Notes under the pieces: generated by a model
The model's database searches: none
Told to the model about the DNA's origin: nothing
Seen by the model: only the letters and a program-made list of their open reading frames with translations
Part shown: piece by piece, positions 1 through 64,000 of the stretch
Layout of the letters: each line of letters starts with the position of its first letter
Numbering within the stretch: position 1 is the stretch's first letter
DNA from: Terracidiphilus sp.
GTDB taxonomy: Bacteria; Acidobacteriota; Terriglobia; Terriglobales; Acidobacteriaceae
Length of the DNA: 64,000 nucleotides
Assembly: GCA_036520995.1 (NCBI GenBank)
Contig: DATDIQ010000025.1
Span: 42,149-106,148, forward strand
Reading direction: 5' to 3'
Program-made: the position numbers and the translations under genes

Positions 1-93
1 CTGAAACTTTGACGAGAAGCGGACGCGCGCCACGGCGTGTTGCGTCGCCCGCGTCGCCTGCGTCTGCCGCTTCAATCGACTGGCTGGTGTTGT

Positions 94-996
94 TTAGCTC
101 GGAACCGACAGATAGTTGAGCAGCGTGTTGGGCAGCACCTTGGCTGCGGCCGCCAGGGCCGCGCTATTGTCGGTCTCTGCCTGGCTCAACTGCGTCGCGG
201 CCTGGGCCATGTCTACGCCCACCAGCGACGTCTGCTGCGTGGAGAGATTCACCGTCTCCTGCTGCAGGTAGGTGTCCTGCGAGTTCAACTGGCCCTCTGC
301 GTTCGCATAGAAGACGCGCTGCTGATCGACATAATTTAACGCCGTGGTCACCGCATTGGTCGCGGTCGAGATGGATGCCGAATTGCCGCTCTGCAAAGCA
401 GTCACAAGCGAGCTCAGCGACTGCAGCACATTGGTTGTCGAATTCGAGAAGATCTGGCTGCCGGGAAGATTCACCTGGATGCTGGTGTTGTCTCCCACCA
501 TGACCGAGTTGGTATTGTTGTTGCCGTTGTAGGTGTAGCCTGAGGGCGACGACGGATCGGCCGTGTACGGCGTCGTGGTGCTTGCCGTACCGGCGAAGAG
601 GTAGTTGCCCTGGTAGGAAAGATTGGCCTGCGTCACCACGCCTGCCAGGATGCCCTGCACCTGCTGCGCGATCGCCTGCTGGTTCGCGGCGGAATTGGTC
701 CCGGTGGCGCCTTCGGTGCCCAGCGAGATGGCCTGGGTCAGCGAAGATACCACGGTGCTCAGCGCCGAATCGGCCGACTGCACCATCGAGAGCTCGCCGG
801 TCACGTTCTTCGTGTACTGATCGACGTTGCTCGTCTCAACCGTGTTCTGCACCATGTCGGCCGCGGCTGCGGGGTTGTCGGAGGGCACATTGACGCTTTT
901 GCCCGTCGCTACCTGCTGCAGAGCCATGTTCAGCGTCGACTGACTCTGTTGCAAGTCAGCCAGGATGTCGGGAACCATGTTCGAATTAATGCGCAT
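94..996 (-). CDS. flgL: flagellar hook-associated protein 3 (hook-filament junction) FlgL
   Basis: 300-aa ORF with a flagellin-type N-terminus (MRINSNM...LQQSQSTL) and a flagellin-like C-terminal helix. It lies directly downstream of flgK. Confidence 0.85.
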   Translation of the reverse strand: MRINSNMVPDILADLQQSQSTLNMALQQVATGKSVNVPSDNPAAAADMVQNTVETSNVDQYTKNVTGELSMVQSADSALSTVVSSLTQAISLGTEGATGTNSAANQQAIAQQVQGILAGVVTQANLSYQGNYLFAGTASTTTPYTADPSSPSGYTYNGNNNTNSVMVGDNTSIQVNLPGSQIFSNSTTNVLQSLSSLVTALQSGNSASISTATNAVTTALNYVDQQRVFYANAEGQLNSQDTYLQQETVNLSTQQTSLVGVDMAQAATQLSQAETDNSAALAAAAKVLPNTLLNYLSVPS

Positions 997-1001
997 AAGT
1001 T

Positions 1002-2381
1002 TTAGTAGGACTGGCTCGAGCCCATGTCGAGGGTTACGGTGCCCAGCGCCTGAACGGTGCTGATGATCCGCGCCGCGGCCTCGTAAGCCGTTTGGTAGCG
1101 GATCAGGTTGGTAGTTTCTTCGTCGATGTTCACACCGGACTCCGAGCTCTGCTGGTTGGTTAACGACAGCAGGTTGGCGCCGATGGCCGACGACTGCGAA
1201 GTTGCACTCGATGTAGCGTTGCCCACCTGGTACACCAGGCTTGCGTATGCCGCCGCCGGCGTCTCTCCCGAAGGCAGCGCATTGTTGACCGCTGCTGCCA
1301 GGTTCACAACGTTGCCGTTGCTTCCCGGCGCACCGTCGGAGCTGATGGCAATCTGCGCCGGGTTGGTGATGGCCACGCTGATGCCCGCCGCGGCTTGGCT
1401 CGCGCTCGCCGGCAGGTTGAAAAACTTGCCGCCGGCATTGCCGTTCGAGTCAAACCCCGCAGCCTGCGCGCTGTTGAAGGCTGTGGCAAACTGCGTCGCC
1501 AGTGTGTTCAGCTGGTTGAGATAGCTCGGAATCGTCTGGTCGCGAATCGTAAGCGCGCCGCCCAGTTGCCCGCCCTGGATCGAGGCCGTAATGTTGTTCC
1601 CCGACGAATCGATCACCTGCTGCAACCCGTTTGTGCCGGTCGTAGTCTGCAGCGAGAATGCCTGGTTGCCGACCACCAGCGGACTTCCATTCGCCGTCGT
1701 GATGGTCTCGCCATTATCGCTCTGCGCAACCGAGATCCCAGTTAGCTTTGAAAGTTGATTCACCAGCTGGTCGCGCTGGTCTTCGACGGTGCCGCCGCTC
1801 TGCCCGGCCGCCGTCAACTGAAAAACCTGCCCGTTGAGAGTCGCGATCTGCTGCGACAGCGAGTTGATCTGCGCCACCGTCTGCGTCACCTGGCTGTCGG
1901 CCGCCGATTGCGCGCTGGTGAGGCCGCTTGCCGTTTGATTGAACGATTGCGCCAGGTTCTCTCCGGTCGAGATCACACTCTGCTGCGCCGCGGTGCTCGA
2001 CGAGTTCGCCGAAAGCTGTGCGATGCTGCTTGAAAATGCCGACAGCGCGCTGGCGATGTCTCCACCCGTGGTGGTGAAGTAGTTTTGAATCTGCTGCAAA
2101 CTCGACGACTGCGTATCGACGCTGCTTTGCTCCGAGGTCTGCTGGTTGATCTGCAGATTGAGCAGCTCATCGCGCACGCTCTGCAAGCCGGTCAGCGTCA
2201 CGCCGCCGCCCTGCACCTGGCCGCCGGTAAAGTTCAGCGTGCCCTCTGAAAACTGCGGCACCTCGCGCGTATATCCCGGCGTGTTGGCGTTGGCGATATT
2301 GTTGCTGGTCGCGTTAAGCGCGCCTTGCGTCGATTCCAGCGCCTGCACGCCAATGTACAGCGAAGTTGTCAATCCACCCAT
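1002..2381 (-). CDS. flgK: flagellar hook-associated protein 1 FlgK
   Basis: 459 aa. N-terminal axial-protein motif (SLYIGVQAL...NNIANANTPGYTR) and C-terminal LIRYQTAYEAAARII motif typical of FlgK. Confidence 0.9.
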   Translation of the reverse strand: MGGLTTSLYIGVQALESTQGALNATSNNIANANTPGYTREVPQFSEGTLNFTGGQVQGGGVTLTGLQSVRDELLNLQINQQTSEQSSVDTQSSSLQQIQNYFTTTGGDIASALSAFSSSIAQLSANSSSTAAQQSVISTGENLAQSFNQTASGLTSAQSAADSQVTQTVAQINSLSQQIATLNGQVFQLTAAGQSGGTVEDQRDQLVNQLSKLTGISVAQSDNGETITTANGSPLVVGNQAFSLQTTTGTNGLQQVIDSSGNNITASIQGGQLGGALTIRDQTIPSYLNQLNTLATQFATAFNSAQAAGFDSNGNAGGKFFNLPASASQAAAGISVAITNPAQIAISSDGAPGSNGNVVNLAAAVNNALPSGETPAAAYASLVYQVGNATSSATSQSSAIGANLLSLTNQQSSESGVNIDEETTNLIRYQTAYEAAARIISTVQALGTVTLDMGSSQSY

Positions 2382-2386
2382 GGCAG

Positions 2387-2815
2387 CTACACCTGGCAGG
2401 ACCAGGTCTGCTGCTTCAACCTGGGGCCTGCGCCCTCCTGAATTTGGCCCCGATACGAACTGAATAGCGAGACCATCAACGCAATTGAGTGACTGGAAAG
2501 CTTCAGCAGCGCGGAATAGCGCTGGTTCAACGCCTGCAGCGTTTCGCCGGCGCGATGAATTTGATGGATGAGCCCCTGGTCGCCTTCAAGAGAAGCCGCG
2601 GCGGAACGCCCCTGGATGGGCCGGCCCAGATCGTCCGCGAGTTCGCGAAGACGCGCAGATAAAGCCTGTTGGCTGGTGACGCTGTCTTCTAGCGAAGGGA
2701 GAGAATTCTGGGAGATCGCACCCATGGCCCGATCCAGCTCATGCGCCATGGCATGCAAAAGATCGAGGTACTCCCCGAGCTTGCTGTTCCGGTCCTGGAC
2801 TTGAGTCGCGATCAT
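2387..2815 (-). CDS. FlgN-like flagellar export chaperone (weak sequence assignment)
   Basis: 142-aa helical protein between flgM and flgK. The size and position are classical for FlgN. I recognise no strong motif. Confidence 0.5.
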   Translation of the reverse strand: MIATQVQDRNSKLGEYLDLLHAMAHELDRAMGAISQNSLPSLEDSVTSQQALSARLRELADDLGRPIQGRSAAASLEGDQGLIHQIHRAGETLQALNQRYSALLKLSSHSIALMVSLFSSYRGQIQEGAGPRLKQQTWSCQV

Positions 2816-2861
2816 GTTGTGGATGTTTCCTCAGGCCTCGAGCCTGATTGCTTGCTTCAAC

Positions 2862-3146
2862 TCAGGCGTGCTCGTCCAGCATCGACGAAGCAATTTTGCC
2901 CGGATCAAGCGGATAGGTCCCGTTGTTGATGGCCTGCTGCAGGCTGGCCACCTTGTCCTCGCGAATCTCCGGCGACTTCATGGCCGTGCTCACCAGCGAA
3001 GCCAGCGACTGGGTGTCCGACGTGAAAGTGGTTCGATCCTCGCCACCGGCAACGCCCGACGCGGCAGGGTTGTTGCCGCTCACCTGCTGTGAGTTGGTTT
3101 CGGGTGCGATCTGGCTCGCAGCCGTCTGGTTAAGATCGATTCTCAT
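2862..3146 (-). CDS. flgM: anti-sigma-28 factor FlgM
   Basis: 94 aa. C-terminal KVASLQQAINNGTYPLDPGKIASSML matches the FlgM sigma28-binding region. ATG at 3146 checked, with a GAAGGAG Shine-Dalgarno upstream. Confidence 0.8.
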   Translation of the reverse strand: MRIDLNQTAASQIAPETNSQQVSGNNPAASGVAGGEDRTTFTSDTQSLASLVSTAMKSPEIREDKVASLQQAINNGTYPLDPGKIASSMLDEHA

Positions 3147-3173
3147 TGCGACTCCTTCACTGGACCTGCGCTT

Positions 3174-3201
3174 CTATCGGCACCCTGCTCCAAAAAGTTT
3201 A
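3174..3201 (-). promoter_or_regulatory. sigma28 (FliA)-type promoter upstream of flgM
   Basis: Minus strand reads TAAA-N16-GCCGATAG (-10 box at 3174-3181, -35 at 3198-3201). It lies in the 70-bp gap between flgJ and flgM, 28 nt upstream of the flgM ATG. Confidence 0.55.
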
Positions 3202-3216
3202 ATCCGTTTCTCAGGT

Positions 3217-3624
3217 TTATTTCTTCGCCTGGGCGGTGCCATTCTGATGTCCTTCAGCTTCAGCAGCCTTACTCTTATCTGCTTCATGATGAAGGGCTTG
3301 TGCGATCATCTTGCCGATCCCGATGCCCCCGGTCGCCGCCAAACCGCCGGCCAGCGACTGAACCCCCAGGCTCATCATTTGGTCCCGCCCGGCCGCATCT
3401 TCGTCGTCTTCCGCCCCCGGCACGGTGGCCATCGACTGCTCCGCCTGCTGCAGCCAGTTGCTCAGCAGCATCGACTCAAACTCCGTGGCGCTCTTCTCAA
3501 TCTTCCCGTCGTTGCCCGACGCCTGCTGCCCTTGCAGCTGCCGGAGCATCCGGCTCTCCTGCGATTGCAGAAGATTCGACTGCGCCTGCGCCATCATCGA
3601 TCCCGAAACTATGCCCGATCCCAC
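3217..3624 (-). CDS. flgJ: rod-binding protein (single-domain FlgJ, no muramidase domain)
   Basis: 135 aa with the rod-binding motif ATEFESMLLSNWLQQAEQS. GTG start at 3624 overlaps the flgI stop by 1 nt. Confidence 0.7.
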   Translation of the reverse strand: MGSGIVSGSMMAQAQSNLLQSQESRMLRQLQGQQASGNDGKIEKSATEFESMLLSNWLQQAEQSMATVPGAEDDEDAAGRDQMMSLGVQSLAGGLAATGGIGIGKMIAQALHHEADKSKAAEAEGHQNGTAQAKK

Positions 3625-4925
3625 TACTGCACCTCCACTTCGGCCTGGATGCCGCCTTCCGCCTTGATGGCCTCGAGAATCGCCACCACATCGTGCGCCG
3701 TCGTCCCGATCGCATGCAGCCCGTTCACCAGCTCTTCCACGTTGGCGCCGTCATCCAGCCGCATGGTCTGCGTCGGCGAGTCATTGACCGTCACGCTCTG
3801 CTCGGGAACCAGCGCTGCCGTCGGATTCGCGACGAAGCTGCGATCCTCGCGGCGAGCTCCGCCATCCTCGGCCTGAGCCCGTTCCCCACCAGTCCCGCCC
3901 GTCTCCCGCGCTCCGCCGCCGCTCCCTGCATTCCCTCGCCCGCCGCGGCCCTCTGAAGTGCTCGATCCCTGCATACCGCCCAGCGGCAGCACGTTGTACG
4001 ACGTCACCACCTGGATGGAAAGATTGCCGTGAATCACTGAGACCGGGGTCAGCTTCACATCGCCGCCCAGCACGATCGTTCCCGTCCGCTCGTTGATCAC
4101 GATCTTGGCCGGCGTATTCACCGTGAGCGCCAGGTTCTGCAACCGGGAAATCAGCACCGGCACCGAATCCGCGCCCGCATCCGCCACGTTGACATCGACG
4201 CGCGTGCTGTCCACGAGCAACGCCACAGTCTTATGAAACTCCTGGTTCACGGCGTCCGCAATCTCCCGCGCCGTCGTGAAATCCGGATTGCGCAGCAGCA
4301 GCGATACGGTCTTGAAATCGTGTAAGTCCACCGACACATCGCGTTCCACCATGCCGCCGTTGGGAATATTCCCGACCGTGGTCGAGTTCACTTCCTTGCC
4401 GTTTTGGCCATTGCCCGCGACATAGCCGCCCATCACCAGGGGCCCCTGCGCTTCGGCGTAGATCTTCCCATCGGGCCCGTGTAGTGCGCTCATCAGAAGC
4501 ACGCCGCCCACCAGGCTCTTGGCGTCGCCTACCGACGACACCGTCACATCCAGCTTCGATCCAGGACGCGCAAACGGAGGCAGTGAAGCCGTAATGAACA
4601 CTGCAGCCACGTTCTTCACCGTTACCTGCGAAGGAGAGGGCATCAGCACACCCATCTTCTGCATCGCATTCGCGAGCGTCTGCACCGTGAAGAATGTCTG
4701 CTGGCTATCGCCGGTCCGATTCAACCCCACCACCAGCCCATAGCCCACCAGCATGTTGCTGCGCACGCCTTCGACGCTGGTGATGTCCCGGATCAGCACG
4801 TGCCGGTTCGGATTATCCGCACCGGCATAGGGTGCCAGCGGCGCCAGCGCCAGCGTGCAGGCCAGCAAACGCGCCGTCTGCGCGCTGGGCCGAAGCTTCT
4901 TCAAGTCGAATACAAAACTCATCAT
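3624..4925 (-). CDS. flgI: flagellar P-ring protein FlgI (with a G/R/E-rich insertion)
   Basis: Strong FlgI similarity along the ORF (IRDITSVEGVRSNMLVGYGLVVGLNRTGD ... LHAIGTTAHDVVAILEAIKAEGGIQAEVEV). The ORF track starts at a TTG at 4943. ATG at 4925 (checked) overlaps the flgH stop as TGATG and precedes the signal peptide. Confidence 0.9.
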   Translation of the reverse strand: MMSFVFDLKKLRPSAQTARLLACTLALAPLAPYAGADNPNRHVLIRDITSVEGVRSNMLVGYGLVVGLNRTGDSQQTFFTVQTLANAMQKMGVLMPSPSQVTVKNVAAVFITASLPPFARPGSKLDVTVSSVGDAKSLVGGVLLMSALHGPDGKIYAEAQGPLVMGGYVAGNGQNGKEVNSTTVGNIPNGGMVERDVSVDLHDFKTVSLLLRNPDFTTAREIADAVNQEFHKTVALLVDSTRVDVNVADAGADSVPVLISRLQNLALTVNTPAKIVINERTGTIVLGGDVKLTPVSVIHGNLSIQVVTSYNVLPLGGMQGSSTSEGRGGRGNAGSGGGARETGGTGGERAQAEDGGARREDRSFVANPTAALVPEQSVTVNDSPTQTMRLDDGANVEELVNGLHAIGTTAHDVVAILEAIKAEGGIQAEVEVQ

Positions 4926-5632
4926 CAGAATCCAAGAAGCCAAAGAATGGCCTTCGTAATCCGGTTCGGGGGGCGCGTGCTGTCCGCGATAATCCCCTTC
5001 CCCTTCATCTCCACTTCAAGATTGCTCAAGGCCGTCGAGGGAACCGTGTTGCTCGGGCCAATATCGTTGGGGCGCACGACGCCGCGAATGGTCACGTCCT
5101 CGTGCTGGTTGTTCATGAAAATCTTGCGCTGCGCCTCAACCACCAGGTTGCCGCTCGGCAGCACCGCGATCACCTGCGCCGTCATGCTGGTCTGGAAGGT
5201 CGTATTCGAATCTGTGGCGCCCGATCCTTTCAGCGTTGTGCTTGAGTTTCCAGCAAACAGCGGATTCACGCCGCTCGCCTTCAGATTCCCGGCGAGTCCC
5301 GTGATCGCCGAGGAAGTTTGAAATGCACGCGAGCTGTTCACATCGCCGCTCTGCGTAGCCGTTGTCTGCACCGCAACCAGGATCACCACCGTATCATTCA
5401 GCTTGCGCGCTTTGTAGTCGCCCGAAAGATCGCTTACGTCGCCCGGTGTCCATAGGCTTCCCAGCGTGTGCTCCGGAACAGCCACCTGCTGCTCCTGCAC
5501 ACGATTGACATACTCCGTCCGCAGTTCTGCCGGACTCGTCGCCTTTTTGGCTGCCGCCGCCGGAACGACGCCTGCGAGGAGGGCCGCGCAGAGAACCTGA
5601 ATTTCGATGAAGCGGCCGCCGATCCTGTTCAT
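4925..5632 (-). CDS. flgH: flagellar L-ring lipoprotein FlgH
   Basis: FlgH-like core (GSLWTPG...DYKARKLNDTVVILV...ITAQVIAVLPSGNLVVEAQR). ATG at 5632 (checked) forms an ATGA overlap with the flgA stop. The longer ORF to 5740 overlaps flgA and is unlikely. Confidence 0.85.
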   Translation of the reverse strand: MNRIGGRFIEIQVLCAALLAGVVPAAAAKKATSPAELRTEYVNRVQEQQVAVPEHTLGSLWTPGDVSDLSGDYKARKLNDTVVILVAVQTTATQSGDVNSSRAFQTSSAITGLAGNLKASGVNPLFAGNSSTTLKGSGATDSNTTFQTSMTAQVIAVLPSGNLVVEAQRKIFMNNQHEDVTIRGVVRPNDIGPSNTVPSTALSNLEVEMKGKGIIADSTRPPNRITKAILWLLGF

Positions 5633-6198
5633 AGACTTCCTTTCAACAGGCTTCCGTCCACCACCTCGGCCATGTACGTAATCCGGTGATCCTTGCTCGT
5701 GACGCGAATCTTCTGGCCAAGGCTTCCGTTCTGAAGACAAATCACCTGGATGCGGATGTGTACGTGATCGTTATCCAGCTGCAGCGTGGCGGGCGTTCCG
5801 CTCCGCACCAGGTAATCATGCGGCGAATTGAGCTGCGCCAACGTCGATCCGGTTGCGCCTGTCGAGGTCCCCGCGGCCGTCTGCGAGGAATCATTGGCCT
5901 TCATCTGCACTCCCACAAAAAACGGCATGCACTGTGCTGGGTTCTCGCATTCCAGCCGCGCCATCACGCGCTGATTGCCCCACGGCCGGATCGAACGCAC
6001 CACCAGCCGCGGAGAGTCGGTCGTCGCAACCACGTCGGCCAGCAGCTTCACCTGGGCGGGCTCTACCGCGATGCCAAAGCGCGTCACAGTCGCTGCGATT
6101 TGCGCCGTGCTGATCGCGTAGTGCCCCGGCGCCGCCTGCGCCGCGGAGGCCGCGACCGCCAGCACCATCCACGACAAGATTCCTCTAGTTCGCATCAT
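5629..6198 (-). CDS. flgA: P-ring assembly chaperone FlgA
   Basis: 189 aa with a signal peptide and a SAF-like C-terminal region. Canonical position between flgG and flgH. Confidence 0.7.
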   Translation of the reverse strand: MMRTRGILSWMVLAVAASAAQAAPGHYAISTAQIAATVTRFGIAVEPAQVKLLADVVATTDSPRLVVRSIRPWGNQRVMARLECENPAQCMPFFVGVQMKANDSSQTAAGTSTGATGSTLAQLNSPHDYLVRSGTPATLQLDNDHVHIRIQVICLQNGSLGQKIRVTSKDHRITYMAEVVDGSLLKGSL

Positions 6199-6210
6199 TC
6201 GCTTCCCGGT

Positions 6211-7002
6211 TTACTGCGCAAGCTGGTTCAACTGCTGAAGCATCTCGTCCGCCGCCTTGATCACGCGCGAATTCGACTCATACGAGCGCTGCGCGAGAAT
6301 CATGTTCACAAACTCGTCCACCACATTCACGTTCGACTGCTCGAGCATCCCCTGCTGGATCGTGCCCAACCCTTCAGAACCGCCCGCCGCGCCCACAATC
6401 GGTTCCCCCGATGCCGTCGTCGGCAGATAGATGTTGTTGCCGACGCTATCCAGGCCGCCTGGATTGACAAACGAAGCCAGCTGAAGCACGCCCACCTGCT
6501 GCGCCGAAGTTTGCCCCGGCAGAGTCACGCTCACCGTGCCATCGCTGCCTACCGTGATATTGGTGGCCGATGCAGGAATATTGATCGTCGGCTGTAGCTG
6601 ATTGCCGTTCGCAGTCACCAGGTTTCCCTGCGCATCCGTCTGGAACGATCCGTTGCGCGTATAGCCGAGTTGCCCGTTGGGCATAAGGATCTGGAAGAAC
6701 CCCCCGCCCTGAATGGCAAAGTCCAGCGGATTGCCGGTGCTGGTCAGGTCGCCCTGCGTTTGCACAATCTCTGTATTGCCGGGCCGTGTGCCGAGGCCGA
6801 TCTGCAAGCCTGAAGCCACCGTTGTTTGCTGCGTGGCCGCGGCGCCCGGCATGATGTCGCTTTGATAGAGGAGATCTGAAAACTGGACGCGGCGCGATTG
6901 GAACCCCGACGTGCTCGAGTTGGCCAGGTTGTTCGCGATGTTGTCCAGGTTGATCTGCTGGGCAGTCATTCCGCTGGCAGCGGTATAGAGGGCGTGAAAC
7001 AT
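6211..7002 (-). CDS. flgG: distal rod protein FlgG
   Basis: 263 aa. N-terminal LYTAASGMTAQQINLDNIANNLANSSTSGF and C-terminal EQSNVNVVDEFVNMILAQRSYESNSR are hallmark FlgG motifs. Confidence 0.95.
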   Translation of the reverse strand: MFHALYTAASGMTAQQINLDNIANNLANSSTSGFQSRRVQFSDLLYQSDIMPGAAATQQTTVASGLQIGLGTRPGNTEIVQTQGDLTSTGNPLDFAIQGGGFFQILMPNGQLGYTRNGSFQTDAQGNLVTANGNQLQPTINIPASATNITVGSDGTVSVTLPGQTSAQQVGVLQLASFVNPGGLDSVGNNIYLPTTASGEPIVGAAGGSEGLGTIQQGMLEQSNVNVVDEFVNMILAQRSYESNSRVIKAADEMLQQLNQLAQ

Positions 7003-7013
7003 TTGATCTCCTT

Positions 7014-7751
7014 TTAACTGACCTTCGGCAGGTCCTGCGTTGCCGTTTTATCTATTTCTGAATTGAACATCGAGAGCGCGCGCTGGGCCATTTCAGCCTG
7101 GCGCTGCGCCGTCACCAGTTCCACCATGCTGGCAATCGGATTCACGTTCGAGCTTTCCAGCATTCCCTGCCGCACGTTCGAATTGGTTGCAGCCTTGGCG
7201 GTGTTGGCCGGCGCGGAATAGTAGGTGCTTCCCGCGCTGCTCAATTCCGTTCCTGCGGGGAACTCGACAACCTTGATCTTGCCGGCAACTGCGCCGTCCG
7301 ATGAGATGCTTCCGTCCGGGCTAATCGTCACCTTACCCGGCGGCATCTGAATAACTCCCCGGTCGCCCATCACCGCGTCGCCGCTCGACGTGATCAGCTG
7401 GCCCTTGCTCGAAACTTGAAACGAGCCGTTGCGCGTATACATCGGTCCGTTCGCCGTCTGCACCACAAAAAAGCCGCCGCCCTCGATACCCAGATCGAGC
7501 GGGTTCCCCGTCTTTTGCAGAGCGCCCTGGCTTTGATCGAGCGTGGTCCCCGACAGGATCCCGACACTGTTCATTGCCTGGTTCAGTGGGGTCTGCACCA
7601 GCCCGCCCGCGTCGGCAAGCACTGAGCTGAACACGTTGTGCTCGGCGCGATAGCCGGTCGTGCTGGCGTTGGCCAGGTTGTTGGCGATCGTATCCAACGC
7701 CTGTGTACGCGTCACCAGACCCGTGCACGCGGCATAGTAGCCACTGTCCAT
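7014..7751 (-). CDS. flgF: proximal rod protein FlgF
   Basis: 245 aa with axial-protein N- and C-terminal motifs (ANNLANASTTGYR; LESSNVNPIASMVELVTAQRQAEM). Upstream of flgG. Confidence 0.9.
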   Translation of the reverse strand: MDSGYYAACTGLVTRTQALDTIANNLANASTTGYRAEHNVFSSVLADAGGLVQTPLNQAMNSVGILSGTTLDQSQGALQKTGNPLDLGIEGGGFFVVQTANGPMYTRNGSFQVSSKGQLITSSGDAVMGDRGVIQMPPGKVTISPDGSISSDGAVAGKIKVVEFPAGTELSSAGSTYYSAPANTAKAATNSNVRQGMLESSNVNPIASMVELVTAQRQAEMAQRALSMFNSEIDKTATQDLPKVS

Positions 7752-7774
7752 GGTTCTCCCTTCAACAAGAGATA

Positions 7775-7790
7775 AGCACGGGGCATGCCA
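7775..7790 (-). promoter_or_regulatory. sigma54-type promoter upstream of flgF
   Basis: Minus strand reads TGGCATGCCCCGTGCT, with correct GG-N10-GC spacing. There are 24 nt between the -12 GC and the flgF ATG, including a GGGAGA Shine-Dalgarno. Confidence 0.55.
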
Positions 7791-7994
7791 TCCCAGCAGG
7801 CAAAGTTTGCCTACAAAAAGGGCTTTAAGGGGCTAAAAGTGGAGGAAAAATGAGGGTTGGATGAGAGCGGCATCGATGGAGCAGAACGCGCCCGCCGCAC
7901 GAAGCGCCTTCCTCATCCGAACGCAATCTGCGGGAATCTGCGGCCGCACCGTCCAATGCGTGCCCGGAGCGATCGCCGCAGCCAGCCTCCGAGA

Positions 7995-8753
7995 TTAGGC
8001 CAGCTGCAGCGAAACGGCCGAGCGCGTCTGCATGGGTCGATGATCGCCCGGCGCAGCAGTCGAAGGAGCATATTGGGCGTCTGGATGTGCCTGCTCGACA
8101 ACCGCGGACCAGCGATGCCCCGCGGCATGCGAACGAAGCTCGGAGAAATACTCGGCCACGCATGCGGGCAGCGACCAGGCCTGCGCCATCCGCAATCCCG
8201 CAACCGCCGGATCGGCCGGCACCGCGAAGCTGCGATTCCAGCCTAGAATCGCGGGCAGCGTGCCCAGTTCATGAAACAAACCCACAAGGTAGGCCTCGTC
8301 GGGATTTACCAGAAAGGACGAGGTCTCTTCGGCAAGAAATTTGCAGTTTTCCGCGATAATCCGCGCGTGCGCCCAAGTGTCGATCACTGCCGGCGGACGC
8401 GTGCTCGGCTTCAGCGGCCGGCGCGCGATTGCCTCCAGGCACGCCTGCACACCCAGCCCCGAAATGCAATCCTCAATGCGGGGGACCCGACCGTCCTCAA
8501 AAGCATCCTCGCGACCTGCCAGACGCATGATCTGCAATGTCGCGCCCAGATCGCTGAGAACCACCGTAGAGATTTCGCGCAGATCGACAGATCGCTCGCG
8601 AACCATCAACTCCACACGCAGCAGCGTCTCCGACAGCACCGGTACATCCTGAAGTTCCCGCAACGTCTCCAGCGTGCCTGCCTGCGGCCCCGCCACTCCG
8701 CTTCGCGCCGCGACGACCTCAAACACTCTCTCATTCAGCGCCATGCCACCCAC
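7995..8753 (-). CDS. HDOD-domain signalling protein
   Basis: About 250 aa. LQDVPVLSETLLRVELMV...LREISTVVLSDLGATLQIMRLAG... fits the HDOD pattern. Start is GTG at 8753 or ATG at 8744. It lies 33 nt downstream of the preceding gene. Confidence 0.7.
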   Translation of the reverse strand: MGGMALNERVFEVVAARSGVAGPQAGTLETLRELQDVPVLSETLLRVELMVRERSVDLREISTVVLSDLGATLQIMRLAGREDAFEDGRVPRIEDCISGLGVQACLEAIARRPLKPSTRPPAVIDTWAHARIIAENCKFLAEETSSFLVNPDEAYLVGLFHELGTLPAILGWNRSFAVPADPAVAGLRMAQAWSLPACVAEYFSELRSHAAGHRWSAVVEQAHPDAQYAPSTAAPGDHRPMQTRSAVSLQLA

Positions 8754-8786
8754 CCAGGTACCCTATCGGCAGGTGGCGTCAAATTT

Positions 8787-9695
8787 TCAAGGCAAAACTG
8801 TGGAAGTCTCCTCGAAAATTTCTGGCTCCTTAAACCTTCCTTCTGCAGCACTTGCGTGCACCCGGAAGAGAACGTCCACCTTCCCCCGTTTTCCCATCAT
8901 CCGCGCCCACACATGGCTCTTGCAGGGGGCAATCTGCGCCTCCCGCGCTCCGATCTCCACCGCCATCCGACCCAAAGTCCGGGCCATCCTTTCAGGCGTC
9001 TCAGGCTCCTCGACCACCACTTCCTCGTACTCCGAAGGCACCGTGATCCGGGAGATCTGCTCCTCGCGGTCGGTAGGAGTGATGAAGCACGGCTCCACGC
9101 GGAAGCCGGTCATCTGCTCGATCGCTTCCAGAAGGCTGTGCTCCACCCGCGAAACAAAGCCAAGCAAAATTCGCCTCGCTGTCGCCGAGTAGTGCAGGGG
9201 CGCCGCCGAGCTGCTCCGTAACAGCGCCCGCGGAATATCCGAAAACACTAGCTGGCTGGTGAAATCCTGCGCAAACACCGGATAGCCCCACTGCGCCGAA
9301 CGCGCCGCCGCAATCTGCTTCTCGGTTGCCATGTTCATCTCCACCAGCGTCTCCGCCAGCTCATCCTCATCCATCTCGGAACGAACCGCGCCGCGGCGCA
9401 TGTCCTCGGCCGAGAGATATCCCTTCACATGCAGCGCCAGGCGCAGCGAAAGCCGCGGAAGCCGCGGGATCTCCGGCGCTCGACGGCTCGTCATCACCGC
9501 CAGCGGTGTGCGCATGGCCAACGCGAAGCAGTCGAAGCTGCAATACCACTGCGGTCCCACCTGCATGCCTGGCCGGCTGCCCGGAATGCTGCGCATCAGC
9601 TGCGTGTTATGGCACCCGTTGAAGTCGCATACGGCGCGCATGTTCTTCCATCCACGATCGACGGCGGGCAAAAACGACAGAAGCGACAAACTCAT
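8787..9695 (-). CDS. Cys4 zinc-ribbon + T2SSE_N (GspE-N/MshEN-fold) domain protein without an ATPase domain
   Basis: 302 aa, ATG at 9695 checked. N-terminal C-x4-C-x25-C-x3-C (YCSFDC, TRASH/FCS-like). The central region aligns by eye to PilB/GspE N-terminal domains (LAETLVEMNMATEKQIAAARSAQWGYPVF...RRILLGFVSRVEHSLLEAIEQMTGFRVEPCFITPTD). No Walker motifs. Confidence 0.6.
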   Translation of the reverse strand: MSLSLLSFLPAVDRGWKNMRAVCDFNGCHNTQLMRSIPGSRPGMQVGPQWYCSFDCFALAMRTPLAVMTSRRAPEIPRLPRLSLRLALHVKGYLSAEDMRRGAVRSEMDEDELAETLVEMNMATEKQIAAARSAQWGYPVFAQDFTSQLVFSDIPRALLRSSSAAPLHYSATARRILLGFVSRVEHSLLEAIEQMTGFRVEPCFITPTDREEQISRITVPSEYEEVVVEEPETPERMARTLGRMAVEIGAREAQIAPCKSHVWARMMGKRGKVDVLFRVHASAAEGRFKEPEIFEETSTVLP

Positions 9696-9722
9696 AGAAT
9701 GACCTCAGTTCTTTCCGTTCAA

Positions 9723-10520
9723 TCAGTTCAGGAGGTGCGATGCCACCGGCTGCGGAATATCCGTCACCCGCAGGCCGTAGTTTCCGTCCACCACCACCGC
9801 TTCGCCGCGCGCGATCAGCTTGCCGTCGAGGTACAGCTCCACCGGCTCATCGACCATGCGATCCAGCTCGATCACCGAGCCGCTGCCCAGTTCCAGCACT
9901 TCGCGCAGCGGCATCTGCCGTTGTCCAAAGCGCAGCGAGACATTCAGCTCGACGTCCATCACCAGCTTCAGGTTGTTCGCTGAAACCATGTTCTCCTGCG
10001 TCTTGTGCTTCGGTTCGCCGTTGCCTTCGTCTGGGAGCGCATCGAATAGCTCGCCGCCAAAGTAAAGCAGAGCCTGCACGTTCGCCTCGTCGCCAGGACC
10101 TGCGAGCGGCACCACAAACATGCCGCCAAAGGCCAGCCCGGCCACGCGATCGACCTTGAACTCCAGCTTGCCGTACTTTTCTTCAAGAGCCGCAGCCAAG
10201 TCGGTTGTGGCCGTCGCGACAACTTTAGCCAGCGCGTCAATGTGCTCATCGGCGAGCTCCGTCACCGGCTGCTTTACGATCCTTGCCACCAGATCCGTCA
10301 CCTGCGGCTCATAGAACTCCACGTAGCATTCGCCGGCAATGGATCCTGTAACCGTCAAGCGAAAATGAATCGGCGTGCCTTTATTCGACGCGGGATCGGG
10401 GCCGTCCATTGCCTCCAGAGGCCAGGGAGATCCAGTGGCTGTAGCCATCGCTTGAGCCAGCGCAGCCGCAAATGCTGCTGCGAAATGATGGGGTCCATTC
10501 TTCTTCTCTGGGGTATTCAT
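9723..10520 (-). CDS. fliY: flagellar motor switch protein, FliY-like (extended N-terminus + FliN/SpoA domain)
   Basis: 265 aa. The C-terminal 80 aa are a clear FliN/SpoA domain (LNVSLRFGQRQMPLREVLELGSGSVIELDRMVDEPVELYLDGKLIARGEAVVVDGNYGLRVTDI). The N-terminal 170 aa may be CheC-like. Confidence 0.8.
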   Translation of the reverse strand: MNTPEKKNGPHHFAAAFAAALAQAMATATGSPWPLEAMDGPDPASNKGTPIHFRLTVTGSIAGECYVEFYEPQVTDLVARIVKQPVTELADEHIDALAKVVATATTDLAAALEEKYGKLEFKVDRVAGLAFGGMFVVPLAGPGDEANVQALLYFGGELFDALPDEGNGEPKHKTQENMVSANNLKLVMDVELNVSLRFGQRQMPLREVLELGSGSVIELDRMVDEPVELYLDGKLIARGEAVVVDGNYGLRVTDIPQPVASHLLN

Positions 10521-10526
10521 GATCTC

Positions 10527-11483
10527 CTATCTCCTCTTCCAATCTGTCGACGAGACGCGGCGGCCGAGTTGCGCCGCACGCTGGGTTCCGTTGCGCACCG
10601 GGACGGCTTCGAACATCGAGCGTCCTCCTGCGGAAAGCATGCCGGGGTTGCGAATCGGCGCGCGCAGCTTGAGCACCGAACCGGGCCGCAGCGCAATCAA
10701 GTCCCGCACCGCAACGCGCAGGCCGGGCAGCTCCGACGACACCATGAAGTCGCAATCCAGAATGCGTTCGCGCAGCGGAGCCATGGGGAAGCTCCATACG
10801 CGCGTCTTCTTCTGCGGCTGATCGCTCTTGATCTGCGTCATCAGTCCATTCAAAAACTCCGCCGAAAACACCAGCTTGAATGCGCCCGAAATGCCGGCTA
10901 CTTCGATCACGAACTTCAGCACCGTCACCTTTTCGTTGGGCGTGAAACACTGGTGCATAAGGGCGGGCTTCAACCGCGACCCGGGAATCAGCGATAGCCC
11001 CGGTACGCGCCATACCGACTCTGCCTGGCGCACCAGCACCGTCATCACGCTCTGCATCACTTCTTCTTCGATCTCCGAAAGCTCGCGCGCTTCGCCAGTC
11101 TCCACACTCGTGCTGCCCATCAGCAGCTCGATGATCGGAAACACTAGATCCAGATCGAACTCCACTACCAGCGTGTTCGACGAAAAAGGCAGGATGTAGC
11201 TCATCGTCGGAATGCTGGCGATGTGCTCGCGAATGGGCAGCTGGTCGAGACTGTCGAGCTTTACTTCGAGCCCCGTCCCAACGTAAGTGTCGAGAGCGCC
11301 GGCCAGTTGCAGGGCAAACGTCTCGTGGATCGCCGTCAGCGCGCGCGCATCTTCATTCGACATGCGCCCCGCCGACCGGAAGTTGCAGGAGTGCACGGTG
11401 CGCTGCTTGACGACGGCCTTCGCCGCCGTATTGCTCTTCGCTGCCGCGGCGTCTGGATGATTCGTGCTAGGCGTGTTGCTCAA
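10527..11483 (-). CDS. fliM: flagellar motor switch protein FliM
   Basis: 318 aa with the FliM middle domain and a C-terminal SpoA-like domain. TTG start at 11483, and no in-frame extension is possible. Confidence 0.9.
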   Translation of the reverse strand: MSNTPSTNHPDAAAAKSNTAAKAVVKQRTVHSCNFRSAGRMSNEDARALTAIHETFALQLAGALDTYVGTGLEVKLDSLDQLPIREHIASIPTMSYILPFSSNTLVVEFDLDLVFPIIELLMGSTSVETGEARELSEIEEEVMQSVMTVLVRQAESVWRVPGLSLIPGSRLKPALMHQCFTPNEKVTVLKFVIEVAGISGAFKLVFSAEFLNGLMTQIKSDQPQKKTRVWSFPMAPLRERILDCDFMVSSELPGLRVAVRDLIALRPGSVLKLRAPIRNPGMLSAGGRSMFEAVPVRNGTQRAAQLGRRVSSTDWKRR

Positions 11484-12267
11484 GTTGTCCTCCCGCGGCC
11501 CGCATCGTGGAGGCCGAGTTCCGCTGCAGATGTTCGAGCGAGGCCTTCAGCTTGACCATGATTTCCTGGCGGATCTGTGAAACCCGCGACAGCGCCACGC
11601 CCACTACCTTGGCGATTTCCTTCATGGTGAGCTCCTCGCGATAGTAGAGCGACAGAATCAGCTGCTCGCGCTGCGACAGCTTGGCGACGGCCTCGGCAAG
11701 GTGCGCCTTCATTTCGCCTTCCAGGCACAGTTCGAAGGGATTCAGCTCGTCGAGATCGGGAGCCGATTCGATCACATCCAGCGAATCTCCTTGATCGTTC
11801 GCGACTGCGACCTTCTGCCCCGTGATTTGCAACGAATCGAGTTGGGCAATCAGTTTCCGCAGATGCTCCGGCTCGATCTGCATCTCCTGCGCAATCTCTG
11901 CTTCTGACGGATGGCGTCCCAGCTTGCCTTCGAGGCGCGCCGTCACTTCTGCGATCTCGCGGCCTCGGCGCCGCATGTAGCGCGAGCCCCAGTCAGTCTC
12001 CCGCAGGCTGTCGAGAATCGCCCCGCGAATGCGGAACTTCGCGAAGGTCTTGAACTGCACGTTCTTCGACCCGTCAAAGCTGCGCGTCGCTTCCAACAGA
12101 CCCACAACGCCCGCGCTCACCAGGTCCTCCATCTCCACGTGCTGCGGCAAACGCTCGCGGATGCGCGCGGCAATGTAGTAGACCTGCGGCAGCTCCTGCA
12201 TCACCAGGTCGTCCCCGTCAGCCGCGTTCGTTGCGCTCGTCTTGTAGGCCAGTTCCGCTGCGGTCAT
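11467..12267 (-). CDS. fliA: flagellar sigma factor FliA (sigma28)
   Basis: 266 aa with sigma70 regions 2, 3 and 4 (DLVSAGVVGLLEA; RELTMKEIAKVVGVALSRVSQI). ATG at 12267 checked, with an AAGGAGGTG Shine-Dalgarno. Confidence 0.9.
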   Translation of the reverse strand: MTAAELAYKTSATNAADGDDLVMQELPQVYYIAARIRERLPQHVEMEDLVSAGVVGLLEATRSFDGSKNVQFKTFAKFRIRGAILDSLRETDWGSRYMRRRGREIAEVTARLEGKLGRHPSEAEIAQEMQIEPEHLRKLIAQLDSLQITGQKVAVANDQGDSLDVIESAPDLDELNPFELCLEGEMKAHLAEAVAKLSQREQLILSLYYREELTMKEIAKVVGVALSRVSQIRQEIMVKLKASLEHLQRNSASTMRAAGGQLEQHA

Positions 12268-12304
12268 GGCGTCACCTCCTTTGCTGCCTTCACATCCTGC
12301 ATCT

Positions 12305-14383
12305 TCATCGCACCGATCCGAGCGACATCACCTGCGTCATCGGAGGAATCTCCGAGGGCGAAATCACTACAATCTTGGGAATAAACGGCTCCAGAACGCG
12401 CCGCAGATAGAACCTGCCCGGCGACGCGCACAACAGCACCGGCGGCGCAATCGCGATCTGGTCGCCCAGCATCCCGCGCAATCCTTCCAGCACGCGGCGC
12501 GCCACCGAAATCTGCATCGCTCCGCCAACCACCATCTGCGCATTCTGCTGCGTCGAGCGCGCGCACTCTTCTTCGATGGAGCTGTCGAGCGTGACCACTT
12601 TCAACCGCCCGTTTTCATCCAGGAGTGGCCGGATCAGCGCGCGGCCCAGCGCGTGCCGCGCGGCTTCCACCAGCATCACCGGGTTCTTGTTCGTGGCGGC
12701 GGTCTCCACCATGGTTTCGAGAATCGTGCCCAGGTCGCGAATCGAAACCTGCTCGCGCAACAGCTGCTGCAGTACCTTCTGCACTTCGCCCAATGTCATC
12801 AGCTTCGGAATCAGCTCATCCACAAGCTTCGGGTGCGAATCGGACAGCCGGTCCACAAGGCGCTTGGTCTCATGCCGCGTCAACAGATCATGCGCATTCT
12901 GCTTAATCAATTCGGTCAGGTGCGCCGCCAGTACCGCCGTGTGATCGACCACGGCATAACCCGCGGCAATCGCCTGCGCCTGCAGATCCGGCGTGATCCA
13001 CTTGGCCGGCGAATCGAAGGCCGGCTCGCGCGTTTCCTGCCCCTGCAAATCGCCGGGCTTGGGATTCGAGTTCACAGCGAGCAGTCGATCGCGCCGCATC
13101 TCCCAGCGCGCAATCTCCACGCCGCGCAGATATACGACATACTCGCGCTCCTTGAGAGATAGGTTGTCGGTGATGTGAATCGACGGAACCAGGAAGCCCA
13201 GCGTCTGCGCCAGATTCTTGCGCAGCGATTTGACCCGCGCCAGCAGCTGGCCGCCCTGTTTCACATCCACCAGCGGCACCAGTCCGACACCGACTTCGAG
13301 CATCAGGTCGTCCAGCTTCAGCGCGGCATCCAGCGGATCGAGCGCCGGCGCGCCTGGCTTGTCGCCCTTGCCCGCTACGCCTTTGGCGCCCTGTGCTGCG
13401 TCGGCTGCGGCCGGCTTCATCTTCCACGCCACGAACATCGCGGCTCCGCCCAGCGCGACGAACGAGACCTTCGGCATTCCCGGAATCAGCGCCAGCGAGA
13501 GCAGGCATCCGCTCACAATCCACAGCGGGCGCGAAGTCTTGAACATCTGCCTGCCGATGTCGGAACCCAGCGAGTGATCCGATGCCGCGCGCGTCACCAC
13601 GATGCCGCCGGCTACCGAAACCAGCAGCGAGGGAATGATCGCTACCAGGCCGTCGCCGACCGTGAGTATTGTGTAGGTCTTCAGCGCGGTTTGAAACGGA
13701 ACGCCCTGCTGGAAGACGCCAATCAGGAACCCCGCAATAATATTGATCGCCGTAATCAGAATCGTGGCCAGCGAATCGCGCTGGCTGAAGCGTGCCGCAC
13801 CGTCCATCGATCCGCAGAACTCGGCCTCGCGCGCCACGGCCTCGCGGCGCTGCCGTGCCTGGTCGGCGTTGATCAGACCGGTGTTCAGGTCCGAGTCGAT
13901 GGCCATCTGCTTGCCCGGCATCGCATCGAGGGTGAAGCGCGCCGTCACTTCCGCGGTGCGCACCGCACCGTGACTCACCACGAGGTATTGAATCGCGATC
14001 AACGCCAGAAAGATCACGAAGCCCACAATGTAGTTGCCGCCGACCACAAACTGGCCGAACGCTTCAATCACTTTGCCGGCCGCCGACGATCCTTCGCTGC
14101 CATGCAGCAGGATGCGCCGCGTCGCTGCCAGGTCAAGCGAGAGCCGCATCAGCGTCAGCAGCAGGATCATGCTGGGGAAGACCGAGAACTCGACCGGCCG
14201 CAGCACCTGGATCGCGGTCAGCAACACCAGCACCGAAGCCGTGATGTTCAGCGTGAGCAGCAGATCGAGCGCGATGCTCGGCATGGGAACCAGCATCACG
14301 AACACCAGGGCAACTGCAGCGGTGGGAATCACCCACTCGGAGTATTTGCGAAGGGTTGTCATCAATCCGGACTTCTCGTTCAC
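12305..14383 (-). CDS. flhA: flagellar export gate protein FlhA
   Basis: 692 aa with unmistakable FlhA conservation across the TM and cytoplasmic domains. GTG start overlaps the flhB stop. Confidence 0.97.
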   Translation of the reverse strand: MNEKSGLMTTLRKYSEWVIPTAAVALVFVMLVPMPSIALDLLLTLNITASVLVLLTAIQVLRPVEFSVFPSMILLLTLMRLSLDLAATRRILLHGSEGSSAAGKVIEAFGQFVVGGNYIVGFVIFLALIAIQYLVVSHGAVRTAEVTARFTLDAMPGKQMAIDSDLNTGLINADQARQRREAVAREAEFCGSMDGAARFSQRDSLATILITAINIIAGFLIGVFQQGVPFQTALKTYTILTVGDGLVAIIPSLLVSVAGGIVVTRAASDHSLGSDIGRQMFKTSRPLWIVSGCLLSLALIPGMPKVSFVALGGAAMFVAWKMKPAAADAAQGAKGVAGKGDKPGAPALDPLDAALKLDDLMLEVGVGLVPLVDVKQGGQLLARVKSLRKNLAQTLGFLVPSIHITDNLSLKEREYVVYLRGVEIARWEMRRDRLLAVNSNPKPGDLQGQETREPAFDSPAKWITPDLQAQAIAAGYAVVDHTAVLAAHLTELIKQNAHDLLTRHETKRLVDRLSDSHPKLVDELIPKLMTLGEVQKVLQQLLREQVSIRDLGTILETMVETAATNKNPVMLVEAARHALGRALIRPLLDENGRLKVVTLDSSIEEECARSTQQNAQMVVGGAMQISVARRVLEGLRGMLGDQIAIAPPVLLCASPGRFYLRRVLEPFIPKIVVISPSEIPPMTQVMSLGSVR

Positions 14384-15483
14384 TGCGGCCTCACTGTCGG
14401 TCTCTGCGGTACGGGTGCGTTCCTGTGCATGCGGTTTCTCACTTCGGCCTGCGCCTTGTAGATCATCACCAGGATCTCGGCCACCGCGTGATACAGCGCC
14501 GACGGAATGGGGTCGCCCACTTCTACGCTCTTATAGAGCGCCTGCGCCAGCGGCCTGTTTTCCATCACCGGAATATCCAGCTTCCAGGCAATCTCTTTGA
14601 TTTTTGCGGCCAGGTTGTCGAGGCCCTTGGCCACCACAATCGGCGCCGCCATGTTCGGCTCGTAGCGCAGCGCCACGGCATAGTGCGTCGGGTTGGTAAT
14701 CACCACGGTCGCCGTCTCCGCCGCCTTCAGCATCTGCCGGCGCCGTGACTGGCGCTGGATTCTGCGAATGCGCGCCTTGTTCTGCGGGTTGCCGTCGGTC
14801 TGCTTCATCTCGTCCTTCAGCTCCTGCCGGCTCATCTTCAGGTCGCCTTCGCTCTTCCACCACAGCAGCAGGTAATCGACTCCGGCCCAGATCATCAGCA
14901 CCAGACCCGACTTCCAGAAGAGCTGCAGCAGGATGCCGGTGATGAGGCTTGCGAATTGCCGCGCATCCGCATACGCACTGCCCAGAATCTCGTTCCAGTG
15001 CGCGTGAATGGTCGCGGCGCCGATCCATGCAATGGCTCCGAACGGCAAAAGTGATTTGAGAATCGTGCTCAGCGCCGCGGGCGAAAACATCTGCTTCACC
15101 CGATCCGCGGGATTCAGGCGGCTGAACTGGAACGCCAGCGCTTCGGGCGCGAAAACAAACCCCCCCTGCGCCAGCCCGGCAAGGATCGAGACCGCTCCTC
15201 CGGCCAGCACAACCGGAAAGACCCAGCGCATCGTTTCGACGCTGGTCCAGAACAAAAGCGGCCCGCCCGGCTCGATCGTTTCGGAGCCGGCGAGATCCAG
15301 CACGGTGCGGAAGTAGTGTGTCCAATGAGGAACGGCATCGCGGCCCATCAGGTAGACAACACCCGCCACGGCGGACATCGAAAGCGCACCGCTCAGCTCG
15401 CGCGAGCGGGTGACCATGCCCCGATTGCGCGCGTTCTGCCTTTGTCGCGGTGTTGCTTTTTCTGTTTTGCTAGAATCCGCCAT
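14380..15483 (-). CDS. flhB: flagellar export switch protein FlhB
   Basis: 367 aa, including the NPTH autocleavage motif (VVITNPTHYAVAL). ATG at 15483 checked. Confidence 0.95.
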   Translation of the reverse strand: MADSSKTEKATPRQRQNARNRGMVTRSRELSGALSMSAVAGVVYLMGRDAVPHWTHYFRTVLDLAGSETIEPGGPLLFWTSVETMRWVFPVVLAGGAVSILAGLAQGGFVFAPEALAFQFSRLNPADRVKQMFSPAALSTILKSLLPFGAIAWIGAATIHAHWNEILGSAYADARQFASLITGILLQLFWKSGLVLMIWAGVDYLLLWWKSEGDLKMSRQELKDEMKQTDGNPQNKARIRRIQRQSRRRQMLKAAETATVVITNPTHYAVALRYEPNMAAPIVVAKGLDNLAAKIKEIAWKLDIPVMENRPLAQALYKSVEVGDPIPSALYHAVAEILVMIYKAQAEVRNRMHRNAPVPQRPTVRPQ

Positions 15484-15489
15484 CGTCCC

Positions 15490-16260
15490 TCAACTCGCCA
15501 AATGAAGAAGCCGTTCCCCGTTCATCACCGCATCCGTAAACAAGCGGCGAAACAAGTCCGGCCAGTATCTCAACGTTGCAATCAGTACCGTGAGGCCCAG
15601 AAGACTCTTCACCGCAGGCCCCAGCAGCATCAGCGGCATCTGCGGCGAAGACTTGCCCAGCAGCCCCAGAATCACATCCGCCGCCAGCGTCGCTGCCAGC
15701 ACCGGCGCGGCAATCTGCACGCCCAACCCGAAAACCTCGCCGGCCGTCTTCAGAATCGACAACGTGAAGAGACTGTTCAACCGAACCGTGCCCGGCGGCA
15801 GATATTGATAGCTCTTGGTCACGGCCCTCAGCAGCCAGAGCTGCACGTCCATCTGCAGGAACAGCAGCATCACGATGCTCTGGTAAAACGTCGCCATCAC
15901 CGTCGTATCCACCTGCGTCTGCGGATCGAGGATGTTAATGAGCGAGTAGCCCATCTGGATGCCGAGCACCTGGCCGGAAAGCTGAATGGCCTCGAAAACG
16001 ATGTTGGTCGCGATGCCCATCCCCGCGCCGATCAGGAATTCGTTGAAGATCATGAACGGCCAGTGAGTCATGATCCGCGGATTGATCTGCTGCCCCACAG
16101 TCGGAAACAGCAGCAGGGTCATGGCGAACACAAAAATTGCCTTGATCCGGATGGGAATTACCACCGACCCGAAGAACGGCGCAAACAGCATGAGCCCCGA
16201 CAGCCGGACCCCGATGGTCAGCATCGCCGTGATCATCGTGAGCAGAGGGATCTCGATCAT
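15490..16260 (-). CDS. fliR: flagellar export apparatus protein FliR
   Basis: Polytopic membrane protein in the FliR position. ATG at 16260 (checked) forms an ATGA overlap with the fliQ stop. The longer ORF to 16326 would overlap fliQ by 70 nt. Confidence 0.9.
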   Translation of the reverse strand: MIEIPLLTMITAMLTIGVRLSGLMLFAPFFGSVVIPIRIKAIFVFAMTLLLFPTVGQQINPRIMTHWPFMIFNEFLIGAGMGIATNIVFEAIQLSGQVLGIQMGYSLINILDPQTQVDTTVMATFYQSIVMLLFLQMDVQLWLLRAVTKSYQYLPPGTVRLNSLFTLSILKTAGEVFGLGVQIAAPVLAATLAADVILGLLGKSSPQMPLMLLGPAVKSLLGLTVLIATLRYWPDLFRRLFTDAVMNGERLLHLAS

Positions 16261-16526
16261 CTCAGGTACTCGTGAAAGTCCGAGAAAGTTGTCAGCGTAA
16301 AAGAGGCCAGATGCCGCCACATCCACGGCATCGAAAAGAACAGCGCGCCGCCCGTCGCCACCAGGCGCGCCACCGTCGAAACGGTTGTGTCCTGCAGCGA
16401 CATCAGCACCTGGGCCACGTTCACCACAAGGCTCACCACGATGGCCACCACAAGAATCGGCCCCGAGAGGATGATCACCTCTTGCAGCATCAACCGGCCC
16501 AGCACCACTACCTGATCGACATCCAT
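16257..16526 (-). CDS. fliQ: flagellar export apparatus protein FliQ
   Basis: 89 aa with two TM helices and the typical FliQ sequence. ATG overlaps the fliP stop (TGATG). Confidence 0.95.
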   Translation of the reverse strand: MDVDQVVVLGRLMLQEVIILSGPILVVAIVVSLVVNVAQVLMSLQDTTVSTVARLVATGGALFFSMPWMWRHLASFTLTTFSDFHEYLR

Positions 16527-17443
16527 CAGCTAAAACTCCTCATGAGAGAACCGATCAAGAGATGCCAGCCATCCACCATCAGGAAGAGGAGCAATTTGAG
16601 CGGTGTAGATATCACCACGGGCGGCAATTGCAGCATGCCGACCGAGGTTGTAATTGAAGCCACAACCATATCGACAATCAGAAACGGCAGGAACAGCACG
16701 GTGCCGATCTGAAAGCCGGCCTTGAGTTCCGACAAAATATAAGCCGGCAGTAGAACGCGCATCGACACATCGTCCGGCGAATTCGGCCGCGGTTCCTTGG
16801 CCAGATCCACGAACATTGCAACGTCCTTCTCGCGGACATAGTGCGACATGAACTTCCGCATCGGCACTTCGCCGCGGGTCAGCGCTTCCATCGACGTGAT
16901 CTGCCCTGCCTGCAAGGGCAAAATCGAGGCCTGGTAGATCTGCTCGCCCACCGGCTGCATCAGGAAGAACGTCAGGATCAGCGACAACCCGATCAGCGTC
17001 TGGTTCGAAGGCGTGGTTTGCAGCCCCAGCGCCTGCCGCAAAAAATGGAAGACGATCAGCAGCCGCGCAAACGGCGTCACGCACAGCAGGATCGTAGGGA
17101 TCAACGTCAATCCCGTGAGCAAAATGATGATCGACCACGGCACTGCCTCGCTGCCCAGCCCCTGAATCTGCAATCCCGTGGGGCTGATCGGCTGCGAAAC
17201 CGGCGCCGGAGGTGGAGGAGGAGGAGCGTACTCGACATAGCTCGTGGGCATATCCGTCGACACAAACGGGATCGGCGGAATGCTCGCACTGCTTGCCGGA
17301 TCGGCAACCGAACTGTCTGCCGCCGAAGAAATGATGCTGCCCGCGGGCACCACGGACGGCGCCTGCGATCGCGCAGGTATCGCGATCGAGAACGCCAGCA
17401 ATGCGGTCATCGCGCATAGTCCGAGCCCCCGGGACAACTTCAT
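16526..17443 (-). CDS. fliP: flagellar export apparatus protein FliP (long Pro-rich N-terminal extension)
   Basis: 305 aa. The C-terminal 220 aa is canonical FliP (PWSIIILLTGLTLIPTILL...GFQIGTVLFLPFLIVDMVVASI). ATGA overlap with fliO. Confidence 0.95.
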   Translation of the reverse strand: MKLSRGLGLCAMTALLAFSIAIPARSQAPSVVPAGSIISSAADSSVADPASSASIPPIPFVSTDMPTSYVEYAPPPPPPAPVSQPISPTGLQIQGLGSEAVPWSIIILLTGLTLIPTILLCVTPFARLLIVFHFLRQALGLQTTPSNQTLIGLSLILTFFLMQPVGEQIYQASILPLQAGQITSMEALTRGEVPMRKFMSHYVREKDVAMFVDLAKEPRPNSPDDVSMRVLLPAYILSELKAGFQIGTVLFLPFLIVDMVVASITTSVGMLQLPPVVISTPLKLLLFLMVDGWHLLIGSLMRSFS

Positions 17444-17937
17444 TCAGCCGACTCCGCCATCTCCGCAAGAGTTTCGACATCGTCTACGGACTCCGTTTCG
17501 TCGTCGAGTGTCGTCAGCAACGACACGCCTTGCGTTCCACCGCCGATCAGGTATTTGCGTCCTTCGGCCTGCAGAATCGCGACAAAACGTTTCTCGCCCA
17601 GCTGCACTGTCTCGATCACCTGTAGCTGTTTCGGCGTCGCGTTGCCCACGCCCAGGAAGCCAAACATGCGGCCAAAGAGCGAAGGCTGCGGTGCTTCCGG
17701 CTCCGGCAGCCTGGGCCGTGGAACCCGGCGCGTCACCTGCTGGTGGCGTAGCGATTCGATCTTCCGCGGCTGGCCGTAGTTCGCCAGCGCAGAGGGCGCC
17801 ACCGTCGGTCCAAAGGCAGTGGGCACCACCGTCGGCAGGGTCGCCGCGGAGGCATATGCCCGCGCTTCGCGGGTGATCGGTTTCCGGGGAGCCCGGTGCT
17901 GAGAAGTTGGTCTGTCGACTGAGATTTTCAGATTCAT
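17440..17937 (-). CDS. fliO: FliO-like protein
   Basis: 165 aa immediately upstream of fliP. The C-terminal segment VIETVQLGEKRFVAILQAEGRKYLIGGGTQGVSLL resembles the FliO soluble domain. I see no convincing N-terminal TM helix. Confidence 0.5.
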   Translation of the reverse strand: MNLKISVDRPTSQHRAPRKPITREARAYASAATLPTVVPTAFGPTVAPSALANYGQPRKIESLRHQQVTRRVPRPRLPEPEAPQPSLFGRMFGFLGVGNATPKQLQVIETVQLGEKRFVAILQAEGRKYLIGGGTQGVSLLTTLDDETESVDDVETLAEMAESAE

Positions 17938-18236
17938 ATTTGCTCCGTGATGCGAACGGCGAGGTGGTCTTCAATCACTTCGAATTCGGTCCAGCCGATC
18001 AGCAGTTGGTTAACGCGCAAGGGCACGTCGCTGGTGTGATGGCATGCGGTTTCCACGATCGACCCTTCCTTCAGCGCCAGAAGGTCGGCAATCGTAAAGT
18101 GAACCACTGGCACTTCGAGCGTGAGGGTGCAGGGTAGCCACGGCATGCTGTCGAGCGGATCTTTCTGGCTCGGCACGGCGTGGGGAACGGCCGTCTTTCC
18201 GGCGTTGGGATCAAGGTTGGGCGCTGCAGAATTCAT
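17934..18236 (-). CDS. fliN: flagellar motor switch protein FliN (short, SpoA domain only)
   Basis: 100 aa. LTLEVPVVHFTIADLLALKEGSIVET...LRVNQLLIGWTEFEVIEDHLAVRI matches the FliN/SpoA family. ATGA overlap with fliO. Confidence 0.8.
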   Translation of the reverse strand: MNSAAPNLDPNAGKTAVPHAVPSQKDPLDSMPWLPCTLTLEVPVVHFTIADLLALKEGSIVETACHHTSDVPLRVNQLLIGWTEFEVIEDHLAVRITEQI

Positions 18237-18331
18237 GGAGCCTCTCGCACGCTCCCTCTCGTACTGCGGGTCCTGGGCAGGGGTATACCGGCCCGGGATT
18301 CAAATGAGATGGAGCGATGCGTAGAGGTAAA

Positions 18332-18347
18332 AGCAATTCCTGTGCCG
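18332..18347 (-). promoter_or_regulatory. sigma54-type promoter upstream of the fliN-fliOPQR-flhBA operon
   Basis: Minus strand reads CGGCACAGGAATTGCT, against the consensus TGGCACG-N4-TTGCW. About 85 nt upstream of the fliN start, with an AT-rich tract further upstream. Confidence 0.65.
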
Positions 18348-18570
18348 GAATCGCGGCCGACTGACGCGCCGTAAAAAAAGCGCCTGGTTCCGGCGTCATA
18401 TACAAGATTCAAAAAACTTTAAATAGAAACAAAAGTGCGCCCTCCCGCTCCCATGCCCGGTGAGATGGCCATGAGAGCCGGAGAGCTTCCACAGGCTTCT
18501 GCGCGCCGCCGCTTACGGCGCACAAAAGTCTCTAATCGTATTTTAAGAACTGCGACTGCTTTCTCTGCCG

Positions 18571-19812
18571 CTAGCTGATCACCGCCAGCGTTGCCTGCGA
18601 CACCTGGTCGAGCGTGGTCAGCACCTTCGCGTTGGCCTCGTAGCCCTGCTGGGCCACGATCATGTTGGCAAATTCCGTGGAGAGGTTCACGTTCGATCCC
18701 TCCACCGCTCCGCCCGTGATCGTTCCCCTGCCGCCCGTGCCGGCTAGCCCAACCACCGCCGCGCCCGAAGCAAACGATGCCTGGTAGTCGCTGTTCCCGC
18801 TTTGCGTCAGCCCCTGGTTGTTGGCAAAGCTGGCGATCGCCACCTGGCCCAGTGCCAGTGTCTGGTTGTTGGTGAACTGCCCCTGCACCGTTCCATCCGG
18901 AAGGATCGAGTAGCCCGTGAGCGATCCGGTTGCGAACCCATTTTGCGTAGTTGCACTGGTCGCGCTGGTTCCGGCCTGCTGGGTCACCGCCGACGATCCG
19001 TTGCTTCCCGCCAGGTTCCAGCTCAGAGTCATGTTCGAAGCGCCATCGGCCAGGCCGGCGACAGCGATTCCCGGGACCGCGCCCGTGGGCGCGGTCAGAT
19101 CGCCCGACGAGTTGAACTGCATGGTGCCGGTCTTCACAACCACAGGTGCGCCCGTGCCACCCACGTCGGCGGCGGGAATGCTGATGCTGTAGTTCCAGGT
19201 GTTGGCAGCCGTGTTCACGTAATTCACGTTCAATACATGCGACTCGCCCAGAGAATCGAATACCGTGATCGGCGCGCTGTAGCTGGCGCCCACCGCCGCG
19301 GTGGCGTCCAGGTTGGTGTTCATGGTGAAGTTGGTCGTGGCTGAAGCGGGAATGTTGTTCGCCGCATTGACCACGATCGGCACCAATGCCGAACTGGTTG
19401 AGACCACGCCGGCGGTCGCCGGATAGCCCATCACCAGCTGCCCCTGCGGGGTGGTCAGCTGTCCCTGCGCGTTCACCGTGAAGTCGCCGGCACGCGTAAA
19501 ACTGTTCACGCCGCTGCCGCCCTGCACCACGAAGAACCCGTTGCCCTGCAGAGCCATGTTCGACGGAATGCCGGTGGAATTGATATTGCCGTTGGAGAAG
19601 TTGGAGACCGTGCCATCGGTCTGCACACCGTTGCCCATCTGGATGGGGTCGCCATTCCCCGAGGTTGCCGAAATGCCATTGAAGACACTGGCAAAACTCA
19701 GATTCTGATCCTTGAAGCCATCGGTGTTCAGATTGGCAAGGTTATTGGCAATCACGTTCAACGACGACGACGTGGCTGCAAGCCCTGAAAGCGGTATCGA
19801 AAAGGCTGACAT
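18571..19812 (-). CDS. flgE: flagellar hook protein FlgE
   Basis: 413 aa with N-terminal SGLAATSSSLNVIANNLANLNTDGFK and C-terminal EGSNVNLSTEFANMIVAQQGYEANAKV. ATG checked. Confidence 0.95.
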   Translation of the reverse strand: MSAFSIPLSGLAATSSSLNVIANNLANLNTDGFKDQNLSFASVFNGISATSGNGDPIQMGNGVQTDGTVSNFSNGNINSTGIPSNMALQGNGFFVVQGGSGVNSFTRAGDFTVNAQGQLTTPQGQLVMGYPATAGVVSTSSALVPIVVNAANNIPASATTNFTMNTNLDATAAVGASYSAPITVFDSLGESHVLNVNYVNTAANTWNYSISIPAADVGGTGAPVVVKTGTMQFNSSGDLTAPTGAVPGIAVAGLADGASNMTLSWNLAGSNGSSAVTQQAGTSATSATTQNGFATGSLTGYSILPDGTVQGQFTNNQTLALGQVAIASFANNQGLTQSGNSDYQASFASGAAVVGLAGTGGRGTITGGAVEGSNVNLSTEFANMIVAQQGYEANAKVLTTLDQVSQATLAVIS

Positions 19813-20367
19813 TTAACGTACTCCTGTATAGGTGGGATAGGTGGTTGGTTTGGCTGTCCCAAGACTGCCGTAGAGATTCATGAGACCCGCGTTGGCCGCT
19901 GCCGCTGCAGGTGCGGCGGGAAGCTCCGACGCCGCGTTGATAAACGACGCAGCCAGCGGAGACGCCGGCCGCATTGTATTGGCGATCGGGGACGTGCTCG
20001 ACTGGCTGCCCGTGGTCGGTGTCGACCCGCCCGTTGTGCCGCTGCTCCCCGTAGTTCCTGTCGTGCCCGGCGTGCCGGTCATGCCCGAGAGCGTCTGGTT
20101 GATCGAGATGAGCTGATCGAGCTGGTTGAGCGACACCATCTGGCTCACCATCTCGGTTGGATCGACAGGCTGCGTCGGATCCTGGTTCTGCAGCTCCGTC
20201 ACCAGCAGGTTCAAAAAGGTGCTTTGCAGATCGGATGACGACGTCCCATTCGAGCTCGAGGCGCCGCTCGTGCTGTTGCTCGAGCTGCTGGTCATGGGCC
20301 GGACTGCGTTCGCGCTCGACCCCAGGACGGGCGCGGGCGTTGCCGGAGTGAAACCTTGAATATTCAT
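19813..20367 (-). CDS. flgD: hook capping/assembly protein FlgD (N-terminal motif only)
   Basis: 184 aa. Conserved FlgD segment FLNLLVTELQNQDPTQPVDPTEMVSQMVSLNQLDQL. The remainder is T/G/S/A-rich low complexity. Confidence 0.8.
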   Translation of the reverse strand: MNIQGFTPATPAPVLGSSANAVRPMTSSSSNSTSGASSSNGTSSSDLQSTFLNLLVTELQNQDPTQPVDPTEMVSQMVSLNQLDQLISINQTLSGMTGTPGTTGTTGSSGTTGGSTPTTGSQSSTSPIANTMRPASPLAASFINAASELPAAPAAAAANAGLMNLYGSLGTAKPTTYPTYTGVR

Positions 20368-20392
20368 GCTCTACCTCTCACCTGCTCTGTCT

Positions 20393-22063
20393 TTATGCCC
20401 TGATATCCAGCCGCGATCCGTCGATGGATGACGGCGTAATGCGCATCGCCGCCCTGCCCATCTCGATCGGAGCCGGCGTGTTGTCGACCGGCACCGTGGT
20501 CGCAAAACTTCTTTGATCGCGCGGCGACGACTGCCCGCGCTCTCCCGAGAAATTCATGCCGCTCTGGTTCACTTCGATCGTGGCGTGCAATCCCAGGTCG
20601 CTGCCAAACTTTGCCTGCATCGTGGGAATGTGCGCCGAGATCGCATTGCTCAATTCGCTGTGATCCACGGAAATCTGTGCCTGCACCTGCTGCTGCGAAA
20701 CCATCGTCCGGATTGAAATGTCGCCAAACTCACTGGAGTGCATCCCCACCCGCATCTCTGTCTCGCTCATCGACTGGATCACGCGCGCCGAGTTGATCGC
20801 CGCCCATGCGAGGGGGCCGGCGGCATTGGCCGCAGCGTCCGCGGGAAGATGTGCGGACTCGGCCGAAGCATGTGTTGCTGCATCTGCCGTCCCGCTCGAA
20901 GCCGCATGGTCTGGCGTAGCATTATGCGCGGCCACCATGGCCCCGAACGCGGTGGCCATCTGCACACCGCTGTCTGTTCCCTTGGCGCCGGCTACCTGCG
21001 ATGCGTCTACCTGCGTGTGCGCGGTGGAATCGCTGCCGGCCTGGCTGTTGTTCTTTGCCGTGGAACTCGAAGCATCCTGTGAGTTGTTCTTCGCGGTTCC
21101 CGTCACGCCTGTGGTCGTCGCCGCATTCGCAGACCCGATCTGCGTGCCGGCTTTCGCCGCAAAGGTCACTTCCGCGGTCTTGTATTGGCTCAGCTTGCTC
21201 GTGAACTGGCTTGCCGTCATGGCGCTGGGCGATATTGCTGCGGTCAGGAAAGTGCTGGCCGCATTCGCCGTCGCCGGTACCGCGAATCCCTGGTTGGAGA
21301 TTTGCGCGGTCGCCGGCGCCGAACCCTGTTGCGTATCGTTATTCCCGGCCGCGGAGTCCTGCGTCCTGGTTTGCAGAGTGTTCTGTGCAGCATCAAGAAA
21401 AGGATTGGGCAACACGGGCGCGGCATGCAAAACATCCTGCGCCGTCGCGGCCGTAGCTGTTTGCGAAGAGGTTTGCCCGGGCTGCTGCGCATTGGCGCGA
21501 TTGACCGCCTGCGCAGACTGCGTATCGGTTGCGTCCGCTGCCGCCAGTTTGTTACCGAGTTCCCGCAGTGAGCTTGTTGCCGCGATCAAAGTCGGAAGTG
21601 GTTCCACCGGAGCGGGGATCGGAACCGTCACGATCGGTGCCGCCTGGGTGCCGTTTGCCGGTGGGTTCGAAGAGGTCGCGGACGATTTGCCGTGAGCGCT
21701 CTGCGTGGTGTCTGAAGTTTTGCCCAAAGGCGTTGCGGGTTGCGTGGATGCCGTCGCGCCGGAAACAAGAGCCGTCAACGCATCCTCATCCTTGGTCAAC
21801 CAACTTTCGGTTGATGTGCTGGCGCCCATCGCGGCTTCGGAGGAACCCGTCGCCGAAGTCTCCTCCTCAGTGGTAGAGGGGTCTGAAGGGTTCGCCTGCG
21901 AGGACGACTGCTTCTGTGCGCCCGATGCATCGGCGGCCTGCACGCCGACTCCCACGCCATTCATCAGAATGTCGAGGAACGATACCGGCCCGCTCTTCGA
22001 ACTCGCGACCGGGTTCGCGGTCGTCTCGGTGTTGCTGGCTGCGGCTTTGGGCGTAATGCGCAC
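20393..22063 (-). CDS. fliK: hook-length control protein FliK
   Basis: 556 aa. Long A/S/T/Q-rich region, then a C-terminal FliK-type domain (MRVGMHSSEFGDISIRTMVSQQQVQAQISVDHSEL). Positioned upstream of flgD. GTG start. Confidence 0.75.
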   Translation of the reverse strand: MRITPKAAASNTETTANPVASSKSGPVSFLDILMNGVGVGVQAADASGAQKQSSSQANPSDPSTTEEETSATGSSEAAMGASTSTESWLTKDEDALTALVSGATASTQPATPLGKTSDTTQSAHGKSSATSSNPPANGTQAAPIVTVPIPAPVEPLPTLIAATSSLRELGNKLAAADATDTQSAQAVNRANAQQPGQTSSQTATAATAQDVLHAAPVLPNPFLDAAQNTLQTRTQDSAAGNNDTQQGSAPATAQISNQGFAVPATANAASTFLTAAISPSAMTASQFTSKLSQYKTAEVTFAAKAGTQIGSANAATTTGVTGTAKNNSQDASSSTAKNNSQAGSDSTAHTQVDASQVAGAKGTDSGVQMATAFGAMVAAHNATPDHAASSGTADAATHASAESAHLPADAAANAAGPLAWAAINSARVIQSMSETEMRVGMHSSEFGDISIRTMVSQQQVQAQISVDHSELSNAISAHIPTMQAKFGSDLGLHATIEVNQSGMNFSGERGQSSPRDQRSFATTVPVDNTPAPIEMGRAAMRITPSSIDGSRLDIRA

Positions 22064-22578
22064 GCCGTTCTAATTGCACGCACCGGTCCAGCATTGGCCT
22101 TTTGTTCCATCGCCGGCTTCCGCTCATTCAAAGGAGGTTAGAGTTTCACTGGAGCGCCCCGCGACTAGGCACGAACTGTACAGCAGGCAACGCTTGCCGG
22201 GAACACTAGGCAAACCCTGCCTACTTTGCACCATCCATACGCAGCTTCATCGCGCATGGGTGGGAAAGTACGAACCCAAACCAACCTTCGTTCTCCGAAT
22301 CCTGAATCAGCACAATCCTGGGTGCCCCCGGTCTCGCTTCTGAGACCGCGGGGATCGGAAGAAGCGGGGGCCTTCAGGTCCCGGAATCACGAATCAGATA
22401 AGCCAGCGAAACACCGATCATCCGCATTCGTCATCCCAAAAGGGGTACCCCCCCCATGGCTGCGCCCCACAATGTGTGCATACGCCCCAACGCGACAAAG
22501 CGCGCCCGCAGCGCGCATCGTAGCAGGATCTATCGATATTCTCAGCAAAATCGCCGCAACAAGCGTAGTGACCATCAC

Positions 22579-22734
22579 AATTGTTCCACGTGGAACAATT
22601 TGCCAGGCCCAGAAAATGTTCCACGTGGAACAATTTTGCGCGAAGCCGTCGCCTGGACGGCTAGTCCTGTTCCACGTGGAACAATTTTGCGCGAAGCCGT
22701 CGCCTGGACGGCCAGTCCTGTTCCACGTGGAACA
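22579..22734. repeat. array of four parS-type palindromes (TGTTCCACGTGGAACA), three of them on a 51-bp tandem unit
   Basis: Perfect 16-mers at 22582-22597, 22617-22632, 22668-22683 and 22719-22734. The first extends to the 22-bp palindrome AATTGTTCCACGTGGAACAATT. Units 22617-22667 and 22668-22718 are 50/51 identical. The motif matches B. subtilis parS TGTTCCACGTGAAACA at 15/16 positions. Confidence 0.7.
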
Positions 22735-22783
22735 ATTTTCGGACGCTCACGCTGCGCGAAGCCATTGCCTGAACGGCTTAGTC

Positions 22784-23224
22784 CTAGTTCCCGCGCTGGT
22801 GCCGGGAAGTAAAGATATCGTCGAGCTGCTTTTGTTGCGCGCGGACTTCTTCCTGCTCGTAGAGATCTTTCTGTTGGACCCGCATCTCGGTCAGCATTTT
22901 GCGGCCTTTGTGCGCATCCTGGTAGCGCTTGCGCTGCGCATCGCGCTGCTTTTGTGCCACCTGCAACGCCGCAAGCATCGCTTGCTTCTCTTCCAAGGCC
23001 GCGTTCAATTGTTCTTGAATTTCGCGCACTCGATAGGCTGGTATCGGCTGCTGCAGCTCTTTCTCGCGCGCTGCGGTCGCCTTCTCCATTTCCTCGGAGA
23101 GTTGCTCGATGCGCCGCTGCACGCGCGCGATCTCGAGCTCGACTCTTTGCAGCGCAAGTTCTTCGCGCCGCTCGATGCTTTCGCGGACACGAAGAACAGA
23201 AGCCAGAGTAAATCGGAATCCCAC
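22784..23224 (-). CDS. fliJ: flagellar export chaperone/stalk protein FliJ
   Basis: 146-aa coiled-coil protein (FTLASVLRVRESIERREELAL...) directly downstream of fliI. GTG start with a GAGG Shine-Dalgarno. Confidence 0.75.
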   Translation of the reverse strand: MGFRFTLASVLRVRESIERREELALQRVELEIARVQRRIEQLSEEMEKATAAREKELQQPIPAYRVREIQEQLNAALEEKQAMLAALQVAQKQRDAQRKRYQDAHKGRKMLTEMRVQQKDLYEQEEVRAQQKQLDDIFTSRHQRGN

Positions 23225-23260
23225 GGTGATGACCTCGCAGCCGCGCAGCGCGCGTTTCTT

Positions 23261-24568
23261 TTATCCCGGCAGAGCGACGAGCTGCTCTTCGGTTTGCGCG
23301 TAGCCTGAGAATTCGTCCGGCTTCTGGCGCAGAAACGTGTTGACCGCGGGCAGATGTTCGATGGCGCTGTCCAACACAGGGTCGGTAGTTTTCTGATAGG
23401 CGCCGATGCGAATCAAATCTTCGGAGCGATGGTAAGCCGCCATCATCATGCGAATGGCATTGGCCTTGGCCAAGTGCGACTCCGAAACCATGCTGTTCAT
23501 CAAACGGCTGATGCTATCGAGGATGGAGATGGGCGGATAGTGATTGCGAAAGGCGAGATTTCGATCGAGCACGATGTGCCCATCGAGCAGTGAGCGCACG
23601 GTATCGACGACCGGATCCTGTTGATCGTCGCCTTCCATCAGCACGGTATAGAACGCAGTAATGCTGCCTTGCGAAAAGTTTCCCGCGCGTTCCACGAGGC
23701 GCGCCAGCAGATTCAGCACCGACGGCGTGTAGCCCTTCGCGGTGGGAGGCTCGCCGGCTGCCAATCCAATTTCGCGCTGTGCCATGGCAAAACGTGTAAG
23801 CGAGTCGACGATGAGGAGAACATTTTTTCCCTGGCTCGCGAAATGTTCCGCGACCGCGGTTGCCGCGAGCGCAGCACGAATGCGCAGAAGAGGCGACTGA
23901 TCGGATGTCGATACAAGAACCACTGCACGCCGCAATCCTTCTTCGCCGAGAATTTCGAGAAACTCGCCGACTTCGCGGCCGCGCTCGCCAACCAGCGCCA
24001 GCACGGTCATGTCGGCCGCGGTGCCGCGCGCCATCATGCCAATCAGCGTGCTCTTGCCTACGCCGCTGCCGCCGAAGATGCCGAGACGCTGGCCGCGGCC
24101 GCAAGTGACGAACCCATCGATGGCGCGAATGCCGCAACTAAGCGGCTCGCGAATCGGCACACGATCGAGAGGCAGCGGCGCGGACCCATCCAGGGTCACC
24201 GAATGAACCGCACGATATTCACCTTTGCCGTCGAGAGCATTGCCCGCGGTGTCGATGACGCGTCCCAACATGCCGGGGCCGACGCGAATTGATGGACGCG
24301 CTCCCCAGGTGACAATCTGGTCGCCAAAGCGAACGCCTTGCGGCGGATCGGCGGCCATGGAAAGCATTGTCGATCCGCGGAAACCGATGATCTCGCCGGA
24401 GTAGCTTTTGCCGCCATGCCCGACCAGCTGGCAGGATTCGCCGACGGAACAAAATGGCCCGTCGGACTCAATGAGATTGCCGATGACCTGGTTGATCCGC
24501 CCACTCCAGCGCAGCGTGGAACCGACCTGCAGGTAATGGGAATACGGGGCGAGAAGAGGACGGCTCAT
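23261..24568 (-). CDS. fliI: flagellum-specific ATPase FliI
   Basis: 435 aa with Walker A GGSGVGKST and F1/T3SS ATPase conservation. ATGA overlap with fliH. Confidence 0.97.
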   Translation of the reverse strand: MSRPLLAPYSHYLQVGSTLRWSGRINQVIGNLIESDGPFCSVGESCQLVGHGGKSYSGEIIGFRGSTMLSMAADPPQGVRFGDQIVTWGARPSIRVGPGMLGRVIDTAGNALDGKGEYRAVHSVTLDGSAPLPLDRVPIREPLSCGIRAIDGFVTCGRGQRLGIFGGSGVGKSTLIGMMARGTAADMTVLALVGERGREVGEFLEILGEEGLRRAVVLVSTSDQSPLLRIRAALAATAVAEHFASQGKNVLLIVDSLTRFAMAQREIGLAAGEPPTAKGYTPSVLNLLARLVERAGNFSQGSITAFYTVLMEGDDQQDPVVDTVRSLLDGHIVLDRNLAFRNHYPPISILDSISRLMNSMVSESHLAKANAIRMMMAAYHRSEDLIRIGAYQKTTDPVLDSAIEHLPAVNTFLRQKPDEFSGYAQTEEQLVALPG

Positions 24569-25251
24569 TTATTGCCGGGCCTCATCGCAAGCAGGTCGAA
24601 GAAGCCTTGCTGCACTTCTTTCAACTGCGCATCGAGCCCGAAGTTCGCGGCGCCGAGCTCGGTTTCAAGCACGCAATCCTGATCGGTGAGTTGCGAGTCT
24701 TCGGCCACTTCTACACGCGTGTTGCCGGGGGTTGCGGCGAAATGTTTTCTCCAGGCCTCGGCTCGTCCGGGGCTCACACGCAGGGTAACACTGGAACCGT
24801 CGCGCATCTTCTCGACAGCAAGGCGCACCAGCGCGGCTACCAGCATGGGATCGACCTGCGCCTCGCGATGCAGAATCTTGGCGGCTATGGCGAGAGCGAG
24901 TTGCACGATCTCTCCTTCGACGCGCGCGTAGTAGTGGCTGCGTTCCGCTTCGAAACCCGCGATCAGCGAGGAGACGGGAGCGCGGAGAGCGAGAAGTTTC
25001 TGTTCGTATTCCTTGCGCAACCTCTGCTCCACTTCAAACGCGGCGTCGGCTCTCTCCTGCTCGATGCGCGCGGCAAGCTGCGCTTCAGAGGAGGTTGGCT
25101 CCTGCGAGTGATCCATCGACAGGTCGCCGGAGATAAAGGCGGGGTCGGCCTGCGCGGCGCCATCGCGCCCGCCGCGACTGGACATATCGCGATACTGAAG
25201 ACTGGCGATGGGGACCGGCAGGGCACCGCCGAAGTCTGTGCTAGAGGACAT
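24565..25251 (-). CDS. fliH: flagellar export protein FliH
   Basis: 228 aa with a charged coiled-coil followed by a FliH-type C-terminal domain. Between fliG and fliI. ATG checked. Confidence 0.75.
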   Translation of the reverse strand: MSSSTDFGGALPVPIASLQYRDMSSRGGRDGAAQADPAFISGDLSMDHSQEPTSSEAQLAARIEQERADAAFEVEQRLRKEYEQKLLALRAPVSSLIAGFEAERSHYYARVEGEIVQLALAIAAKILHREAQVDPMLVAALVRLAVEKMRDGSSVTLRVSPGRAEAWRKHFAATPGNTRVEVAEDSQLTDQDCVLETELGAANFGLDAQLKEVQQGFFDLLAMRPGNK

Positions 25252-26263
25252 ATTCGTCTTCTCCCTCGCTCTTCAGAACGATCTTTCCTTCCGCCTCGAG
25301 CTTGCGCGCAATCTGCACGATCTCGCTTTGCGCTTTGGCCACATCTTTGCCGCGCACGGGACCCATCATCTCGGAATCTTCTTTCATCATTTCGACGGCG
25401 CGGGAGGACATGGTGCGGAAGATGTGGGTCCTGAGATCCTCGCTGGCGCCTTTCAGGGCCACCATCAAAGTCTTCTTGTCGACCATGTTCATGAGCTCGC
25501 GGAGGTCAGGCTCGGGAACTTCGAGGAAGTTTTCGAAGGTGAACATCATGTCGCGAATGGTGATGGCGAGGTTCGGTTCTTCGGATTCAATTTTTTCGAG
25601 GATCTCGCGTGCCGCCGACGCCTCCAGGCGGTTCATAAGATCGGCAAGATTCTTGATGCCGGAATCGGCGCGCTTGTTCTGATCCGTGGCCGCGCCAAAG
25701 CGGCGATTCAACACGCGCGAAGCTTTCGCAGCCGCATCGGGAGAGAAGTGCTTCATGGTCGCCATGCGCTTGATGCAATCGGCGCGCACTTCAGGCTCCA
25801 GCTTCATCAACAACGACGATGCCTGTTTGGCATCGAGGTGGCCGAGGATGAGCGCCTTGGTTTGTGCGTGCTCCCCGGCAAGGAAACGGGCCAGCTGCTG
25901 CGGCTCCGTCTTTTTGAGCGTATCGACGCGGAAGGTTGTACTGTCTTCAGGATGCGTCAACCGCTGCACCATGGCCTTGGCGCCGTTTTCGCCAAAGGCT
26001 TTGACGAGGAGACGAATGGCCACGTCCCGGCCGCCCGAGGCGACATACTCGCGCTTGGCCATCATCTGGTGATACTCCTCAAGAACCTGCAATGTAGTTT
26101 CAACTGGAACATTCGCGAGGTTCGCCACTTCGCTGGAGATGCGCTCGACCTCGTCGCTAGTGAGGCTGCGCAGGATGGGCGCGGCCTCGTCTTCGCCGAG
26201 GAATGAAAGCAGAATGGCTGCCTTGCGTGCGCCGTTGGTTTGAGCCTGATCGACCGCACTCAT
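25241..26263 (-). CDS. fliG: flagellar motor switch protein FliG
   Basis: Canonical FliG (KAAILLSFLGEDEAAPIL...EDLRTHIFRTMSSRAVEMMKEDSE). ATG at 26263 (checked) forms an ATGA overlap with the fliF stop. Confidence 0.95.
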   Translation of the reverse strand: MSAVDQAQTNGARKAAILLSFLGEDEAAPILRSLTSDEVERISSEVANLANVPVETTLQVLEEYHQMMAKREYVASGGRDVAIRLLVKAFGENGAKAMVQRLTHPEDSTTFRVDTLKKTEPQQLARFLAGEHAQTKALILGHLDAKQASSLLMKLEPEVRADCIKRMATMKHFSPDAAAKASRVLNRRFGAATDQNKRADSGIKNLADLMNRLEASAAREILEKIESEEPNLAITIRDMMFTFENFLEVPEPDLRELMNMVDKKTLMVALKGASEDLRTHIFRTMSSRAVEMMKEDSEMMGPVRGKDVAKAQSEIVQIARKLEAEGKIVLKSEGEDEYVL

Positions 26264-27909
26264 GAGTGCCCCTCCCGCATCCATGCCTGCATGGCCCGCG
26301 CGGTATCCGCCGGTTTTTGACGCACAAGGTCAAACGTCTGTTCCTTGAGCTGAGCGGCGCGGAGAGCGGGGTTGACTGCTTCCGCTGCTCCGGCGGGAAG
26401 CGACGGCGCGGCACCGCCGGCCAGAGCGGCCTGCGTTCCCGGACCCAACTGACCCGGGCTGAGGGCGTGCTTCTGGATGGGCCGGATCACGAATAGATAC
26501 GCCATCATGAAGAGAGCGAGCAGAGAGAGCGGGCGCAGGAGCGATGAGTAGTCGGTGACCGTCTTCTGCACTTTCGTCGTCCAGGTCGGCGCAGGCAGAT
26601 CGACATCCTGCGACGCGTCTTCAAACGACATGTTCTGCACGCTGATGGTGTCTCCCCGCTTGGGATCGAAACCGATGGCGGCTTCGGCAAGCGTCTGTAT
26701 CTTGTTCAGCTCATCCGGCGTTCTCTTTTGCCGAGTATAGGTGGTCTTTCCGTTCTTGACAGTCTTGACGAGGGCGTCATCGATGAGCAGGGCGGCGGTG
26801 ACGCGATCGATGCGGCCTCCGGGCATGATGGTATGCACGATGGTCCGGTTCACGCCGTACTGCGCGTTCTCAGACTTCGAGGATTGCGACGTGCCCTGCG
26901 ACAGGGTGGGTGCGGCGGCCGTGGTGGAAGACGGTGCGGTGGCAGTCCCGGTTGTTGCGGCGCCCGCCGCGGGCTTTGTGTTCTTGGCAACGGGAATGTT
27001 GCTGGCCGTGCCCGGAACGCCAGAGGGAACAGCGCCGCCGGTGGCCTGGTCTTCAGTCTTCTGCTCGCTGAGCACAGCGCTCACCGAGGGGTCATATTTC
27101 TCCTGGCTCTCTTCGACGGAGCCCTGATCGTAATCGACGTGGACGCTGGCGCGGATGGCATTGGCGCCGACGACGGGCTCGAGGGTGCTGACCAATTGCT
27201 GCGTCAGGCGCGCTTCTTCACCCGCATCGTTGCCAGGCCCATCGTGACCCACGCCCAACGACAGATCGGTATCCGCATCGATGATCGATACATCTTCAGG
27301 CTTCAACTCGTCGACTGCGCCGGCGACGAGGCGGGCAATGGCCATCGCCGAGTCTCTAGAGAGGCCGTCTCGGCGCAGCTTGAGAATGACGGAGGCCTTG
27401 GCGCCGCGCTGGCGATCGAGGAAGACGGAATCGCTAGGCATGACGAGATGGACGCGAGCGCTCTCGACGTTGGAGAGGGTCTGGATGCTCCGCTCCAGTT
27501 CGCCTTCGAGGGCGCGCTGGTATGCCACCTTCTCATCGAATTCCGTTTGACCCCAGGTCATCTTGTCGAAGAGCTCGAAGCCCATGCGGCCGCTGTGCGG
27601 CTGGCCCTGCGATGCGGTCTGCATGCGCGCGGCATCGATCTTGTCGGCGGGAACGCTTACCGTTTTGCCGTCGGGGCTGATCTGGTTGGGAATGTTCTGC
27701 GCAGAAAGCTGGGTGGCGAGCGCCTGGGCATCCGACGGCTCCAGATCCTTGAAGAGAGGCTTGTAATCGGGCGTGTTGAGGAGCCGTGCGAAGAGGGTGA
27801 GCAGAAGAGCCGTGGCTGCTGCTCCGACGAGAAGAAACGCCTTCTGCCGGCCTGTCCGGGTTGCCCAAAAATGTTTCGCCTGATCGGCGACGTTGCTTGT
27901 GCCTGGCAT
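26260..27909 (-). CDS. fliF: flagellar MS-ring protein FliF
   Basis: 549 aa with N- and C-terminal TM segments and FliF/YscJ-type periplasmic domains. Confidence 0.95.
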   Translation of the reverse strand: MPGTSNVADQAKHFWATRTGRQKAFLLVGAAATALLLTLFARLLNTPDYKPLFKDLEPSDAQALATQLSAQNIPNQISPDGKTVSVPADKIDAARMQTASQGQPHSGRMGFELFDKMTWGQTEFDEKVAYQRALEGELERSIQTLSNVESARVHLVMPSDSVFLDRQRGAKASVILKLRRDGLSRDSAMAIARLVAGAVDELKPEDVSIIDADTDLSLGVGHDGPGNDAGEEARLTQQLVSTLEPVVGANAIRASVHVDYDQGSVEESQEKYDPSVSAVLSEQKTEDQATGGAVPSGVPGTASNIPVAKNTKPAAGAATTGTATAPSSTTAAAPTLSQGTSQSSKSENAQYGVNRTIVHTIMPGGRIDRVTAALLIDDALVKTVKNGKTTYTRQKRTPDELNKIQTLAEAAIGFDPKRGDTISVQNMSFEDASQDVDLPAPTWTTKVQKTVTDYSSLLRPLSLLALFMMAYLFVIRPIQKHALSPGQLGPGTQAALAGGAAPSLPAGAAEAVNPALRAAQLKEQTFDLVRQKPADTARAMQAWMREGHS

Positions 27910-27921
27910 CGGGGTCTAATC

Positions 27922-28224
27922 CTAGAACTGCATTTTCTCGATATCTTGATAGGCGCTGACGATCTTGTTACGCACCTGCATCATCAACTGGAACGAGACG
28001 TCGGCTTTTTCGACGGCGATCATCACGTTGTTCAGGTCGCCACCGCCTCCCGAAACCAGGTTGCTGACCTGCGAGGCTGCATCGGTATGCAAGGAATTCA
28101 CCTTGTTCACGGCGTTGGAGAGGATGGAGCCAAAACTATCGCCTGCTGCGCCGGTTTCGCCGCCCAGCGAGGGAAGTGAGGGGGCCTGAAAATTGGGAAT
28201 CGCGCCAAAGGTTACGTTGCTCAT
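27922..28224 (-). CDS. fliE: hook-basal body complex protein FliE
   Basis: 100 aa with the C-terminal VMIAVEKADVSFQLMMQVRNKIVSAYQDI motif. Confidence 0.85.
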   Translation of the reverse strand: MSNVTFGAIPNFQAPSLPSLGGETGAAGDSFGSILSNAVNKVNSLHTDAASQVSNLVSGGGGDLNNVMIAVEKADVSFQLMMQVRNKIVSAYQDIEKMQF

Positions 28225-28239
28225 CTGCTTCTCCCTGGG

Positions 28240-28689
28240 TTACGAGGACTTCAAAATATCGAGCGACTGCTGGATCATCGCCTTAGCCGCGGTGACGGCC
28301 GAAGCATTCAACTGGTAGGCACGCACGGAACCCATGAGGTCGACCATCTCGGTGACGGGATTGATGGCTGGATAGGCGACGTAGCCGTCCTTGTTGGCAT
28401 CAGGATTGCCGGGTTCGTAGCGCATGACGGGCGGCGTGGTGTCGTTGACGACCTGGGTCAACTCGACGGAGCCAGCCGGTGCCTGACCGGAGCGGCCCAT
28501 GTGACTGAGCACGGTGCGAAACGGCGATGCGTTGGTAGCGCTGAAGACGACTTCTTTGCGCTGGTAGGGGCCGCCCGAATCGGTACGCGTGGTATCGGCG
28601 TTGGCCAGATTGGCGGATGTGACTTCAGCACGCTGGCGCTCGGCCGTGAGTGCGGAAGCGCTGACGCTCATCATGTCGAAAAGTCCCAT
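28240..28689 (-). CDS. flgC: rod protein FlgC
   Basis: 149 aa with SASALTAERQRAEVTSANLANADTTRT at the N-terminus and VDLMGSVRAYQLNASAVTAAKAM at the C-terminus. Confidence 0.95.
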   Translation of the reverse strand: MGLFDMMSVSASALTAERQRAEVTSANLANADTTRTDSGGPYQRKEVVFSATNASPFRTVLSHMGRSGQAPAGSVELTQVVNDTTPPVMRYEPGNPDANKDGYVAYPAINPVTEMVDLMGSVRAYQLNASAVTAAKAMIQQSLDILKSS

Positions 28690-28697
28690 GGCGGCTC

Positions 28698-29045
28698 TTA
28701 ATCCTTAATGGCGGTGAGCAGCCGGTGGAACTCGGCTTTAACCAGCTGCACGCCCATTTGATATTGCAATTGCGTTTCGGAAAGCAGCATGCTTTCGCGA
28801 TCGATGTTGACGTCGTTGCCATCGGGGCGCTCGGGCAGGCCTTCGACTTCGACGGAGGCCGGCTGAAGCTGCTGGCCGGTGGTCTCGTCGTTCATGGCCT
28901 GCTGCATGGCGGACTGAAAGTTGATGTCGCGCGCGTGGAAGCCAGGCGTATCGACGTTGGCGATGTTCGATGCCACCACCTGCTGGCGATCGGACGTGAC
29001 CTGCAGGTAGCCCTGCAGCAGTTGCATGATGGGAGTGGTTGCCAT
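28698..29045 (-). CDS. flgB: rod protein FlgB
   Basis: 115 aa with the SNIANVDTPGFHARD motif. The ATG overlaps the stop of the upstream response-regulator gene (TGATG). Confidence 0.9.
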   Translation of the reverse strand: MATTPIMQLLQGYLQVTSDRQQVVASNIANVDTPGFHARDINFQSAMQQAMNDETTGQQLQPASVEVEGLPERPDGNDVNIDRESMLLSETQLQYQMGVQLVKAEFHRLLTAIKD

Positions 29046-30427
29046 CAGGCGTACCTCCTTGGGGGCAGACCGTATTCGCGAATCTTGTTGCGCAGAGTGC
29101 GCAGGCTGATGCCGAGCATCTCGGCGGCCACGGTCCGGTTGCCGTCGGTGAGTGCGAGCGTTTTTTCTAAGTGCAGTCTTTCCACCTGCCGAATTGGCGT
29201 TCCGGGGGGCGCAACAGATGGACTGGACGCCGGAACGGAGACCTGCACCGGACGCGCGAGGCTGGTGTTGCCCTGGAATTCCGTCTCGAAGGATCGCGCA
29301 TCGAGGTCGGAGGTGTTGCTGAGGGCGAGCACGCGGCGCATGAAGTTGGCGAGTTCGCGTACGTTGCCGGGCCAGGAGTGCGACTGCAGACGTTCGAGGA
29401 AATCGGAATGCAGACGGGGCGGAAACGTGCGATGCTGCGCGGCGAATTTCTCGGCGAAGAAGTGGGCGAGGACCGGAATGTCTTCGCGGCGTTCGCGGAG
29501 GGGCGGCAGGGTGAGCGGAATGACGTTGAGGCGATAGTAGAGATCGGCGCGGAACTGGCCGCGCTCGACCATGGCGCCAAGGGCTACGTTGGTGGTGGCG
29601 ACGACGCGAATGTCGACGTGTACCGTCGTGCCTTCGCCGAGGCGCTCGAATTCACGCTCCTGCAGCACGCGCAGAAGCTTGGGCTGCAGGTTGAGGGGCA
29701 TTTCTCCGATTTCGTCGAGCAGGATGGTTCCACCGTCGGCTAGTTCGAATTTGCCGGGACGATTTGCGACGGCTCCGGTGAAAGCGCCTTTGCCGTGCCC
29801 GAAGAGTTCGCTCTCGAGCAGGGTTTCGGGAACCGCGGCGCAGTTGACGGCGATGAAGGGCTTGCCGCTGCGATCGCTGGCGTCGTGGACGAAACGTGCG
29901 AGAAGTTCTTTGCCGGTGCCGCTCTCGGCTTCGATGAGGACGTCGGCGCCGGTGCTGGCCGCGGCTCGCGCGCGCTGCAGGGTGCGCAACAGGGCCGGCG
30001 CGTGGCCGACGATGTCGCCGTTGGCGTTGGTGTCTTCAGCGGGCTGCTGCCTGGCGCGGTGGATGACCTGGGCCGCGGTAGCCTGCAGGCGATCGAAGGG
30101 AATGGGCTTGGTGAGGTAGTCGAGCGCACCGTCGCGCATGGCGTTGACTGCGTCGGGGACGGAGCCGTAGGCGGTGAGAAGAATGACGGCGGTTTCAGGC
30201 GATGCTTTGCGCGCAGCGCGCATCACTTCCATGCCGGAGCCGTCGGGCATGCGCATGTCGGTGACGACCAGATCGAAGTCGCGGCCTTCCACGTTGCGGA
30301 TGGCTTCGCGCACGCAGGAGGCGGTTTCGACGCGCCAGCCGTGGCGCAGAAAATTGGCGCGCAGCGCGGTGCGAATGCCCGGTTCGTCGTCGACCACCAT
30401 TACGGAAAGCACTTCACCACTGGTCAT
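29045..30427 (-). CDS. sigma54-dependent response regulator (NtrC family; FlrC/FleR-like by context)
   Basis: 460 aa. Canonical receiver (VVDDEP...DLVVTDMRMPDGSG...), AAA+ domain with GAFTGA and ESGTGKE, and a C-terminal Fis-type HTH (RTVAAEMLGISLRTLRNKIREYG). Confidence 0.9.
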   Translation of the reverse strand: MTSGEVLSVMVVDDEPGIRTALRANFLRHGWRVETASCVREAIRNVEGRDFDLVVTDMRMPDGSGMEVMRAARKASPETAVILLTAYGSVPDAVNAMRDGALDYLTKPIPFDRLQATAAQVIHRARQQPAEDTNANGDIVGHAPALLRTLQRARAAASTGADVLIEAESGTGKELLARFVHDASDRSGKPFIAVNCAAVPETLLESELFGHGKGAFTGAVANRPGKFELADGGTILLDEIGEMPLNLQPKLLRVLQEREFERLGEGTTVHVDIRVVATTNVALGAMVERGQFRADLYYRLNVIPLTLPPLRERREDIPVLAHFFAEKFAAQHRTFPPRLHSDFLERLQSHSWPGNVRELANFMRRVLALSNTSDLDARSFETEFQGNTSLARPVQVSVPASSPSVAPPGTPIRQVERLHLEKTLALTDGNRTVAAEMLGISLRTLRNKIREYGLPPRRYA

Positions 30428-31683
30428 AGGGCAGGAAACTCCAACTGAAACGTACTTCCTTCGTGGACGCGGCTGGTGACGCGAATGGCGCCGTTGTGCT
30501 GGGTCATGAGACGTTTGCAGACGGCGAGGCCGAGGCCCGGAGTTTCGCCGGTGGCACTGAAGCCAGCGTCGAAGACGTGCTCGAGGACGTTCTCGGGAAT
30601 GCCGCAGCCGGAGTCGCGAATCTCGATCTGGGCCATCTCTTTGCCGTCGCGGGGGACGCGCGCGGTGGATACGTGGACACGGCCGCCGGCTTCAGTGTGG
30701 CGGATGGCGTTGCACACGATGTTGAGGACGATCTGGCGAAGGGCGTCTTCGTTGCCCAGGATGGAGGGCGTGTTGTCTGCGGCGGAAAAGGCAAGTTCGA
30801 GACCCGCCTGCTCGGCGATGGGCTGCACGAACTCGACACCGCTCTGCACGCACGCGGCGAGATGGACGGGGACGAGCCGGGGCTTGGATTCGCCGTTGAG
30901 GCTCAGAACATTGTTGACCGTTCCGGAAAGGGTGCGAATGCCGGCGCGCAGATGAGAAATCCATTGCGAACCCTGGCCGAGATCCTGTTCGATGAGCCCG
31001 GCAAATAATTCCAGGCTGGCTAATGGATTTCTAATTTCGTGGGCAAGGATGGTGGAGATTTCTGCGAGCGCGGTGGCGCGGCGTGCGGCTTCGCGTTCCT
31101 GCTCTGCCTGTTTGTTGGCCGTGATATCGCGGAGGATCCAGATGCTTTCAAGGTTCGCGGCAGCGTCAGACGGGCCCTGGATGGATGTACTGGAAAAGAG
31201 CTTGCGATTGCCGATGGCGAGCCAGCGTTTTTCTTTGCCGGATTGCACGCAGACTTCGCTCTCGAGCTGATCGTGCGATCCGCGGGCCAGGGCCTCAAAG
31301 TCGACGCGACTGCTGCGCGAAAGCTCGCGCAGGCTTTGGATCCTGGCATCGCCGAGATCGAGGAGCCGGCGTCCTTCAGGGTTGATCATAACGATGCGCT
31401 CGGCCTGGTTGAGGACGAGCACGCCGCAGGGCATGGAATCGAGGATCTGCTGCAGGGCCGCGCGCATGCGGTCGTTTTCAGCAAGGCTGCGGGTGAGAGC
31501 GGCATTGCGCTTGGAGAGTTCGGAACCGAGACGCCCAACTTCCTGCTGCAGATCGCGGTAGGACTGCTCGAGCACCGCCGAGGCCGAGATGAATTCGGAA
31601 AATGCATCCGCGAGAAGCTGAGGGCTCGGGAGAGAGTCGGCGCCCAACTTCTTTATTGGAATGGCATGAGAACTCGGCAGCAT
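30424..31683 (-). CDS. cytoplasmic PAS sensor histidine kinase (FlrB/FleS-like by context)
   Basis: PAS region, H-box ILAHEIRNPLASL and an HATPase_c domain (DSGCGIP...GLGLAVCKRLM). ATG at 31683 checked. The ORF-track TTG at 31698 lies inside the putative sigma54 promoter. Confidence 0.85.
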   Translation of the reverse strand: MLPSSHAIPIKKLGADSLPSPQLLADAFSEFISASAVLEQSYRDLQQEVGRLGSELSKRNAALTRSLAENDRMRAALQQILDSMPCGVLVLNQAERIVMINPEGRRLLDLGDARIQSLRELSRSSRVDFEALARGSHDQLESEVCVQSGKEKRWLAIGNRKLFSSTSIQGPSDAAANLESIWILRDITANKQAEQEREAARRATALAEISTILAHEIRNPLASLELFAGLIEQDLGQGSQWISHLRAGIRTLSGTVNNVLSLNGESKPRLVPVHLAACVQSGVEFVQPIAEQAGLELAFSAADNTPSILGNEDALRQIVLNIVCNAIRHTEAGGRVHVSTARVPRDGKEMAQIEIRDSGCGIPENVLEHVFDAGFSATGETPGLGLAVCKRLMTQHNGAIRVTSRVHEGSTFQLEFPAL

Positions 31684-31697
31684 TTGCCTATCTACCA

Positions 31698-31713
31698 AGC
31701 ACGACGTATGCCA
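31698..31713 (-). promoter_or_regulatory. sigma54-type promoter-like element upstream of the PAS kinase gene
   Basis: Minus strand reads TGGCATACGTCGTGCT, the same -24/-12 elements as the flgF element. Only 15 nt separate the -12 GC from the ATG, so the transcript would be nearly leaderless. This lowers confidence. Confidence 0.4.
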
Positions 31714-31747
31714 AACCGGGACAGGGCACCCAAATTGGGATTACGGC

Positions 31748-32926
31748 TTACAGAATGATGTGTTCGGGCCTGATCTCGGTCTCGGTGCCCACGAGGATCG
31801 TGGCGCGTTCGATGGCGTTGCGCAGCTCGCGGACGTTGCCGGGCCACGAATGCTGTGCCAGTACATGGAGGGCATCACGAGAGAGCGAGACGCCGTTATG
31901 GAATCTAGCCACGAAGGCGATGGCGAGTTCCTCGATATCGCTCATGCGATCGCGCAGGGGCGGAAGCTTGATGGGGAAAACATTAAGCCTGTAGAAGAGG
32001 TCTTCGCGAAACTGGCCCTGGTCGATGCGCTTCTTGAGATCCGCGTTGGTGGCCGCGATGACGCGCACATCGACTTTGAGATTTTCATTACCGCCGATGC
32101 GCTGGACCTCGCCCTGTTCGAGGAAGCGCAGGATTTTGCTTTGCAGGGAGAGAGGCATGTCGCCGATTTCATCGAGGAAGAGGGTGCCGCCGTGGGCGGC
32201 GTGAATGCGGCCGATGCGGGACTGGACAGCGCCGGTGAAGGAGCCCTTGGTATAGCCGAAGAGCTCGGCCTCGAGGAGGGTTTCGGGGATGGCGGAGCAG
32301 TTGACGACGATGAAGGGCTGATTGCGGCGGGGGCTGATGAGATGAATTTCCTGTGCGATGAGGTCTTTGCCGGTTCCGCTTTCGCCGGTGACGAGCACGG
32401 TGGTATCGCGGGAGGCGACCATGCGGGTGAGCGCATAGGTGCGCACCATCGGGGCGGAGTCACCGATCATGCTGCGCAGGCGCACTTTGTTATCGGCCGG
32501 AACGCGCGGGTTTTCGGGGCCGGTAAAGGGAATGGGCGCGGTGCGAAGGGCGCCGGTTTGATTGACGACGTCGGCAAGCTTGCGGGAAACGGGTGTGGGC
32601 GAGGCGCTGCCGACCAGAAGCTGGCCGGTATGCGCATTGAGCATCATGATCTGCGTATGGGGGAAGCGGTCGCGGACGATGGCATGAAATTCGCCTGGCT
32701 CGAGGTCCGGCAAGGATGGGTCGAGAAGGAGGACAGTATCCTCGGTGGCGTGCGCGTGGAGAAGCTTCAACGCTTCGGCGCCGCCGCTGGCCTGGAGCAA
32801 GTTCCAGCGGGGAAGGGTCAACTTGCTTTGAAGCTCTTCACGGAGCCTCGCATTGGGACTGACCACGAAGACATCGATGGGAATTCGATCTTCGAATCGT
32901 CCGATTTGTGCAGCCGGTGCGGCCAT
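31748..32926 (-). CDS. sigma54-dependent activator with an atypical receiver and no DNA-binding domain
   Basis: AAA+ core (GESGTGKD, GSFTGA, WPGNVRELRNAIERA). The protein ends 18 aa after the ERA motif with no HTH. The N-terminal REC-like domain lacks the acidic pair (VVSPN). ATG at 32926 checked, with GGAGG upstream. The ORF-track GTG is at 32944. Confidence 0.85.
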   Translation of the reverse strand: MAAPAAQIGRFEDRIPIDVFVVSPNARLREELQSKLTLPRWNLLQASGGAEALKLLHAHATEDTVLLLDPSLPDLEPGEFHAIVRDRFPHTQIMMLNAHTGQLLVGSASPTPVSRKLADVVNQTGALRTAPIPFTGPENPRVPADNKVRLRSMIGDSAPMVRTYALTRMVASRDTTVLVTGESGTGKDLIAQEIHLISPRRNQPFIVVNCSAIPETLLEAELFGYTKGSFTGAVQSRIGRIHAAHGGTLFLDEIGDMPLSLQSKILRFLEQGEVQRIGGNENLKVDVRVIAATNADLKKRIDQGQFREDLFYRLNVFPIKLPPLRDRMSDIEELAIAFVARFHNGVSLSRDALHVLAQHSWPGNVRELRNAIERATILVGTETEIRPEHIIL

Positions 32927-32985
32927 TTGAGAAAGCGCCTCCACGAAAAATAAAACAGCAAGAAAAACCCTGATACAGCGAGTGG

Positions 32986-33741
32986 TCAGCTCGCTTCTTG
33001 CAACGGGGAACCAGAGTGTTCGGACGGCGGAAACGGAAGACCGAACTCGGCCCTGCGCTGGTCCTGGGACCGAACAGGCAACCTGAGTACGATCCGCAAA
33101 GGATCTTCGGAGAGCTCCATCGTGCCTTGCTGGCTCCGAAGGGAGGCTTCCATGAGGGAAAGGCCGAGGCGCTGCTGAGAACCAAACCGCTTCCCGGGAG
33201 CGCTTTCGGCAAGAAGAACCAAATCGACGACAGGGGGGTGGACGTCGACAGTGAACTTAAGAACGCTTCCCGGCTCAGCAAGGGAGGCCAGGGTTTTGAC
33301 TGCGGAGCGCAAGGCGCGTTCAGTCCGGTCGGCATCGCAGAGCAGATCGAGGGCCGCGGCGGGCAAGGCAGCTTCGATGCGCAGGCCGAGCGCGGAGAAA
33401 GTCTTCTCCAATTCGAGTACGGGCTCGATCACTTCGGCGAGTGACACCGGCTTGCAATCGGCGGGGTGCGAAGCGGCATCGAGAAGGCCCTGGAGACAGA
33501 ACATCATGTCGCAGAGGCGTTCGATCTCGCGCGTGGACATCTCAAGATAGCGTTCGTGCTCGGGCGCGACGGCGTTGACCATGGCCAAGGCGCCGAGCGC
33601 GCCGCGCAGAATGGTGAGAGGCTGTGCCATGGCGTGGAGACCGTTGGCCAGGTCTGCATAAAGCGCAGCCGGCCGAAGAGCGGTCGCGGGTGTCTCGTTG
33701 GGTTTGTCGTCAGGCAACGCGCAACTCATAACCAAAACCAC
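32986..33741 (-). CDS. sensor-less histidine-kinase-like protein (DHp H-box + degenerate ATPase domain)
   Basis: About 250 aa with no TM or sensor domain. H-box-like LANGLHAMAQPLTILRG. The C-terminus keeps a G2-like RLGLSLMEA, but I cannot find N-box Asn or G1 DxGxG motifs. Confidence 0.55.
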   Translation of the reverse strand: MVLVMSCALPDDKPNETPATALRPAALYADLANGLHAMAQPLTILRGALGALAMVNAVAPEHERYLEMSTREIERLCDMMFCLQGLLDAASHPADCKPVSLAEVIEPVLELEKTFSALGLRIEAALPAAALDLLCDADRTERALRSAVKTLASLAEPGSVLKFTVDVHPPVVDLVLLAESAPGKRFGSQQRLGLSLMEASLRSQQGTMELSEDPLRIVLRLPVRSQDQRRAEFGLPFPPSEHSGSPLQEAS

Positions 33742-34564
33742 GCACTGTGTGGGTCAACCGGGGTTCGCCGGGCAGGTCAATCTTGTCCCGGACATACTTC
33801 ATATAGACGTCCACAATGTTGGTGGCCGACTCGGTCGACGAGGTGTTCCAGACTTCTTCGAGCAAGGTCGCCCGGGAGACGGGTTGGCCGGCATTGCGCA
33901 TGAGGATGTCGAGAATGGCAAATTCGCGGGGCGTGAGTTCGATGCGCCGCCCGCTGCGCTCCACGCGATGTTGATCGCGGTACATGATGAGGTCGCCGAC
34001 GGCGGAGCAGTTGGGGACGAGGCCGGAGTTTCGGCGCAGGAGAGCCTGGACGCGGGCCATGAGTTCGATGAGCGAAAAGGGTTTGGTGAGGCAGTCGTCG
34101 GCGCCGCTTTCGAGGGCTTTCACCTTGTCTTCGACTCGGCTTCGCGCGGTGAGCACGAGCAGGGGCAGGCGGGGCTGAGTCGGACGAACACGCTGCATCA
34201 GGCTGATTCCATCCAACTTAGGCAGGTTGAGATCAAGGATCAGCAAGTCATAGGAACGCTTTGCTTCGAGAGCCTCGAGGGCTTCGTGGCCATCGTGCGC
34301 CTGATCGACGAGGAATCCGCGGGACTCGAGTTCTCCAGTGAGGAAGCCGGCAAGCGAGAGATCGTCTTCGACGATCAGGACCCGGCGGCGCGCGGGGCGC
34401 TGGAGCTCGGTGACATTGGTGTGGGATGCCGGCTTCTGGAGGGACCGGCTCCGTTGCGCTTCAGTTGCGGGGGCGCTCATTAAAGAAGAATCGACAGCTT
34501 CAGTCATAGGGATCCCATTCATCGGGTGGGTGTTTTTTACGAACGACCACCACTGTCCCTGCAC
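33710..34564 (-). CDS. OmpR-family response regulator
   Basis: Receiver (RRVLIVEDDLSLA...DLLILDLNLPKLDG...LVLTAR...KPF) plus a winged-helix output (IELTPREFAILDILMRN...VDVYMKYVRDKID...TVRGFGYEL). Start uncertain: GTG at 34564, or ATG at 34522 or 34507. Overlaps the next gene by 20-32 nt. Confidence 0.9.
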   Translation of the reverse strand: MQGQWWSFVKNTHPMNGIPMTEAVDSSLMSAPATEAQRSRSLQKPASHTNVTELQRPARRRVLIVEDDLSLAGFLTGELESRGFLVDQAHDGHEALEALEAKRSYDLLILDLNLPKLDGISLMQRVRPTQPRLPLLVLTARSRVEDKVKALESGADDCLTKPFSLIELMARVQALLRRNSGLVPNCSAVGDLIMYRDQHRVERSGRRIELTPREFAILDILMRNAGQPVSRATLLEEVWNTSSTESATNIVDVYMKYVRDKIDLPGEPRLTHTVRGFGYELRVA

Positions 34565-34836
34565 TCATCGCACTGGGATGAAACGGTTTACAGCTGCAAC
34601 GTTTGAATGAGTAGTATAGGGTGGATTGCAACAATCTTGGTGAGATTTCAATGAGATTAGAGTTACCTTGGAGATTCAGGAATAACGGGGTAGCGGGATT
34701 GCGGGAAGGGCGGGATTGGGGTAGAGTAGTGCCCTCCCGATTTGGAACAGATGAGAGAGCGGTTCTCCCGTTTGCGTCCCAAGGGGCTGAACGGGCAAGA
34801 AATAGGGGTTGGATTCCCGGAGTTTTCGTCGAAAAT

Positions 34837-34844
34837 GCCGATAA
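34837..34844 (+). promoter_or_regulatory. possible sigma28 -10 box upstream of the PilZ gene
   Basis: Perfect GCCGATAA 63 nt upstream of the ATG at 34907. The -35 region (CGGA/GGAG) is poor. Confidence 0.35.
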
Positions 34845-34906
34845 GTAAATCATCGAAGGGCGCCGCAAAGGGCGAGAGCGGCACTCCGGCAAGGACGGAC
34901 GGAAGC

Positions 34907-35242
34907 ATGCGGAAATTCAACTATCGTGTTCCACGTTTCGCGGTCGATATTCCGATCCGTTTGACGTTTGACGAGACGTCGCAGGTAGGGCGCTGCAAGG
35001 AGATCAGCACGGAGGGAATGCGTCTGGAAGTGCGCGATCCTCTGGCTCCGGACACGGCGGGCACGGTGCACATCAGCTACCAGGGAGTGGCATTAGAGTT
35101 GACGGTGCGGGTGGCGCATTCCAGTTCGTCGCACGAAGGCGTGCGGTTTGTGTACGAGACGGATGAGCAGAGGGATGAAGTGATCCGTCTTGTGGCTTTG
35201 CTTTCCGGCCGCGTGCATCAAGGGCCGGTGCTGCTGCAGTAG
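34907..35242 (+). CDS. single-domain PilZ protein (partly degenerate c-di-GMP motifs)
   Basis: PilZ-like pattern YRVPRFAVDIPIRL ... GRCKEISTEGMRL ... GVRFVY. ATG at 34907 checked, with AAGGA upstream. The ORF track extends to 34742, but that extension would overlap the putative -10 box. Confidence 0.65.
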   Translation: MRKFNYRVPRFAVDIPIRLTFDETSQVGRCKEISTEGMRLEVRDPLAPDTAGTVHISYQGVALELTVRVAHSSSSHEGVRFVYETDEQRDEVIRLVALLSGRVHQGPVLLQ

Positions 35243-35459
35243 ATTTTTCCGAAAAATCCTAGTTTGGTACGCAGGGACGCAGGTCTTCGCGCGTCTGCCC
35301 TGCGGGACAGCGGTGTTCTCGTTGTTGCGAACCTCGGGTTTCACTGCCCGGGGCTATTTTCGTGCGGCCCTTTGGGCTTCGGCGAGGCCTTCGTTGTGGG
35401 AGAGTCCCGCGGGCGAGCTGATGCCTGCCTGAGGTGCGCGTCGATCAAGACTGGGCGCG

Positions 35460-36245
35460 CTAGTTGGCGGCCTTGGTAGTGGCGACGCTGTTGACCGAGA
35501 GGCCGGGATTGACCTCGGATCCAGCCTTGACCTGGTATTGCACGATGAGGGAGATGCGTCGGTTGGAGGGATCCTGGGGATTGCCCGGCACGCGGAGGCG
35601 CTGATCGGCAAAGCCGCGCACTTGCGAGACCTGGCCGGGATGCAGGCCTTCGTTTTGCATCAGGCGCCGGGCTTCGTTGGCGCGATCGGTCGAGAGGTCC
35701 CAGTTGTCATAGGCACGTTTGCCGGAATAGGGTTTCGAGTCGGTGTGTCCCTCGATGGAGACATCGTTGGGCAGCTTGCCGATATTCTGCGCGAGCACTT
35801 TGAGGAGCTCGATGAGGGCGGGTGTCGGCTTGTCGCTTCCGAGCTCAAAGAACGTGCCTTTGGCGGACTCCATCAGCTCGATGCGCAGGCCTTCCGGGGT
35901 GACAGTGATTTCAATCTGGTTCTTCAGCTTGTCGAAGGGATCGAGGTGGTGAATCGACTGAAGAATCTCGTCTTTGAGCTTCTTCATGTCTTCTTTCTTG
36001 AGGGCGATGAATTCGCCGGCGCCGTTCTTATTGGTGCCGACCACTTTGGCGGTGCCGCGCGGATCTTTGAAGTAGCCGCCGACGGCCTCCTGCACCTGCT
36101 TGCTGGCATTCATCATCCAGAGCACGATGAAGAGAGCCATCATCGCGGTAACGAAATCGGCATAGGCCACTTTCCACGCGCCGCCGTGATGGCCGCCATG
36201 GGCTGCCTTCTTTTTTATGATGATGATGTCGCCGGTCTCTGCCAC
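35460..36245 (-). CDS. motB: flagellar stator protein MotB (OmpA-like C-terminus)
   Basis: 261 aa. TM plug region WKVAYADFVTAMMALFIVLW with the conserved Asp. OmpA/PG-binding domain (IEGHTDSKPY...NWDLSTDRANEARRLM). Confidence 0.9.
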   Translation of the reverse strand: MAETGDIIIIKKKAAHGGHHGGAWKVAYADFVTAMMALFIVLWMMNASKQVQEAVGGYFKDPRGTAKVVGTNKNGAGEFIALKKEDMKKLKDEILQSIHHLDPFDKLKNQIEITVTPEGLRIELMESAKGTFFELGSDKPTPALIELLKVLAQNIGKLPNDVSIEGHTDSKPYSGKRAYDNWDLSTDRANEARRLMQNEGLHPGQVSQVRGFADQRLRVPGNPQDPSNRRISLIVQYQVKAGSEVNPGLSVNSVATTKAAN

Positions 36246-36269
36246 GTCGGATGTCCTTCTGGAACCTGG

Positions 36270-37154
36270 TTAAGCTGCCACTGCCGGAGCCGCGGCGGCA
36301 TCGTCCTTCTGCCGGCAGGCTTTTTCAACTTCCTGGAAACTGGGGCGCACATGCTCGGGAATGGCGCGACGCGCCATCTCGATGGCCAGCGAGGGTGACA
36401 TTCCCTTGATGAAGGCGAGCATGATGACGCGGAGGACGTGATAGTAGGAGTGCTCGTCGCCGATGATCTTGGAGAGATTGGACCCCAGGGGGCCGACCAC
36501 GCCATAGCAGAGGAGAATGCCGAGGAAAGTTCCGACGAGGGCGGCTGCGACCTTGTGGCCGATTTCTTCGGGGGGTCCGCCGAGAGCGCTCATGGTGACG
36601 ACCACGCCGAGCACGGCGGCCACGATGCCGAGGCCTGGCAAAGAGTCGGCCATGGTGCTCAAAGCCGAAACTGTTTGCGATTCGCCGGAGTGATGGACTT
36701 CCATGTCCTGGTCCATCATCTGGTCGAGGTCGAAGGGTGTGGCGCCGCCGGTGATGGCCATGCGCAGGGTGTCGCAGACAAAGTCGCGCGCGTGATGATT
36801 GCCGATGAAGTCAGGGAACTTGGTGAAGACGGTGCTTTTCTCCGGCTCTTCGATGTCGGACTCGATACCGGCCAGGCCTTCTTTGCGGGCCTTGTTGAAG
36901 AGGGTGAACATCATCTTCAACGTGTCGATGTAGCGCTGGCGCGAATACTTCGATCCTTTGAGAATCGAAGCGAGGCTGCCGACGGTCTTTTTCAAGACGT
37001 GGACGGGGTTGCCCGACAACAGAGTGCCGATCGCGGCGCCGCCGATAATCAAGAACTCGGACGGCTGCATGAGGACCATGATGGGCCCCTTTTCCATGAG
37101 AAAGCCGCCCAGGACTGCTCCGAACACCACTACGATCCCAATAATTGCAAACAT
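36270..37154 (-). CDS. motA: flagellar stator protein MotA
   Basis: 294 aa, MotA/TolQ/ExbB family, with E. coli MotA-like length and architecture. ATG at 37154 checked. Confidence 0.92.
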   Translation of the reverse strand: MFAIIGIVVVFGAVLGGFLMEKGPIMVLMQPSEFLIIGGAAIGTLLSGNPVHVLKKTVGSLASILKGSKYSRQRYIDTLKMMFTLFNKARKEGLAGIESDIEEPEKSTVFTKFPDFIGNHHARDFVCDTLRMAITGGATPFDLDQMMDQDMEVHHSGESQTVSALSTMADSLPGLGIVAAVLGVVVTMSALGGPPEEIGHKVAAALVGTFLGILLCYGVVGPLGSNLSKIIGDEHSYYHVLRVIMLAFIKGMSPSLAIEMARRAIPEHVRPSFQEVEKACRQKDDAAAAPAVAA

Positions 37155-37243
37155 GCGCCGAATCCTCTACTGATCGCGATCTAAGCCTGGAGCTTGGCCG
37201 TACTGCCCGGCGTGAATTTGTTTCTCGCGGAATTGCTCTGTCT

Positions 37244-37270
37244 CTATCGGCACCGTGCCCGCGGATTTCC
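37244..37270 (-). promoter_or_regulatory. sigma28-type promoter upstream of motAB
   Basis: Minus strand reads GGAA-N15-GCCGATAG (or GAAA-N14). The -10 box is at 37244-37251, about 90 nt upstream of the motA ATG. Confidence 0.5.
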
Positions 37271-37358
37271 AGCAAACGAAAGCGTTACGCGGGGAGTGAA
37301 ATGGCACCAAGGAAACCGGGGGGACAGGGCCGGAGCATGTCCGGACGCCAACTCTGGC

Positions 37359-39278
37359 TTAATGAATGAGCGGGGACGCGAGGTGGCTGAAGCCGCTGCG
37401 CAGGTGCTCATCAATCTGGTCGACGGCGACCGGCTTGCTGAAATAGAAGCCCTGGATGGTATAGCACTGCTGGGCCTCGAGGAACGAAAGCTGGGCTCGG
37501 TTTTCGACGCCTTCTGCCAGGACGGCGAGGTTCAATGCTTTTGCCATGTTGATGATGGCAGTGGTGATGGCGGCGTCGTCGGTGTCGATGGAGACGTCTT
37601 GAATAAAGGTGCGCGCGATCTTGAGGCGGTTGACCTTGAACTGGCGCAGGTAGGCAAGGCTGGAATAGCCGGTGCCGAAGTCGTCGATGGCCAGCATGAC
37701 GCCCATGTCTTTCAATTCCTGCAAAATCCCGAACATGACGTCGGCGTTGGAGAGCAGCAGGCTCTCAGTCAATTCGAGCTCGAGGTACTTGGGATCGAGG
37801 CCGGTTTCACTGAGGACATCGCGAATGAGATCGCCAAAGCCCTGCTGGCGGAACTGGACGGCGGAAACATTGACGGCGATGGGGACGGGGGGCAGCCCCT
37901 CATCCTGCCACTTGCGCGCCTGGGCGCAGGCGGTGCGCAGTACCCATTCGCCGATGGGGACGATGAGCCCGCTGCATTCGGCCACATCAATAAACTTGCC
38001 TGGCGGAATAATGCCGGATTGGGGATGGTTCCAGCGCAGAAGCGCTTCGAGTCCGGTCACTTCGCCGGAACGGGCGTCGACCTGCGGCTGATAGACGAGG
38101 AAAAGCTCATTGCGCGCCAGCGCCATCTGGAGCCCGTGCTCGATGCGCAGGCTCTCCTGGACCTTGTCGTTCATGGCATCGGTGAAGATGCGGAAGCGGT
38201 TGAGACCATCTTCGCGGGCGCAGTTCATGGCGATGTCGGCGGCCTTGATCAGCGATTCGGAATCGCGCCCGTCTTTGGGGTAGAGGCTGATGCCCAGGGT
38301 GCAGAAGACATTGAGGGAGTGGCCGAAGAACGAGTACTCGGCAGCGAGCTGGTTCACGATCTTTTCGGCAACGGAGATGACGCCGTTGAGATCTTTGGCG
38401 TCCTGCAGGACGATGGCGAATTCGGCGCCGCCGATGCGGGCGACGAGGCGGTTGCCGCCGGCTGCCTGGACGATACGCTCGGAAATTTCCTGCAGAAGGC
38501 GGTCGCCGAAACGCTCCCCGAGTGAATCATTGATGACCTTGAAGCGGTCGAGCTGGAGCAGCAAGAGCGCCGCCTCGCTGTTCTTGCGTTCAGCGGTAAC
38601 CAGGGCCTTGGCGAGCTGATCGTGGAAGAGCGTGCGGTTGGGGAGGCCGGTGAGCCGGTCGTAATAGGCGAGCCGTTCGGTGCGCACCTCGACCTGCTTG
38701 CGCTCGGTGATGTCTTCGCCGGTTCCGTCGTAGCGGACAATGCGGCCTTGTTCACGGACTTCGCGCACGTTGAAGCGCACCCATTTTGCAGCGCCGTCGC
38801 GATTCGCGACCTGGAGATCGAGACGCCGAACCTTCCCTTCGCGCGTGGATGAAGTGATTTTGGACCATTGGCGCGGAGGGAAGAAGCGTGCCGCGCCGGC
38901 GGATTTGTCGGCCAGGAATTCATCGGGCGAGGCGTAGCCCAGGATGCGCGCCATTTCGCTGTTGAGGCTGAGAGGCGTGCCTTCGGGGGCTATCTGAAAG
39001 ATGCCAACGGGCGAGTCTTCAAAGATGCTTCGATACTTGGTCTCGTCCGCGACCAACTGCTTGTTTGCGTTTTCATAGCCTTGAAGGAGACGTTGAAGCG
39101 ATTCGAGGGCTTCGGGCCACGACCGCGCGATGGGATGATTCCGTCTGCGCTCCACAAAAGGGCGAGCCACGGCTTCCGCAGCGGGAGCCCCGTTCTCTTC
39201 GAGGAGAGCAGGGATCTCGGGAGGGGCCTCGATACCTTGGGCACGAGAAGGCGTACCTGGGCGGCGACGGGGTTGCAT
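37359..39278 (-). CDS. PAS-GGDEF-EAL protein; GGDEF degenerate (GGAEF), EAL intact; predicted c-di-GMP phosphodiesterase
   Basis: 639 aa with a PAS domain (YRSIFEDSPVGIFQ). The GGDEF domain has RIGGAEFAI and no RxxD I-site. The EAL domain has EALLRW, NVS, ELTES, DDFGTGYSS and EGVE. ATG at 39278 checked. Confidence 0.9.
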   Translation of the reverse strand: MQPRRRPGTPSRAQGIEAPPEIPALLEENGAPAAEAVARPFVERRRNHPIARSWPEALESLQRLLQGYENANKQLVADETKYRSIFEDSPVGIFQIAPEGTPLSLNSEMARILGYASPDEFLADKSAGAARFFPPRQWSKITSSTREGKVRRLDLQVANRDGAAKWVRFNVREVREQGRIVRYDGTGEDITERKQVEVRTERLAYYDRLTGLPNRTLFHDQLAKALVTAERKNSEAALLLLQLDRFKVINDSLGERFGDRLLQEISERIVQAAGGNRLVARIGGAEFAIVLQDAKDLNGVISVAEKIVNQLAAEYSFFGHSLNVFCTLGISLYPKDGRDSESLIKAADIAMNCAREDGLNRFRIFTDAMNDKVQESLRIEHGLQMALARNELFLVYQPQVDARSGEVTGLEALLRWNHPQSGIIPPGKFIDVAECSGLIVPIGEWVLRTACAQARKWQDEGLPPVPIAVNVSAVQFRQQGFGDLIRDVLSETGLDPKYLELELTESLLLSNADVMFGILQELKDMGVMLAIDDFGTGYSSLAYLRQFKVNRLKIARTFIQDVSIDTDDAAITTAIINMAKALNLAVLAEGVENRAQLSFLEAQQCYTIQGFYFSKPVAVDQIDEHLRSGFSHLASPLIH

Positions 39279-39284
39279 GTCGCC

Positions 39285-39311
39285 TTATCGGCACCTGCTT
39301 GAAAAAATTCA
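39285..39311 (-). promoter_or_regulatory. sigma28-type promoter abutting the PAS-GGDEF-EAL start codon
   Basis: Minus strand reads TGAA-N15-GCCGATAA. The -10 box (39285-39292) ends 6 nt upstream of the ATG at 39278. Confidence 0.55.
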
Positions 39312-39451
39312 ACGCCAAGGAGGCCGAGAGCCTGGTACTTTTCGGAGGCACTAAAACGCGCATAAGCTATTTATTTGCAGCGGATACGTGGCTATCTTCG
39401 GGGAGAATGTTCGTGTCGCCATCTACCCCTTTTGGGGGATGAGCGCGGTCT

Positions 39452-39478
39452 TGAACATCCCAGGCGAGTTGCCGATAG
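39452..39478 (+). promoter_or_regulatory. sigma28-type promoter upstream of the second stator operon
   Basis: Plus strand reads TGAA-N15-GCCGATAG. It is divergent from, and about 140 bp away from, the promoter at 39285-39311. Confidence 0.55.
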
Positions 39479-39615
39479 AAGGGCATCCGCATGACCGGAT
39501 ATGAGTGCAGCAGACTTTGGGGATTGATTTAAGCCCGCCGGCAGACCTTTAAAGATGGACAGGTCGACTGGCTTTCACTCCGTCGCGATGGGCGATGGCG
39601 ACGTTGAGGAACAGC

Positions 39616-40401
39616 GTGGACAAGAGCACATTTGGCGGCATCTTCATTGCACTGGCCGGCATCGGGGCGGGTTTAGTCCTGGATGGTGGAAAGATCTCCC
39701 AGGTGCTCCAGCCGACGGCCGCATTGATCGTGATCGGCGGCACGGTCGGCGCCGTGATGGTGCAGTTTCCGATGTCGACGGTGTTTCAGGCGATTGCGCA
39801 TCTGAAGGACGTCTTCCTGAATAAAGAGCCCGAGTCCGATCAGATCATCGAGAACTTGCTGCGCTATGCGCTGAAGGCCCGGAAGGAAGGAATTCTTTCG
39901 TTGGACGGCGAACTGAACAAGATTCACGATCCATTCCTGAAAGAGAGCCTGATGCTGGCGATCGACGGCGTGAACGCCACCGATTTGCGCAAGATGATGG
40001 AACTACAGCTGGACTACCGCGGAGAAAAAGACGAGCGGATTCCGAAAGTGTTCGAATCGGCTGCAGGTTTTGCGCCGACGATCGGCATCATCGGCGCGGT
40101 TCTGGGACTGATCCAGGTAATGCAGCGGCTGCAGGACATTAATGAGGTGGGCAAAGGGATCGCGGTTGCCTTTGTGGCGACGATTTACGGCGTGGCGTCG
40201 GCGAACCTCTTCTTTCTGCCCTGTGCCGGCAAGCTGCGCATCCGGATTCGGGAGCGGGAAGTGATCCAGGAGATGACGCTCGAGGCGGTGCTAGCGATCA
40301 TTAACGGAGTGAACCCGCGGGCGCTCGAAATGCAGCTGCGCCGCTTCGTCGTACACGGGAATTCCAAGCAAGGTCCGCAGAAGGTAGCCGCCTCCCGATG
40401 A
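39616..40401 (+). CDS. second stator A subunit (MotA/PomA/MotP-type)
   Basis: MotA/TolQ/ExbB family, about 261 aa (FGGIFIALAGIGAGLVLDGG...AVAFVATIYGVASANLFFLP). GTG at 39616 has a GAGGA Shine-Dalgarno. The ORF-track start is 39595. Confidence 0.85.
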   Translation: MDKSTFGGIFIALAGIGAGLVLDGGKISQVLQPTAALIVIGGTVGAVMVQFPMSTVFQAIAHLKDVFLNKEPESDQIIENLLRYALKARKEGILSLDGELNKIHDPFLKESLMLAIDGVNATDLRKMMELQLDYRGEKDERIPKVFESAAGFAPTIGIIGAVLGLIQVMQRLQDINEVGKGIAVAFVATIYGVASANLFFLPCAGKLRIRIREREVIQEMTLEAVLAIINGVNPRALEMQLRRFVVHGNSKQGPQKVAASR

Positions 40402-41186
40402 GAAGCAGGCGGCGCGGGCACGCACAGGAGCAAGCCAGCCACGAGCGCTGGCTGCTGTCGTATTCCGATTTCATCACGCTGCTGTTTGCGTTCTTCGTGG
40501 TGCTCTATGCCACCACATACAAAGACAACCAGGCGATCAAGAAGCTTTCGCGCGCGATTCACTACGGCTTCCAGAGCATGGGCGCCTTTGCCGGCGACGA
40601 GCCTGGCACCAAGGCAACGTATTCGGGGACAACGTCGGAAGGCGACGACATTCCCTCGAACCTTGCGAACGACAAAGCGAAGGTGCAGGAAGCGACAGAA
40701 GGCGCTGCCGCCGACATGCAGCAGCTGCGCAAGGAGCTGGAGGCAGCGATCGGCGCGGAGCTGGCGAATCACGAAGTGGTGTTGCAGGTGACGCCGGAAG
40801 GTTTTGTGATCAGCTTGAAGGAGCTAGGCTTTTTTGACAGCGGCCAAGCGGCGCTACTGCCTGGTGCGGCCGAGAAGTTGAAGAAGATTGCGAAGGTGCT
40901 GTCACGTCCGGGACTGGAGATCCGCGTGGAAGGAAACTCGGACGATCAGCCGATTCACACGGATCAGTTCCGCTCGAACTGGGAGCTCTCGATGGCGCGC
41001 GCCATGAACGTGCTGTTGCTGATGGTGGACGATGCGGGGTTCGACCCGCGGAAGATTTCGGCCTCGGGCTTTGGGCAATATCGCCCTATCGCCGATAACG
41101 CCACAGCGGAAGGCCGCAAGATGAACCGGCGCGTGGACCTGGTGGTGGTGCAGGAACGGAAGCCGCTGGCGCCAATCAAGAAGTAG
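40398..41186 (+). CDS. second stator B subunit (MotB/PomB-type, OmpA-like)
   Basis: 262 aa. WLLSYSDFITLLFAFFVVLY with the conserved Asp. OmpA-like domain (VEGNSDDQPI...NWELSMARAMNVLLLM...NRRVDLVV). ATGA overlap with the A subunit. Confidence 0.85.
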   Translation: MRSRRRGHAQEQASHERWLLSYSDFITLLFAFFVVLYATTYKDNQAIKKLSRAIHYGFQSMGAFAGDEPGTKATYSGTTSEGDDIPSNLANDKAKVQEATEGAAADMQQLRKELEAAIGAELANHEVVLQVTPEGFVISLKELGFFDSGQAALLPGAAEKLKKIAKVLSRPGLEIRVEGNSDDQPIHTDQFRSNWELSMARAMNVLLLMVDDAGFDPRKISASGFGQYRPIADNATAEGRKMNRRVDLVVVQERKPLAPIKK

Positions 41187-41345
41187 CGGGCGGGCAGCAA
41201 TTCGGGCGGCCTGGGCGATTGCGATCCCAACAAATGTACGGGGCTTCCTACGGGTGGCCTTTCCTTTTCGTCGAATTCCCATTCAAACCGAAACCTGGCC
41301 GAGTATGCTCGGACATGGATCTTCTCTGCGCGACGAAAGGATGCT

Positions 41346-41792
41346 ATGAATCGCCGAGAGTTTTCTGCATTGCTTCCCTTGCTGGCTGCTGCTCCAGCCC
41401 TTGCAACCACTCAGGCACCGACTGGGGTTGCCTTGTCGTCGGCGAATCTCGAATCGGGCGAGTTTGTTGAGGGACCCACACGTGGGCCTTCGGCGACAGG
41501 GCGCACGCAGAACCGTTTTCTATCGGGCATGCTGCCAGATAACATTCGCCTGGAGGCTCATGGAACGGCGCTCGCACCGGGAGCGCAGCCCGAGCCGATT
41601 GAGCATCACAAGCATACGGAAATGTGGCTGGTGCGCGAAGGGGCGATCACGCTCATGACGGCGGGAACCCAGCGCACCATTAAAGCCGGGGACATGGGCT
41701 TGTGCATTGCGGGCGATGAGCACTCCGTGGCGAACGCGAGCAAGACGGAGCGCGCCTCGTATTTCGTCGTGGCAGTGGGGCCGCCGGAGTAG
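41346..41792 (+). CDS. secreted cupin-domain protein (Tat-like signal)
   Basis: 148 aa. N-terminal MNRREFSALLPLLAAAPALA. Cupin motifs HKHTEMWLVREG...GDEHSVAN. Confidence 0.6.
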   Translation: MNRREFSALLPLLAAAPALATTQAPTGVALSSANLESGEFVEGPTRGPSATGRTQNRFLSGMLPDNIRLEAHGTALAPGAQPEPIEHHKHTEMWLVREGAITLMTAGTQRTIKAGDMGLCIAGDEHSVANASKTERASYFVVAVGPPE

Positions 41793-41831
41793 CAGACGGC
41801 GCCGGCTCCGAATCGGGCGCCTCACAGACCA

Positions 41832-42347
41832 TCAGAAGAGATTGCCGGCGACTTGCTCGGAGGCGGTATAGATGCGCGTCTTGAGCGTGTCGCGGGTGAG
41901 GATTGGATCGTCCTTCATGGTGCTGTTGAGAGTGATCGTGAAGACCTGATCGCGGACCCGGCCCACGGCGCGCTCGCCCAGTTCTCCACGGCGCAAGTCA
42001 GCCGCACAGTAGACGGCTTCATTGCCGATGGCGTTGAGGGTTTCTGCGCCGGCGCCGCATGCCTGTGCCACCTCGGTCATGCGCGCGTGCGGGTCCTTGG
42101 CAATTTCGACCGTGATGGTCAGAGTGCGCGCCATGCCCTGGTCTTTTTGCGTGAAGGTGCAGACGGCGGGCTGCGTACCCGCCGCGGCCGTGTAGTCGCC
42201 AGTGGCATCGGCGCCGATGAGGCCAGACGCTGTGGCCTCATTGAGCCATGGGCAGTTGTTGGCGGCATGCGCTGCGCAAGGCAGCGCGAAGAAACCAAGC
42301 AGCGCGAAAACCGCCGCCGCAGAGTGTCGGGACGCGTTATTTGCCAT
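41832..42347 (-). CDS. small secreted Cys-containing hypothetical protein
   Basis: 172 aa from the ATG at 42347 (checked), which overlaps the stop of the upstream cytochrome gene by 11 nt. Signal peptide AAVFALLGFFALPCAAHA and four further Cys residues. The longer 395-aa ORF is a shadow frame. Confidence 0.5.
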   Translation of the reverse strand: MANNASRHSAAAVFALLGFFALPCAAHAANNCPWLNEATASGLIGADATGDYTAAAGTQPAVCTFTQKDQGMARTLTITVEIAKDPHARMTEVAQACGAGAETLNAIGNEAVYCAADLRRGELGERAVGRVRDQVFTITLNSTMKDDPILTRDTLKTRIYTASEQVAGNLF

Positions 42348-44661
42348 TCTGAGGCGCTCCTCCCTCAGTAAGCAGGTCAGAGTGCACATGCCACGGGATG
42401 CTTTCGGTAGAGATTTCGGGATGCTCGCGCAGGTAATTGAGTGCGTAGGTCGGCGCGCCTGGATCGACTTTCTTGTCGACGAACATGGCCTGCTGTTCGG
42501 CCGCTTTCTCGGGTTGGCCCATGCGGCGATAGAGAATCGACAGGTTGTAGTGCGCGGAGACGTCGTCAGGATCGATCTGCTGCAGCTCCTCGAATTGCTC
42601 GAGCGCGGCATGTTCGTCCTTTTGCTGGTAGTAGGTGATGCCAAGCTCGCGACGCGCATCGCGCGATTGCGGATACATTTCGACGACCTTGCGGAAATCG
42701 GAGATTTCGCGCTGGGTGTTACCGGCGCGGCGCTGGAGGAGACCGTCGTAGTAAAGGGCGCGAGCGTTGTTGCCATCGAGACTGAGTGCCTTGCGAATGG
42801 CCGTGCGTGCCGATCCATACTTCTCCCAACTGATCTCGGTGAGGCCAACGTTGGTGTAGCCGTCGACGTAGTCGTGACGCAGCTTGACGACTTCAGTGAA
42901 TGCGGCGACGGACTCGGCGTATTGCGACTCATCGAGCAAGGCGATGCCAAGGTTGTTCCAGCGCATCCAGTCAGGGTTGTCGGCGGGATCGGGCGCCTCG
43001 GGCTTGTTCTCGCCCACATTGAGGACGCGCGTGCGCGACGTAAGCTCGACCACCGGATAGGCTGGATGATCGGGCCCGAAGATGTTGTTGAGATAGCTTT
43101 GGCGCAGGTGGCGGTAATTGACTTTGGCGGTGACCGAGACTGCGCCCGAGACGTCGGCAGGCAGCCGGAACTGATAACGCACCAGCACGGAGCGGCCGGC
43201 GGGCACGGTGTTGTCGTAAGCCGTGGAGTGAATCGTCCACACCTTGTGGTTGTCGACGAATTCGCCTTCGTCGGTGACGGGGCGATTGGTGAAACTGTGA
43301 GCGCGCGGATCGAGCATGCCGTTGGGCTTCAAAAAGCCGCTGTGGTAGATCTCTTTGCCGGCGGAATCCTTCACCGTGAACTCGACCCAGGCTTCGTAGA
43401 GGTCGCGCACTTCGGGGATGAGCGAGTGGCCGATTCCCTTGTTCTGGATGACGACGTAGGCTTCGACGACGTCGTTGGGGGCGAGACGGTAAGCCTCGCG
43501 GCCGAGCGGCGCGATGAGCTTTTCATCGTTGTTTTTCTTCAAGCCGAAGATATCGACGTTCAGATAGTTGCCGGAGCGCAGGAATTCGATGGTTTTCTTC
43601 AGCTGCTCATCGAATCCATAGTAGAAGGGAACGGCGGTGTTGCCGGCGAGCCAGCGATGCGAAGCGAAGGTGCCGTTTTTAGCTCCGTACTCCGGCATCG
43701 AGACGGGGTTGCGCTTCATGTGGCAGCCCTGGCAGGTGGTGAAGTCGGCGGTATAGAAGTTGAGCGGATTACGCTGCGAGAACTTGGACTGCTGCCACTC
43801 GTCGTAGGCGGTGAAGGCGCGCAGGAATTTGTAGTCGTTGAGGGGGGCCGGCAAGCTGGCCTTATGACAGGCAGCACAGAACTCGGGCTTGTGAAGAAAG
43901 TCGTGCATCACGGCTTTGGAATGGCGCTCGGGGTGGCTGAGAATCTCGGCGAACGAAACCTGGCCCGGAATGCGCTTGCCGTTTTCATCGACCGTGACCG
44001 CGGGGACGCCCATGATGACGCTGGCGTTTCCGTTGGTGGAGTCGATGCCGACGACGGAATGGCAGGTCATGCAGGTCAAGCCGTCGGAATCGAACTTGGC
44101 GCGATCGACCTTCGAGTCCTCAGTGAGAGCGGCGCCGAGCACGCCGATGGGATTGTGACAGCTGTCGCAATGGCGCGCGAAGGCTATGCCCCGTGTCTTG
44201 TCGCGGATGAGAATGTTGACGCTGGTGCGGTAGAAAGGCGTGCGGAAGGCGTTGGAATGGAGGGCCTGCCGCCACTGGTTGTACGCCTCTTGATGGCAGG
44301 TGCCGCAATACTCGGCGGAGGGAAACGCGCCGGGCTGCAGGAATCCCTGGCCCTCGACCTGAATGTTTCCGGGGACGAAGGGGTTCTTGGGACCGTAGTG
44401 GAAGTTGTAGGCGGGCGTGACGGTCGCGTTGTAGGCGCTGCGATCGGCTTCGGTTCGCTCGATGGCGCGCGCCTCGAACTTATCGAGCATTTCCTTTTGC
44501 GCCGGCGTGTCGACGGTGGGTGGGGCGCCTTTGGGGAGTGGCGTGTAGGCGGGAGGCGGGGTTAACTCTGCGCCATTCTGCTGCTGCTGTGACAAGACAG
44601 GCAATACCAAACAACCTGCCGCAACCAGGGCGATCCACAACTGCACTGCCATCCCTTTCAT
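42337..44661 (-). CDS. secreted pentahaem c-type cytochrome fused to C-terminal TPR repeats
   Basis: Five CxxCH motifs (CGTCH, CDSCH, CMTCH, CAACH, CQGCH). About 230 aa of C-terminal TPR. ATG at 44661 checked, with GGAG upstream and the signal peptide MKGMAVQLWIALVAAGCLVLP. Confidence 0.8.
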   Translation of the reverse strand: MKGMAVQLWIALVAAGCLVLPVLSQQQQNGAELTPPPAYTPLPKGAPPTVDTPAQKEMLDKFEARAIERTEADRSAYNATVTPAYNFHYGPKNPFVPGNIQVEGQGFLQPGAFPSAEYCGTCHQEAYNQWRQALHSNAFRTPFYRTSVNILIRDKTRGIAFARHCDSCHNPIGVLGAALTEDSKVDRAKFDSDGLTCMTCHSVVGIDSTNGNASVIMGVPAVTVDENGKRIPGQVSFAEILSHPERHSKAVMHDFLHKPEFCAACHKASLPAPLNDYKFLRAFTAYDEWQQSKFSQRNPLNFYTADFTTCQGCHMKRNPVSMPEYGAKNGTFASHRWLAGNTAVPFYYGFDEQLKKTIEFLRSGNYLNVDIFGLKKNNDEKLIAPLGREAYRLAPNDVVEAYVVIQNKGIGHSLIPEVRDLYEAWVEFTVKDSAGKEIYHSGFLKPNGMLDPRAHSFTNRPVTDEGEFVDNHKVWTIHSTAYDNTVPAGRSVLVRYQFRLPADVSGAVSVTAKVNYRHLRQSYLNNIFGPDHPAYPVVELTSRTRVLNVGENKPEAPDPADNPDWMRWNNLGIALLDESQYAESVAAFTEVVKLRHDYVDGYTNVGLTEISWEKYGSARTAIRKALSLDGNNARALYYDGLLQRRAGNTQREISDFRKVVEMYPQSRDARRELGITYYQQKDEHAALEQFEELQQIDPDDVSAHYNLSILYRRMGQPEKAAEQQAMFVDKKVDPGAPTYALNYLREHPEISTESIPWHVHSDLLTEGGAPQNGK

Positions 44662-44701
44662 ATAAACTCCCGCCGGCGGCCTCTTCGACCGGCTTCTTGC
44701 C

Positions 44702-46648
44702 TTACTTGGCCGCATGCGCGATGCTCTTTTGCTTCTCCGCGCGCTCAGCGGCGATTGCGTCATACACACTGGGCACGAGCCCTTTACCCTCTTCGATAGC
44801 ATAGTAGCGATCGACACCTGGAAGCGGGTAGGTCTCCTTCACGCCATCCGGCCAGCGTATCTCCATCTTGTCGACGGTGGTTGCGGGGCCCAGCCCGAAA
44901 TGGAGCCGAAAATCGTTGGAAGATTCGAAACTGCCTCCGCTCATCACGTCGCCGCGCTGCCGGATGCCGTTGGCCGTGAGGTAGACCGTCGAGCCGATAG
45001 CGTCGCGCGGGCTCTTGGGGCCGCCGATCAACAGCAGGCCCACCCAGTGATTATGATCGTCGCTCACGTTGCGCAGTAGAACCGGCGTGTGGTCGAGGCA
45101 GTTGATGACCACGTCGATTTTGCCGTCGTTGAACAAGTCGCCGAAGGCTGCGCCCCGCGCGGGGATTACATCGGCCAGGCCTGTTCCTTCAACCGGGGGA
45201 ATGGTTTCGAACTTCTTGCCGTGGTCGACGTTGTGAAAGAGCACCGAGCGCTCGGCGAAAGAGGTGCCCCAGTTATGCTTGTCGACTTGCGGGTAGACGT
45301 GACCCGCGACAAACATCAGGTCTTTCCATCCGTCGTTGTCGTAGTCGAAGAACTCGGTTCCCCAACTCAAGAACGGATAGGTGGGCTCGGCCATGCCCAT
45401 TTGCGGCGTGATATCGACAAAGTTGCCATCGCCATCGTTGCGGTAGAGCGTTTTGTAGTCGTCAGAGAAGGTGGTGGTGTAGAGATCGAGACGGCCGTTA
45501 TTGGCGTAGTCGCCGACTGCGAGCCCCATCGACGCTGTTTCGCGCGCGTCCTGGTTGAGAGCGAAGCCGGAGTAGAAGCTTGCATCCTGAAACGTGCCGT
45601 CGCCCTTGTTCATGTAGAGATAGTTGGGCGAAGAGTCGTCGGCCACCAGCAAGTCGACTTTACCGTCGTTGTCGATGTCGACAAACGTGGAGGAGAAACC
45701 GTAGTACCGCCGCTTATCGCTCACACCTGCCTTAACGCTGACATCGGTGAATGTGCCGTCGCCATTGTTGTGGAAGAGATGGTCTGGTTCGCCAGGCAAG
45801 CCCCGCGGACCGCAGAGCGTTTGCGCTCCGCGATAGGAACAATTGGCATAGCCGACGGCCTTCGATCCCGGAACAGGGAGATTATTTGGATCCCAGTGCA
45901 CATAGCCGGGAACGAATAAATCGAGGAGCCCATCGCCGTCGTAGTCGCCGAAGCTTGGGCCGGTGGACCAGTTGCCCAGAGTGACGCCCGCGGTTTCGGC
46001 AATGTCTGTGAAGGTTCCATCGTGATTGTTGTGATAGAGACGGTTTTTGCCGTAGTTGGCCACGTAGAGATCGGGCCAGCCGTCGTTGTCAAAGTCTCCA
46101 ACCGCAGCCCCGAATCCCCAGCGATCGTTCTGGACGCCGGCCTTGGCGCTGACGTCGGTAAAGGTACCGTCATGATTGTTGTGGAAGAGCGCGGCATGGG
46201 GAGGCTCGGCTTTCCCATCGAGCGCCGCGTTGGTTGAGCCGTTCACGATGTAGATGTCGAGCCATCCATCGTGGTCATAATCGAGAAGGGCAACGCCGGA
46301 GCCGATGGTCTCGAGGATGTAAGACTTCTGCGGCGTTCCCATGGTGTGATGCCATACGTTGAGGCCGGCCTTTTCCGAGATGTCTTGAAAGACAACTGGG
46401 CCCGTTTTCACGAATCCGCCGGCGGTGATGGGGCGCTTCTCGGAGTCGAGGACTGGAGCGAAAACTCCCCCGGTTGCCGAGCCGCCCTGTTCCTGGACGG
46501 GCTGGGCTTCGCCGTTGCCGCCATAGATTGGAGGCTGGGCTGGAGACTGGGCCTGCCCAAACGCAAGAGCCGGCGATGCCGCAACGCACAATGCAAGAAA
46601 ACCACTTGAGACGCGCTGGCGCGCCGAACTCCACGCAGAACAAATCAA
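44702..46648 (-). CDS. CRTAC1-family protein (FG-GAP/VCBS repeats + ASPIC/UnbV C-terminal domain)
   Basis: 648 aa with a signal peptide. Repeated DxDxDGxxD-type FG-GAP motifs (DYDHDGWLDIY, DFDNDGWPDLY, DYDGDGLLDLF, DIDNDGKVDLL, DYDNDGWKDLM). C-terminal UnbV/ASPIC-like region (GSTVYLTANGIRQRGDVMSGGSFESSND). TTG start. Confidence 0.85.
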   Translation of the reverse strand: MICSAWSSARQRVSSGFLALCVAASPALAFGQAQSPAQPPIYGGNGEAQPVQEQGGSATGGVFAPVLDSEKRPITAGGFVKTGPVVFQDISEKAGLNVWHHTMGTPQKSYILETIGSGVALLDYDHDGWLDIYIVNGSTNAALDGKAEPPHAALFHNNHDGTFTDVSAKAGVQNDRWGFGAAVGDFDNDGWPDLYVANYGKNRLYHNNHDGTFTDIAETAGVTLGNWSTGPSFGDYDGDGLLDLFVPGYVHWDPNNLPVPGSKAVGYANCSYRGAQTLCGPRGLPGEPDHLFHNNGDGTFTDVSVKAGVSDKRRYYGFSSTFVDIDNDGKVDLLVADDSSPNYLYMNKGDGTFQDASFYSGFALNQDARETASMGLAVGDYANNGRLDLYTTTFSDDYKTLYRNDGDGNFVDITPQMGMAEPTYPFLSWGTEFFDYDNDGWKDLMFVAGHVYPQVDKHNWGTSFAERSVLFHNVDHGKKFETIPPVEGTGLADVIPARGAAFGDLFNDGKIDVVINCLDHTPVLLRNVSDDHNHWVGLLLIGGPKSPRDAIGSTVYLTANGIRQRGDVMSGGSFESSNDFRLHFGLGPATTVDKMEIRWPDGVKETYPLPGVDRYYAIEEGKGLVPSVYDAIAAERAEKQKSIAHAAK

Positions 46649-46879
46649 TTTCAGGACCTCACGGGGCAGGGGATTGCTTAGCTCACTATTGTCAAGACTT
46701 CATACAACAACTGTCCACGACTTTTTGGTGGGCTATGAGCTCGATCTTCAGTTGGAGGGGCGCGGACGGACCCATTGAAAAGACACGAGATCCCGATGCG
46801 TGAGCCGGGAACCGTTTACCACCCGGCGTTGGAACCACAGGAAATAACGCGAGAAACGGTGGGGGAGGGGCGACGTGGG

Positions 46880-48067
46880 TCAGAACTCCATGGGCAAGCC
46901 GACGTAGTTTTCGGCAAGTATGGTTGCGGCGGCCGTTGAGCTGGTGAGGTAGTCGAGCTCGGCGAGTTGGCGGCGGCGATCGAAGTCGTTGTGATCATTG
47001 ATGCGATGCAGCAGCGAGGTCATCCACCAGGAAAAGCGCTGCGCTTTCCAGACCCGGCGCAGACAGATGGAGGAATACTGATCGAGTTCGCGGGCGGAGC
47101 GGTTGCGGTACCAGGCGTTGAAGGCTTCAGAGAGGACGAGGACGTCGGCGATGGCAAGGTTCATACCTTTTGCGCCAGTGGGGGGAACGATATGCGCGGC
47201 GTCGCCGGCGAGATAAAGCCTGTCGTAATGCATGGGTTCGCAGACGAAGCTGCGCATACCAGTGACACTTTTCTGCAGGATCGGTCCACGCGTGGGCAGC
47301 CAGCCGTCAGCGGATTGGAAGCGCAGGAAAAGCTCGTCCCAGATACGATCGTCGGACCACTGGGCAAGATCTTCATCCGGCCTGGACTGCAGGTAGAGGC
47401 GAGTGACTTGGGGTGAGCGCATGCTGAAAAGGGCGAAACCGCGCTCGTGGTGCATGTAGACGAGTTCGTCGGAACTGGGAGGGGCCTCGGCAAGGATCCC
47501 GAGCCACCCAAACGGCAGGACACTCTCGTAGAGCCGGAAGTGGCCGGGAGGCGCGGCGGTGCGGCAGATGCCGTGAAAGCCGTCGCATCCGGCGATGTAG
47601 TCGGCGAGGATTTCGAGGGTCTCGCCTTTGTGATCTACCTGAACAATGGGGTGGGGTCCATGGGGGTCGAGGACGGCCGTGTTTTCACAGTCGAAGAGGA
47701 CAGTGCCACCGTCGCGAAGGCGTTGCGCGATGACGTCTTTGACAACTTCGTGCTGGCCATAGACGGTGACGCATTTTCCGTCGGTAAGGTCGGAAAGCGG
47801 GATGCGATGGCGGCGCTGCTCGAAGCCGATCGCGATGCCATGATGCACGAGCGCTTCGCGATCGAGGCGATCGCCGAGGCCAGTGCGACGAAGCAGATCG
47901 ACGGTGCCCTGTTCGAGCACGCCGGCACGGATGCGGCTTTCGCAATGGTTGCGGGAACGGACCTCGACGACGATGGAATGGATGCCGTGGAGGTAGAGCA
48001 GGTGCGAGAGCATCAGTCCCGCGGGGCCTGCGCCGACGATGACGACTTGGGTTTGGAGCCGGGACAT
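46880..48067 (-). CDS. pobA: 4-hydroxybenzoate 3-monooxygenase
   Basis: 395 aa. FAD motif VVIVGAGPAGLMLSHLL and PobA-like conservation throughout. ATG checked. Confidence 0.9.
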   Translation of the reverse strand: MSRLQTQVVIVGAGPAGLMLSHLLYLHGIHSIVVEVRSRNHCESRIRAGVLEQGTVDLLRRTGLGDRLDREALVHHGIAIGFEQRRHRIPLSDLTDGKCVTVYGQHEVVKDVIAQRLRDGGTVLFDCENTAVLDPHGPHPIVQVDHKGETLEILADYIAGCDGFHGICRTAAPPGHFRLYESVLPFGWLGILAEAPPSSDELVYMHHERGFALFSMRSPQVTRLYLQSRPDEDLAQWSDDRIWDELFLRFQSADGWLPTRGPILQKSVTGMRSFVCEPMHYDRLYLAGDAAHIVPPTGAKGMNLAIADVLVLSEAFNAWYRNRSARELDQYSSICLRRVWKAQRFSWWMTSLLHRINDHNDFDRRRQLAELDYLTSSTAAATILAENYVGLPMEF

Positions 48068-48076
48068 GGGCGTGGA

Positions 48077-48454
48077 TCAGGAGTCGGACTCGGCGACTTC
48101 GCCGGCGAGGCGAAACGCATGGTTGGCTGCCGGGAGGCCGCAGTAGATGGCGCATTGCAGCAGCGTTTCTTGAATTTCGTCGGGCGTGACGCCGTTGTTG
48201 CTCGCGGCGCGAAGATGGATGCGCAGCTCGTCCCAGTGGTGAAGAGCGACCAACATGGCGATGGTGAGCAGGCTGCGCGTAGGGCGGGAAAGACCGGGCC
48301 GGGACCAGATTTCGCCCCACGCATAGCGCGTGATCAGATCCTGAAACTCGGCGTTGAACGGCGTTATCGAGGCGTTGGTCTTGTCGACGTGGGCGTCGCC
48401 GAGAACGGCGCGGCGGGTTTGCATGCCGGCATTGAATCGATCTTTTTCGTCCAT
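48077..48454 (-). CDS. pcaC: 4-carboxymuconolactone decarboxylase
   Basis: 125 aa from the ATG at 48454 (checked, GGGAGA Shine-Dalgarno). Carboxymuconolactone decarboxylase/AhpD-like motif ITRYAWGEIWSRPGLSRPTRSLLTIAML. Confidence 0.85.
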   Translation of the reverse strand: MDEKDRFNAGMQTRRAVLGDAHVDKTNASITPFNAEFQDLITRYAWGEIWSRPGLSRPTRSLLTIAMLVALHHWDELRIHLRAASNNGVTPDEIQETLLQCAIYCGLPAANHAFRLAGEVAESDS

Positions 48455-48488
48455 ATTCTTTCTCCCGTGAGCCGAGTACGCGGTGCGC

Positions 48489-49832
48489 TCAGCGAGCGCG
48501 TTTGTCGAGAACGCGCTGGATGAAGTGCGACGCGCTGCCGAGGCTGTTGCGCGGATCGAAGAGGCGATCCAAATCCTGATCGGTGAGGTGGGCGCGGATC
48601 TCGGGCATCGTCTGCAGGACGTCGCGCAAGTGTTTCTTTTCAAAGATGGCCTGCCGGGTGGCGCGCTCGAGGAGCTGATGCGCGGGCAGGCGGCCGATGG
48701 ATGCAGAGAGCTCGGCGACAACTCCTTCTGACAGAGTGAGCCCTTGTGTCGCTTCGAGATTGGCGCACATGCGGGCAGCGTCGACTTCGAGACCTTCAGC
48801 GATTTCGACGGCAGATGCGAGAGATGCGGCGGTGAGACGAAAAATCTCCGGCACGGTTTCCCACTCCGCCTGCCATGTGCCGAGGCCGCGCTCGTGTTCC
48901 TGGAGCATGGCGTGAAGCAGCGTGGCAACAAGGGAAGGAACGCGCGTGGCGGCGGCAAGCAGGACGGCCGATGCGATGGGGTTGTGCTTGTGGGGCATGG
49001 TGGAAGAACCGCCGCGGCCTTCGGCGGTGGGCTCCGCGACTTCGGCGACTTCGGTCTGCATGAGAAGCGCGATGTCTTTGCCGAACTTGCCCAGCGTACC
49101 GGTGAGGAGAGCGAGCGTAGAAGCCAGCTCGACCAGGTTGTCGCGCTGCGTGTGCCAAGGTATAGCGGGTTCGGGCAACGCGAGCTTTGCGGCGAGCACT
49201 GCAGAGACAGCCGGGCCTTTTTCGGCGAGCGAGGCGAGCGTACCGACGGCGCCGCCAAACTGCAGCACGATTGCACGACTTGATGCTGCATCGAGCCGGT
49301 CTTGATGGCGACGGAGGGCAGCGAGCACGGAAGCTAATTTCAAACCGAGGGTAACGGGCGGACTGGCCTGCAGCCAGGAGCGGCCGGAGAGAATCGTGCC
49401 GGCGTGGGTGCGGACAAGCTTTTCGAGCGCCGCATCAAGTTTCATAAAGTCGGCGCGCAAGAGCGAGAGCGCATCGCGCATCTGCAGCACGAGGGCTGTG
49501 TCGAGCACGTCCTGACTGGTTGCGCCGAGATGTACGAAACGGGCTACAGGCTCGCTGCGTGTCTGAACGGCGTCGGTGAGGGCACGGACAAAGGGAATGG
49601 CGATGTTGCCAGCGCGATGCGACTCGGCGATGAGGGCTTCAGGATCGGCGAAGTGTGCATCGAGTAGCGGATTGACGGCTTGCGCAGAGCCGGCAGGCGC
49701 GATGCCGTTGGCTTCAAGAGCAGCAAGCAGCGCAGCCTCGAAGCGGGTCATGCAGGCGAGCTGATGCGGCAAGGAGAAGAGCGCGTCCATGGCAGGCGTG
49801 GAGAATTGCGACGATGGCTTTGGTGTGTTCAT
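48489..49832 (-). CDS. pcaB: 3-carboxy-cis,cis-muconate cycloisomerase
   Basis: Fumarate-lyase superfamily signature (GSSTMPHKHNP). Lies in pca context. ATG at 49832 checked. Confidence 0.85.
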   Translation of the reverse strand: MNTPKPSSQFSTPAMDALFSLPHQLACMTRFEAALLAALEANGIAPAGSAQAVNPLLDAHFADPEALIAESHRAGNIAIPFVRALTDAVQTRSEPVARFVHLGATSQDVLDTALVLQMRDALSLLRADFMKLDAALEKLVRTHAGTILSGRSWLQASPPVTLGLKLASVLAALRRHQDRLDAASSRAIVLQFGGAVGTLASLAEKGPAVSAVLAAKLALPEPAIPWHTQRDNLVELASTLALLTGTLGKFGKDIALLMQTEVAEVAEPTAEGRGGSSTMPHKHNPIASAVLLAAATRVPSLVATLLHAMLQEHERGLGTWQAEWETVPEIFRLTAASLASAVEIAEGLEVDAARMCANLEATQGLTLSEGVVAELSASIGRLPAHQLLERATRQAIFEKKHLRDVLQTMPEIRAHLTDQDLDRLFDPRNSLGSASHFIQRVLDKRAR

Positions 49833-49849
49833 GCTGTGCGACACCCCTT

Positions 49850-50395
49850 CTACCATGCGAAGAAGACGGTCTCGTTCTCCCCCTGCAAGACGATATTCCA
49901 TTCCAGCGTGTCGGCGCTTGCGGCTGTGCTCTGCGCGATGAGCGTGTCGCGGCGTTCGAAGTGGAGCGATTGCAGAACCGGGTCGGTTGGGTTGCCAGGC
50001 TCGCCGGGAAAGTACATGCGCGTGATCAGGTGGCGTAGCAGGCCACGGGCAAAAACGAGGACGACGAGATGCGGAGCCTGCTGCGTGTTCTCGTCGAAAG
50101 GGACGGGGCCCGGGCGGCAGGTAGTGAAGGTGAATTGGCCAAGCTCATCGGGCGCGATGCGCGCAAAGCCAGTGGCAATTCCAGAAGCATTGGCGGGATC
50201 GCTCGCGTAGTGACCTTGGGGATCGGCTTGCCAGATTTCGAGTGTCGCGTCGCCCACACCGTTTCCGTTTCCATCGACGACCTTGCCGCAGACGGTGATC
50301 GGCGTAGTTGCTACGGGCTGTGCGGCGCAGCGATGGCCGAGACCGATGGTGAAGAAGGGGCCGACGGTCTGTGACCCGCTGGGTACGAGCTTCAT
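49850..50395 (-). CDS. pcaG: protocatechuate 3,4-dioxygenase alpha subunit
   Basis: 181 aa from the ATG at 50395 (checked), which forms an ATGA overlap with the pcaH stop. TVGPFF and intradiol dioxygenase motifs. Confidence 0.9.
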   Translation of the reverse strand: MKLVPSGSQTVGPFFTIGLGHRCAAQPVATTPITVCGKVVDGNGNGVGDATLEIWQADPQGHYASDPANASGIATGFARIAPDELGQFTFTTCRPGPVPFDENTQQAPHLVVLVFARGLLRHLITRMYFPGEPGNPTDPVLQSLHFERRDTLIAQSTAASADTLEWNIVLQGENETVFFAW

Positions 50396-51105
50396 GGCTT
50401 CACCTTTTCGAAGGGTGTTTCGGCCGATCCGCGCAGCACGATGTCGAATTGGAACGCGAGGGCGTAGTTGGGCTGGGTGATCTCGATGTCGAAGCGGGAG
50501 ATGAGGCGATTGCGCGCCTTCTCGTCGGTGATGCTGTTGAAGATGGGATCGAGGGGTTGCAGGGGGTCGCCGGGGAAGTACATCTGGGTGACGAGACGCG
50601 AGAGAATGCCGGCGCCGAAGAGCGAAAAATGAATATGCGCCGGGCGCCATGCGTTGGGATGATTGGCCCAGGGGTAGGCGCCGGGCTTGATGGTTTTGAA
50701 ACGATAGAAGCCGTCGGCGTCGGTGAGCATGCGGCCACCGCCTGTGAAGTTGGGATCGAGGGGCGCCTGATGCTGATCGACGCGATGACGGTAACGGCCT
50801 GCGGCGTTGGCTTGCCAGACTTCGAGCAGCGCGCCGTGGACGGGCTTCCCGTCTTCATCGAGGACGCGGCCGTGCACCAGGATGCGCTCGCCGATGGGCT
50901 CCCCGCCATGCTGCGCGGTGAGGTCGTTGTCGGTCGGGGCAATGAGGCCGTGCCCGAAGACGGGGCCGGTGCGCTCAGAGATGGTCTTGGGCAAGAGGAC
51001 CAGGGGTTGACGCGGGGAACGCACAACGGATGAGACGTAGGGCGGATAGTGGAAGTCAGGCTGCGTGCCGGTTGGTGGAAGTTCGACGTATGCGGGTTTG
51101 GACAT
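50392..51105 (-). CDS. pcaH: protocatechuate 3,4-dioxygenase beta subunit
   Basis: 237 aa from the ATG at 51105 (checked, AGGAG Shine-Dalgarno). EVWQANAAGRYRH...RPAHIHFS are intradiol dioxygenase motifs. Confidence 0.9.
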   Translation of the reverse strand: MSKPAYVELPPTGTQPDFHYPPYVSSVVRSPRQPLVLLPKTISERTGPVFGHGLIAPTDNDLTAQHGGEPIGERILVHGRVLDEDGKPVHGALLEVWQANAAGRYRHRVDQHQAPLDPNFTGGGRMLTDADGFYRFKTIKPGAYPWANHPNAWRPAHIHFSLFGAGILSRLVTQMYFPGDPLQPLDPIFNSITDEKARNRLISRFDIEITQPNYALAFQFDIVLRGSAETPFEKVKP

Positions 51106-51116
51106 TCCGGCAACTC

Positions 51117-52316
51117 CTAGACACGTTCCATGGCCAGCGCGATGCCCTGGCCGACGCCGATACACATGGTAGCTAATGCGCGCGAGCCGCCGAAGTTTTC
51201 TAGTTCGTGGGCCGCAGTGAGCGCGAGGCGCGCGCCGCTCATGCCCAGCGGATGACCGAGGGCAATGGCGCCGCCGGTGCTGTTGACGTGTTCGGCATCG
51301 TCGGGGAGGCCAAGGTTGCGTAAACAGGCGAGGGCCTGGCTGGCGAAGGCCTCATTGAGTTGGACGCGATCGAAGTCGCCGATGGTGAGGCGCAGTTTGG
51401 CGAGCAGCTTTTGCGTGGCGGGCACGGGGCCGATGCCCATGATGCGCGGCGGAACACCGGCGGTAGCCATTCCCAGAATGCGCGCACGTGGGTTCAGGTG
51501 GTGGCGTTGAATGGCTTCTTCGGAAGCGAGAATCATGGCCGCCGCGCCGTCGTTGATGCCGGAGGCGTTGCCGGCGGTGACGGAGCCGTTGCTTTGCAGG
51601 GGCTGCAGTTTTGCGAGCGCTTCAGGCGTGGTGTCGGGGCGGGGATGCTCGTCGCGCGCGATTGTCGTGATGGTTTTGCCGGAGGTGACTGCGACGGGGA
51701 CGATTTCTTCGGCGAAGAAGCCGGCAGCGTCCGCCTTGGCGGCGCGCATCTGGCTGCGATGGGCGAAGGCGTCCTGGGCGGCACGCTCGACGCGAAAATC
51801 CCTTGCGACGTTGTCGCCGGTTTCGGGCATGCTGTCGGTGCCAAAGCGGGCTTTCATGGCGGGATGGACGAAGCGCCAGCCGATGGTGGAGTCGTAGATC
51901 TCGGGGCCGCGCTGGAAAGGCTTTTCGGATTTCGGCATCACGAAAGGAGCACGGGACATGGATTCGACGCCGCCGGCGATAGCGAAGTCGATTGCGCCCG
52001 CTGCGATAGCGCGTGCCGCCGTGCCGACGGCGTCGAGGCCCGAGCCACACAGTCGGTTCACCGTGACGCCGGGAACGGTTTCGGGCAGGCCCGCGAGGAG
52101 AAGGGCCATGCGGGCGATGTTGCGATTGTCTTCACCTGCCTGGTTGGCGCAACCGAACACGACATCGTCGAGCGCCGACCAATCGGCTTTGGGATTGCGC
52201 GCGAGGAGGGCTCGGATGGGGATGGCGGCGAGGTCGTCGGTGCGCACGCTGGAGAGCGCGCCGCCGTAGCGGCCGATGGGCGTGCGGATGGCGTCGCAAA
52301 GAAAGACGGCTGTCAT
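51117..52316 (-). CDS. pcaF: 3-oxoadipyl-CoA thiolase (acetyl-CoA C-acyltransferase)
   Basis: 399 aa, thiolase family (VNRLCGSGL, NEAFASQ, GGAIALGHPLGMSG, CIGVGQG). Lies in pca context. Confidence 0.9.
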   Translation of the reverse strand: MTAVFLCDAIRTPIGRYGGALSSVRTDDLAAIPIRALLARNPKADWSALDDVVFGCANQAGEDNRNIARMALLLAGLPETVPGVTVNRLCGSGLDAVGTAARAIAAGAIDFAIAGGVESMSRAPFVMPKSEKPFQRGPEIYDSTIGWRFVHPAMKARFGTDSMPETGDNVARDFRVERAAQDAFAHRSQMRAAKADAAGFFAEEIVPVAVTSGKTITTIARDEHPRPDTTPEALAKLQPLQSNGSVTAGNASGINDGAAAMILASEEAIQRHHLNPRARILGMATAGVPPRIMGIGPVPATQKLLAKLRLTIGDFDRVQLNEAFASQALACLRNLGLPDDAEHVNSTGGAIALGHPLGMSGARLALTAAHELENFGGSRALATMCIGVGQGIALAMERV

Positions 52317-53101
52317 GCGCTACTCTCGCAAAATCCATGCGCGAGCGCGGTGCGTTTCTGCAAGTCGCGCAGGACTTCGAGTTCTTGGGCCGTGGGAGGA
52401 GCGGTCACTGCACAATCGGCGGCAAAGCGGATCGACCAGCCTGTTTTTCTGTGGATGGTTTCGCGGGTGACGCCGGGATGGATGCTGCGGACGATGAATT
52501 CGTTCGATTCGGGCTCGGGCCGGAGAATGCAGAGGTCAGTGAGGATGGCAACTGGGCCGCGGCCGGGCATGCCGCTGCGCTGACGCGCATCGCCGCCGGT
52601 GAGGAAGCCGGCGGAGGTGATGAAGTCAAGTTTCTCGACGAAGGTGCGTTCGGATTGTTTGATGATGATCAGCACTTCTTTGGCGAGGGCGCTGATTTCG
52701 GGCGCGCCGCCGGCGCCGGGCAGCCGGACTTTGGGCTGATGGTAGTCCCCTACGACCGTGGTGTTGATGTTGGCGAAGCGATCGATCTGTGCGGCGCCAA
52801 GAAAGCCGACGTCGACTCGGCCGCCCTGCAGCCAGTAACGAAAAATCTCCGGAGTGGAGACGACCGTGTCAGCGGTTTCGGCCAGGTTGCCGTCGCCGAT
52901 GGAAAGCGGCAACACAGACGGCTTGGCGCCGATGGGACCGGACTCGTAGACCAGGACGGCGTCGGGAGCATGGGTGAGGCGTGCGAGATTGGCAGCCGTC
53001 GACGGGAGCCCGATACCGACGAAACAGACTTGTCCGTTCCGCAGCATACGCGCCGCGGAAACGGTCATCATCTCATCGCTTGTGTAGGGAGCAGGAGTCA
53101 T
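52313..53101 (-). CDS. pcaJ: 3-oxoadipate CoA-transferase subunit B
   Basis: 262 aa, CoA-transferase family I beta subunit (ESGPIG active-site Glu region). Coupled to the A subunit. Confidence 0.85.
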   Translation of the reverse strand: MTPAPYTSDEMMTVSAARMLRNGQVCFVGIGLPSTAANLARLTHAPDAVLVYESGPIGAKPSVLPLSIGDGNLAETADTVVSTPEIFRYWLQGGRVDVGFLGAAQIDRFANINTTVVGDYHQPKVRLPGAGGAPEISALAKEVLIIIKQSERTFVEKLDFITSAGFLTGGDARQRSGMPGRGPVAILTDLCILRPEPESNEFIVRSIHPGVTRETIHRKTGWSIRFAADCAVTAPPTAQELEVLRDLQKRTALAHGFCESSA

Positions 53102-54042
53102 TGAGAGGCCGCCTGCCTGGGCGATTCGTTGAGGACGCTCAGGAACTCAGCGAAATCACGGGTGTCGAGCACATGCTGTTTGATCCATGCGCAGAATGTT
53201 TCGCGGTCGCGGGAGATTGTGTCCCAGCGACGATAGAAGGCATTGTCGCGTTCGTAGTAGCCCAGAGCGTAGGAGGGCGTGGCGCCGCGCGGCACGAGAC
53301 AGACAGCGCTCACGACCCAATGGGGCAGCACGCAGGCATTCGGCGGGGCGTCAAGCGCATCGACGCGCTCTTCGACGGTGACGATGGAACGTTTGGCGGC
53401 GAGAACTGCTTCTTTCTGCACGCCTAGGATGCCCCAAAGCAGGATGTTGCCTTTGCAGTCGGCCTTTTGGGCGTGAATGACGGCGACATCGGGACGGATG
53501 GCCGGCGTAGCAGCAAGTTGTTCGCCGGTGAAGGGGCATTGGACGCTGCGAATGTGGTCGCTCACACGCGGCAAATCGGAACCAGCGTATCCGCGGAAGA
53601 CAGCGAAGGGGAGATTGGCCGCGCCGGCGACGTAGGCATTGGCCAGATCGCTGTGGCTGCGCTCTTCGATGGCGAGCGGAGCAGGCCAGACATGCTCCAC
53701 CGCATCGCGAAAGCGATGGAGCGAGCCGACGCCGGGATTACCGCCCCAGGAAAAGGTGAGCTTTGAAGCGCAGCCCGCGCCGATCATCTGATCGTAGAGA
53801 AGGTCGGGCGTCATGCGAACGAGGGCGAGATTGCGGCGGCGCTGGCGGATGATTTCATGGCCGGCGGCGAAGGGGATGAGGTGGGTAAATCCCTCGAGCG
53901 CCAGGCAATCGCCGTCGCGGACGAGGGAGGATACGGCTTCGGAGAGGGAGAGCCACTGCGCCATGAGAGAACATATCGGTACAACCGACTGGCCCATTAT
54001 GGGGCCTTGTCCGATTTTAGGCAACTTGTGCGATATACGCAC
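53098..54042 (-). CDS. pcaI: 3-oxoadipate CoA-transferase subunit A (glutaconate-CoA-transferase-like)
   Basis: CoA-transferase alpha subunit similarity. Start uncertain: GTG at 54042, or ATG at 53997 or 53964 (both ATGs checked). Confidence 0.8.
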   Translation of the reverse strand: MRISHKLPKIGQGPIMGQSVVPICSLMAQWLSLSEAVSSLVRDGDCLALEGFTHLIPFAAGHEIIRQRRRNLALVRMTPDLLYDQMIGAGCASKLTFSWGGNPGVGSLHRFRDAVEHVWPAPLAIEERSHSDLANAYVAGAANLPFAVFRGYAGSDLPRVSDHIRSVQCPFTGEQLAATPAIRPDVAVIHAQKADCKGNILLWGILGVQKEAVLAAKRSIVTVEERVDALDAPPNACVLPHWVVSAVCLVPRGATPSYALGYYERDNAFYRRWDTISRDRETFCAWIKQHVLDTRDFAEFLSVLNESPRQAASQ

Positions 54043-54080
54043 ATTTGCGAGATCACTTGGAGCTGGACGCCGCGCGGGTT

Positions 54081-54941
54081 CTAGACCAGTACGGAACCCA
54101 GAGCGCGGGCGTTTTCCTGCAGGATCGGGAGATGGCGGTGGATCATTTCCGCGGCCGAGACACGCGCGGCGTGAACGCCAATGTTCATGGCGGCGAGAAC
54201 GCGTCCACTTCGCGATTGGACCGGCACCGCGATGGAGCGGAGACCGAGTTCGAGTTCTTCATCGGTGAGAGCGAAGCCGTCGGCACGAATGCGAACGACG
54301 ATTTCGCGGAGCAGTTTCTTGTCGGTGATGGTCTTGGGCGTCAGCGGCTGGACCTGGGCGTTATTGAGATAGGCATTGAGCTGATCTTCAGACATGGCGG
54401 CGAGAAGAATGCGGCCCATCGACGTGCAATAGGCGGGGAGCCGGCTGCCGACGGAGAGACCGACAGACATGATGCGCTTGGAGGCGGAACGGGCGACGTA
54501 AACGATCTCGTCACCTTCAAGCAGGGACAGCGAACTGGATTCATGCACCGTATCGGTGACGCGCTCGAGGACCGGCTGGGCGAGCGTGGGCAGCGAAGCC
54601 GAAGAGAGATAAGAGAAACCGAGGCGTAGCACGCGCGTAGTGAGTCGATAGATGGGGCCGACGGACTCGGTGTATCCGAGGACCTGCAAGGTTTTGAGAG
54701 AGCGCCGCACGGCAGCACGCGAGAGGCCGGTAACACGCGCGACTTCAGCGACGGAGCGACCGCCGGTGTGGCCTTCAAAGGCTTCGATGACGCGCAGGCC
54801 GCGCGCCAGGGATAGGACAAAGTCGGGGTCGCCTTCGAATTGTTTGAAGGAGGCGCTGCCTGTGATTTGGGCGATTTCCTGTTCGCCTGCGGAGGCTTGT
54901 GGGGAGCTTCCATTCGAGCTTGCAGATTCCGCTGATCGCAT
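54081..54941 (-). CDS. pcaR: IclR-family transcriptional regulator (PcaR/PcaU-like by context)
   Basis: 286 aa. N-terminal wHTH (SLARGLRVIEAF...SVAEVARVTGLSRAAVRRSLKTL) and an IclR effector domain. Lies at the head of the pca cluster. Confidence 0.85.
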   Translation of the reverse strand: MRSAESASSNGSSPQASAGEQEIAQITGSASFKQFEGDPDFVLSLARGLRVIEAFEGHTGGRSVAEVARVTGLSRAAVRRSLKTLQVLGYTESVGPIYRLTTRVLRLGFSYLSSASLPTLAQPVLERVTDTVHESSSLSLLEGDEIVYVARSASKRIMSVGLSVGSRLPAYCTSMGRILLAAMSEDQLNAYLNNAQVQPLTPKTITDKKLLREIVVRIRADGFALTDEELELGLRSIAVPVQSRSGRVLAAMNIGVHAARVSAAEMIHRHLPILQENARALGSVLV

Positions 54942-55178
54942 ATTCGCTCGATTATCGCACGAGGGAGTGCAGAGCGCGCAAGTCAGCTGAGCGGGAGCTG
55001 GCCGATTTCCGGCGGCAGAAAAATGAAACGAAGGGGGGACTCATATCTCTGTTGCGCAGCTGGAAGTCATGCGTTGACACTTGTTGCCTTCCGAAGCATT
55101 TTTCAGAAGGCTCTGAAGCCGACCGTTTCCCAGGCGCGACGAGGTAACTGCACGCAGGGGCGAGTGCCTTTGCATTAT

Positions 55179-55194
55179 CTTAAGAATTGTTAAG
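55179..55194. promoter_or_regulatory. palindromic operator-like site CTTAAGAATTGTTAAG upstream of the OmpR/CpxR-like RR gene
   Basis: 15/16 identical to the perfect palindrome at 57323-57338. It lies 42 nt upstream of the RR ORF start. Confidence 0.4.
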
Positions 55195-55235
55195 CGGCGG
55201 TGGAAACCCGCGGTTTGGTGCGAGACTGAAGGGCC

Positions 55236-55964
55236 GTGGGAACGTACGTACCGAGTGTGGAGATCGAGATCGCGGAGCGGCTGAAACATCTGTCGTTGCT
55301 GCTGGTGGACGATGATGCCGAGTTGTGCGGCATGATGCGTGAGTTTTTCGCCGAGGCCGGGCACAAACTCGACACAACTTTCAACGGGCGCGAAGGGTTG
55401 GCCCAGGCGCTGCGCGGGGGCTACGACCTGATGATTCTGGACGTGATGCTTCCGGGGATCGACGGCTTTGCGGTGCTCGACCAGGTACGAAGAAAAAAGG
55501 ATCTGCCGGTCATCATGCTGACGGCGCGGGTACAGAAACAGGATCGTATTCTGGGCTTGAATCGTGGCGCGGACGATTATCTGCCGAAGCCCTTTGACCC
55601 GGACGAGTTACTGGCGCGGATCTTTGCCGTGCTGCGGCGCACAGAAGCGCCGATGCTGCCGCTTGAGTCCGCAGTTTCATTCGGCAGCATCGAGGTGAAT
55701 GTGGCGACGCGCGAAGTACTGAGCGGCGGCGCGGCGGTTGAGTTGACGGCAATGGAGTTTGACTTGCTCGAGTTGCTGATACGATCGGCGGGCCACGTGG
55801 TATCGCGCGATGAAATCACGGCGGTGCTTTTCGAACGGGAGGCGACGGCCTATGATCGCTTCCTCGATGTGCACATCAGCCATCTGCGCAAGAAACTGGC
55901 CGGAGGGCGAAACCTGATTCGCACGGTGCGCGGGGTCGGATATGTCTTTACGGGAACGCATTAA
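55236..55964 (+). CDS. OmpR-family response regulator (CpxR-like)
   Basis: Receiver (LLLVDDDAELC...DLMILDVMLPGIDG...IMLTAR...KPF) plus a winged helix (VELTAMEFDLLELL...LDVHISHLRKKL...TVRGVGYVF). GTG start (55236 or 55257). Confidence 0.9.
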   Translation: MGTYVPSVEIEIAERLKHLSLLLVDDDAELCGMMREFFAEAGHKLDTTFNGREGLAQALRGGYDLMILDVMLPGIDGFAVLDQVRRKKDLPVIMLTARVQKQDRILGLNRGADDYLPKPFDPDELLARIFAVLRRTEAPMLPLESAVSFGSIEVNVATREVLSGGAAVELTAMEFDLLELLIRSAGHVVSRDEITAVLFEREATAYDRFLDVHISHLRKKLAGGRNLIRTVRGVGYVFTGTH

Positions 55965-57309
55965 GACTTCTTCGAGCCAGTCGCTCTGGCTGGGAGTGCT
56001 GGTGGCGATGGTATGCACGCTGTCGCTCTCGTTTCTGGCCTTTCAGCTGATTGCAGACCGCGTGCAACGGATCCAGATCGATCCGACCTTTAACAAGTTT
56101 GACGAATTGCAGCTGGAGAGCGCGCGCACGGCCTTTGAGCATCGCGGAGGCGCGGGGCTGCGCGACTACCTGACAAACCTGGATCGCATCTTTGGCGGCT
56201 CGCACTATCTGCTGGACGGGTCGGGAAAGGACGTGGTCGCAGGAACGAATCGGTCGAGTCTTCTGCCGCCTCCGCCGGCTGTACTGTGGCGGGTGCGCGC
56301 GCATGGGCGCTGGACGATCGCGCATCGCTCGGCCGATGGGCAGTATTGGTTTGCGGCCGAGGGCCAGCTCAACCGGTTGCACGTGTGGACGTTTCTTCCC
56401 TACTACTTTCTTGTGATCGGCGCGACGGGTCTGCTGTGCTGGCTCGCGTCGGTAGGAGTGGTGTTGCCAATTCGGCGCATCGCCGGAACGATTGCGCTGT
56501 TCGGGCAGGGCGACTTGACGGCGCGCGTAAGGACGAAGCGCAAAGACGAGATTGGGCAGCTGGGACGCTCATTTAATGAGATGGCGGAGCGGCTGGAACG
56601 TCTGATTGTGAGTGAGCGACGGCTGCTGGGAGACATTTCGCACGAGCTGCGCTCGCCGCTGGCGCGTTTGAAGTTTGCCGTAAAGCTCGCGCGCACGTCG
56701 CAGGACAATCGCGCGGCGCTCGACCGGATTGAGCGCGATGTAAACCGCATCACATCGCTGGTGGCCGATATTGTGGAAATCACCTTCATCGAGGGCGATG
56801 CCGCGGTGCAGGACACGGAGATAGTGCGCGCGGGCGAGATCCTCGACGAAGTGGTGCAGGATTGTTCGCTCGAAGCACAGTTTCGCGAATGCAGCATCGA
56901 CGTAAGCGGTGCAATGCACGGCGAAGTGATGGGCAGCCGCGAATTGTTGCGCCGGGCAATTGAAAATGTGCTGCGCAATGGGATCCGGTATGCGCCGAAG
57001 CACTCGGCGATTCGCTTGACGATCACCGAGGACGAGCGCGAGGCGACGATTGCGGTCCGCGATTACGGTCCTGGTGTGCCGGAAGAGGCCTTGTCGCGCA
57101 TCTTCGATCCATTCTTTCGCGTGGAAGAAGCGCGCGATGCAAACAGCGGTGGATCGGGAATGGGTTTGTCGATTGCGAAGCGGGCAGTGCAACTGCATCA
57201 TGGGACGATTGAGGCAGAAAATGCACATCCGGGACTGCGTGTGCAGATCACGATTCCCATTTCGGAACAAGGCAGTGTTGCGTTTGCACAAGTTAGCGCG
57301 AAGAACTAA
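55942..57309 (+). CDS. membrane sensor histidine kinase (HAMP-HisKA-HATPase; CpxA-like architecture)
   Basis: 455 aa with two TM segments, a HAMP domain, H-box DISHELRSPLARL and an ATPase domain (RDYGPGVP...GGSGMGLSIAKRAV). The ATG overlaps the RR gene by 23 nt. Confidence 0.9.
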   Translation: MSLRERIKTSSSQSLWLGVLVAMVCTLSLSFLAFQLIADRVQRIQIDPTFNKFDELQLESARTAFEHRGGAGLRDYLTNLDRIFGGSHYLLDGSGKDVVAGTNRSSLLPPPPAVLWRVRAHGRWTIAHRSADGQYWFAAEGQLNRLHVWTFLPYYFLVIGATGLLCWLASVGVVLPIRRIAGTIALFGQGDLTARVRTKRKDEIGQLGRSFNEMAERLERLIVSERRLLGDISHELRSPLARLKFAVKLARTSQDNRAALDRIERDVNRITSLVADIVEITFIEGDAAVQDTEIVRAGEILDEVVQDCSLEAQFRECSIDVSGAMHGEVMGSRELLRRAIENVLRNGIRYAPKHSAIRLTITEDEREATIAVRDYGPGVPEEALSRIFDPFFRVEEARDANSGGSGMGLSIAKRAVQLHHGTIEAENAHPGLRVQITIPISEQGSVAFAQVSAKN

Positions 57310-57322
57310 TCGAAGACGAGGC

Positions 57323-57338
57323 CTTAAGAATTCTTAAG
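57323..57338. promoter_or_regulatory. perfect 16-bp palindrome CTTAAGAATTCTTAAG upstream of the small secreted protein gene
   Basis: Perfect inverted repeat. It can also be read as a CTTAAG direct repeat with 10-bp periodicity. It lies 83 nt upstream of the GTG at 57421. Confidence 0.4.
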
Positions 57339-57420
57339 CTTCAAATACTCGACAAGCGAATCCAATGGAGGTGATGCCTCAGCCAGTCGTTGGAGCAAAG
57401 AGGCATCCCAGGAGATACAC

Positions 57421-57768
57421 GTGAAGCGCTTCTTTGGATTCGCAATTCTACTTGCATCGCTTTCGGTTCCCGCGTTCGCAGCCAAGAATTCGCAAAGCAT
57501 TTCGATTACCGGCCCGGTGACGGTTGGAGCAACGCAGCTTCCGGCCGGCAACTACAAGGTGAGCTGGACAGGCATCGGTTCGAATGCACAGGTTACGATC
57601 GCCGAGAAAGGCAAGGCCTCTGTCACGGTCCCTGCCAAGGTTGTGGAAGCGAAGAACGGGCACATTGCCGTGCTCACGAACAAGGTGAACGGCAGCGCCA
57701 TTCTTGAAACCATCCAGTTAAACGATCTGACAATCGAGCTCACCGGCGCAACATCTGCCGGAGAGTGA
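57421..57768 (+). CDS. small secreted hypothetical protein
   Basis: 115 aa. Signal peptide MKRFFGFAILLASLSVPAFA and a beta-rich mature part. GTG start with an AGGAG Shine-Dalgarno. Confidence 0.55.
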   Translation: MKRFFGFAILLASLSVPAFAAKNSQSISITGPVTVGATQLPAGNYKVSWTGIGSNAQVTIAEKGKASVTVPAKVVEAKNGHIAVLTNKVNGSAILETIQLNDLTIELTGATSAGE

Positions 57769-57880
57769 GCGAGGAGCCGCAGGAAAATTCCTCTCACGAC
57801 AGAGGATGAGAAGCGCGATTCGGCTGTTTGCGATCGTGCATCTTTGAGAAAGCTTGTGCTTTGAGTCCCTTCCTTTTCAA

Positions 57881-57914
57881 CCCCCATCCCACTGTGGATG
57901 GGGGCTCTTTTTTC
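57881..57914 (+). terminator. rho-independent terminator
   Basis: 9-bp stem CCCCCATCC / GGATGGGGG with a 6-nt loop, followed by CTCTTTTTTC. It lies between convergent genes. Confidence 0.6.
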
Positions 57915-58003
57915 GGCTGAGAGACGGTCGGCGTGGGACGCGCGGCGAAGACACGCTTGGAGCGCAGAGCGGCGCCCGACGTTGACAACCCGTTTTTTGC
58001 GCT

Positions 58004-60076
58004 TCACCAGACGCGGCAACGATTTGCATGCACCATGGGTTGCCCCGCTTTGCACTGGAAGGCCTGCTGGAACTCGGGCATGTTGGCGAGCACGTTATTC
58101 ACGCGCAGCACGGGCATGGAGTGCGGATCGGTTTTCACCAGGGTCTGTGCGAATTGCGGCCGCAGCGTATCGCACCACGCGGTTCCATAGGCGATGAAAA
58201 AGCGCTGCAGATTGGTGAAGCCATGCTCGTCTTTGTCCTGCAGTGATTTGCCGTGCTGCTTGAGGTCGGCAGCAAGCGCGGAGAGCGCGAGATAGATGCC
58301 GCCATTGTCGGCTGTGTCTTCTCCCTGAGTCAGCTTCCCATTCTGTTCCACGCCGGCCATGCCGGGTACGGGCACGGTGTATTCCTTGGAAACGCAGGCG
58401 CCGCGTTCGTCGTATTGCTTTGCGTCTTCGGGGGTCCACCAGTCGCGCAGGTTGCCTTTGAGGTCAAATTTGCGACCCTGATCGTCGAAGCCATGGGTGA
58501 GTTCGTGGCCGATGATCGCCCCTTCTGCTCCATAGTTCATCACGTCGTCGGTATGGGAATCGAAGAAGACCGGCTGCAGCATGCCTGCGGGGAAGTTGAT
58601 GGTGTTTGTCTGCGGATCCTCGTAGGCATTCACCGTGGGCGGCGTCATCTGCCACTGGGTGCGGTCGAGGGGCTTGCCGATAAAGGCGATTTGCCGCGCA
58701 AGTTCGAAAGCCGTGGAGCGCTCGACGTTCATGGGGTAGCTCTCGCGGTTGATGGAAAGCGTGCTGTAGTCAATCCATTTGTCGGGATAGCCGATTTTGT
58801 TGATGACGGCGTCGAGTTTCAGATGGGCTTCTTTCTTGGTGGCGGGCTGCATCCAGGTGACAGAATCGATGTCGCGCCCCATCGCGGACTCGATGTCGCG
58901 CACCATCTTGAGGGCGCGCGCTTTGCTTTCCGGTGGAAAGACCTGTGCGACGTAAACCTGGCCGAGGGCTTCGCCGATGTTTGCATCGACGGCGCCCGTG
59001 CAGCGACGCCAATCGGGGGGCTGTTTGCCCTGCCCCGTCAGCGTGCTGGTAAAGGCGAAGGCGGCGTCACGCCAGGTGTCCCCGAGGGTCGGCGTGGCCG
59101 ACAAGAGCAGGTGCCAGCGGAGATAGAGCTTCCAGGTGGCGAGGTCCTCCTGTCCCAGAAGCTTGTTGACCTCGCGGAAGAAGTCGGGCGAGGAAACTTC
59201 GTAGAGAGGAACGGCGGGCGCGCCCATGGCGGTGAGATAGCTGTCCCAATCAAAGGCCGGAGCAAGAGCCTTGAGCTGGGCGATCGTGAGACGATTGTTG
59301 ATCTTTTCAGGATCGCGACGCGTCACGTTGTCCATTTGCGCCTGCGCCAGTGCGGTCTCGAAGCGCAGGATCGTGGTCGCATCCCGATCGGCGTCGGCAT
59401 CGCTCGATCCATCGAGATCGAGAAGCGAGACGATGAGGGCGTGGTATTTCTCGCGAATGGCCTTGGTCTTGGCGTCGTCGCCCAGATAGAAGTCGCGATT
59501 GGGCATGCCAAGGCCGCCCTGATCTAAGCCGGCGACCACCTGACTCACGTCGTTGAAGTCGGGTGTGGGACCAAAGCCCAGCAGTGCGCCGGGAGTCTGG
59601 TTTTCATCGCCCACCCATGCCGCGCCGAACGAACTGTGGATCATGGCCAGCACGCCGGCGATTTCGCGCTTGTCGCGCATGCCCTCAATGCGGCCGAGGA
59701 GCGGCTTGATGGCATCGAGATCGTTGGCCTTCGATGAAGCCTGGGTCATGCAGCTCGCATAGAAGTCGCCAATCTTTTGCTCGTTGGGAGAGCGCGAAGC
59801 GTTGGAGCCTTCGTTCTTTTCCAGGATCTGCCGCAAGATTTCGCGATTCCACTCGACAAGCTGGCCGGCGACACCCCAATACACCTGGTCCGGGGGCATG
59901 GGGTCTTCTTTGTTGAGGCGCGTACAGGCGTACTCGTAGAAGTTGTCGCAGGGATTGAGGGCTGCATCGACATTTGTTGTGTCGGAGTGGTGGAGCTGAA
60001 TGGGCGGCGGAGAAGTCTGCGCCGCGCTGTAGATTGCGGAAACAGCCGAGAGTAAGAGAGCGAATCGAATCTTCAT
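58004..60076 (-). CDS. M13-family zinc metallopeptidase (PepO/endothelin-converting-enzyme-like)
   Basis: 690 aa with a signal peptide. HELTHGFDDQG zinc motif and the C-terminal ...NRCRVW typical of M13. Confidence 0.92.
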   Translation of the reverse strand: MKIRFALLLSAVSAIYSAAQTSPPPIQLHHSDTTNVDAALNPCDNFYEYACTRLNKEDPMPPDQVYWGVAGQLVEWNREILRQILEKNEGSNASRSPNEQKIGDFYASCMTQASSKANDLDAIKPLLGRIEGMRDKREIAGVLAMIHSSFGAAWVGDENQTPGALLGFGPTPDFNDVSQVVAGLDQGGLGMPNRDFYLGDDAKTKAIREKYHALIVSLLDLDGSSDADADRDATTILRFETALAQAQMDNVTRRDPEKINNRLTIAQLKALAPAFDWDSYLTAMGAPAVPLYEVSSPDFFREVNKLLGQEDLATWKLYLRWHLLLSATPTLGDTWRDAAFAFTSTLTGQGKQPPDWRRCTGAVDANIGEALGQVYVAQVFPPESKARALKMVRDIESAMGRDIDSVTWMQPATKKEAHLKLDAVINKIGYPDKWIDYSTLSINRESYPMNVERSTAFELARQIAFIGKPLDRTQWQMTPPTVNAYEDPQTNTINFPAGMLQPVFFDSHTDDVMNYGAEGAIIGHELTHGFDDQGRKFDLKGNLRDWWTPEDAKQYDERGACVSKEYTVPVPGMAGVEQNGKLTQGEDTADNGGIYLALSALAADLKQHGKSLQDKDEHGFTNLQRFFIAYGTAWCDTLRPQFAQTLVKTDPHSMPVLRVNNVLANMPEFQQAFQCKAGQPMVHANRCRVW

Positions 60077-60373
60077 CAGGATCTCCTGTCAAAGACAAAC
60101 TCTGCCTGGCGCACAAGGACACGCCGGCGCGTCTCCGCGGGACTCGCAAGGCGGCGCCCGGCGGATGGCCGTAAACAAGAAAGCCTAATGCAAGGGGGTG
60201 GCGTTGTGTAAGTCAAGAGTGACGGAATTCTGCCCAGGGTTGACGTGTGCTGCCTGGCGCCAGACGAGCGGTTTGTTGACGAGGGCTGAAATCATCCGGC
60301 GCGAACGCGGAGGCTGCATTGGCTTTGACTGCGTCCTTCGATAGAACGCGAACGAAGCGCGGGAGCGAGGCGG

Positions 60374-61807
60374 TCACGCCCCCGTCTGCTTGGAGCGCGC
60401 TCCGCGCCAATAAAGGATAAGGCCAAGCAGGATGGAGGCGAGCGTGCCGCCGACAAGCTTGAGCTCAAAGCCGAGCTTGCTAGTGGAATCGCCGGGCGGA
60501 ACGAGCGAGACGAAGATGCCGATGAGCACGACGATGAAGCCGAGGCCGCCGGCGATCCAGACACCGGGCAAGCCGCCGGGGACCAGGATGGCGTGCGCAT
60601 TCTGACGGCGATCGCGGCGGTAGGCGAGCTTGATGACGGCAGCGAACATGTAGAGGAACGGAATGAAGTAGAGGATGATAGCCGCGTCGATCAGAAACTG
60701 ATAGGCGCCGCGCGTCGAGTCGTTAATCTGCGAGACGAGCAGGATGCCGCCCGAGGCAATGGCCTGGACGAGGATGGAAACGTAAGGCGTCTTCCAGCGC
60801 GGATGAATCTTGCCGAAGGCCGCGGGCAGATAGCGGTCGATGCCCACGACAAAGGGAACGCGCGCGATGCCGGCCACGGTGCTGCCGACGCCGCCGGCGT
60901 TGCCCACCGTGACTAGGACGGCGGCGAGGACGCCGAGAAAGCCGATGCGCACGGCCACCGAGCCGACCGTGATGGCGTGGAAGACGCCGCTTTGCGGATC
61001 GAGGTCGGCGGCGGGCACGAGGGCGAGGATTGCGAAGGTGCCGGCGATGTACATGAAGGCGATGAGAGCCCCGGAGGCGAAGACCGCGCGCGGCAGCGTA
61101 CGGCGCGGATCGCGCACTTCTTCGCTCATGGCAGAGACAAGCTCGAGGCCGGTGAAAGCGAAGGCGATCTGCGACCAGAAATTGACGGTGTCCCAGTTCC
61201 AAGTGGGCAGCATGTTGACGCGGGTGAAGTGGGTCGCGGAGCCATGCGAGAGAGCGATGACAAGGGCGACGCCGCCGAGAATGAGAAGCGGGAGATAGGT
61301 GCCGACGCCGCCTGCGTTCTGCAGCCACTTGCCGATGTTGAGGCCGATGATGTTGAGCAGCACGGCCACGAGCAGCATGACAAGCGAGACGGTGAGGAGG
61401 AATGTGCGGTCCTGGGCGAGTTCTGAGCCGCGGCCGCCGACGATGTAGGCGCTCATGGAGGCGCTGGCCAGCAGCAGGCCCGGGAAGTAGAAGACGGTGT
61501 AGATCCAGTAGGTCCAACCGGCGATGAAGCCATGGAAGTCGCCGAAGGCCTCGCGGGACCAGACGTAGAGGCCGCCCTCCACAGGGAACCGAGACGAAAG
61601 TTCGTTGATGACCAGCGCACCGGGAACGAAGAAGAAGACCGCAGCGAGGACCCAGAGGCTAACAGAGGAAGTGCCATTATGGCCGGCGGCGGCGATCCAG
61701 CGCGGGCCAAGGACGGTGGCGATATTGAAGAGCAGCACATCCCAGAAGCCCATCGTCTTGCGCAATTGCGCTTTGGAGTCGGGCGAAGGAGGGGTCGGAA
61801 AGGTCAT
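60374..61807 (-). CDS. APC-superfamily amino acid permease
   Basis: 477 aa with about 12 TM helices and APC-type N-terminal motifs. ATG checked. Confidence 0.88.
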   Translation of the reverse strand: MTFPTPPSPDSKAQLRKTMGFWDVLLFNIATVLGPRWIAAAGHNGTSSVSLWVLAAVFFFVPGALVINELSSRFPVEGGLYVWSREAFGDFHGFIAGWTYWIYTVFYFPGLLLASASMSAYIVGGRGSELAQDRTFLLTVSLVMLLVAVLLNIIGLNIGKWLQNAGGVGTYLPLLILGGVALVIALSHGSATHFTRVNMLPTWNWDTVNFWSQIAFAFTGLELVSAMSEEVRDPRRTLPRAVFASGALIAFMYIAGTFAILALVPAADLDPQSGVFHAITVGSVAVRIGFLGVLAAVLVTVGNAGGVGSTVAGIARVPFVVGIDRYLPAAFGKIHPRWKTPYVSILVQAIASGGILLVSQINDSTRGAYQFLIDAAIILYFIPFLYMFAAVIKLAYRRDRRQNAHAILVPGGLPGVWIAGGLGFIVVLIGIFVSLVPPGDSTSKLGFELKLVGGTLASILLGLILYWRGARSKQTGA

Positions 61808-62132
61808 GGAGCCGGCGGAAGTCTCGAGCGAATTCGGAAGGTCTCAAGCAGCATAACGGATTGCGAGCCAGCGGGTCAGCGGGTCAGCGGGTGGGCGAGT
61901 CAGCAAGTTGTCGGCTGGCAGCGGCAAGCGAGTTTGCGGGGGATCGGACGGATGTTTGCCTGAGGAGAAGCGTTGCCGAATGCTTCGCCTGGGATCGGGA
62001 TCGGCACCGTGCTTCCACACAGGGCGCCGATCGATCTTTGGAGGTATTTCTACGATCTACAGCCTGCACTTCCCCAGCGCCGAAGCACCCACAATAGGTG
62101 GGGCTGGAAGGAGGGCAGCGAAGCCTTGTGTC

Positions 62133-62447
62133 CTACGCGTGAACCGGAACGCGGAGAGCGGCCTTGATCTGCTTCTGGAGCAAGTCGGTCGGTTCTTCCT
62201 CGACGGCAGGCGCGCTGGGCAGAAAATCGTTGGTTTTAATCTCGAAGACGGCCTTGGACGAAACGCTAGGGGAAGCGCTCTCGTACGAGGCGTCGTTGCC
62301 CACAAGAACCTTCAGAGCGTCGGCGGCTACCTGGATCTGCTCCTGGCGTGCCCGGAGCTGGCTGAGGCGCTCATAAATCTGACCCAGTTCGGTCTGCGCG
62401 GAATCATAGGCTGCGCGATAGGCGGGTTCACGTTTATCGGTTGTCAT
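62133..62447 (-). CDS. hypothetical coiled-coil protein
   Basis: 104 aa. ATG at 62447 checked, with a GGAGG Shine-Dalgarno. No recognisable family. Confidence 0.45.
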   Translation of the reverse strand: MTTDKREPAYRAAYDSAQTELGQIYERLSQLRARQEQIQVAADALKVLVGNDASYESASPSVSSKAVFEIKTNDFLPSAPAVEEEPTDLLQKQIKAALRVPVHA

Positions 62448-62621
62448 TGACTAACCTCCACGCATCGAAGAATAGCTGGGCGTTACCGTGGGGTGCATCA
62501 CCCGAAGTATGTAAATCGAGGGACTTTAGGGGCATGAGAGAGGTACCTGGAAGAGTGGGGGAGCGCAAAGCGAAAGGGGAGGAAAACCACAGAAAACAGG
62601 CCGGTTTTGGCGCTGCGCGGC

Positions 62622-62650
62622 TTGGCGATGGGGGCCGAAATGGGTATACT
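62622..62650 (+). promoter_or_regulatory. sigma70-type promoter upstream of rpmB
   Basis: TTGGCG-N17-TATACT. It would give a 5' UTR of about 135 nt. Confidence 0.4.
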
Positions 62651-62789
62651 GAGACTTCGGCCAGCCTGAGGCGGCGCCGTGCTTTGGTTGCCTCCGAGGT
62701 TTTTCGCTGCGAAGTGTACGGGGCTTGCAGAAGATGCCCCGGAACGGCAGAGGTGGCGCGAAACACCAAAAGAATCTGGAGTTTGCATC

Positions 62790-62978
62790 ATGGCACAGAT
62801 ATGCGATATTTGCGGCAAAGGGCCGCAGTTTGGGAATAATATTTCGCACGCGCACAACGTGTCGCGACGCCGCTGGAACGTGAACCTGCAGGCGGTGAAG
62901 GCACTGGTCAACGGCGCGCCGAAGCGGATTCGCGTATGCACCAGCTGCATCAAGAGCGGAAAGATCGCCAAAGCATAG
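62790..62978 (+). CDS. rpmB: 50S ribosomal protein L28
   Basis: 62 aa, MAQICDICGKGPQFGNNISHAHNVSRRRWNVNLQ... ATG at 62790 checked, with CTGGAG upstream. Confidence 0.93.
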   Translation: MAQICDICGKGPQFGNNISHAHNVSRRRWNVNLQAVKALVNGAPKRIRVCTSCIKSGKIAKA

Positions 62979-63059
62979 GCTTTCTTCACCTGCTGCTCCG
63001 ATTCCGGTCCGCTGAGCAATTGCACGAGGCGGCCCCCCTACAGATGAGCTTGGACGATG

Positions 63060-63087
63060 AACCCCGTTCCCCAGTGGACGGGGTTTT
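63060..63087 (+). terminator. rho-independent terminator downstream of rpmB
   Basis: 8-bp stem AACCCCGT / ACGGGGTT running into TTTTGTTGT. Confidence 0.6.
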
Positions 63088-63170
63088 GTTGTGCGCATTC
63101 CATCACGGATGGCGAACGTGCGGGGTCGCTGGCAGAGGGATTGGATGTTGGGGACGGCTGATCGCAGGGC

Positions 63171-64000
63171 TCATGGCTTCGCGGATTGGAGCGGAATGTC
63201 CCAATCAATGGCTTGCGCGTCGAGTCCCGCAGGTGACCACGCATGCACAATCGCCTGACCTAGCTTGGCCAGCGTGATCTGGCCTTCGTTGTCGCCGTTC
63301 CATCGCTGATCGGCGTTGTCGAAGGTGAAACCGGCGATGACAATGGGACCATTTTTGCTGGCGATCAACGCGACATCGTTGCGTACTTGATCGAGCGCGC
63401 CGGTTTTGTTAGCGATTGCAGATCCGTGCTCGCTGGTGTCGAGATTTTCGATGTAGCGCGGCAGACCATCGCGGTCCTGCTGATGACGCAGCATCTCAAG
63501 AATCGCGCCACACACCACCTTCGACCCCTGCGGTGGGGCCAACTGCGCCTTCGGCGCCACCTGCGACAAATCCGAATCCGCCTTCCCATCGAGGTCGAGG
63601 TTGCAGGTGGCGAAGCGCTCCATGATGGAAGCCATTTCGCGTGGGGTGGTTTTGCCCAGGCCGAATTGCGGCTGGTCGGCCGGCATGGGACCGGTGGCGG
63701 GTACATAGACCTTTTTGTAGAGCCAGGTGTTCTTGAGCCCGGCTGCGCGCAGGGTGTTGTCGATGTGCTCGAGGCCGAGGCGATCGATGGCCATGTTGGT
63801 CGCGGTGTTGTCGCTGACAACGACCATCAGCGTGAGCACATCGCCTAGGGTGAGTGCGATGGGTGGCGTGAGTTCGCCAAGAACGCCGGAGCCTTCAACC
63901 TGATTTTCCTTGGTGAGAACGAGACGCTCGGCTAGAGAGGCGTGGCCGGCTCGGGTCTGCTCGGCTGCATCGAGCAGGATGCCCATTTTGATGGTGGAAG
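63171..64000 (-). CDS. class A beta-lactamase-like serine hydrolase (5' end outside the window)
   Basis: SDN (VVVSDNTAT) and KTG (ANKTGAL) motifs. The frame stays open to the window edge, where it reads S-T-I-K (an SxxK motif) at 63987-63998. Confidence 0.7.
   Translation of the reverse strand, partial: STIKMGILLDAAEQTRAGHASLAERLVLTKENQVEGSGVLGELTPPIALTLGDVLTLMVVVSDNTATNMAIDRLGLEHIDNTLRAAGLKNTWLYKKVYVPATGPMPADQPQFGLGKTTPREMASIMERFATCNLDLDGKADSDLSQVAPKAQLAPPQGSKVVCGAILEMLRHQQDRDGLPRYIENLDTSEHGSAIANKTGALDQVRNDVALIASKNGPIVIAGFTFDNADQRWNGDNEGQITLAKLGQAIVHAWSPAGLDAQAIDWDIPLQSAKP

Follow-up and report, generated by a model that had tools for sequence, protein, structure and literature searches.

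The window analysed here, a 64,000-nt stretch of a Terracidiphilus sp. contig (DATDIQ010000025.1), contains a flagellar operon in which the switch genes are followed by two further genes. The first (gene 1) encodes a Zn-ribbon/MshEN protein and the second (gene 2) a stand-alone HDOD protein, which raises the question of what such a pair might be doing in a flagellar operon. The initial annotation had considered gene 1 not to be a described flagellar component, and a literature search, which extended to a supplement of the 2016 MshEN study, indeed yielded no published description. Judged from its sequence, the gene pair looks like a new flagellar regulator. The pair is conserved in flagellar operons across the Acidobacteriota class Terriglobia. 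Specifically, we read it, with a probability of roughly 40%, as an accessory to this operon in which gene 1 would provide a soluble adaptor built from three modules: a four-Cys ribbon, a complete MshEN domain and a small novel C-terminal domain.

Organisation and transcription of the locus

All genes of this block lie on the minus strand, in the order fliA (sigma-28; 11467..12267, with Sigma70 r2, r3 and r4), fliM (10527..11483, with the Pfam domains FliM and FliMN_C), a FliN-family gene (9723..10520), gene 1 (8787..9695; 302 aa, ATG start) and gene 2 (7995..8753; 252 aa, GTG start at 8753, with an alternative in-frame ATG at 8744). The 265-aa FliN-family product, initially annotated as FliY, does carry the FliN C-terminal domain (FliMN_C at residues 186–255 only), but no CheC-like domain was found in it at E ≤ 1, leaving that name unsupported; we refer to the gene as fliN. 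The previously reported gaps around gene 1 were exact when checked against the sequence, with 27 nt between fliN and gene 1 (9696..9722, minus strand) and 33 nt between gene 1 and the HDOD gene (8754..8786, minus strand). The former has a GAGG 9 nt 5′ of the ATG and is too short to hold an entire promoter, and a terminator scan revealed no terminator-like site in the latter. Because the N-terminus of the gene 1 product is conserved, with an invariant P10, the start of gene 1 could be assigned to the ATG at 9695.

A scan of positions 6900–12400 for sigma-70 promoters and terminators returned nothing above the shuffled expectation. A conserved sigma-54 promoter was found only before flgF, where the sigma-54-type element TGGCATGCCCCGTGCTT (7774..7790, minus strand) marks the 3′ end of the operon containing the gene pair. 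Of 69 related loci, 51 carry the pattern TGGCAC-N5-GTGCA at a distance of ~24 nt from flgF on its 5′ side, and most of the others have a near match to it. A "terminator-like" match at 7789–7775 was rejected, since it actually corresponds to this flgF promoter.

At the RNA level, a metatranscriptome contig of 246 nt matched positions 9472–9717 at 100% identity, spanning the start of gene 1 and 22 nt of the spacer upstream; the other metatranscriptome evidence consists of two pieces at 95–99% identity. The contig is consistent with expression of gene 1 and read-through from fliN, short of proving co-transcription. Gene 1 and the HDOD gene are very likely co-transcribed with the flagellar genes. 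The same flagellar cluster also contains flgM, encoding the dedicated anti-sigma factor. Elsewhere in the window, a PilZ gene (34742–35242) sits next to motB and a PAS-GGDEF-EAL gene (37359–39278) beside motAB.

Domain architecture of the gene 1 product

Database searches with the gene 1 product revealed 256 homologues of about 300 aa each, and at E < 1e-30 its family comprised 187 clusters at 50% identity, with representatives mostly 275–300 aa in length. The N-terminal module is a four-Cys zinc ribbon plus helix (residues 20–70; 9486..9638, minus strand) with the signature WYCSxxCF, in which C23, C28, C52 and C56 are invariant among 31 close homologues and present in 112–114 of 114 representatives of 50%-identity clusters. 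The initial annotation had rightly recognised these four cysteines, but had misjudged the middle spacing (x25 instead of x23), and the pattern thus reads C-x4-C-x23-C-x3-C. In the AF2 model, short strands are followed by a helix at residues 54–70, an arrangement that we read as treble-clef-like.

A suggested relationship of this ribbon to TRASH/zf-FCS fingers did not hold up, as the isolated N-termini of three family members gave no TRASH/zf-FCS match in Pfam at E ≤ 10, and the ribbon of gene 1 matched none of the Pfam families at this threshold. One of these N-termini gave zf-MYND-like matches only, at 0.06–0.14, and a PDB search with the family profile yielded only non-significant zinc-finger matches (0.14–0.48). 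TRASH/zf-FCS domains follow the pattern C-x2-C-x19-22-C-x3-C with F/Y-C-S, whereas gene 1 has C-x4-C-x23-C-x3-C with WYCS, and the likeness is therefore one of pattern only.

The central module comprises a helical MshEN_N subdomain (residues 81–136; 9288..9455, minus strand; AF2 helices at 84–136), which holds both 24-residue motifs according to the PilF, PilB and MshE alignments, and an alpha/beta MshEN_C subdomain (residues 137–215; 9051..9287, minus strand; delimited from the AF2 secondary structure) with an invariant C203. Pfam assigned no family to the 302-aa protein at E ≤ 1, and the MshEN call rests on NCBIfam, the PDB, a fold search and a family profile. Specifically, the NCBIfam model of the PilB N-terminus aligned to residues 87–230 (E = 4.7e-5), phmmer against the PDB retrieved Thermus PilF GSPII-A (E = 1e-5), and a profile of distant family members matched PilF (1e-37), PilB (4e-18) and MshE (1e-14). 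In 18 of 30 distant relatives, moreover, PF05157 matched the MshEN_C region. Foldseek with the AF2 model (pLDDT 80) retrieved 9G1W, 7LKO, 8PDK, 5HTL and 2D28 over about 140 columns (E = 1e-7 to 2e-4), corresponding to PilF GSPII-A/B, the PilB N-terminus, MshE (5HTL) and the XpsE N-terminus, with a target-normalised TM-score of up to 0.74 (5HTL); 2BH1 and 4PHT were also among the fold matches. The protein thus shows both the profile similarity and the fold, a four-helix MshEN_N with an alpha/beta MshEN_C, that define MshEN/T2SSE_N membership, bearing out a domain call that had originally been made by eye.

Residues about 220–280 form a C-terminal beta-alpha-beta3 domain (8856..9038, minus strand; pLDDT 85.6 in a separate AF2 model) that is kept family-wide, with profile coverage to about residue 280. 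It had no Pfam match, and Foldseek against the PDB gave only generic sub-structure matches (MTAN, MCEE; E ≥ 0.012, TMq < 0.5), which were discarded as relatives. Residues 281–302 (8790..8855, minus strand) make up a predicted disordered tail with pLDDT < 50 and variable alignment columns. What had been described as an unassigned 90-aa tail is thus indeed without a known family, but resolves into a folded domain of ~60 aa and about 22 disordered residues. The absence of an ATPase was confirmed as well: the protein ends at residue 302, Pfam and NCBIfam gave no ATPase match, the PF00437 domain with Walker A that marks secretion ATPases is missing, and the next gene encodes the HDOD protein. Neither gene 1 nor gene 2 had a Pfam match to PilZ.

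This architecture might in turn indicate that gene 1 is what decay has left of a pilus or secretion ATPase gene, without a function of its own, as nothing but the N-terminal domain of such ATPases can be recognised in it and the motifs therein are degenerate. However, its ~300-aa length and three-module build are kept across hundreds of clusters, down to about 25–30% identity, its cysteines are invariant, it has N- and C-terminal domains of its own, and it occupies a fixed place in the flagellar operon. Moreover, no ATPase remnant follows downstream, where the HDOD gene starts after 33 nt, and gene 1 is found in a metatranscriptome contig. The pattern of conservation effectively refutes decay, which we regard as extremely improbable.

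State of the c-di-GMP motifs

The canonical MshEN motif, RLGxx(L/V/I)(L/V/I)xxG(L/V/I)(L/V/I)xxxxLxxxLxxQ, occurs in two copies separated by a 5-residue spacer (Wang et al. 2016). In the window copy of gene 1, motif I (SLRLALHVKGYLSAEDMRRGAVRS, residues 83–106; 9378..9449, minus strand) is degenerate, with Ser at position 1, Arg instead of Gly3 and His at position 7. Motif II (ELAETLVEMNMATEKQIAAARSAQ, residues 112–135; 9291..9362, minus strand) is degenerate as well, through Arg1 to Glu, Gly3 to Ala, Gly10 to Asn and Leu21 to Arg substitutions. The register of motif I was taken from the HMMER alignment to PilF GSPII-A. The degeneracy that the initial annotation had reported is real, but motif I starts at S83, and R85 occupies the Gly position rather than that of the motif Arg.

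Scored against the relaxed motif of Wang et al. (2016), the window copy reached 8/11 for motif I and 7/11 for motif II, while 55 of 114 family representatives scored at least 10/11 in both; the orthologues of L069 and L078 are examples with canonical motifs. The family consensus reads PLGLLLLSRG[LVI][LI]TxEQLRxALxxQ, 5 residues, and R[IL]GExLxxLG[FY][VA]TExQVTAALAxQ; neither the distance between the motifs nor Gln24 of motif II varies, and an invariant R81 is located two residues before motif I. These data suggest that the family was ancestrally a near-canonical c-di-GMP receptor and that many lineages probably still are. Within the Acidobacteriaceae, Gly3 of motif I is present in 56 of 59 proteins and changed to Arg only in the window copy. 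Gly3 of motif II, on the other hand, is found in none of the 59, against 97 of 114 family representatives, and most of this clade has acidic residues at positions 1 and 3 of motif II. The window copy accordingly keeps the spacing of a c-di-GMP receptor motif and lacks Gly3 in both motifs.

The backbone amides of Gly3 in both motifs read guanine (PMC5013675, PMC11731258), and the G11L and G40I mutations in VcMshEN abolish c-di-GMP binding (PMC5013675). XpsE has lost binding via similar residue changes (PMC5013675), and PilF GSPII-A, in which motif I is good but motif II degenerate, showed no c-di-GMP binding by ITC (PMC11731258). Some deviations are tolerated, as PilF GSPII-C still binds c-di-GMP with Pro at position 1 (PMC11731258). 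By comparison with the VcMshEN mutants, XpsE and PilF GSPII-A, the window copy is predicted not to bind c-di-GMP in the canonical manner. The question of the ligand, which the initial annotation had left open, is thereby sharpened to a near-canonical ancestral family and a window copy devoid of both binding-critical Gly3 residues.

The window protein could nevertheless still be a nucleotide receptor, with a non-canonical site for c-di-GMP, cGAMP, pGpG or (p)ppGpp, possibly together with a pocket in the HDOD protein. MshEN is described as also binding cGAMP (PMC5013675); HDOD pockets can hold metals (3HC1), and the strictly kept spacing and Gln24, as well as the invariant R81, would fit a site of this kind. 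However, loss of both guanine-reading Gly3 residues, the acidic residues at positions 1 and 3 of motif II in most of the clade and a non-conserved HD aspartate in the HDOD partner all argue against it, and we consider a retained receptor function distinctly unlikely.

The HDOD protein

HDOD domains are widespread in signalling, but what they do is still largely obscure. Gene 2 was confirmed to encode such a protein, as PF08668 matched residues 38–167 with 36.5 bits (gathering cut-off 22.9; 4.5e-9) and the best PDB match was 3HC1 (4.4e-7), with further matches to 3M1T, 3MEM and 3I7A. Both domains predicted from the initial reading, T2SSE_N and HDOD, were thus recovered by profile and fold searches. 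Among 61 gene 2 orthologues, H129 and H161 are conserved, but the HD aspartate is not; the residue following H161 is Glu in the window protein and is not conserved either.

Two HDOD proteins of Pseudomonas offer precedents. PSPTO_4229 of P. syringae (273 aa) is a stand-alone HDOD motility regulator of which the deletion or over-expression affects swimming (PMC11813219). SadB is an HDOD adaptor without ligand binding that acts in the Lon-dependent proteolysis of AmrZ (PMC12075610). Together with the Geobacter protein 3HC1, they are stand-alone or adaptor HDOD proteins comparable to gene 2, which itself encodes roughly 250 aa. In gene 2, by contrast, the conserved HD-type ligands are limited to H129 and H161, and the gene has an MshEN gene as its partner inside a flagellar operon, an arrangement not reported for any of the three.

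Conservation and synteny

The order flhA-fliA-fliM-fliN-ZnMshEN-HDOD-flgF-flgG was found in 70 of 71 related species-representative loci. The HDOD gene is present in 68 of the 70 loci that keep this order; L022 and L024 have lost it, and at one contig end its presence was undecided. As gene 1 is kept in L022 and L024, the partnership between gene 1 and HDOD is not obligatory. All nine of the more distant proteins that were inspected (about 30% identity) are encoded in this position too, each immediately followed by a gene for an HDOD or HDOD-like protein. The proposed syntenic association with flagellar genes is therefore near-universal and, by its conserved operon position, places the pair in the flagellar regulon. 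All reliably named records of the gene 1 family belong to the Acidobacteriota, class Terriglobia; the taxonomy of distant relatives was taken from named matches, as cluster members carried no organism names. Two records labelled Verrucomicrobiae and Aquilonibacter were discounted, since their FlhA is 82–93% identical to that of an Acidiferrales locus. Silvibacterium bohemicum S15 (locus L027) is a culturable carrier of the pair, and the S. bohemicum orthologue of gene 1 has motif I intact.

The proposed link to the C-ring genes stood only in part, because adjacency to these genes is not constant. In the distant lineages L072 and L079, the pair comes straight after fliA, without fliM or a long fliN, and gene 1 shares 4 nt with the end of fliA, including its stop codon. 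The constant context is thus the flagellar operon between fliA and flgF rather than the switch genes, with fliA as the upstream neighbour of the block in all loci. On the other hand, an Acidiferrales-like lineage has cheX after the pair in the same gene run (3 of 3 loci, preceded by cheY in L081 and L082), and L070 has a cheY-like gene after the pair, which ties the block to switch signalling.

The constancy of fliA might suggest that the pair controls flagellar gene expression, with the HDOD protein as adaptor and the Zn-MshEN protein as sensor or anchor, acting on the activity or stability of sigma-28 (FliA) or another checkpoint factor. Four-Cys ribbons are common in regulators, and the 4-nt overlap with fliA in the two distant lineages would fit such a role. 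Moreover, SadB shows that an HDOD protein can serve as a proteolysis adaptor affecting flagellar regulation (PMC12075610). However, the cluster already has a dedicated anti-sigma factor gene, and the pair contains no DNA-binding or protease-related domain. In addition, the pair is separated from fliA by fliM and fliN in most lineages, and cheY/cheX follow it in some, which fits action at the level of the switch better. Control of gene expression therefore strikes us as unlikely.

The pair might alternatively be an assembly or placement factor on the export gate (FlhA/FlhB) or the MS/C-ring that sets flagellar number or position, a task fulfilled by FlhF and FlhG in other bacteria. No flhF or flhG was found between flhA and fliA in any of the loci inspected, and flhB, flhA and fliA share their transcription unit with the pair. 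In pilus and secretion systems, the MshEN_C/N1E-like half has membrane-platform proteins as its binding partners, and the N-domains of GspE and PilB, among the fold matches of gene 1 (2BH1, 4PHT, 7LKO), are docking modules. However, the missing flhF and flhG were seen at the level of the cluster only, where their absence need not imply a substitute, and the pair has no GTPase or ATPase activity to drive placement. Such a role appears quite unlikely.

Discussion

In the reading that we favour, that of a conserved accessory pair of the Terriglobia flagellar operon, the MshEN module would ancestrally, and still in many lineages, read c-di-GMP via its two tandem 24-residue motifs. Together with its HDOD partner, it would relay this signal to the flagellum at its cytoplasmic face (C-ring/switch or export gate), where it would tune rotation, switching or assembly. 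The domains, their conservation, the synteny and the condition of the motifs are borne out by the analysis; it is gene neighbourhood that suggests the functional link to the flagellum, and the ligand behaviour, the HDOD partnership and the flagellar target are inferred. In the Acidobacteriaceae, motif II has eroded, and in the Terracidiphilus window copy both half-sites have, making a role as ligand-independent protein–protein adaptor the most likely one for the latter, comparable to the degenerate PilB and XpsE N-domains of Xanthomonas and GSPII-A of Thermus PilF. Direct c-di-GMP input to the motor may have moved to the PilZ and PAS-GGDEF-EAL proteins beside motAB.

Of the known systems, the receptor domain of MshE, PilB and PilF (PF05157; 5HTL, 8PDK) shares with gene 1 the two-subdomain fold, the tandem 24-residue motifs and the 5-residue spacer. 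Unlike in those proteins, the MshEN domain of gene 1 is not fused to an ATPase, has a four-Cys ribbon on one side and a novel C-terminal domain on the other, and is encoded in flagellar rather than pilus or secretion operons, with degenerate motifs in the window. The best sequence and fold matches are Thermus PilF GSPII-A (9G1W), Xanthomonas XpsE-N (2D27/2D28) and PilB-N (7LKO, PilB-PilZ-FimX). These non-binding domains have the same key residues eroded as the window copy, including Gly3, and act as protein-docking modules instead of nucleotide sensors. They are still parts of ATPases, unlike gene 1, for which the HDOD protein is the candidate equivalent of PilZ/FimX. The PilZ-type proteins YcgR, MotI/DgrA and FlgZ provide a functional analogy only, being small soluble c-di-GMP receptors on the motor that are in some cases encoded in flagellar clusters, whereas gene 1 has an unrelated fold and no PilZ domain. 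A precedent for c-di-GMP sensing by MshEN outside secretion ATPases is E. coli NfrB, described as a glycosyltransferase with a C-terminal MshEN (PMC8669469), although it has another partner domain and acts in exopolysaccharide synthesis instead of flagella.

More ambitiously, the Zn-ribbon/MshEN and HDOD proteins might constitute a new class of flagellar effector, comprising the first MshEN-type (non-PilZ) c-di-GMP receptor to dock on the switch or export apparatus. We hold this extension to be tentative and on the doubtful side. If true, the HDOD domain would gain a defined partner and output, and the Acidobacteriaceae would show a receptor evolving into a ligand-independent structural or regulatory component.

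Known c-di-GMP control of the flagellum proceeds through PilZ proteins (YcgR, MotI, FlgZ), FleQ and FliI. A class-wide MshEN-type receptor in the flagellar operon would add another route, and would mark the first time that this domain of pilus and secretion ATPases is employed in a flagellum. The strict genetic linkage of HDOD to a defined sensor, within a defined machine, would offer a concrete handle on this domain, and orthologues with canonical and eroded motifs would form a natural comparison set for a receptor becoming ligand-independent. To our knowledge, flagellar motility is almost unstudied in the Acidobacteria, which are abundant soil bacteria and in which the gene pair may represent such a further connection between c-di-GMP and the flagellum.

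A conserved gene pair very likely ends a flagellar transcription unit

The Terracidiphilus sp. source genome is a metagenome assembly, and the DNA of the window is also present in soil metagenomes. A complete flagellar regulon occupies the minus strand between positions 94 and 29045, comprising flgB, flgC, fliE, fliF, fliG, fliH, fliI, fliJ, fliK, flgD and flgE, then a small fliN (17934-18236; 100 aa) that precedes fliO, fliP, fliQ, fliR, flhB and flhA. Also on this strand lie fliA (11467-12267), fliM (10527-11483), a 265-aa FliN-family gene (9723-10520), gene 1 (8787-9695; 302 aa) and gene 2 (7995-8753; 252 aa, with an ATG at 8744 as another possible start), and the pair is followed by flgF, flgG, flgA, flgH, flgI, flgJ, flgM, flgN, flgK and flgL. 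The name fliY given to the 265-aa gene in the initial annotation needs correction, because only a FliN C-terminal domain was recovered with Pfam and no CheC-like domain appeared at E ≤ 1. The window thus holds two FliN-type genes, of 100 and 265 aa; the N-terminal 185 residues of the longer one match no Pfam family, and its versions in distant relatives span 300-324 aa.

The spacers between the 265-aa fliN and gene 1 (27 nt) and between genes 1 and 2 (33 nt) are too short to accommodate a promoter wholly inside either, and a GAGG stands 9 nt 5′ of the gene 1 ATG. A sigma-54-type promoter (TGGCATGCCCCGTGCTT, 7790-7774, minus strand) was found in the 243-nt region preceding flgF, 23 nt from the flgF start. 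Together with the short spacers, this promoter indicates that the pair ends the flhB-flhA-fliA-fliM-fliN transcription unit. Of 69 related loci, 51 carry the strict pattern TGGCAC-N5-GTGCA about 24 nt 5′ of flgF and most others a near match to it, so the rod and ring genes appear to be RpoN-dependent in this group. Moreover, a soil metatranscriptome contig of 246 nt, identical to 9472-9717 (100%), includes the start of gene 1 and 22 of the 27 spacer bases, which is consistent with, though short of proof for, read-through from fliN.

Next to the regulon lies a flagellar sigma-54 regulatory set (29045-32944, minus strand), consisting of an FlrC-like REC-AAA-HTH_8 activator (29045-30427), a PAS histidine kinase (30424-31698) and a second sigma-54 activator of 398 aa (31748-32944), in which neither REC nor HTH was matched in Pfam and which could be FleQ-like. 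Two ORFs with gene-like codon position bias matched no Pfam family, namely one of 251 aa (32986-33741, minus strand), between these regulators and an OmpR-type response regulator, and one of 407 aa (51360-52583, plus strand). Outside the motility region, a cluster at 46880-54941 resembles aromatic catabolism, with an FAD monooxygenase, a 3-carboxymuconate cycloisomerase-type lyase, a CoA transferase, an IclR regulator and a protocatechuate 3,4-dioxygenase beta subunit.

Gene 1 encodes a genuine MshEN protein and gene 2 an HDOD protein

An AlphaFold2 model of the gene 1 protein, built with 31 homologues as input (pLDDT 80, pTM 0.75), displayed four parts: a zinc ribbon, MshEN_N, MshEN_C and a C-terminal domain. 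The ribbon (residues 20-70) is modelled as short strands and then a helix, with the first knuckle bearing C23 and C28 and the helix start bearing C52 and C56, and its fold reads as treble-clef-like. Its spacing is C-x4-C-x23-C-x3-C, the x25 first reported being two residues too many. These four cysteines are invariant in close homologues, and among 114 representatives of clusters at 50% identity, 112-114 keep them, inside WYCSxxCF; no Pfam family matched the ribbon, including TRASH and zf-FCS, for which a check had been proposed. MshEN_N forms a helical bundle (residues 84-136) and MshEN_C an alpha/beta subdomain (residues 156-215), whose strand EPCFIT carries a fifth cysteine outside the ribbon (C203, at approximately 9087-9089) that is invariant in both close and distant alignments. 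The C-terminal domain (residues 223-278) adopts a beta-alpha-beta3 arrangement followed by a disordered tail; modelled separately it reached a pLDDT of 85.6, and it yielded neither a Pfam match nor a significant match in a PDB fold search (best E = 0.012, TMq < 0.5).

Pfam missed the MshEN domain (PF05157, the N-terminal domain of pilus and secretion ATPases) in the window's own protein. The NCBIfam PilB N-terminus aligned with residues 87-230 (E = 4.7e-5), phmmer against the PDB matched PilF GSPII-A (E = 1e-5), and Foldseek matched PilF GSPII-A/B, PilB-N in its PilZ complex, MshE 5HTL and XpsE-N (E = 1e-7 to 2e-4), with a target-normalised TM-score of 0.74 for 5HTL. PF05157 was found in 18 of 30 distant relatives, and the family profile retrieved PilF (1e-37), PilB (4e-18) and MshE (1e-14) from the PDB. 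The MshEN assignment is therefore secure by sequence and fold, and the protein has no ATPase domain and is not a secretion ATPase.

Gene 2 scored 36.5 bits against Pfam HDOD (cut-off 22.9) and matched the PDB HDOD proteins 3HC1 (4e-7), 3M1T, 3MEM and 3I7A, so that both domain calls of the initial annotation, as well as the absence of an ATPase, hold. Blocks conserved among 61 orthologues include W-x-H (H129), GL-x-H (H161) and a late AH. The Asp position of the HD pair is Glu in gene 2 and is not conserved in these orthologues, which makes a full di-metal site doubtful. The closest functional hints come from PSPTO_4229, a stand-alone HDOD protein with an effect on swimming (PMC11813219), and from SadB (PMC12075610).

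The pair is a class-wide flagellar module

In a scan across species-representative genomes, 71 related loci were recovered, one of which (L071) is an unrelated partial match. The order flhA-fliA-fliM-fliN-ZnMshEN-HDOD-flgF-flgG was found in 70 of the 71, minus HDOD in two Acidobacteriaceae loci that keep Zn-MshEN; only some 270-300 nt separate it from flgF there (L022, 8909-9181; L024, 8933-9234), and HDOD has therefore been lost. The HDOD count leaves out L066, at a contig end, and HDOD is present in divergent form in L069 and L070. The latter, from a long-read MAG, has its Zn-MshEN gene in two overlapping frames (7905-8489 and 8357-8872, within 7905-8872), owing to a frameshift or to an error of assembly, and carries a cheY-like receiver gene (9747-10175) before flgF. 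An exhaustive profile search yielded 187 cluster representatives at E < 1e-30, rising to 565 at E < 1e-10, and most were full length (275-300 aa). This pattern of conservation refutes the reading of gene 1 as a decayed ATPase fragment, which we consider hardly credible.

All nine distant members inspected (approximately 30% identity) showed the same placement, and each had an HDOD or HDOD-like gene immediately 3′. The predicted synteny was thus borne out; the proposed C-ring-specific link has to be revised, because in two loci (L072 and L079) the pair directly follows fliA with a 4-nt overlap, and neither fliM nor the long fliN is present beside it. In an Acidiferrales-like lineage the HDOD partner is shortened to about 200 aa (Pfam E-values of 2.8e-5 in L080, 0.096 in L081 and 1.4e-4 in L082, only L080 scoring above the gathering score), and cheX lies between it and flgF (L080, 8588-9082; L081, 8615-9489; L082, 8648-9522), preceded by cheY in L081 and L082.

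Named records comprised Terracidiphilus, Silvibacterium bohemicum, Granulicella, Acidobacteriaceae, Candidatus Acidiferrales and Acidobacteriia. Two further records, labelled Verrucomicrobiae and Aquilonibacter, were rejected as out-of-phylum carriers and counted with the Acidiferrales-like lineage, since their FlhA is 82-93% identical to that of the Acidiferrales locus. The evidence to date restricts the family to the Acidobacteriota class Terriglobia, always within flagellar clusters, and the pair is a real and conserved flagellar-operon module of that class.

The c-di-GMP motifs are near-canonical in the family and eroded in the window

Canonical MshEN domains carry two copies of RLGxx(L/V/I)(L/V/I)xxG(L/V/I)(L/V/I)xxxxLxxxLxxQ five residues apart, for which a relaxed search form, [RKPN]hGxxhhxx[GAS]hhxxxxhxxxhxx[QNKRYWST], is available (Wang et al. 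2016, PMC5013675). HMMER alignment to PilF GSPII-A placed motif I of gene 1 at S83-S106 (SLRLALHVKGYLSAEDMRRGAVRS) and motif II at E112-Q135 (ELAETLVEMNMATEKQIAAARSAQ); the earlier register stands for motif II and was shifted by two residues for motif I, where R85 occupies Gly3, the third motif position. Among 114 family representatives, Gly3 is kept in 100 (motif I) and 97 (motif II), 55 have at least 10 of 11 relaxed positions in both motifs, and an invariant Arg stands two residues N-terminal to motif I. Their consensus is near-canonical: PLGLLLLSRG[LVI][LI]TxEQLRxALxxQ, a 5-residue spacer, and R[IL]GExLxxLG[FY][VA]TExQVTAALAxQ.

Experimental benchmarks exist for these positions. Guanine is read by the Gly3 backbone amides (PMC11731258); G11L and G40I, at both Gly3 positions of VcMshEN, abolish c-di-GMP stabilisation, and XpsE has lost binding via G11V, R38G, G40L, L58C and other changes (PMC5013675). 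PilF GSPII-A, in which motif I is good and motif II degenerate, shows no binding by ITC, and GSPII-C binds despite Pro at position 1 (PMC11731258). Taken with these benchmarks, the canonical-looking family motifs make an ancestral c-di-GMP receptor plausible.

The Acidobacteriaceae proteins look like the non-binding GSPII-A: motif I Gly3 is kept in 56 of 59 copies, and the motif II position is Glu (40), Ala (13), Asp (5) or Gln (1) and never Gly, with an acidic position 1 in 39 and Leu21 replaced by Arg in 58. Of all copies seen, that of the window is the most eroded, matching 8/11 (motif I) and 7/11 (motif II) relaxed positions, with Arg (the sole motif I Gly-to-Arg case among the 59) and Ala at its Gly3 positions. 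By its motifs it does not score as competent for c-di-GMP binding, and with these key residues lost it is predicted to be a non-binder. That it has retained a non-canonical mode of nucleotide binding seems improbable. The strong conservation of the Acidobacteriaceae proteins despite their lost binding residues instead points to a ligand-independent role, which would resemble that of the docking N-domains of Xanthomonas PilB, XpsE and PilF GSPII-A.

A putative adaptor at the flagellar base

In lineages with intact motifs, the gene 1 protein may be a c-di-GMP-reading adaptor that would act with HDOD at the cytoplasmic face of the flagellum. The flagellar switch or motor is our favoured target (a probability of roughly 40%), because in most lineages the block shares a transcription unit with fliM and fliN, and in one with cheY and cheX, and because YcgR and MotI are precedents for small motor-acting c-di-GMP effectors. 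The constant neighbourhood of fliA and the precedent of SadB (PMC12075610) would also fit control of sigma-28 or flagellar gene expression through the HDOD adaptor, which we regard as rather unlikely. A part in flagellar assembly or placement, towards which the lack of both flhF and flhG in the cluster points, is unlikely.

Returning to the motor, a stand-alone PilZ protein in the window (34742-35242, plus strand; 166 aa), with a near-canonical EISTEG motif and an atypical RxxxR region, is divergent from motB and motA (35460-37154, minus strand). A PAS-GGDEF-EAL protein (37359-39278, minus strand) adjoins motA, and a second motA/motB pair lies at 39595-41186 (plus strand). Speculatively, the PilZ and PAS-GGDEF-EAL proteins could provide a direct and separate c-di-GMP input to the motor or stator here.

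NfrB is one example of an MshEN domain fused to another partner, and such fusions involve many partners (PMC5013675). In a literature search that also took in a supplementary file of Wang et al. 2016, neither the ATPase-less Zn-ribbon/MshEN/C-terminal-domain architecture, nor a fixed flagellar-operon place for such a protein, nor its obligate HDOD neighbour was described. What emerges as new is a flagellar-operon module extending across the class, with a plausible, canonical-looking c-di-GMP receptor ancestry and, in the window, a copy that lacks the key binding residues.

Follow-up and report, generated by a model that had tools for sequence, protein, structure and literature searches.

The four copies of the 16-bp palindrome TGTTCCACGTGGAACA that lie between the flagellar genes fliJ and fliK of this Terracidiphilus DNA probably form a genuine chromosomal centromere, with three or four predicted high-affinity parS sites depending on the assembly. 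Most likely this uncultured soil bacterium of the Acidobacteriaceae (Terriglobia) has here a commonplace centromere close to the origin, of which only the gene neighbourhood is unusual. A scan of the window, by which we mean the whole stretch of 64,000 nucleotides analysed here, found four perfect sites and no fifth match in the 64 kb even when up to three mismatches were permitted. The expected number of such sites in shuffled sequence is 0.16, and none of 100 shuffles reached four. The array is composed as follows:

22579-22600: parS site 1, a perfect 22-bp palindrome, AATTGTTCCACGTGGAACAATT, with its 16-bp core at 22582-22597
22617-22632: parS site 2, opening the first 51-bp unit (22617-22667)
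22668-22683: parS site 3, opening the second 51-bp unit (22668-22718)
22719-22734: parS site 4, opening a degenerate third unit (22719-22783; 61% identity) that ends at the fliJ stop codon
22644-22662: hairpin AGCCGTC-GCCTG-GACGGCT, in the 35-bp spacer of the 51-bp unit

All four sites fall within 153 bp. Tandem Repeats Finder describes the array by a period of 51, with 2.4 copies and 98% matches, and the two complete units are identical at 50 of 51 positions. Two further copies of the spacer hairpin were seen, one at 22695-22713, whose stem has a single A.C mismatch at its base, and a degenerate one at 22760-22778. The third copy of the spacer (22754-22777) is decayed, with three mismatches and an insertion of 13-14 bp, and reaches the stop codon of fliJ at 22784-22786; a sequence search found the spacer nowhere outside the array. 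The description in the initial annotation, with four perfect copies, a 22-bp palindrome at the first of them, a 51-bp tandem unit with a spacer hairpin and a degenerate third spacer running into the end of fliJ, was reproduced in each of these respects. The final codons of fliJ (GGG AAC TAG, joined on the minus strand to GACTAAGCC) resemble the junction of the repeat units, GGAACA-GGACTAGCC, and may thus correspond to a parS half-site plus the start of a spacer, and because of this resemblance the array seems to have grown outward from the fliJ end. Such growth would have taken place by tandem duplication of the 51-bp unit, that is parS plus the 35-bp hairpin spacer. Since the parS cores are perfect while the oldest spacer has decayed, selection on the cores is suggested.

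The four array sites are identical at 16 of 16 positions to parS2 and parS3 of P. aeruginosa (TGTTCCAC/GTGGAACA), which are proven sites bound by ParB at the highest affinity, and in that bacterium any single one of the origin-proximal sites parS1-parS4 is enough for segregation (PMC4368675). The initial annotation, which reported 15 of 16 identity to the parS of B. subtilis, had therefore understated the resemblance. The identical 16-mer is also tabulated for P. putida, and the parS of M. xanthus (22 sites, TGTTCCACGTGGAACG) is different from the array 16-mer at one base (PMC7022226). Each array site is a 16-bp palindrome of the parS form, tGTTNCACGTGAAACa or TGTTCCACGTGGAACA. With up to two mismatches allowed, about 20 kb of flanking DNA from contigs of the same species gave no further copy. 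A REP-like element would be expected in dozens of dispersed, mostly intergenic copies, a danger that had been pointed out at the start; in the approximately 84 kb of this species that the window and its flanks make up, no copy lies outside the array at up to two to three mismatches, and within that scope the motif has the few, non-dispersed copies of a parS site. The complete identity to proven parS, the absence of dispersal and the origin-type skew switch nearby (see below) make a ParB-loading centromere, as first proposed, the best reading.

The genes that flank the array are the following:

22784-23224, minus strand: fliJ (PF02050), the last gene of the fliF-J string
20393-22063, minus strand: fliK, hook-length control (Pfam), next to the gap on its downstream side, ahead of flgD and flgE

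According to Pfam, fliF, fliG, fliH, fliI and fliJ are upstream of the array and fliK, flgD and flgE downstream, all on the minus strand, and the non-coding gap after fliJ has the 720 bp (22064-22783) originally given for it. The window consists of one long region for flagella and motility (flgL and flgK through flgI, flgH, flgG and flgF; fliM, fliN and fliA; flhA, flhB, fliR, fliQ, fliP and fliO; flgE, flgD and fliK; fliJ to fliE, then flgC and flgB), followed by aromatic-catabolism and other genes, and it also encodes sigma-54 activators, a histidine kinase, two motAB pairs, a PilZ protein and a GGDEF-EAL protein. Two plus-strand open reading frames that touch the gap (22226-23308 and 22456-22812) have no Pfam match, and in two assemblies the gene callers left the gap empty. 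Rfam returned no family at gathering score in the window, the hits in the gap being meaningless weak miRNA matches to the palindromes; no tRNAs were found, and no sigma-70 promoters in the region. ParA, ParB and DnaA domains are absent from the larger open reading frames of the window (Pfam) and also from the same-species contigs that reach 10 kb past each end, for which precomputed Pfam assignments included small open reading frames. The statement that no parAB lies within the 64 kb is in this way borne out and extended by 10 kb on both sides. A gidB-parA array may be present elsewhere in the genome.

The position of the array on the chromosome can be judged from the GC skew. Along the plus strand, negative skew over the first 17 kb or so gives way to values near zero (17-27 kb) and then to strongly positive ones (27-64 kb), and the cumulative minimum is at 23267. 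At third codon positions, expressed in plus-strand sense, it is negative in nearly every gene left of the gap and positive in every gene right of fliJ, with the flip falling between fliJ (-0.20) and fliI (+0.17), genes on one strand. A two-state likelihood fit to the third positions puts the breakpoint at 23336 (support 23120-23933), and the breakpoint from all G/C sites is 25396; the bootstrap 95% range is 23114-26910. This gives the interval:

23114-26910: origin-type GC-skew switch, from the skew minimum and the likelihood breakpoint

The left arm of the skew is at least 32 kb long, its sign continuing for 10 kb past the left end with opposite-strand genes included (L086), and the right arm at least 50 kb, its sign continuing for 10 kb past the right end (L213, L216). 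As the sign persists past both ends and in genes of both strands, the switch is to be ascribed to replication and not to transcription. Leading strands are G-rich, and since the plus strand here is C-rich to the left and G-rich to the right, the polarity is that of an origin and not of a terminus. The distance from the array to the switch is 0.4-4 kb, and functional parS sites are origin-proximal (PMC7022226, PMC4368675). The position of the array is therefore ordinary: judged by the skew, it is origin-proximal and not ectopic, and the impression that it was oddly placed, far from the origin, is not upheld, since the switch puts it on the origin side. What is notable is the context, a clean origin-type switch of strand bias in a flagellar cluster whose gene order relatives share. 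It is unlikely that an inversion or a misassembly produced the switch, and both were rejected on two grounds: the related loci share the order fliI-fliJ-fliK-flgD, and four independent assemblies contain the junction. A long recombination tract, received from a donor of opposite replication orientation, is a less likely source of the switch, because its coincidence with parS would then be accidental. The skew may place the origin imprecisely.

Comparison with relatives shows the array to be lineage-specific. The closest FliI relatives have at most 83% identity and come from MAGs of the Acidobacteriaceae/Terriglobia; the species itself is also represented by the NCBI MAGs GCA_049279575.1 and GCA_049696535.1 and by several Logan assemblies. 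Among 80 related loci (fliI +/- 10 kb; 1.4 Mb) none has a parS-like site at up to one mismatch, so that the comparison of fliJ-fliK spacers proposed at the outset shows the array to be absent from 80 of 80, and no skew switch is seen in the related loci examined. The fliJ-fliK gaps of the three closest relatives are 36-411 bp long. Two further features of the gap are relevant here:

22180-22229, minus strand: conserved inverted repeats (TAGGCA-N4-5-TGCCTA, then GGCAA-N3-4-TTGCC), upstream of fliK
22228-22396, plus strand: structured, REP/MITE-like repeat element about 170 nt long, in the same insertion as the array and outside the centromere proper

The pair of inverted repeats directly follows fliJ in at least eight relatives, and it is for this reason that 22230-22783 is read as a lineage-specific insertion of about 555 bp. 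The inverted-repeat region is likely a regulatory boundary in many relatives. The picture of a tightly coupled gene string, on which the gap had seemed an anomaly, accordingly applies to the closest relative on a large contig (L082), with its 36-bp gap, and fails for the many relatives with a likely boundary at this point. The repeat element is 70-75% identical to positions 1622-1796 of contig L130, a covariance model found a second copy in the same contig (L130:283-527, E=6e-17), and the window has no other. As a partner of parS the element was rejected, since the covariance model matches L130 only and none of the 119 other parS-bearing contigs listed. Its presence in the same insertion suggests that this spot tolerates insertions. 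A mobile-element origin was also rejected; blastn of the 561-bp insertion against 72,556 plasmids and 50,697 phages gave no match.

The number of sites varies within the species. The window and L002 have four, L001 and L004 have three, the difference being one 51-bp unit, and contig L003 breaks off within the array. Such a difference is in keeping with continuing gain and loss of units by slippage or unequal exchange, and it could partly reflect the collapse of repeats in short-read assembly; the array is apparently caught gaining or losing units between assemblies. Together with the near-identity of two units beside a degenerate third, this points to recent growth of the array. Which unit is missing from L001 and L004 is not assignable, as the two units differ at a single base. 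Because it is absent from all 80 related loci and has three or four sites within the species, the array is not a conserved part of flagellar regulation. Its absence from the related fliI loci also leaves room for a young array that does not yet act as the working centromere, or does not do so alone.

The same observations, namely a lineage-specific array of variable copy number, an insertion that also holds a repeat element and the lack of a ParB gene within reach, could be taken to mean that a neutral repeat was recently amplified here, or else that the array is the site of a Noc/KorB-type paralogue or of a flagellar regulator, with no role in segregation. We consider this highly unlikely. 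Four perfect 16-mers identical to proven parS would hardly persist unselected, the more so as the spacer next to a perfect parS has decayed, and only a centromere would be expected to coincide with an origin-type skew switch. As to another protein, Noc, KorB and similar paralogues recognise sequences other than parS.

If the array is a centromere beside an origin, the question arises where the origin itself lies. DnaA boxes (TTATCCACA-like, at most one mismatch) number only three in the 64 kb, scattered and with none between 17 and 28 kb, and relaxed settings did not reveal a cluster in the 64 kb either; the same scan found clusters near parS in 10 of 120 parS-bearing metagenome contigs, among the matches listed. 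The fliJ-fliK gap has 58% G+C and no AT-rich stretch or unwinding element. The only 40-mer with 80% AT in the 17-28 kb region is at position 18398, in the gap 18237-18570, which was rejected as an oriC because a sigma-54 promoter match (15 of 16, CGGCACAGGAATTGCT, at 18332-18347) lies inside it. The features expected of an oriC are in this way represented by the cumulative skew minimum, and a DnaA-box cluster and an AT-rich unwinding element were not found. With no DnaA-box cluster, AT-rich stretch or dnaA to go by, it is the skew by itself that makes the array origin-proximal. Placing the locus relative to dnaA, oriC and parAB, as the initial annotation had advised, thus gave a divided answer: a skew minimum is found beside the array, and dnaA, parAB and a recognisable oriC are absent from the approximately 84 kb.

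We regard it as unlikely, though worth stating, that an origin lies inside the flagellar cluster, in or beside the fliJ-fliK insertion, with the centromere attached and without dnaA, parAB or a recognisable DnaA-box cluster or AT-rich unwinding element. The narrower proposal, that the insertion itself marks or contains a non-canonical replication origin without a dnaA neighbour or DnaA-box cluster, the array being the centromere half of a relocated ori-parS module, appears quite improbable to us. It draws on the closeness of the skew breakpoint to the array (0.4-4 kb), on long arms of consistent sign to either side of it, on the ancestral gene order across the switch, which related loci share and which argues against an inversion or assembly artefact, on relatives that have neither the switch nor the array, and on the 720-bp gap being the only sizeable non-coding DNA beside the breakpoint. 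However, the 64 kb hold no cluster of DnaA boxes, the gap at 58% G+C offers no AT-rich unwinding element, the part of the insertion outside the parS sites is mostly the repeat element (present twice in L130) and neutral-looking polymorphic sequence, the second gap (18237-18570) resembles a sigma-54 promoter region, and the skew is precise only to a few kilobases. If an origin were confirmed here, it would be a rare case of natural repositioning of origin and centromere, into a conserved array of operons, or else a non-canonical oriC. About 50 kb of genes, including fliF-J and flagellar regulators, would then be replicated head-on, and the locus would serve as a test bed for ParB spreading and head-on replication on a large set of regulated operons. 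A literature search found no paper on Acidobacteriaceae origins and none on parS in flagellar clusters.

A different kind of function would be exerted at the RNA level. The palindromes could act mainly as terminators, attenuators or stabilising hairpins that separate fliF-J from fliK-flgDE, with the parS identity incidental, and in line with this the array as RNA folds very stably (-117 kcal/mol, z = -7.8), site 2 is followed on the minus strand by TTTTC and obtains a weak terminator-like score in a lenient scan (6-bp stem with three G-C pairs), and there is no sigma-54 match with up to two mismatches between the array and fliK, for which reason read-through across the array could matter for hook-gene expression. 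Site 2 on the minus strand is the only one to pass the lenient terminator scan, and the spacer hairpins have no U-run. The stems, however, are only 6 bp long with three G-C pairs, and a T-run on the transcribed strand follows only one of the four sites. Terminators would also not need a fourfold exact match to a 16-bp protein-binding consensus, and relatives with gaps of 36-411 bp do without the array. We therefore find a primarily RNA-level role very hard to credit, although such a role is compatible with ParB binding and the two could coexist.

For the centromere that we favour, the following mechanism is envisaged on the model of established ParABS systems. Each 16-bp palindrome would be bound by ParB dimers, which would then close as CTP-dependent clamps and slide outward for several kilobases, here over the neighbouring fli, flg and flh genes; the partition complex would be segregated by ParA, with recruitment of SMC probable, and adjacent sites would raise the loading rate and provide redundancy. 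The duplication of units would have occurred inside the lineage-specific insertion, in the spacer between fliJ and the regulatory region of fliK-flgDE. With ParB bound, transcription through the gap could be reduced or blocked, and the palindromes could attenuate read-through, but any effect of ParB on the neighbouring genes would be a by-product and not the purpose. A designed link between segregation and flagellar expression, as the initial annotation had suggested, is unsupported speculation, and the lack of the array in the relatives speaks against it.

The array may be compared with several known systems. One is the set parS1-parS4 of P. aeruginosa (Jecz et al. 2015, PMC4368675), which has the same 16-bp sequence at parS2 and parS3, comprises four redundant high-affinity sites near the origin and is likewise found among unrelated genes and not only beside parAB. 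It differs in that its sites are distributed over <16 kb with parAB about 7 kb from oriC (PMC4368675), whereas the sites of the window span 153 bp in tandem repeat units, with no parAB, dnaA or recognisable oriC in about 84 kb. The M. xanthus cluster also has many near-perfect sites of nearly the same sequence grouped in the origin region of a soil bacterium, but it is larger and not built of identical tandem units. That cluster is located beside parAB. In its architecture the array is reminiscent of sopC of the F plasmid, where a 43-bp repeat occurs 12 times in tandem and SopB binds a 16-bp inverted repeat in every copy (compare PMC3597684). Both have head-to-tail units of about 40-50 bp with one palindromic ParB-family site each, built by tandem duplication; sopC, however, has another sequence, is bound by a plasmid ParB and adjoins its own sopAB, while the window has three to four units of the chromosomal parS type.

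How common such arrays are was estimated by scanning metagenome contigs for pairs of perfect sites separated by 15-45 bp, and at least 120 contigs have such a pair. Several of them, for example the soil contigs L146, L169 and L142, have an array of three parS sites between gidB and parA(-parB), the canonical layout of an ori region, in which perfect copies of TGTTCCACGTGGAACA 36-76 bp apart occupy one intergenic spacer, and L169 resembles the window in having an origin-type skew switch at the array. These arrays are directly upstream of the partition operon, whereas that of the window is between flagellar operons without par genes nearby. Contig L130, which is probably acidobacterial, has a pair of parS sites with the extended flank CACAATTGTTCCACGTGGAACAATTTG, as at site 1 of the array, and this pair is flanked by unrelated metabolic genes, for a hydrolase and an aldolase, and has no par genes nearby. 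As both features are seen in metagenome contigs, neither the packing of four sites into 153 bp nor the lack of parAB beside parS is exceptional. The oddities first attributed to the array are largely explained by the origin-type skew switch together with the frequency of such arrays, and as a centromere it is ordinary, its value being that of an additional, acidobacterial example of tandem-unit parS. In particular, four sites in 153 bp, which had been called unusual, find their counterpart in 21 of the 120 metagenome contigs listed, where three to six sites form a tight cluster, in some of them on tandem units as in L180 (39-bp units) and L203 (48-bp units).

An origin-type switch in GC skew and third-codon-position skew was observed at window positions 17000-27000, within the flagellar cluster, with a breakpoint at 23114-26910 (bootstrap 95% range) and with all flagellar genes around it on a single strand. 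The approximately 50 kb to its right, which carry mostly minus-strand genes, would therefore be oriented head-on to replication. Neither dnaA nor a DnaA-box cluster or AT-rich unwinding element was found across the whole 64 kb window, and a comparable skew switch was not seen in related fliI loci.

An unusually dense array of about 20 near-perfect TTATCCACA DnaA boxes in 350 bp was noted at L110:3549-3894, in a metagenome contig of 40% G+C that also carries a tandem parS pair about 7 kb away.

The gap between fliJ and fliK contains two further types of repeat, which also occur in other loci:

22180-22229, minus strand: conserved inverted-repeat pair, TAGGCA-N4-5-TGCCTA and GGCAA-N3-4-TTGCC, about 12 nt apart
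L007:11746-11790: the same pair in a relative; also in the relatives' loci L016, L044, L013, L015, L033, L009 and L082
22228-22396, plus strand: non-coding, structured repeat of about 170 nt, shared with L130
L130:1622-1796 and L130:283-527: two copies of this element

The inverted-repeat pair is found directly 3' of fliJ and 5' of fliK in many Acidobacteriaceae, and is probably the site of a regulator (enhancer-binding protein) for the fliK-flgDE unit. The hairpins of the 170-nt element include CGGTCTC-gcttct-GAGACCG and GGGGCC-ttca-GGTCCC. When the window is compared with L130, a metagenome contig from peat or permafrost, one of the hairpins shows a compensatory change (C-G to A-T). Because the element is shared with this contig, where it is present in two copies, it probably represents an acidobacterial REP/MITE-like family.

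In the same-species assembly L001, a homopolymer that reads C8 on the plus strand and G8 on the minus (window ~22445-22455) is 1 base shorter than in the window, and there is a T/G difference nearby (columns ~346 and 364 of alignment A1 for the two sites). Polymorphisms between strains cluster in the part of the insertion outside the parS array, and this suggests that it evolves neutrally.

Promoter-like sites and other genes of the flagellar cluster were as follows:

18332-18347, minus strand: near-perfect sigma-54 promoter match CGGCACAGGAATTGCT, in the gap 18237-18570
18398-18437: IHF-site-like 40-mer, 80% AT, just upstream of this match
7775-7790: weaker sigma-54-like match upstream of flgF
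31698-31713: weaker sigma-54-like match upstream of a histidine kinase gene
11467-12267: fliA (sigma-28), directly after flhA (fliA-flhA region 11467-14383)
8787-9695, minus strand: 302-aa ORF between an HDOD-domain protein gene and fliN

The near-perfect match is positioned upstream of the fliN-fliOPQR-flhBA string. Neither flhF nor flhG (MinD/ParA-like regulators of flagellar number) is present between flhA and fliA or elsewhere in the window. The 302-aa ORF is without a Pfam match; two other assemblies also have a gene call for it.
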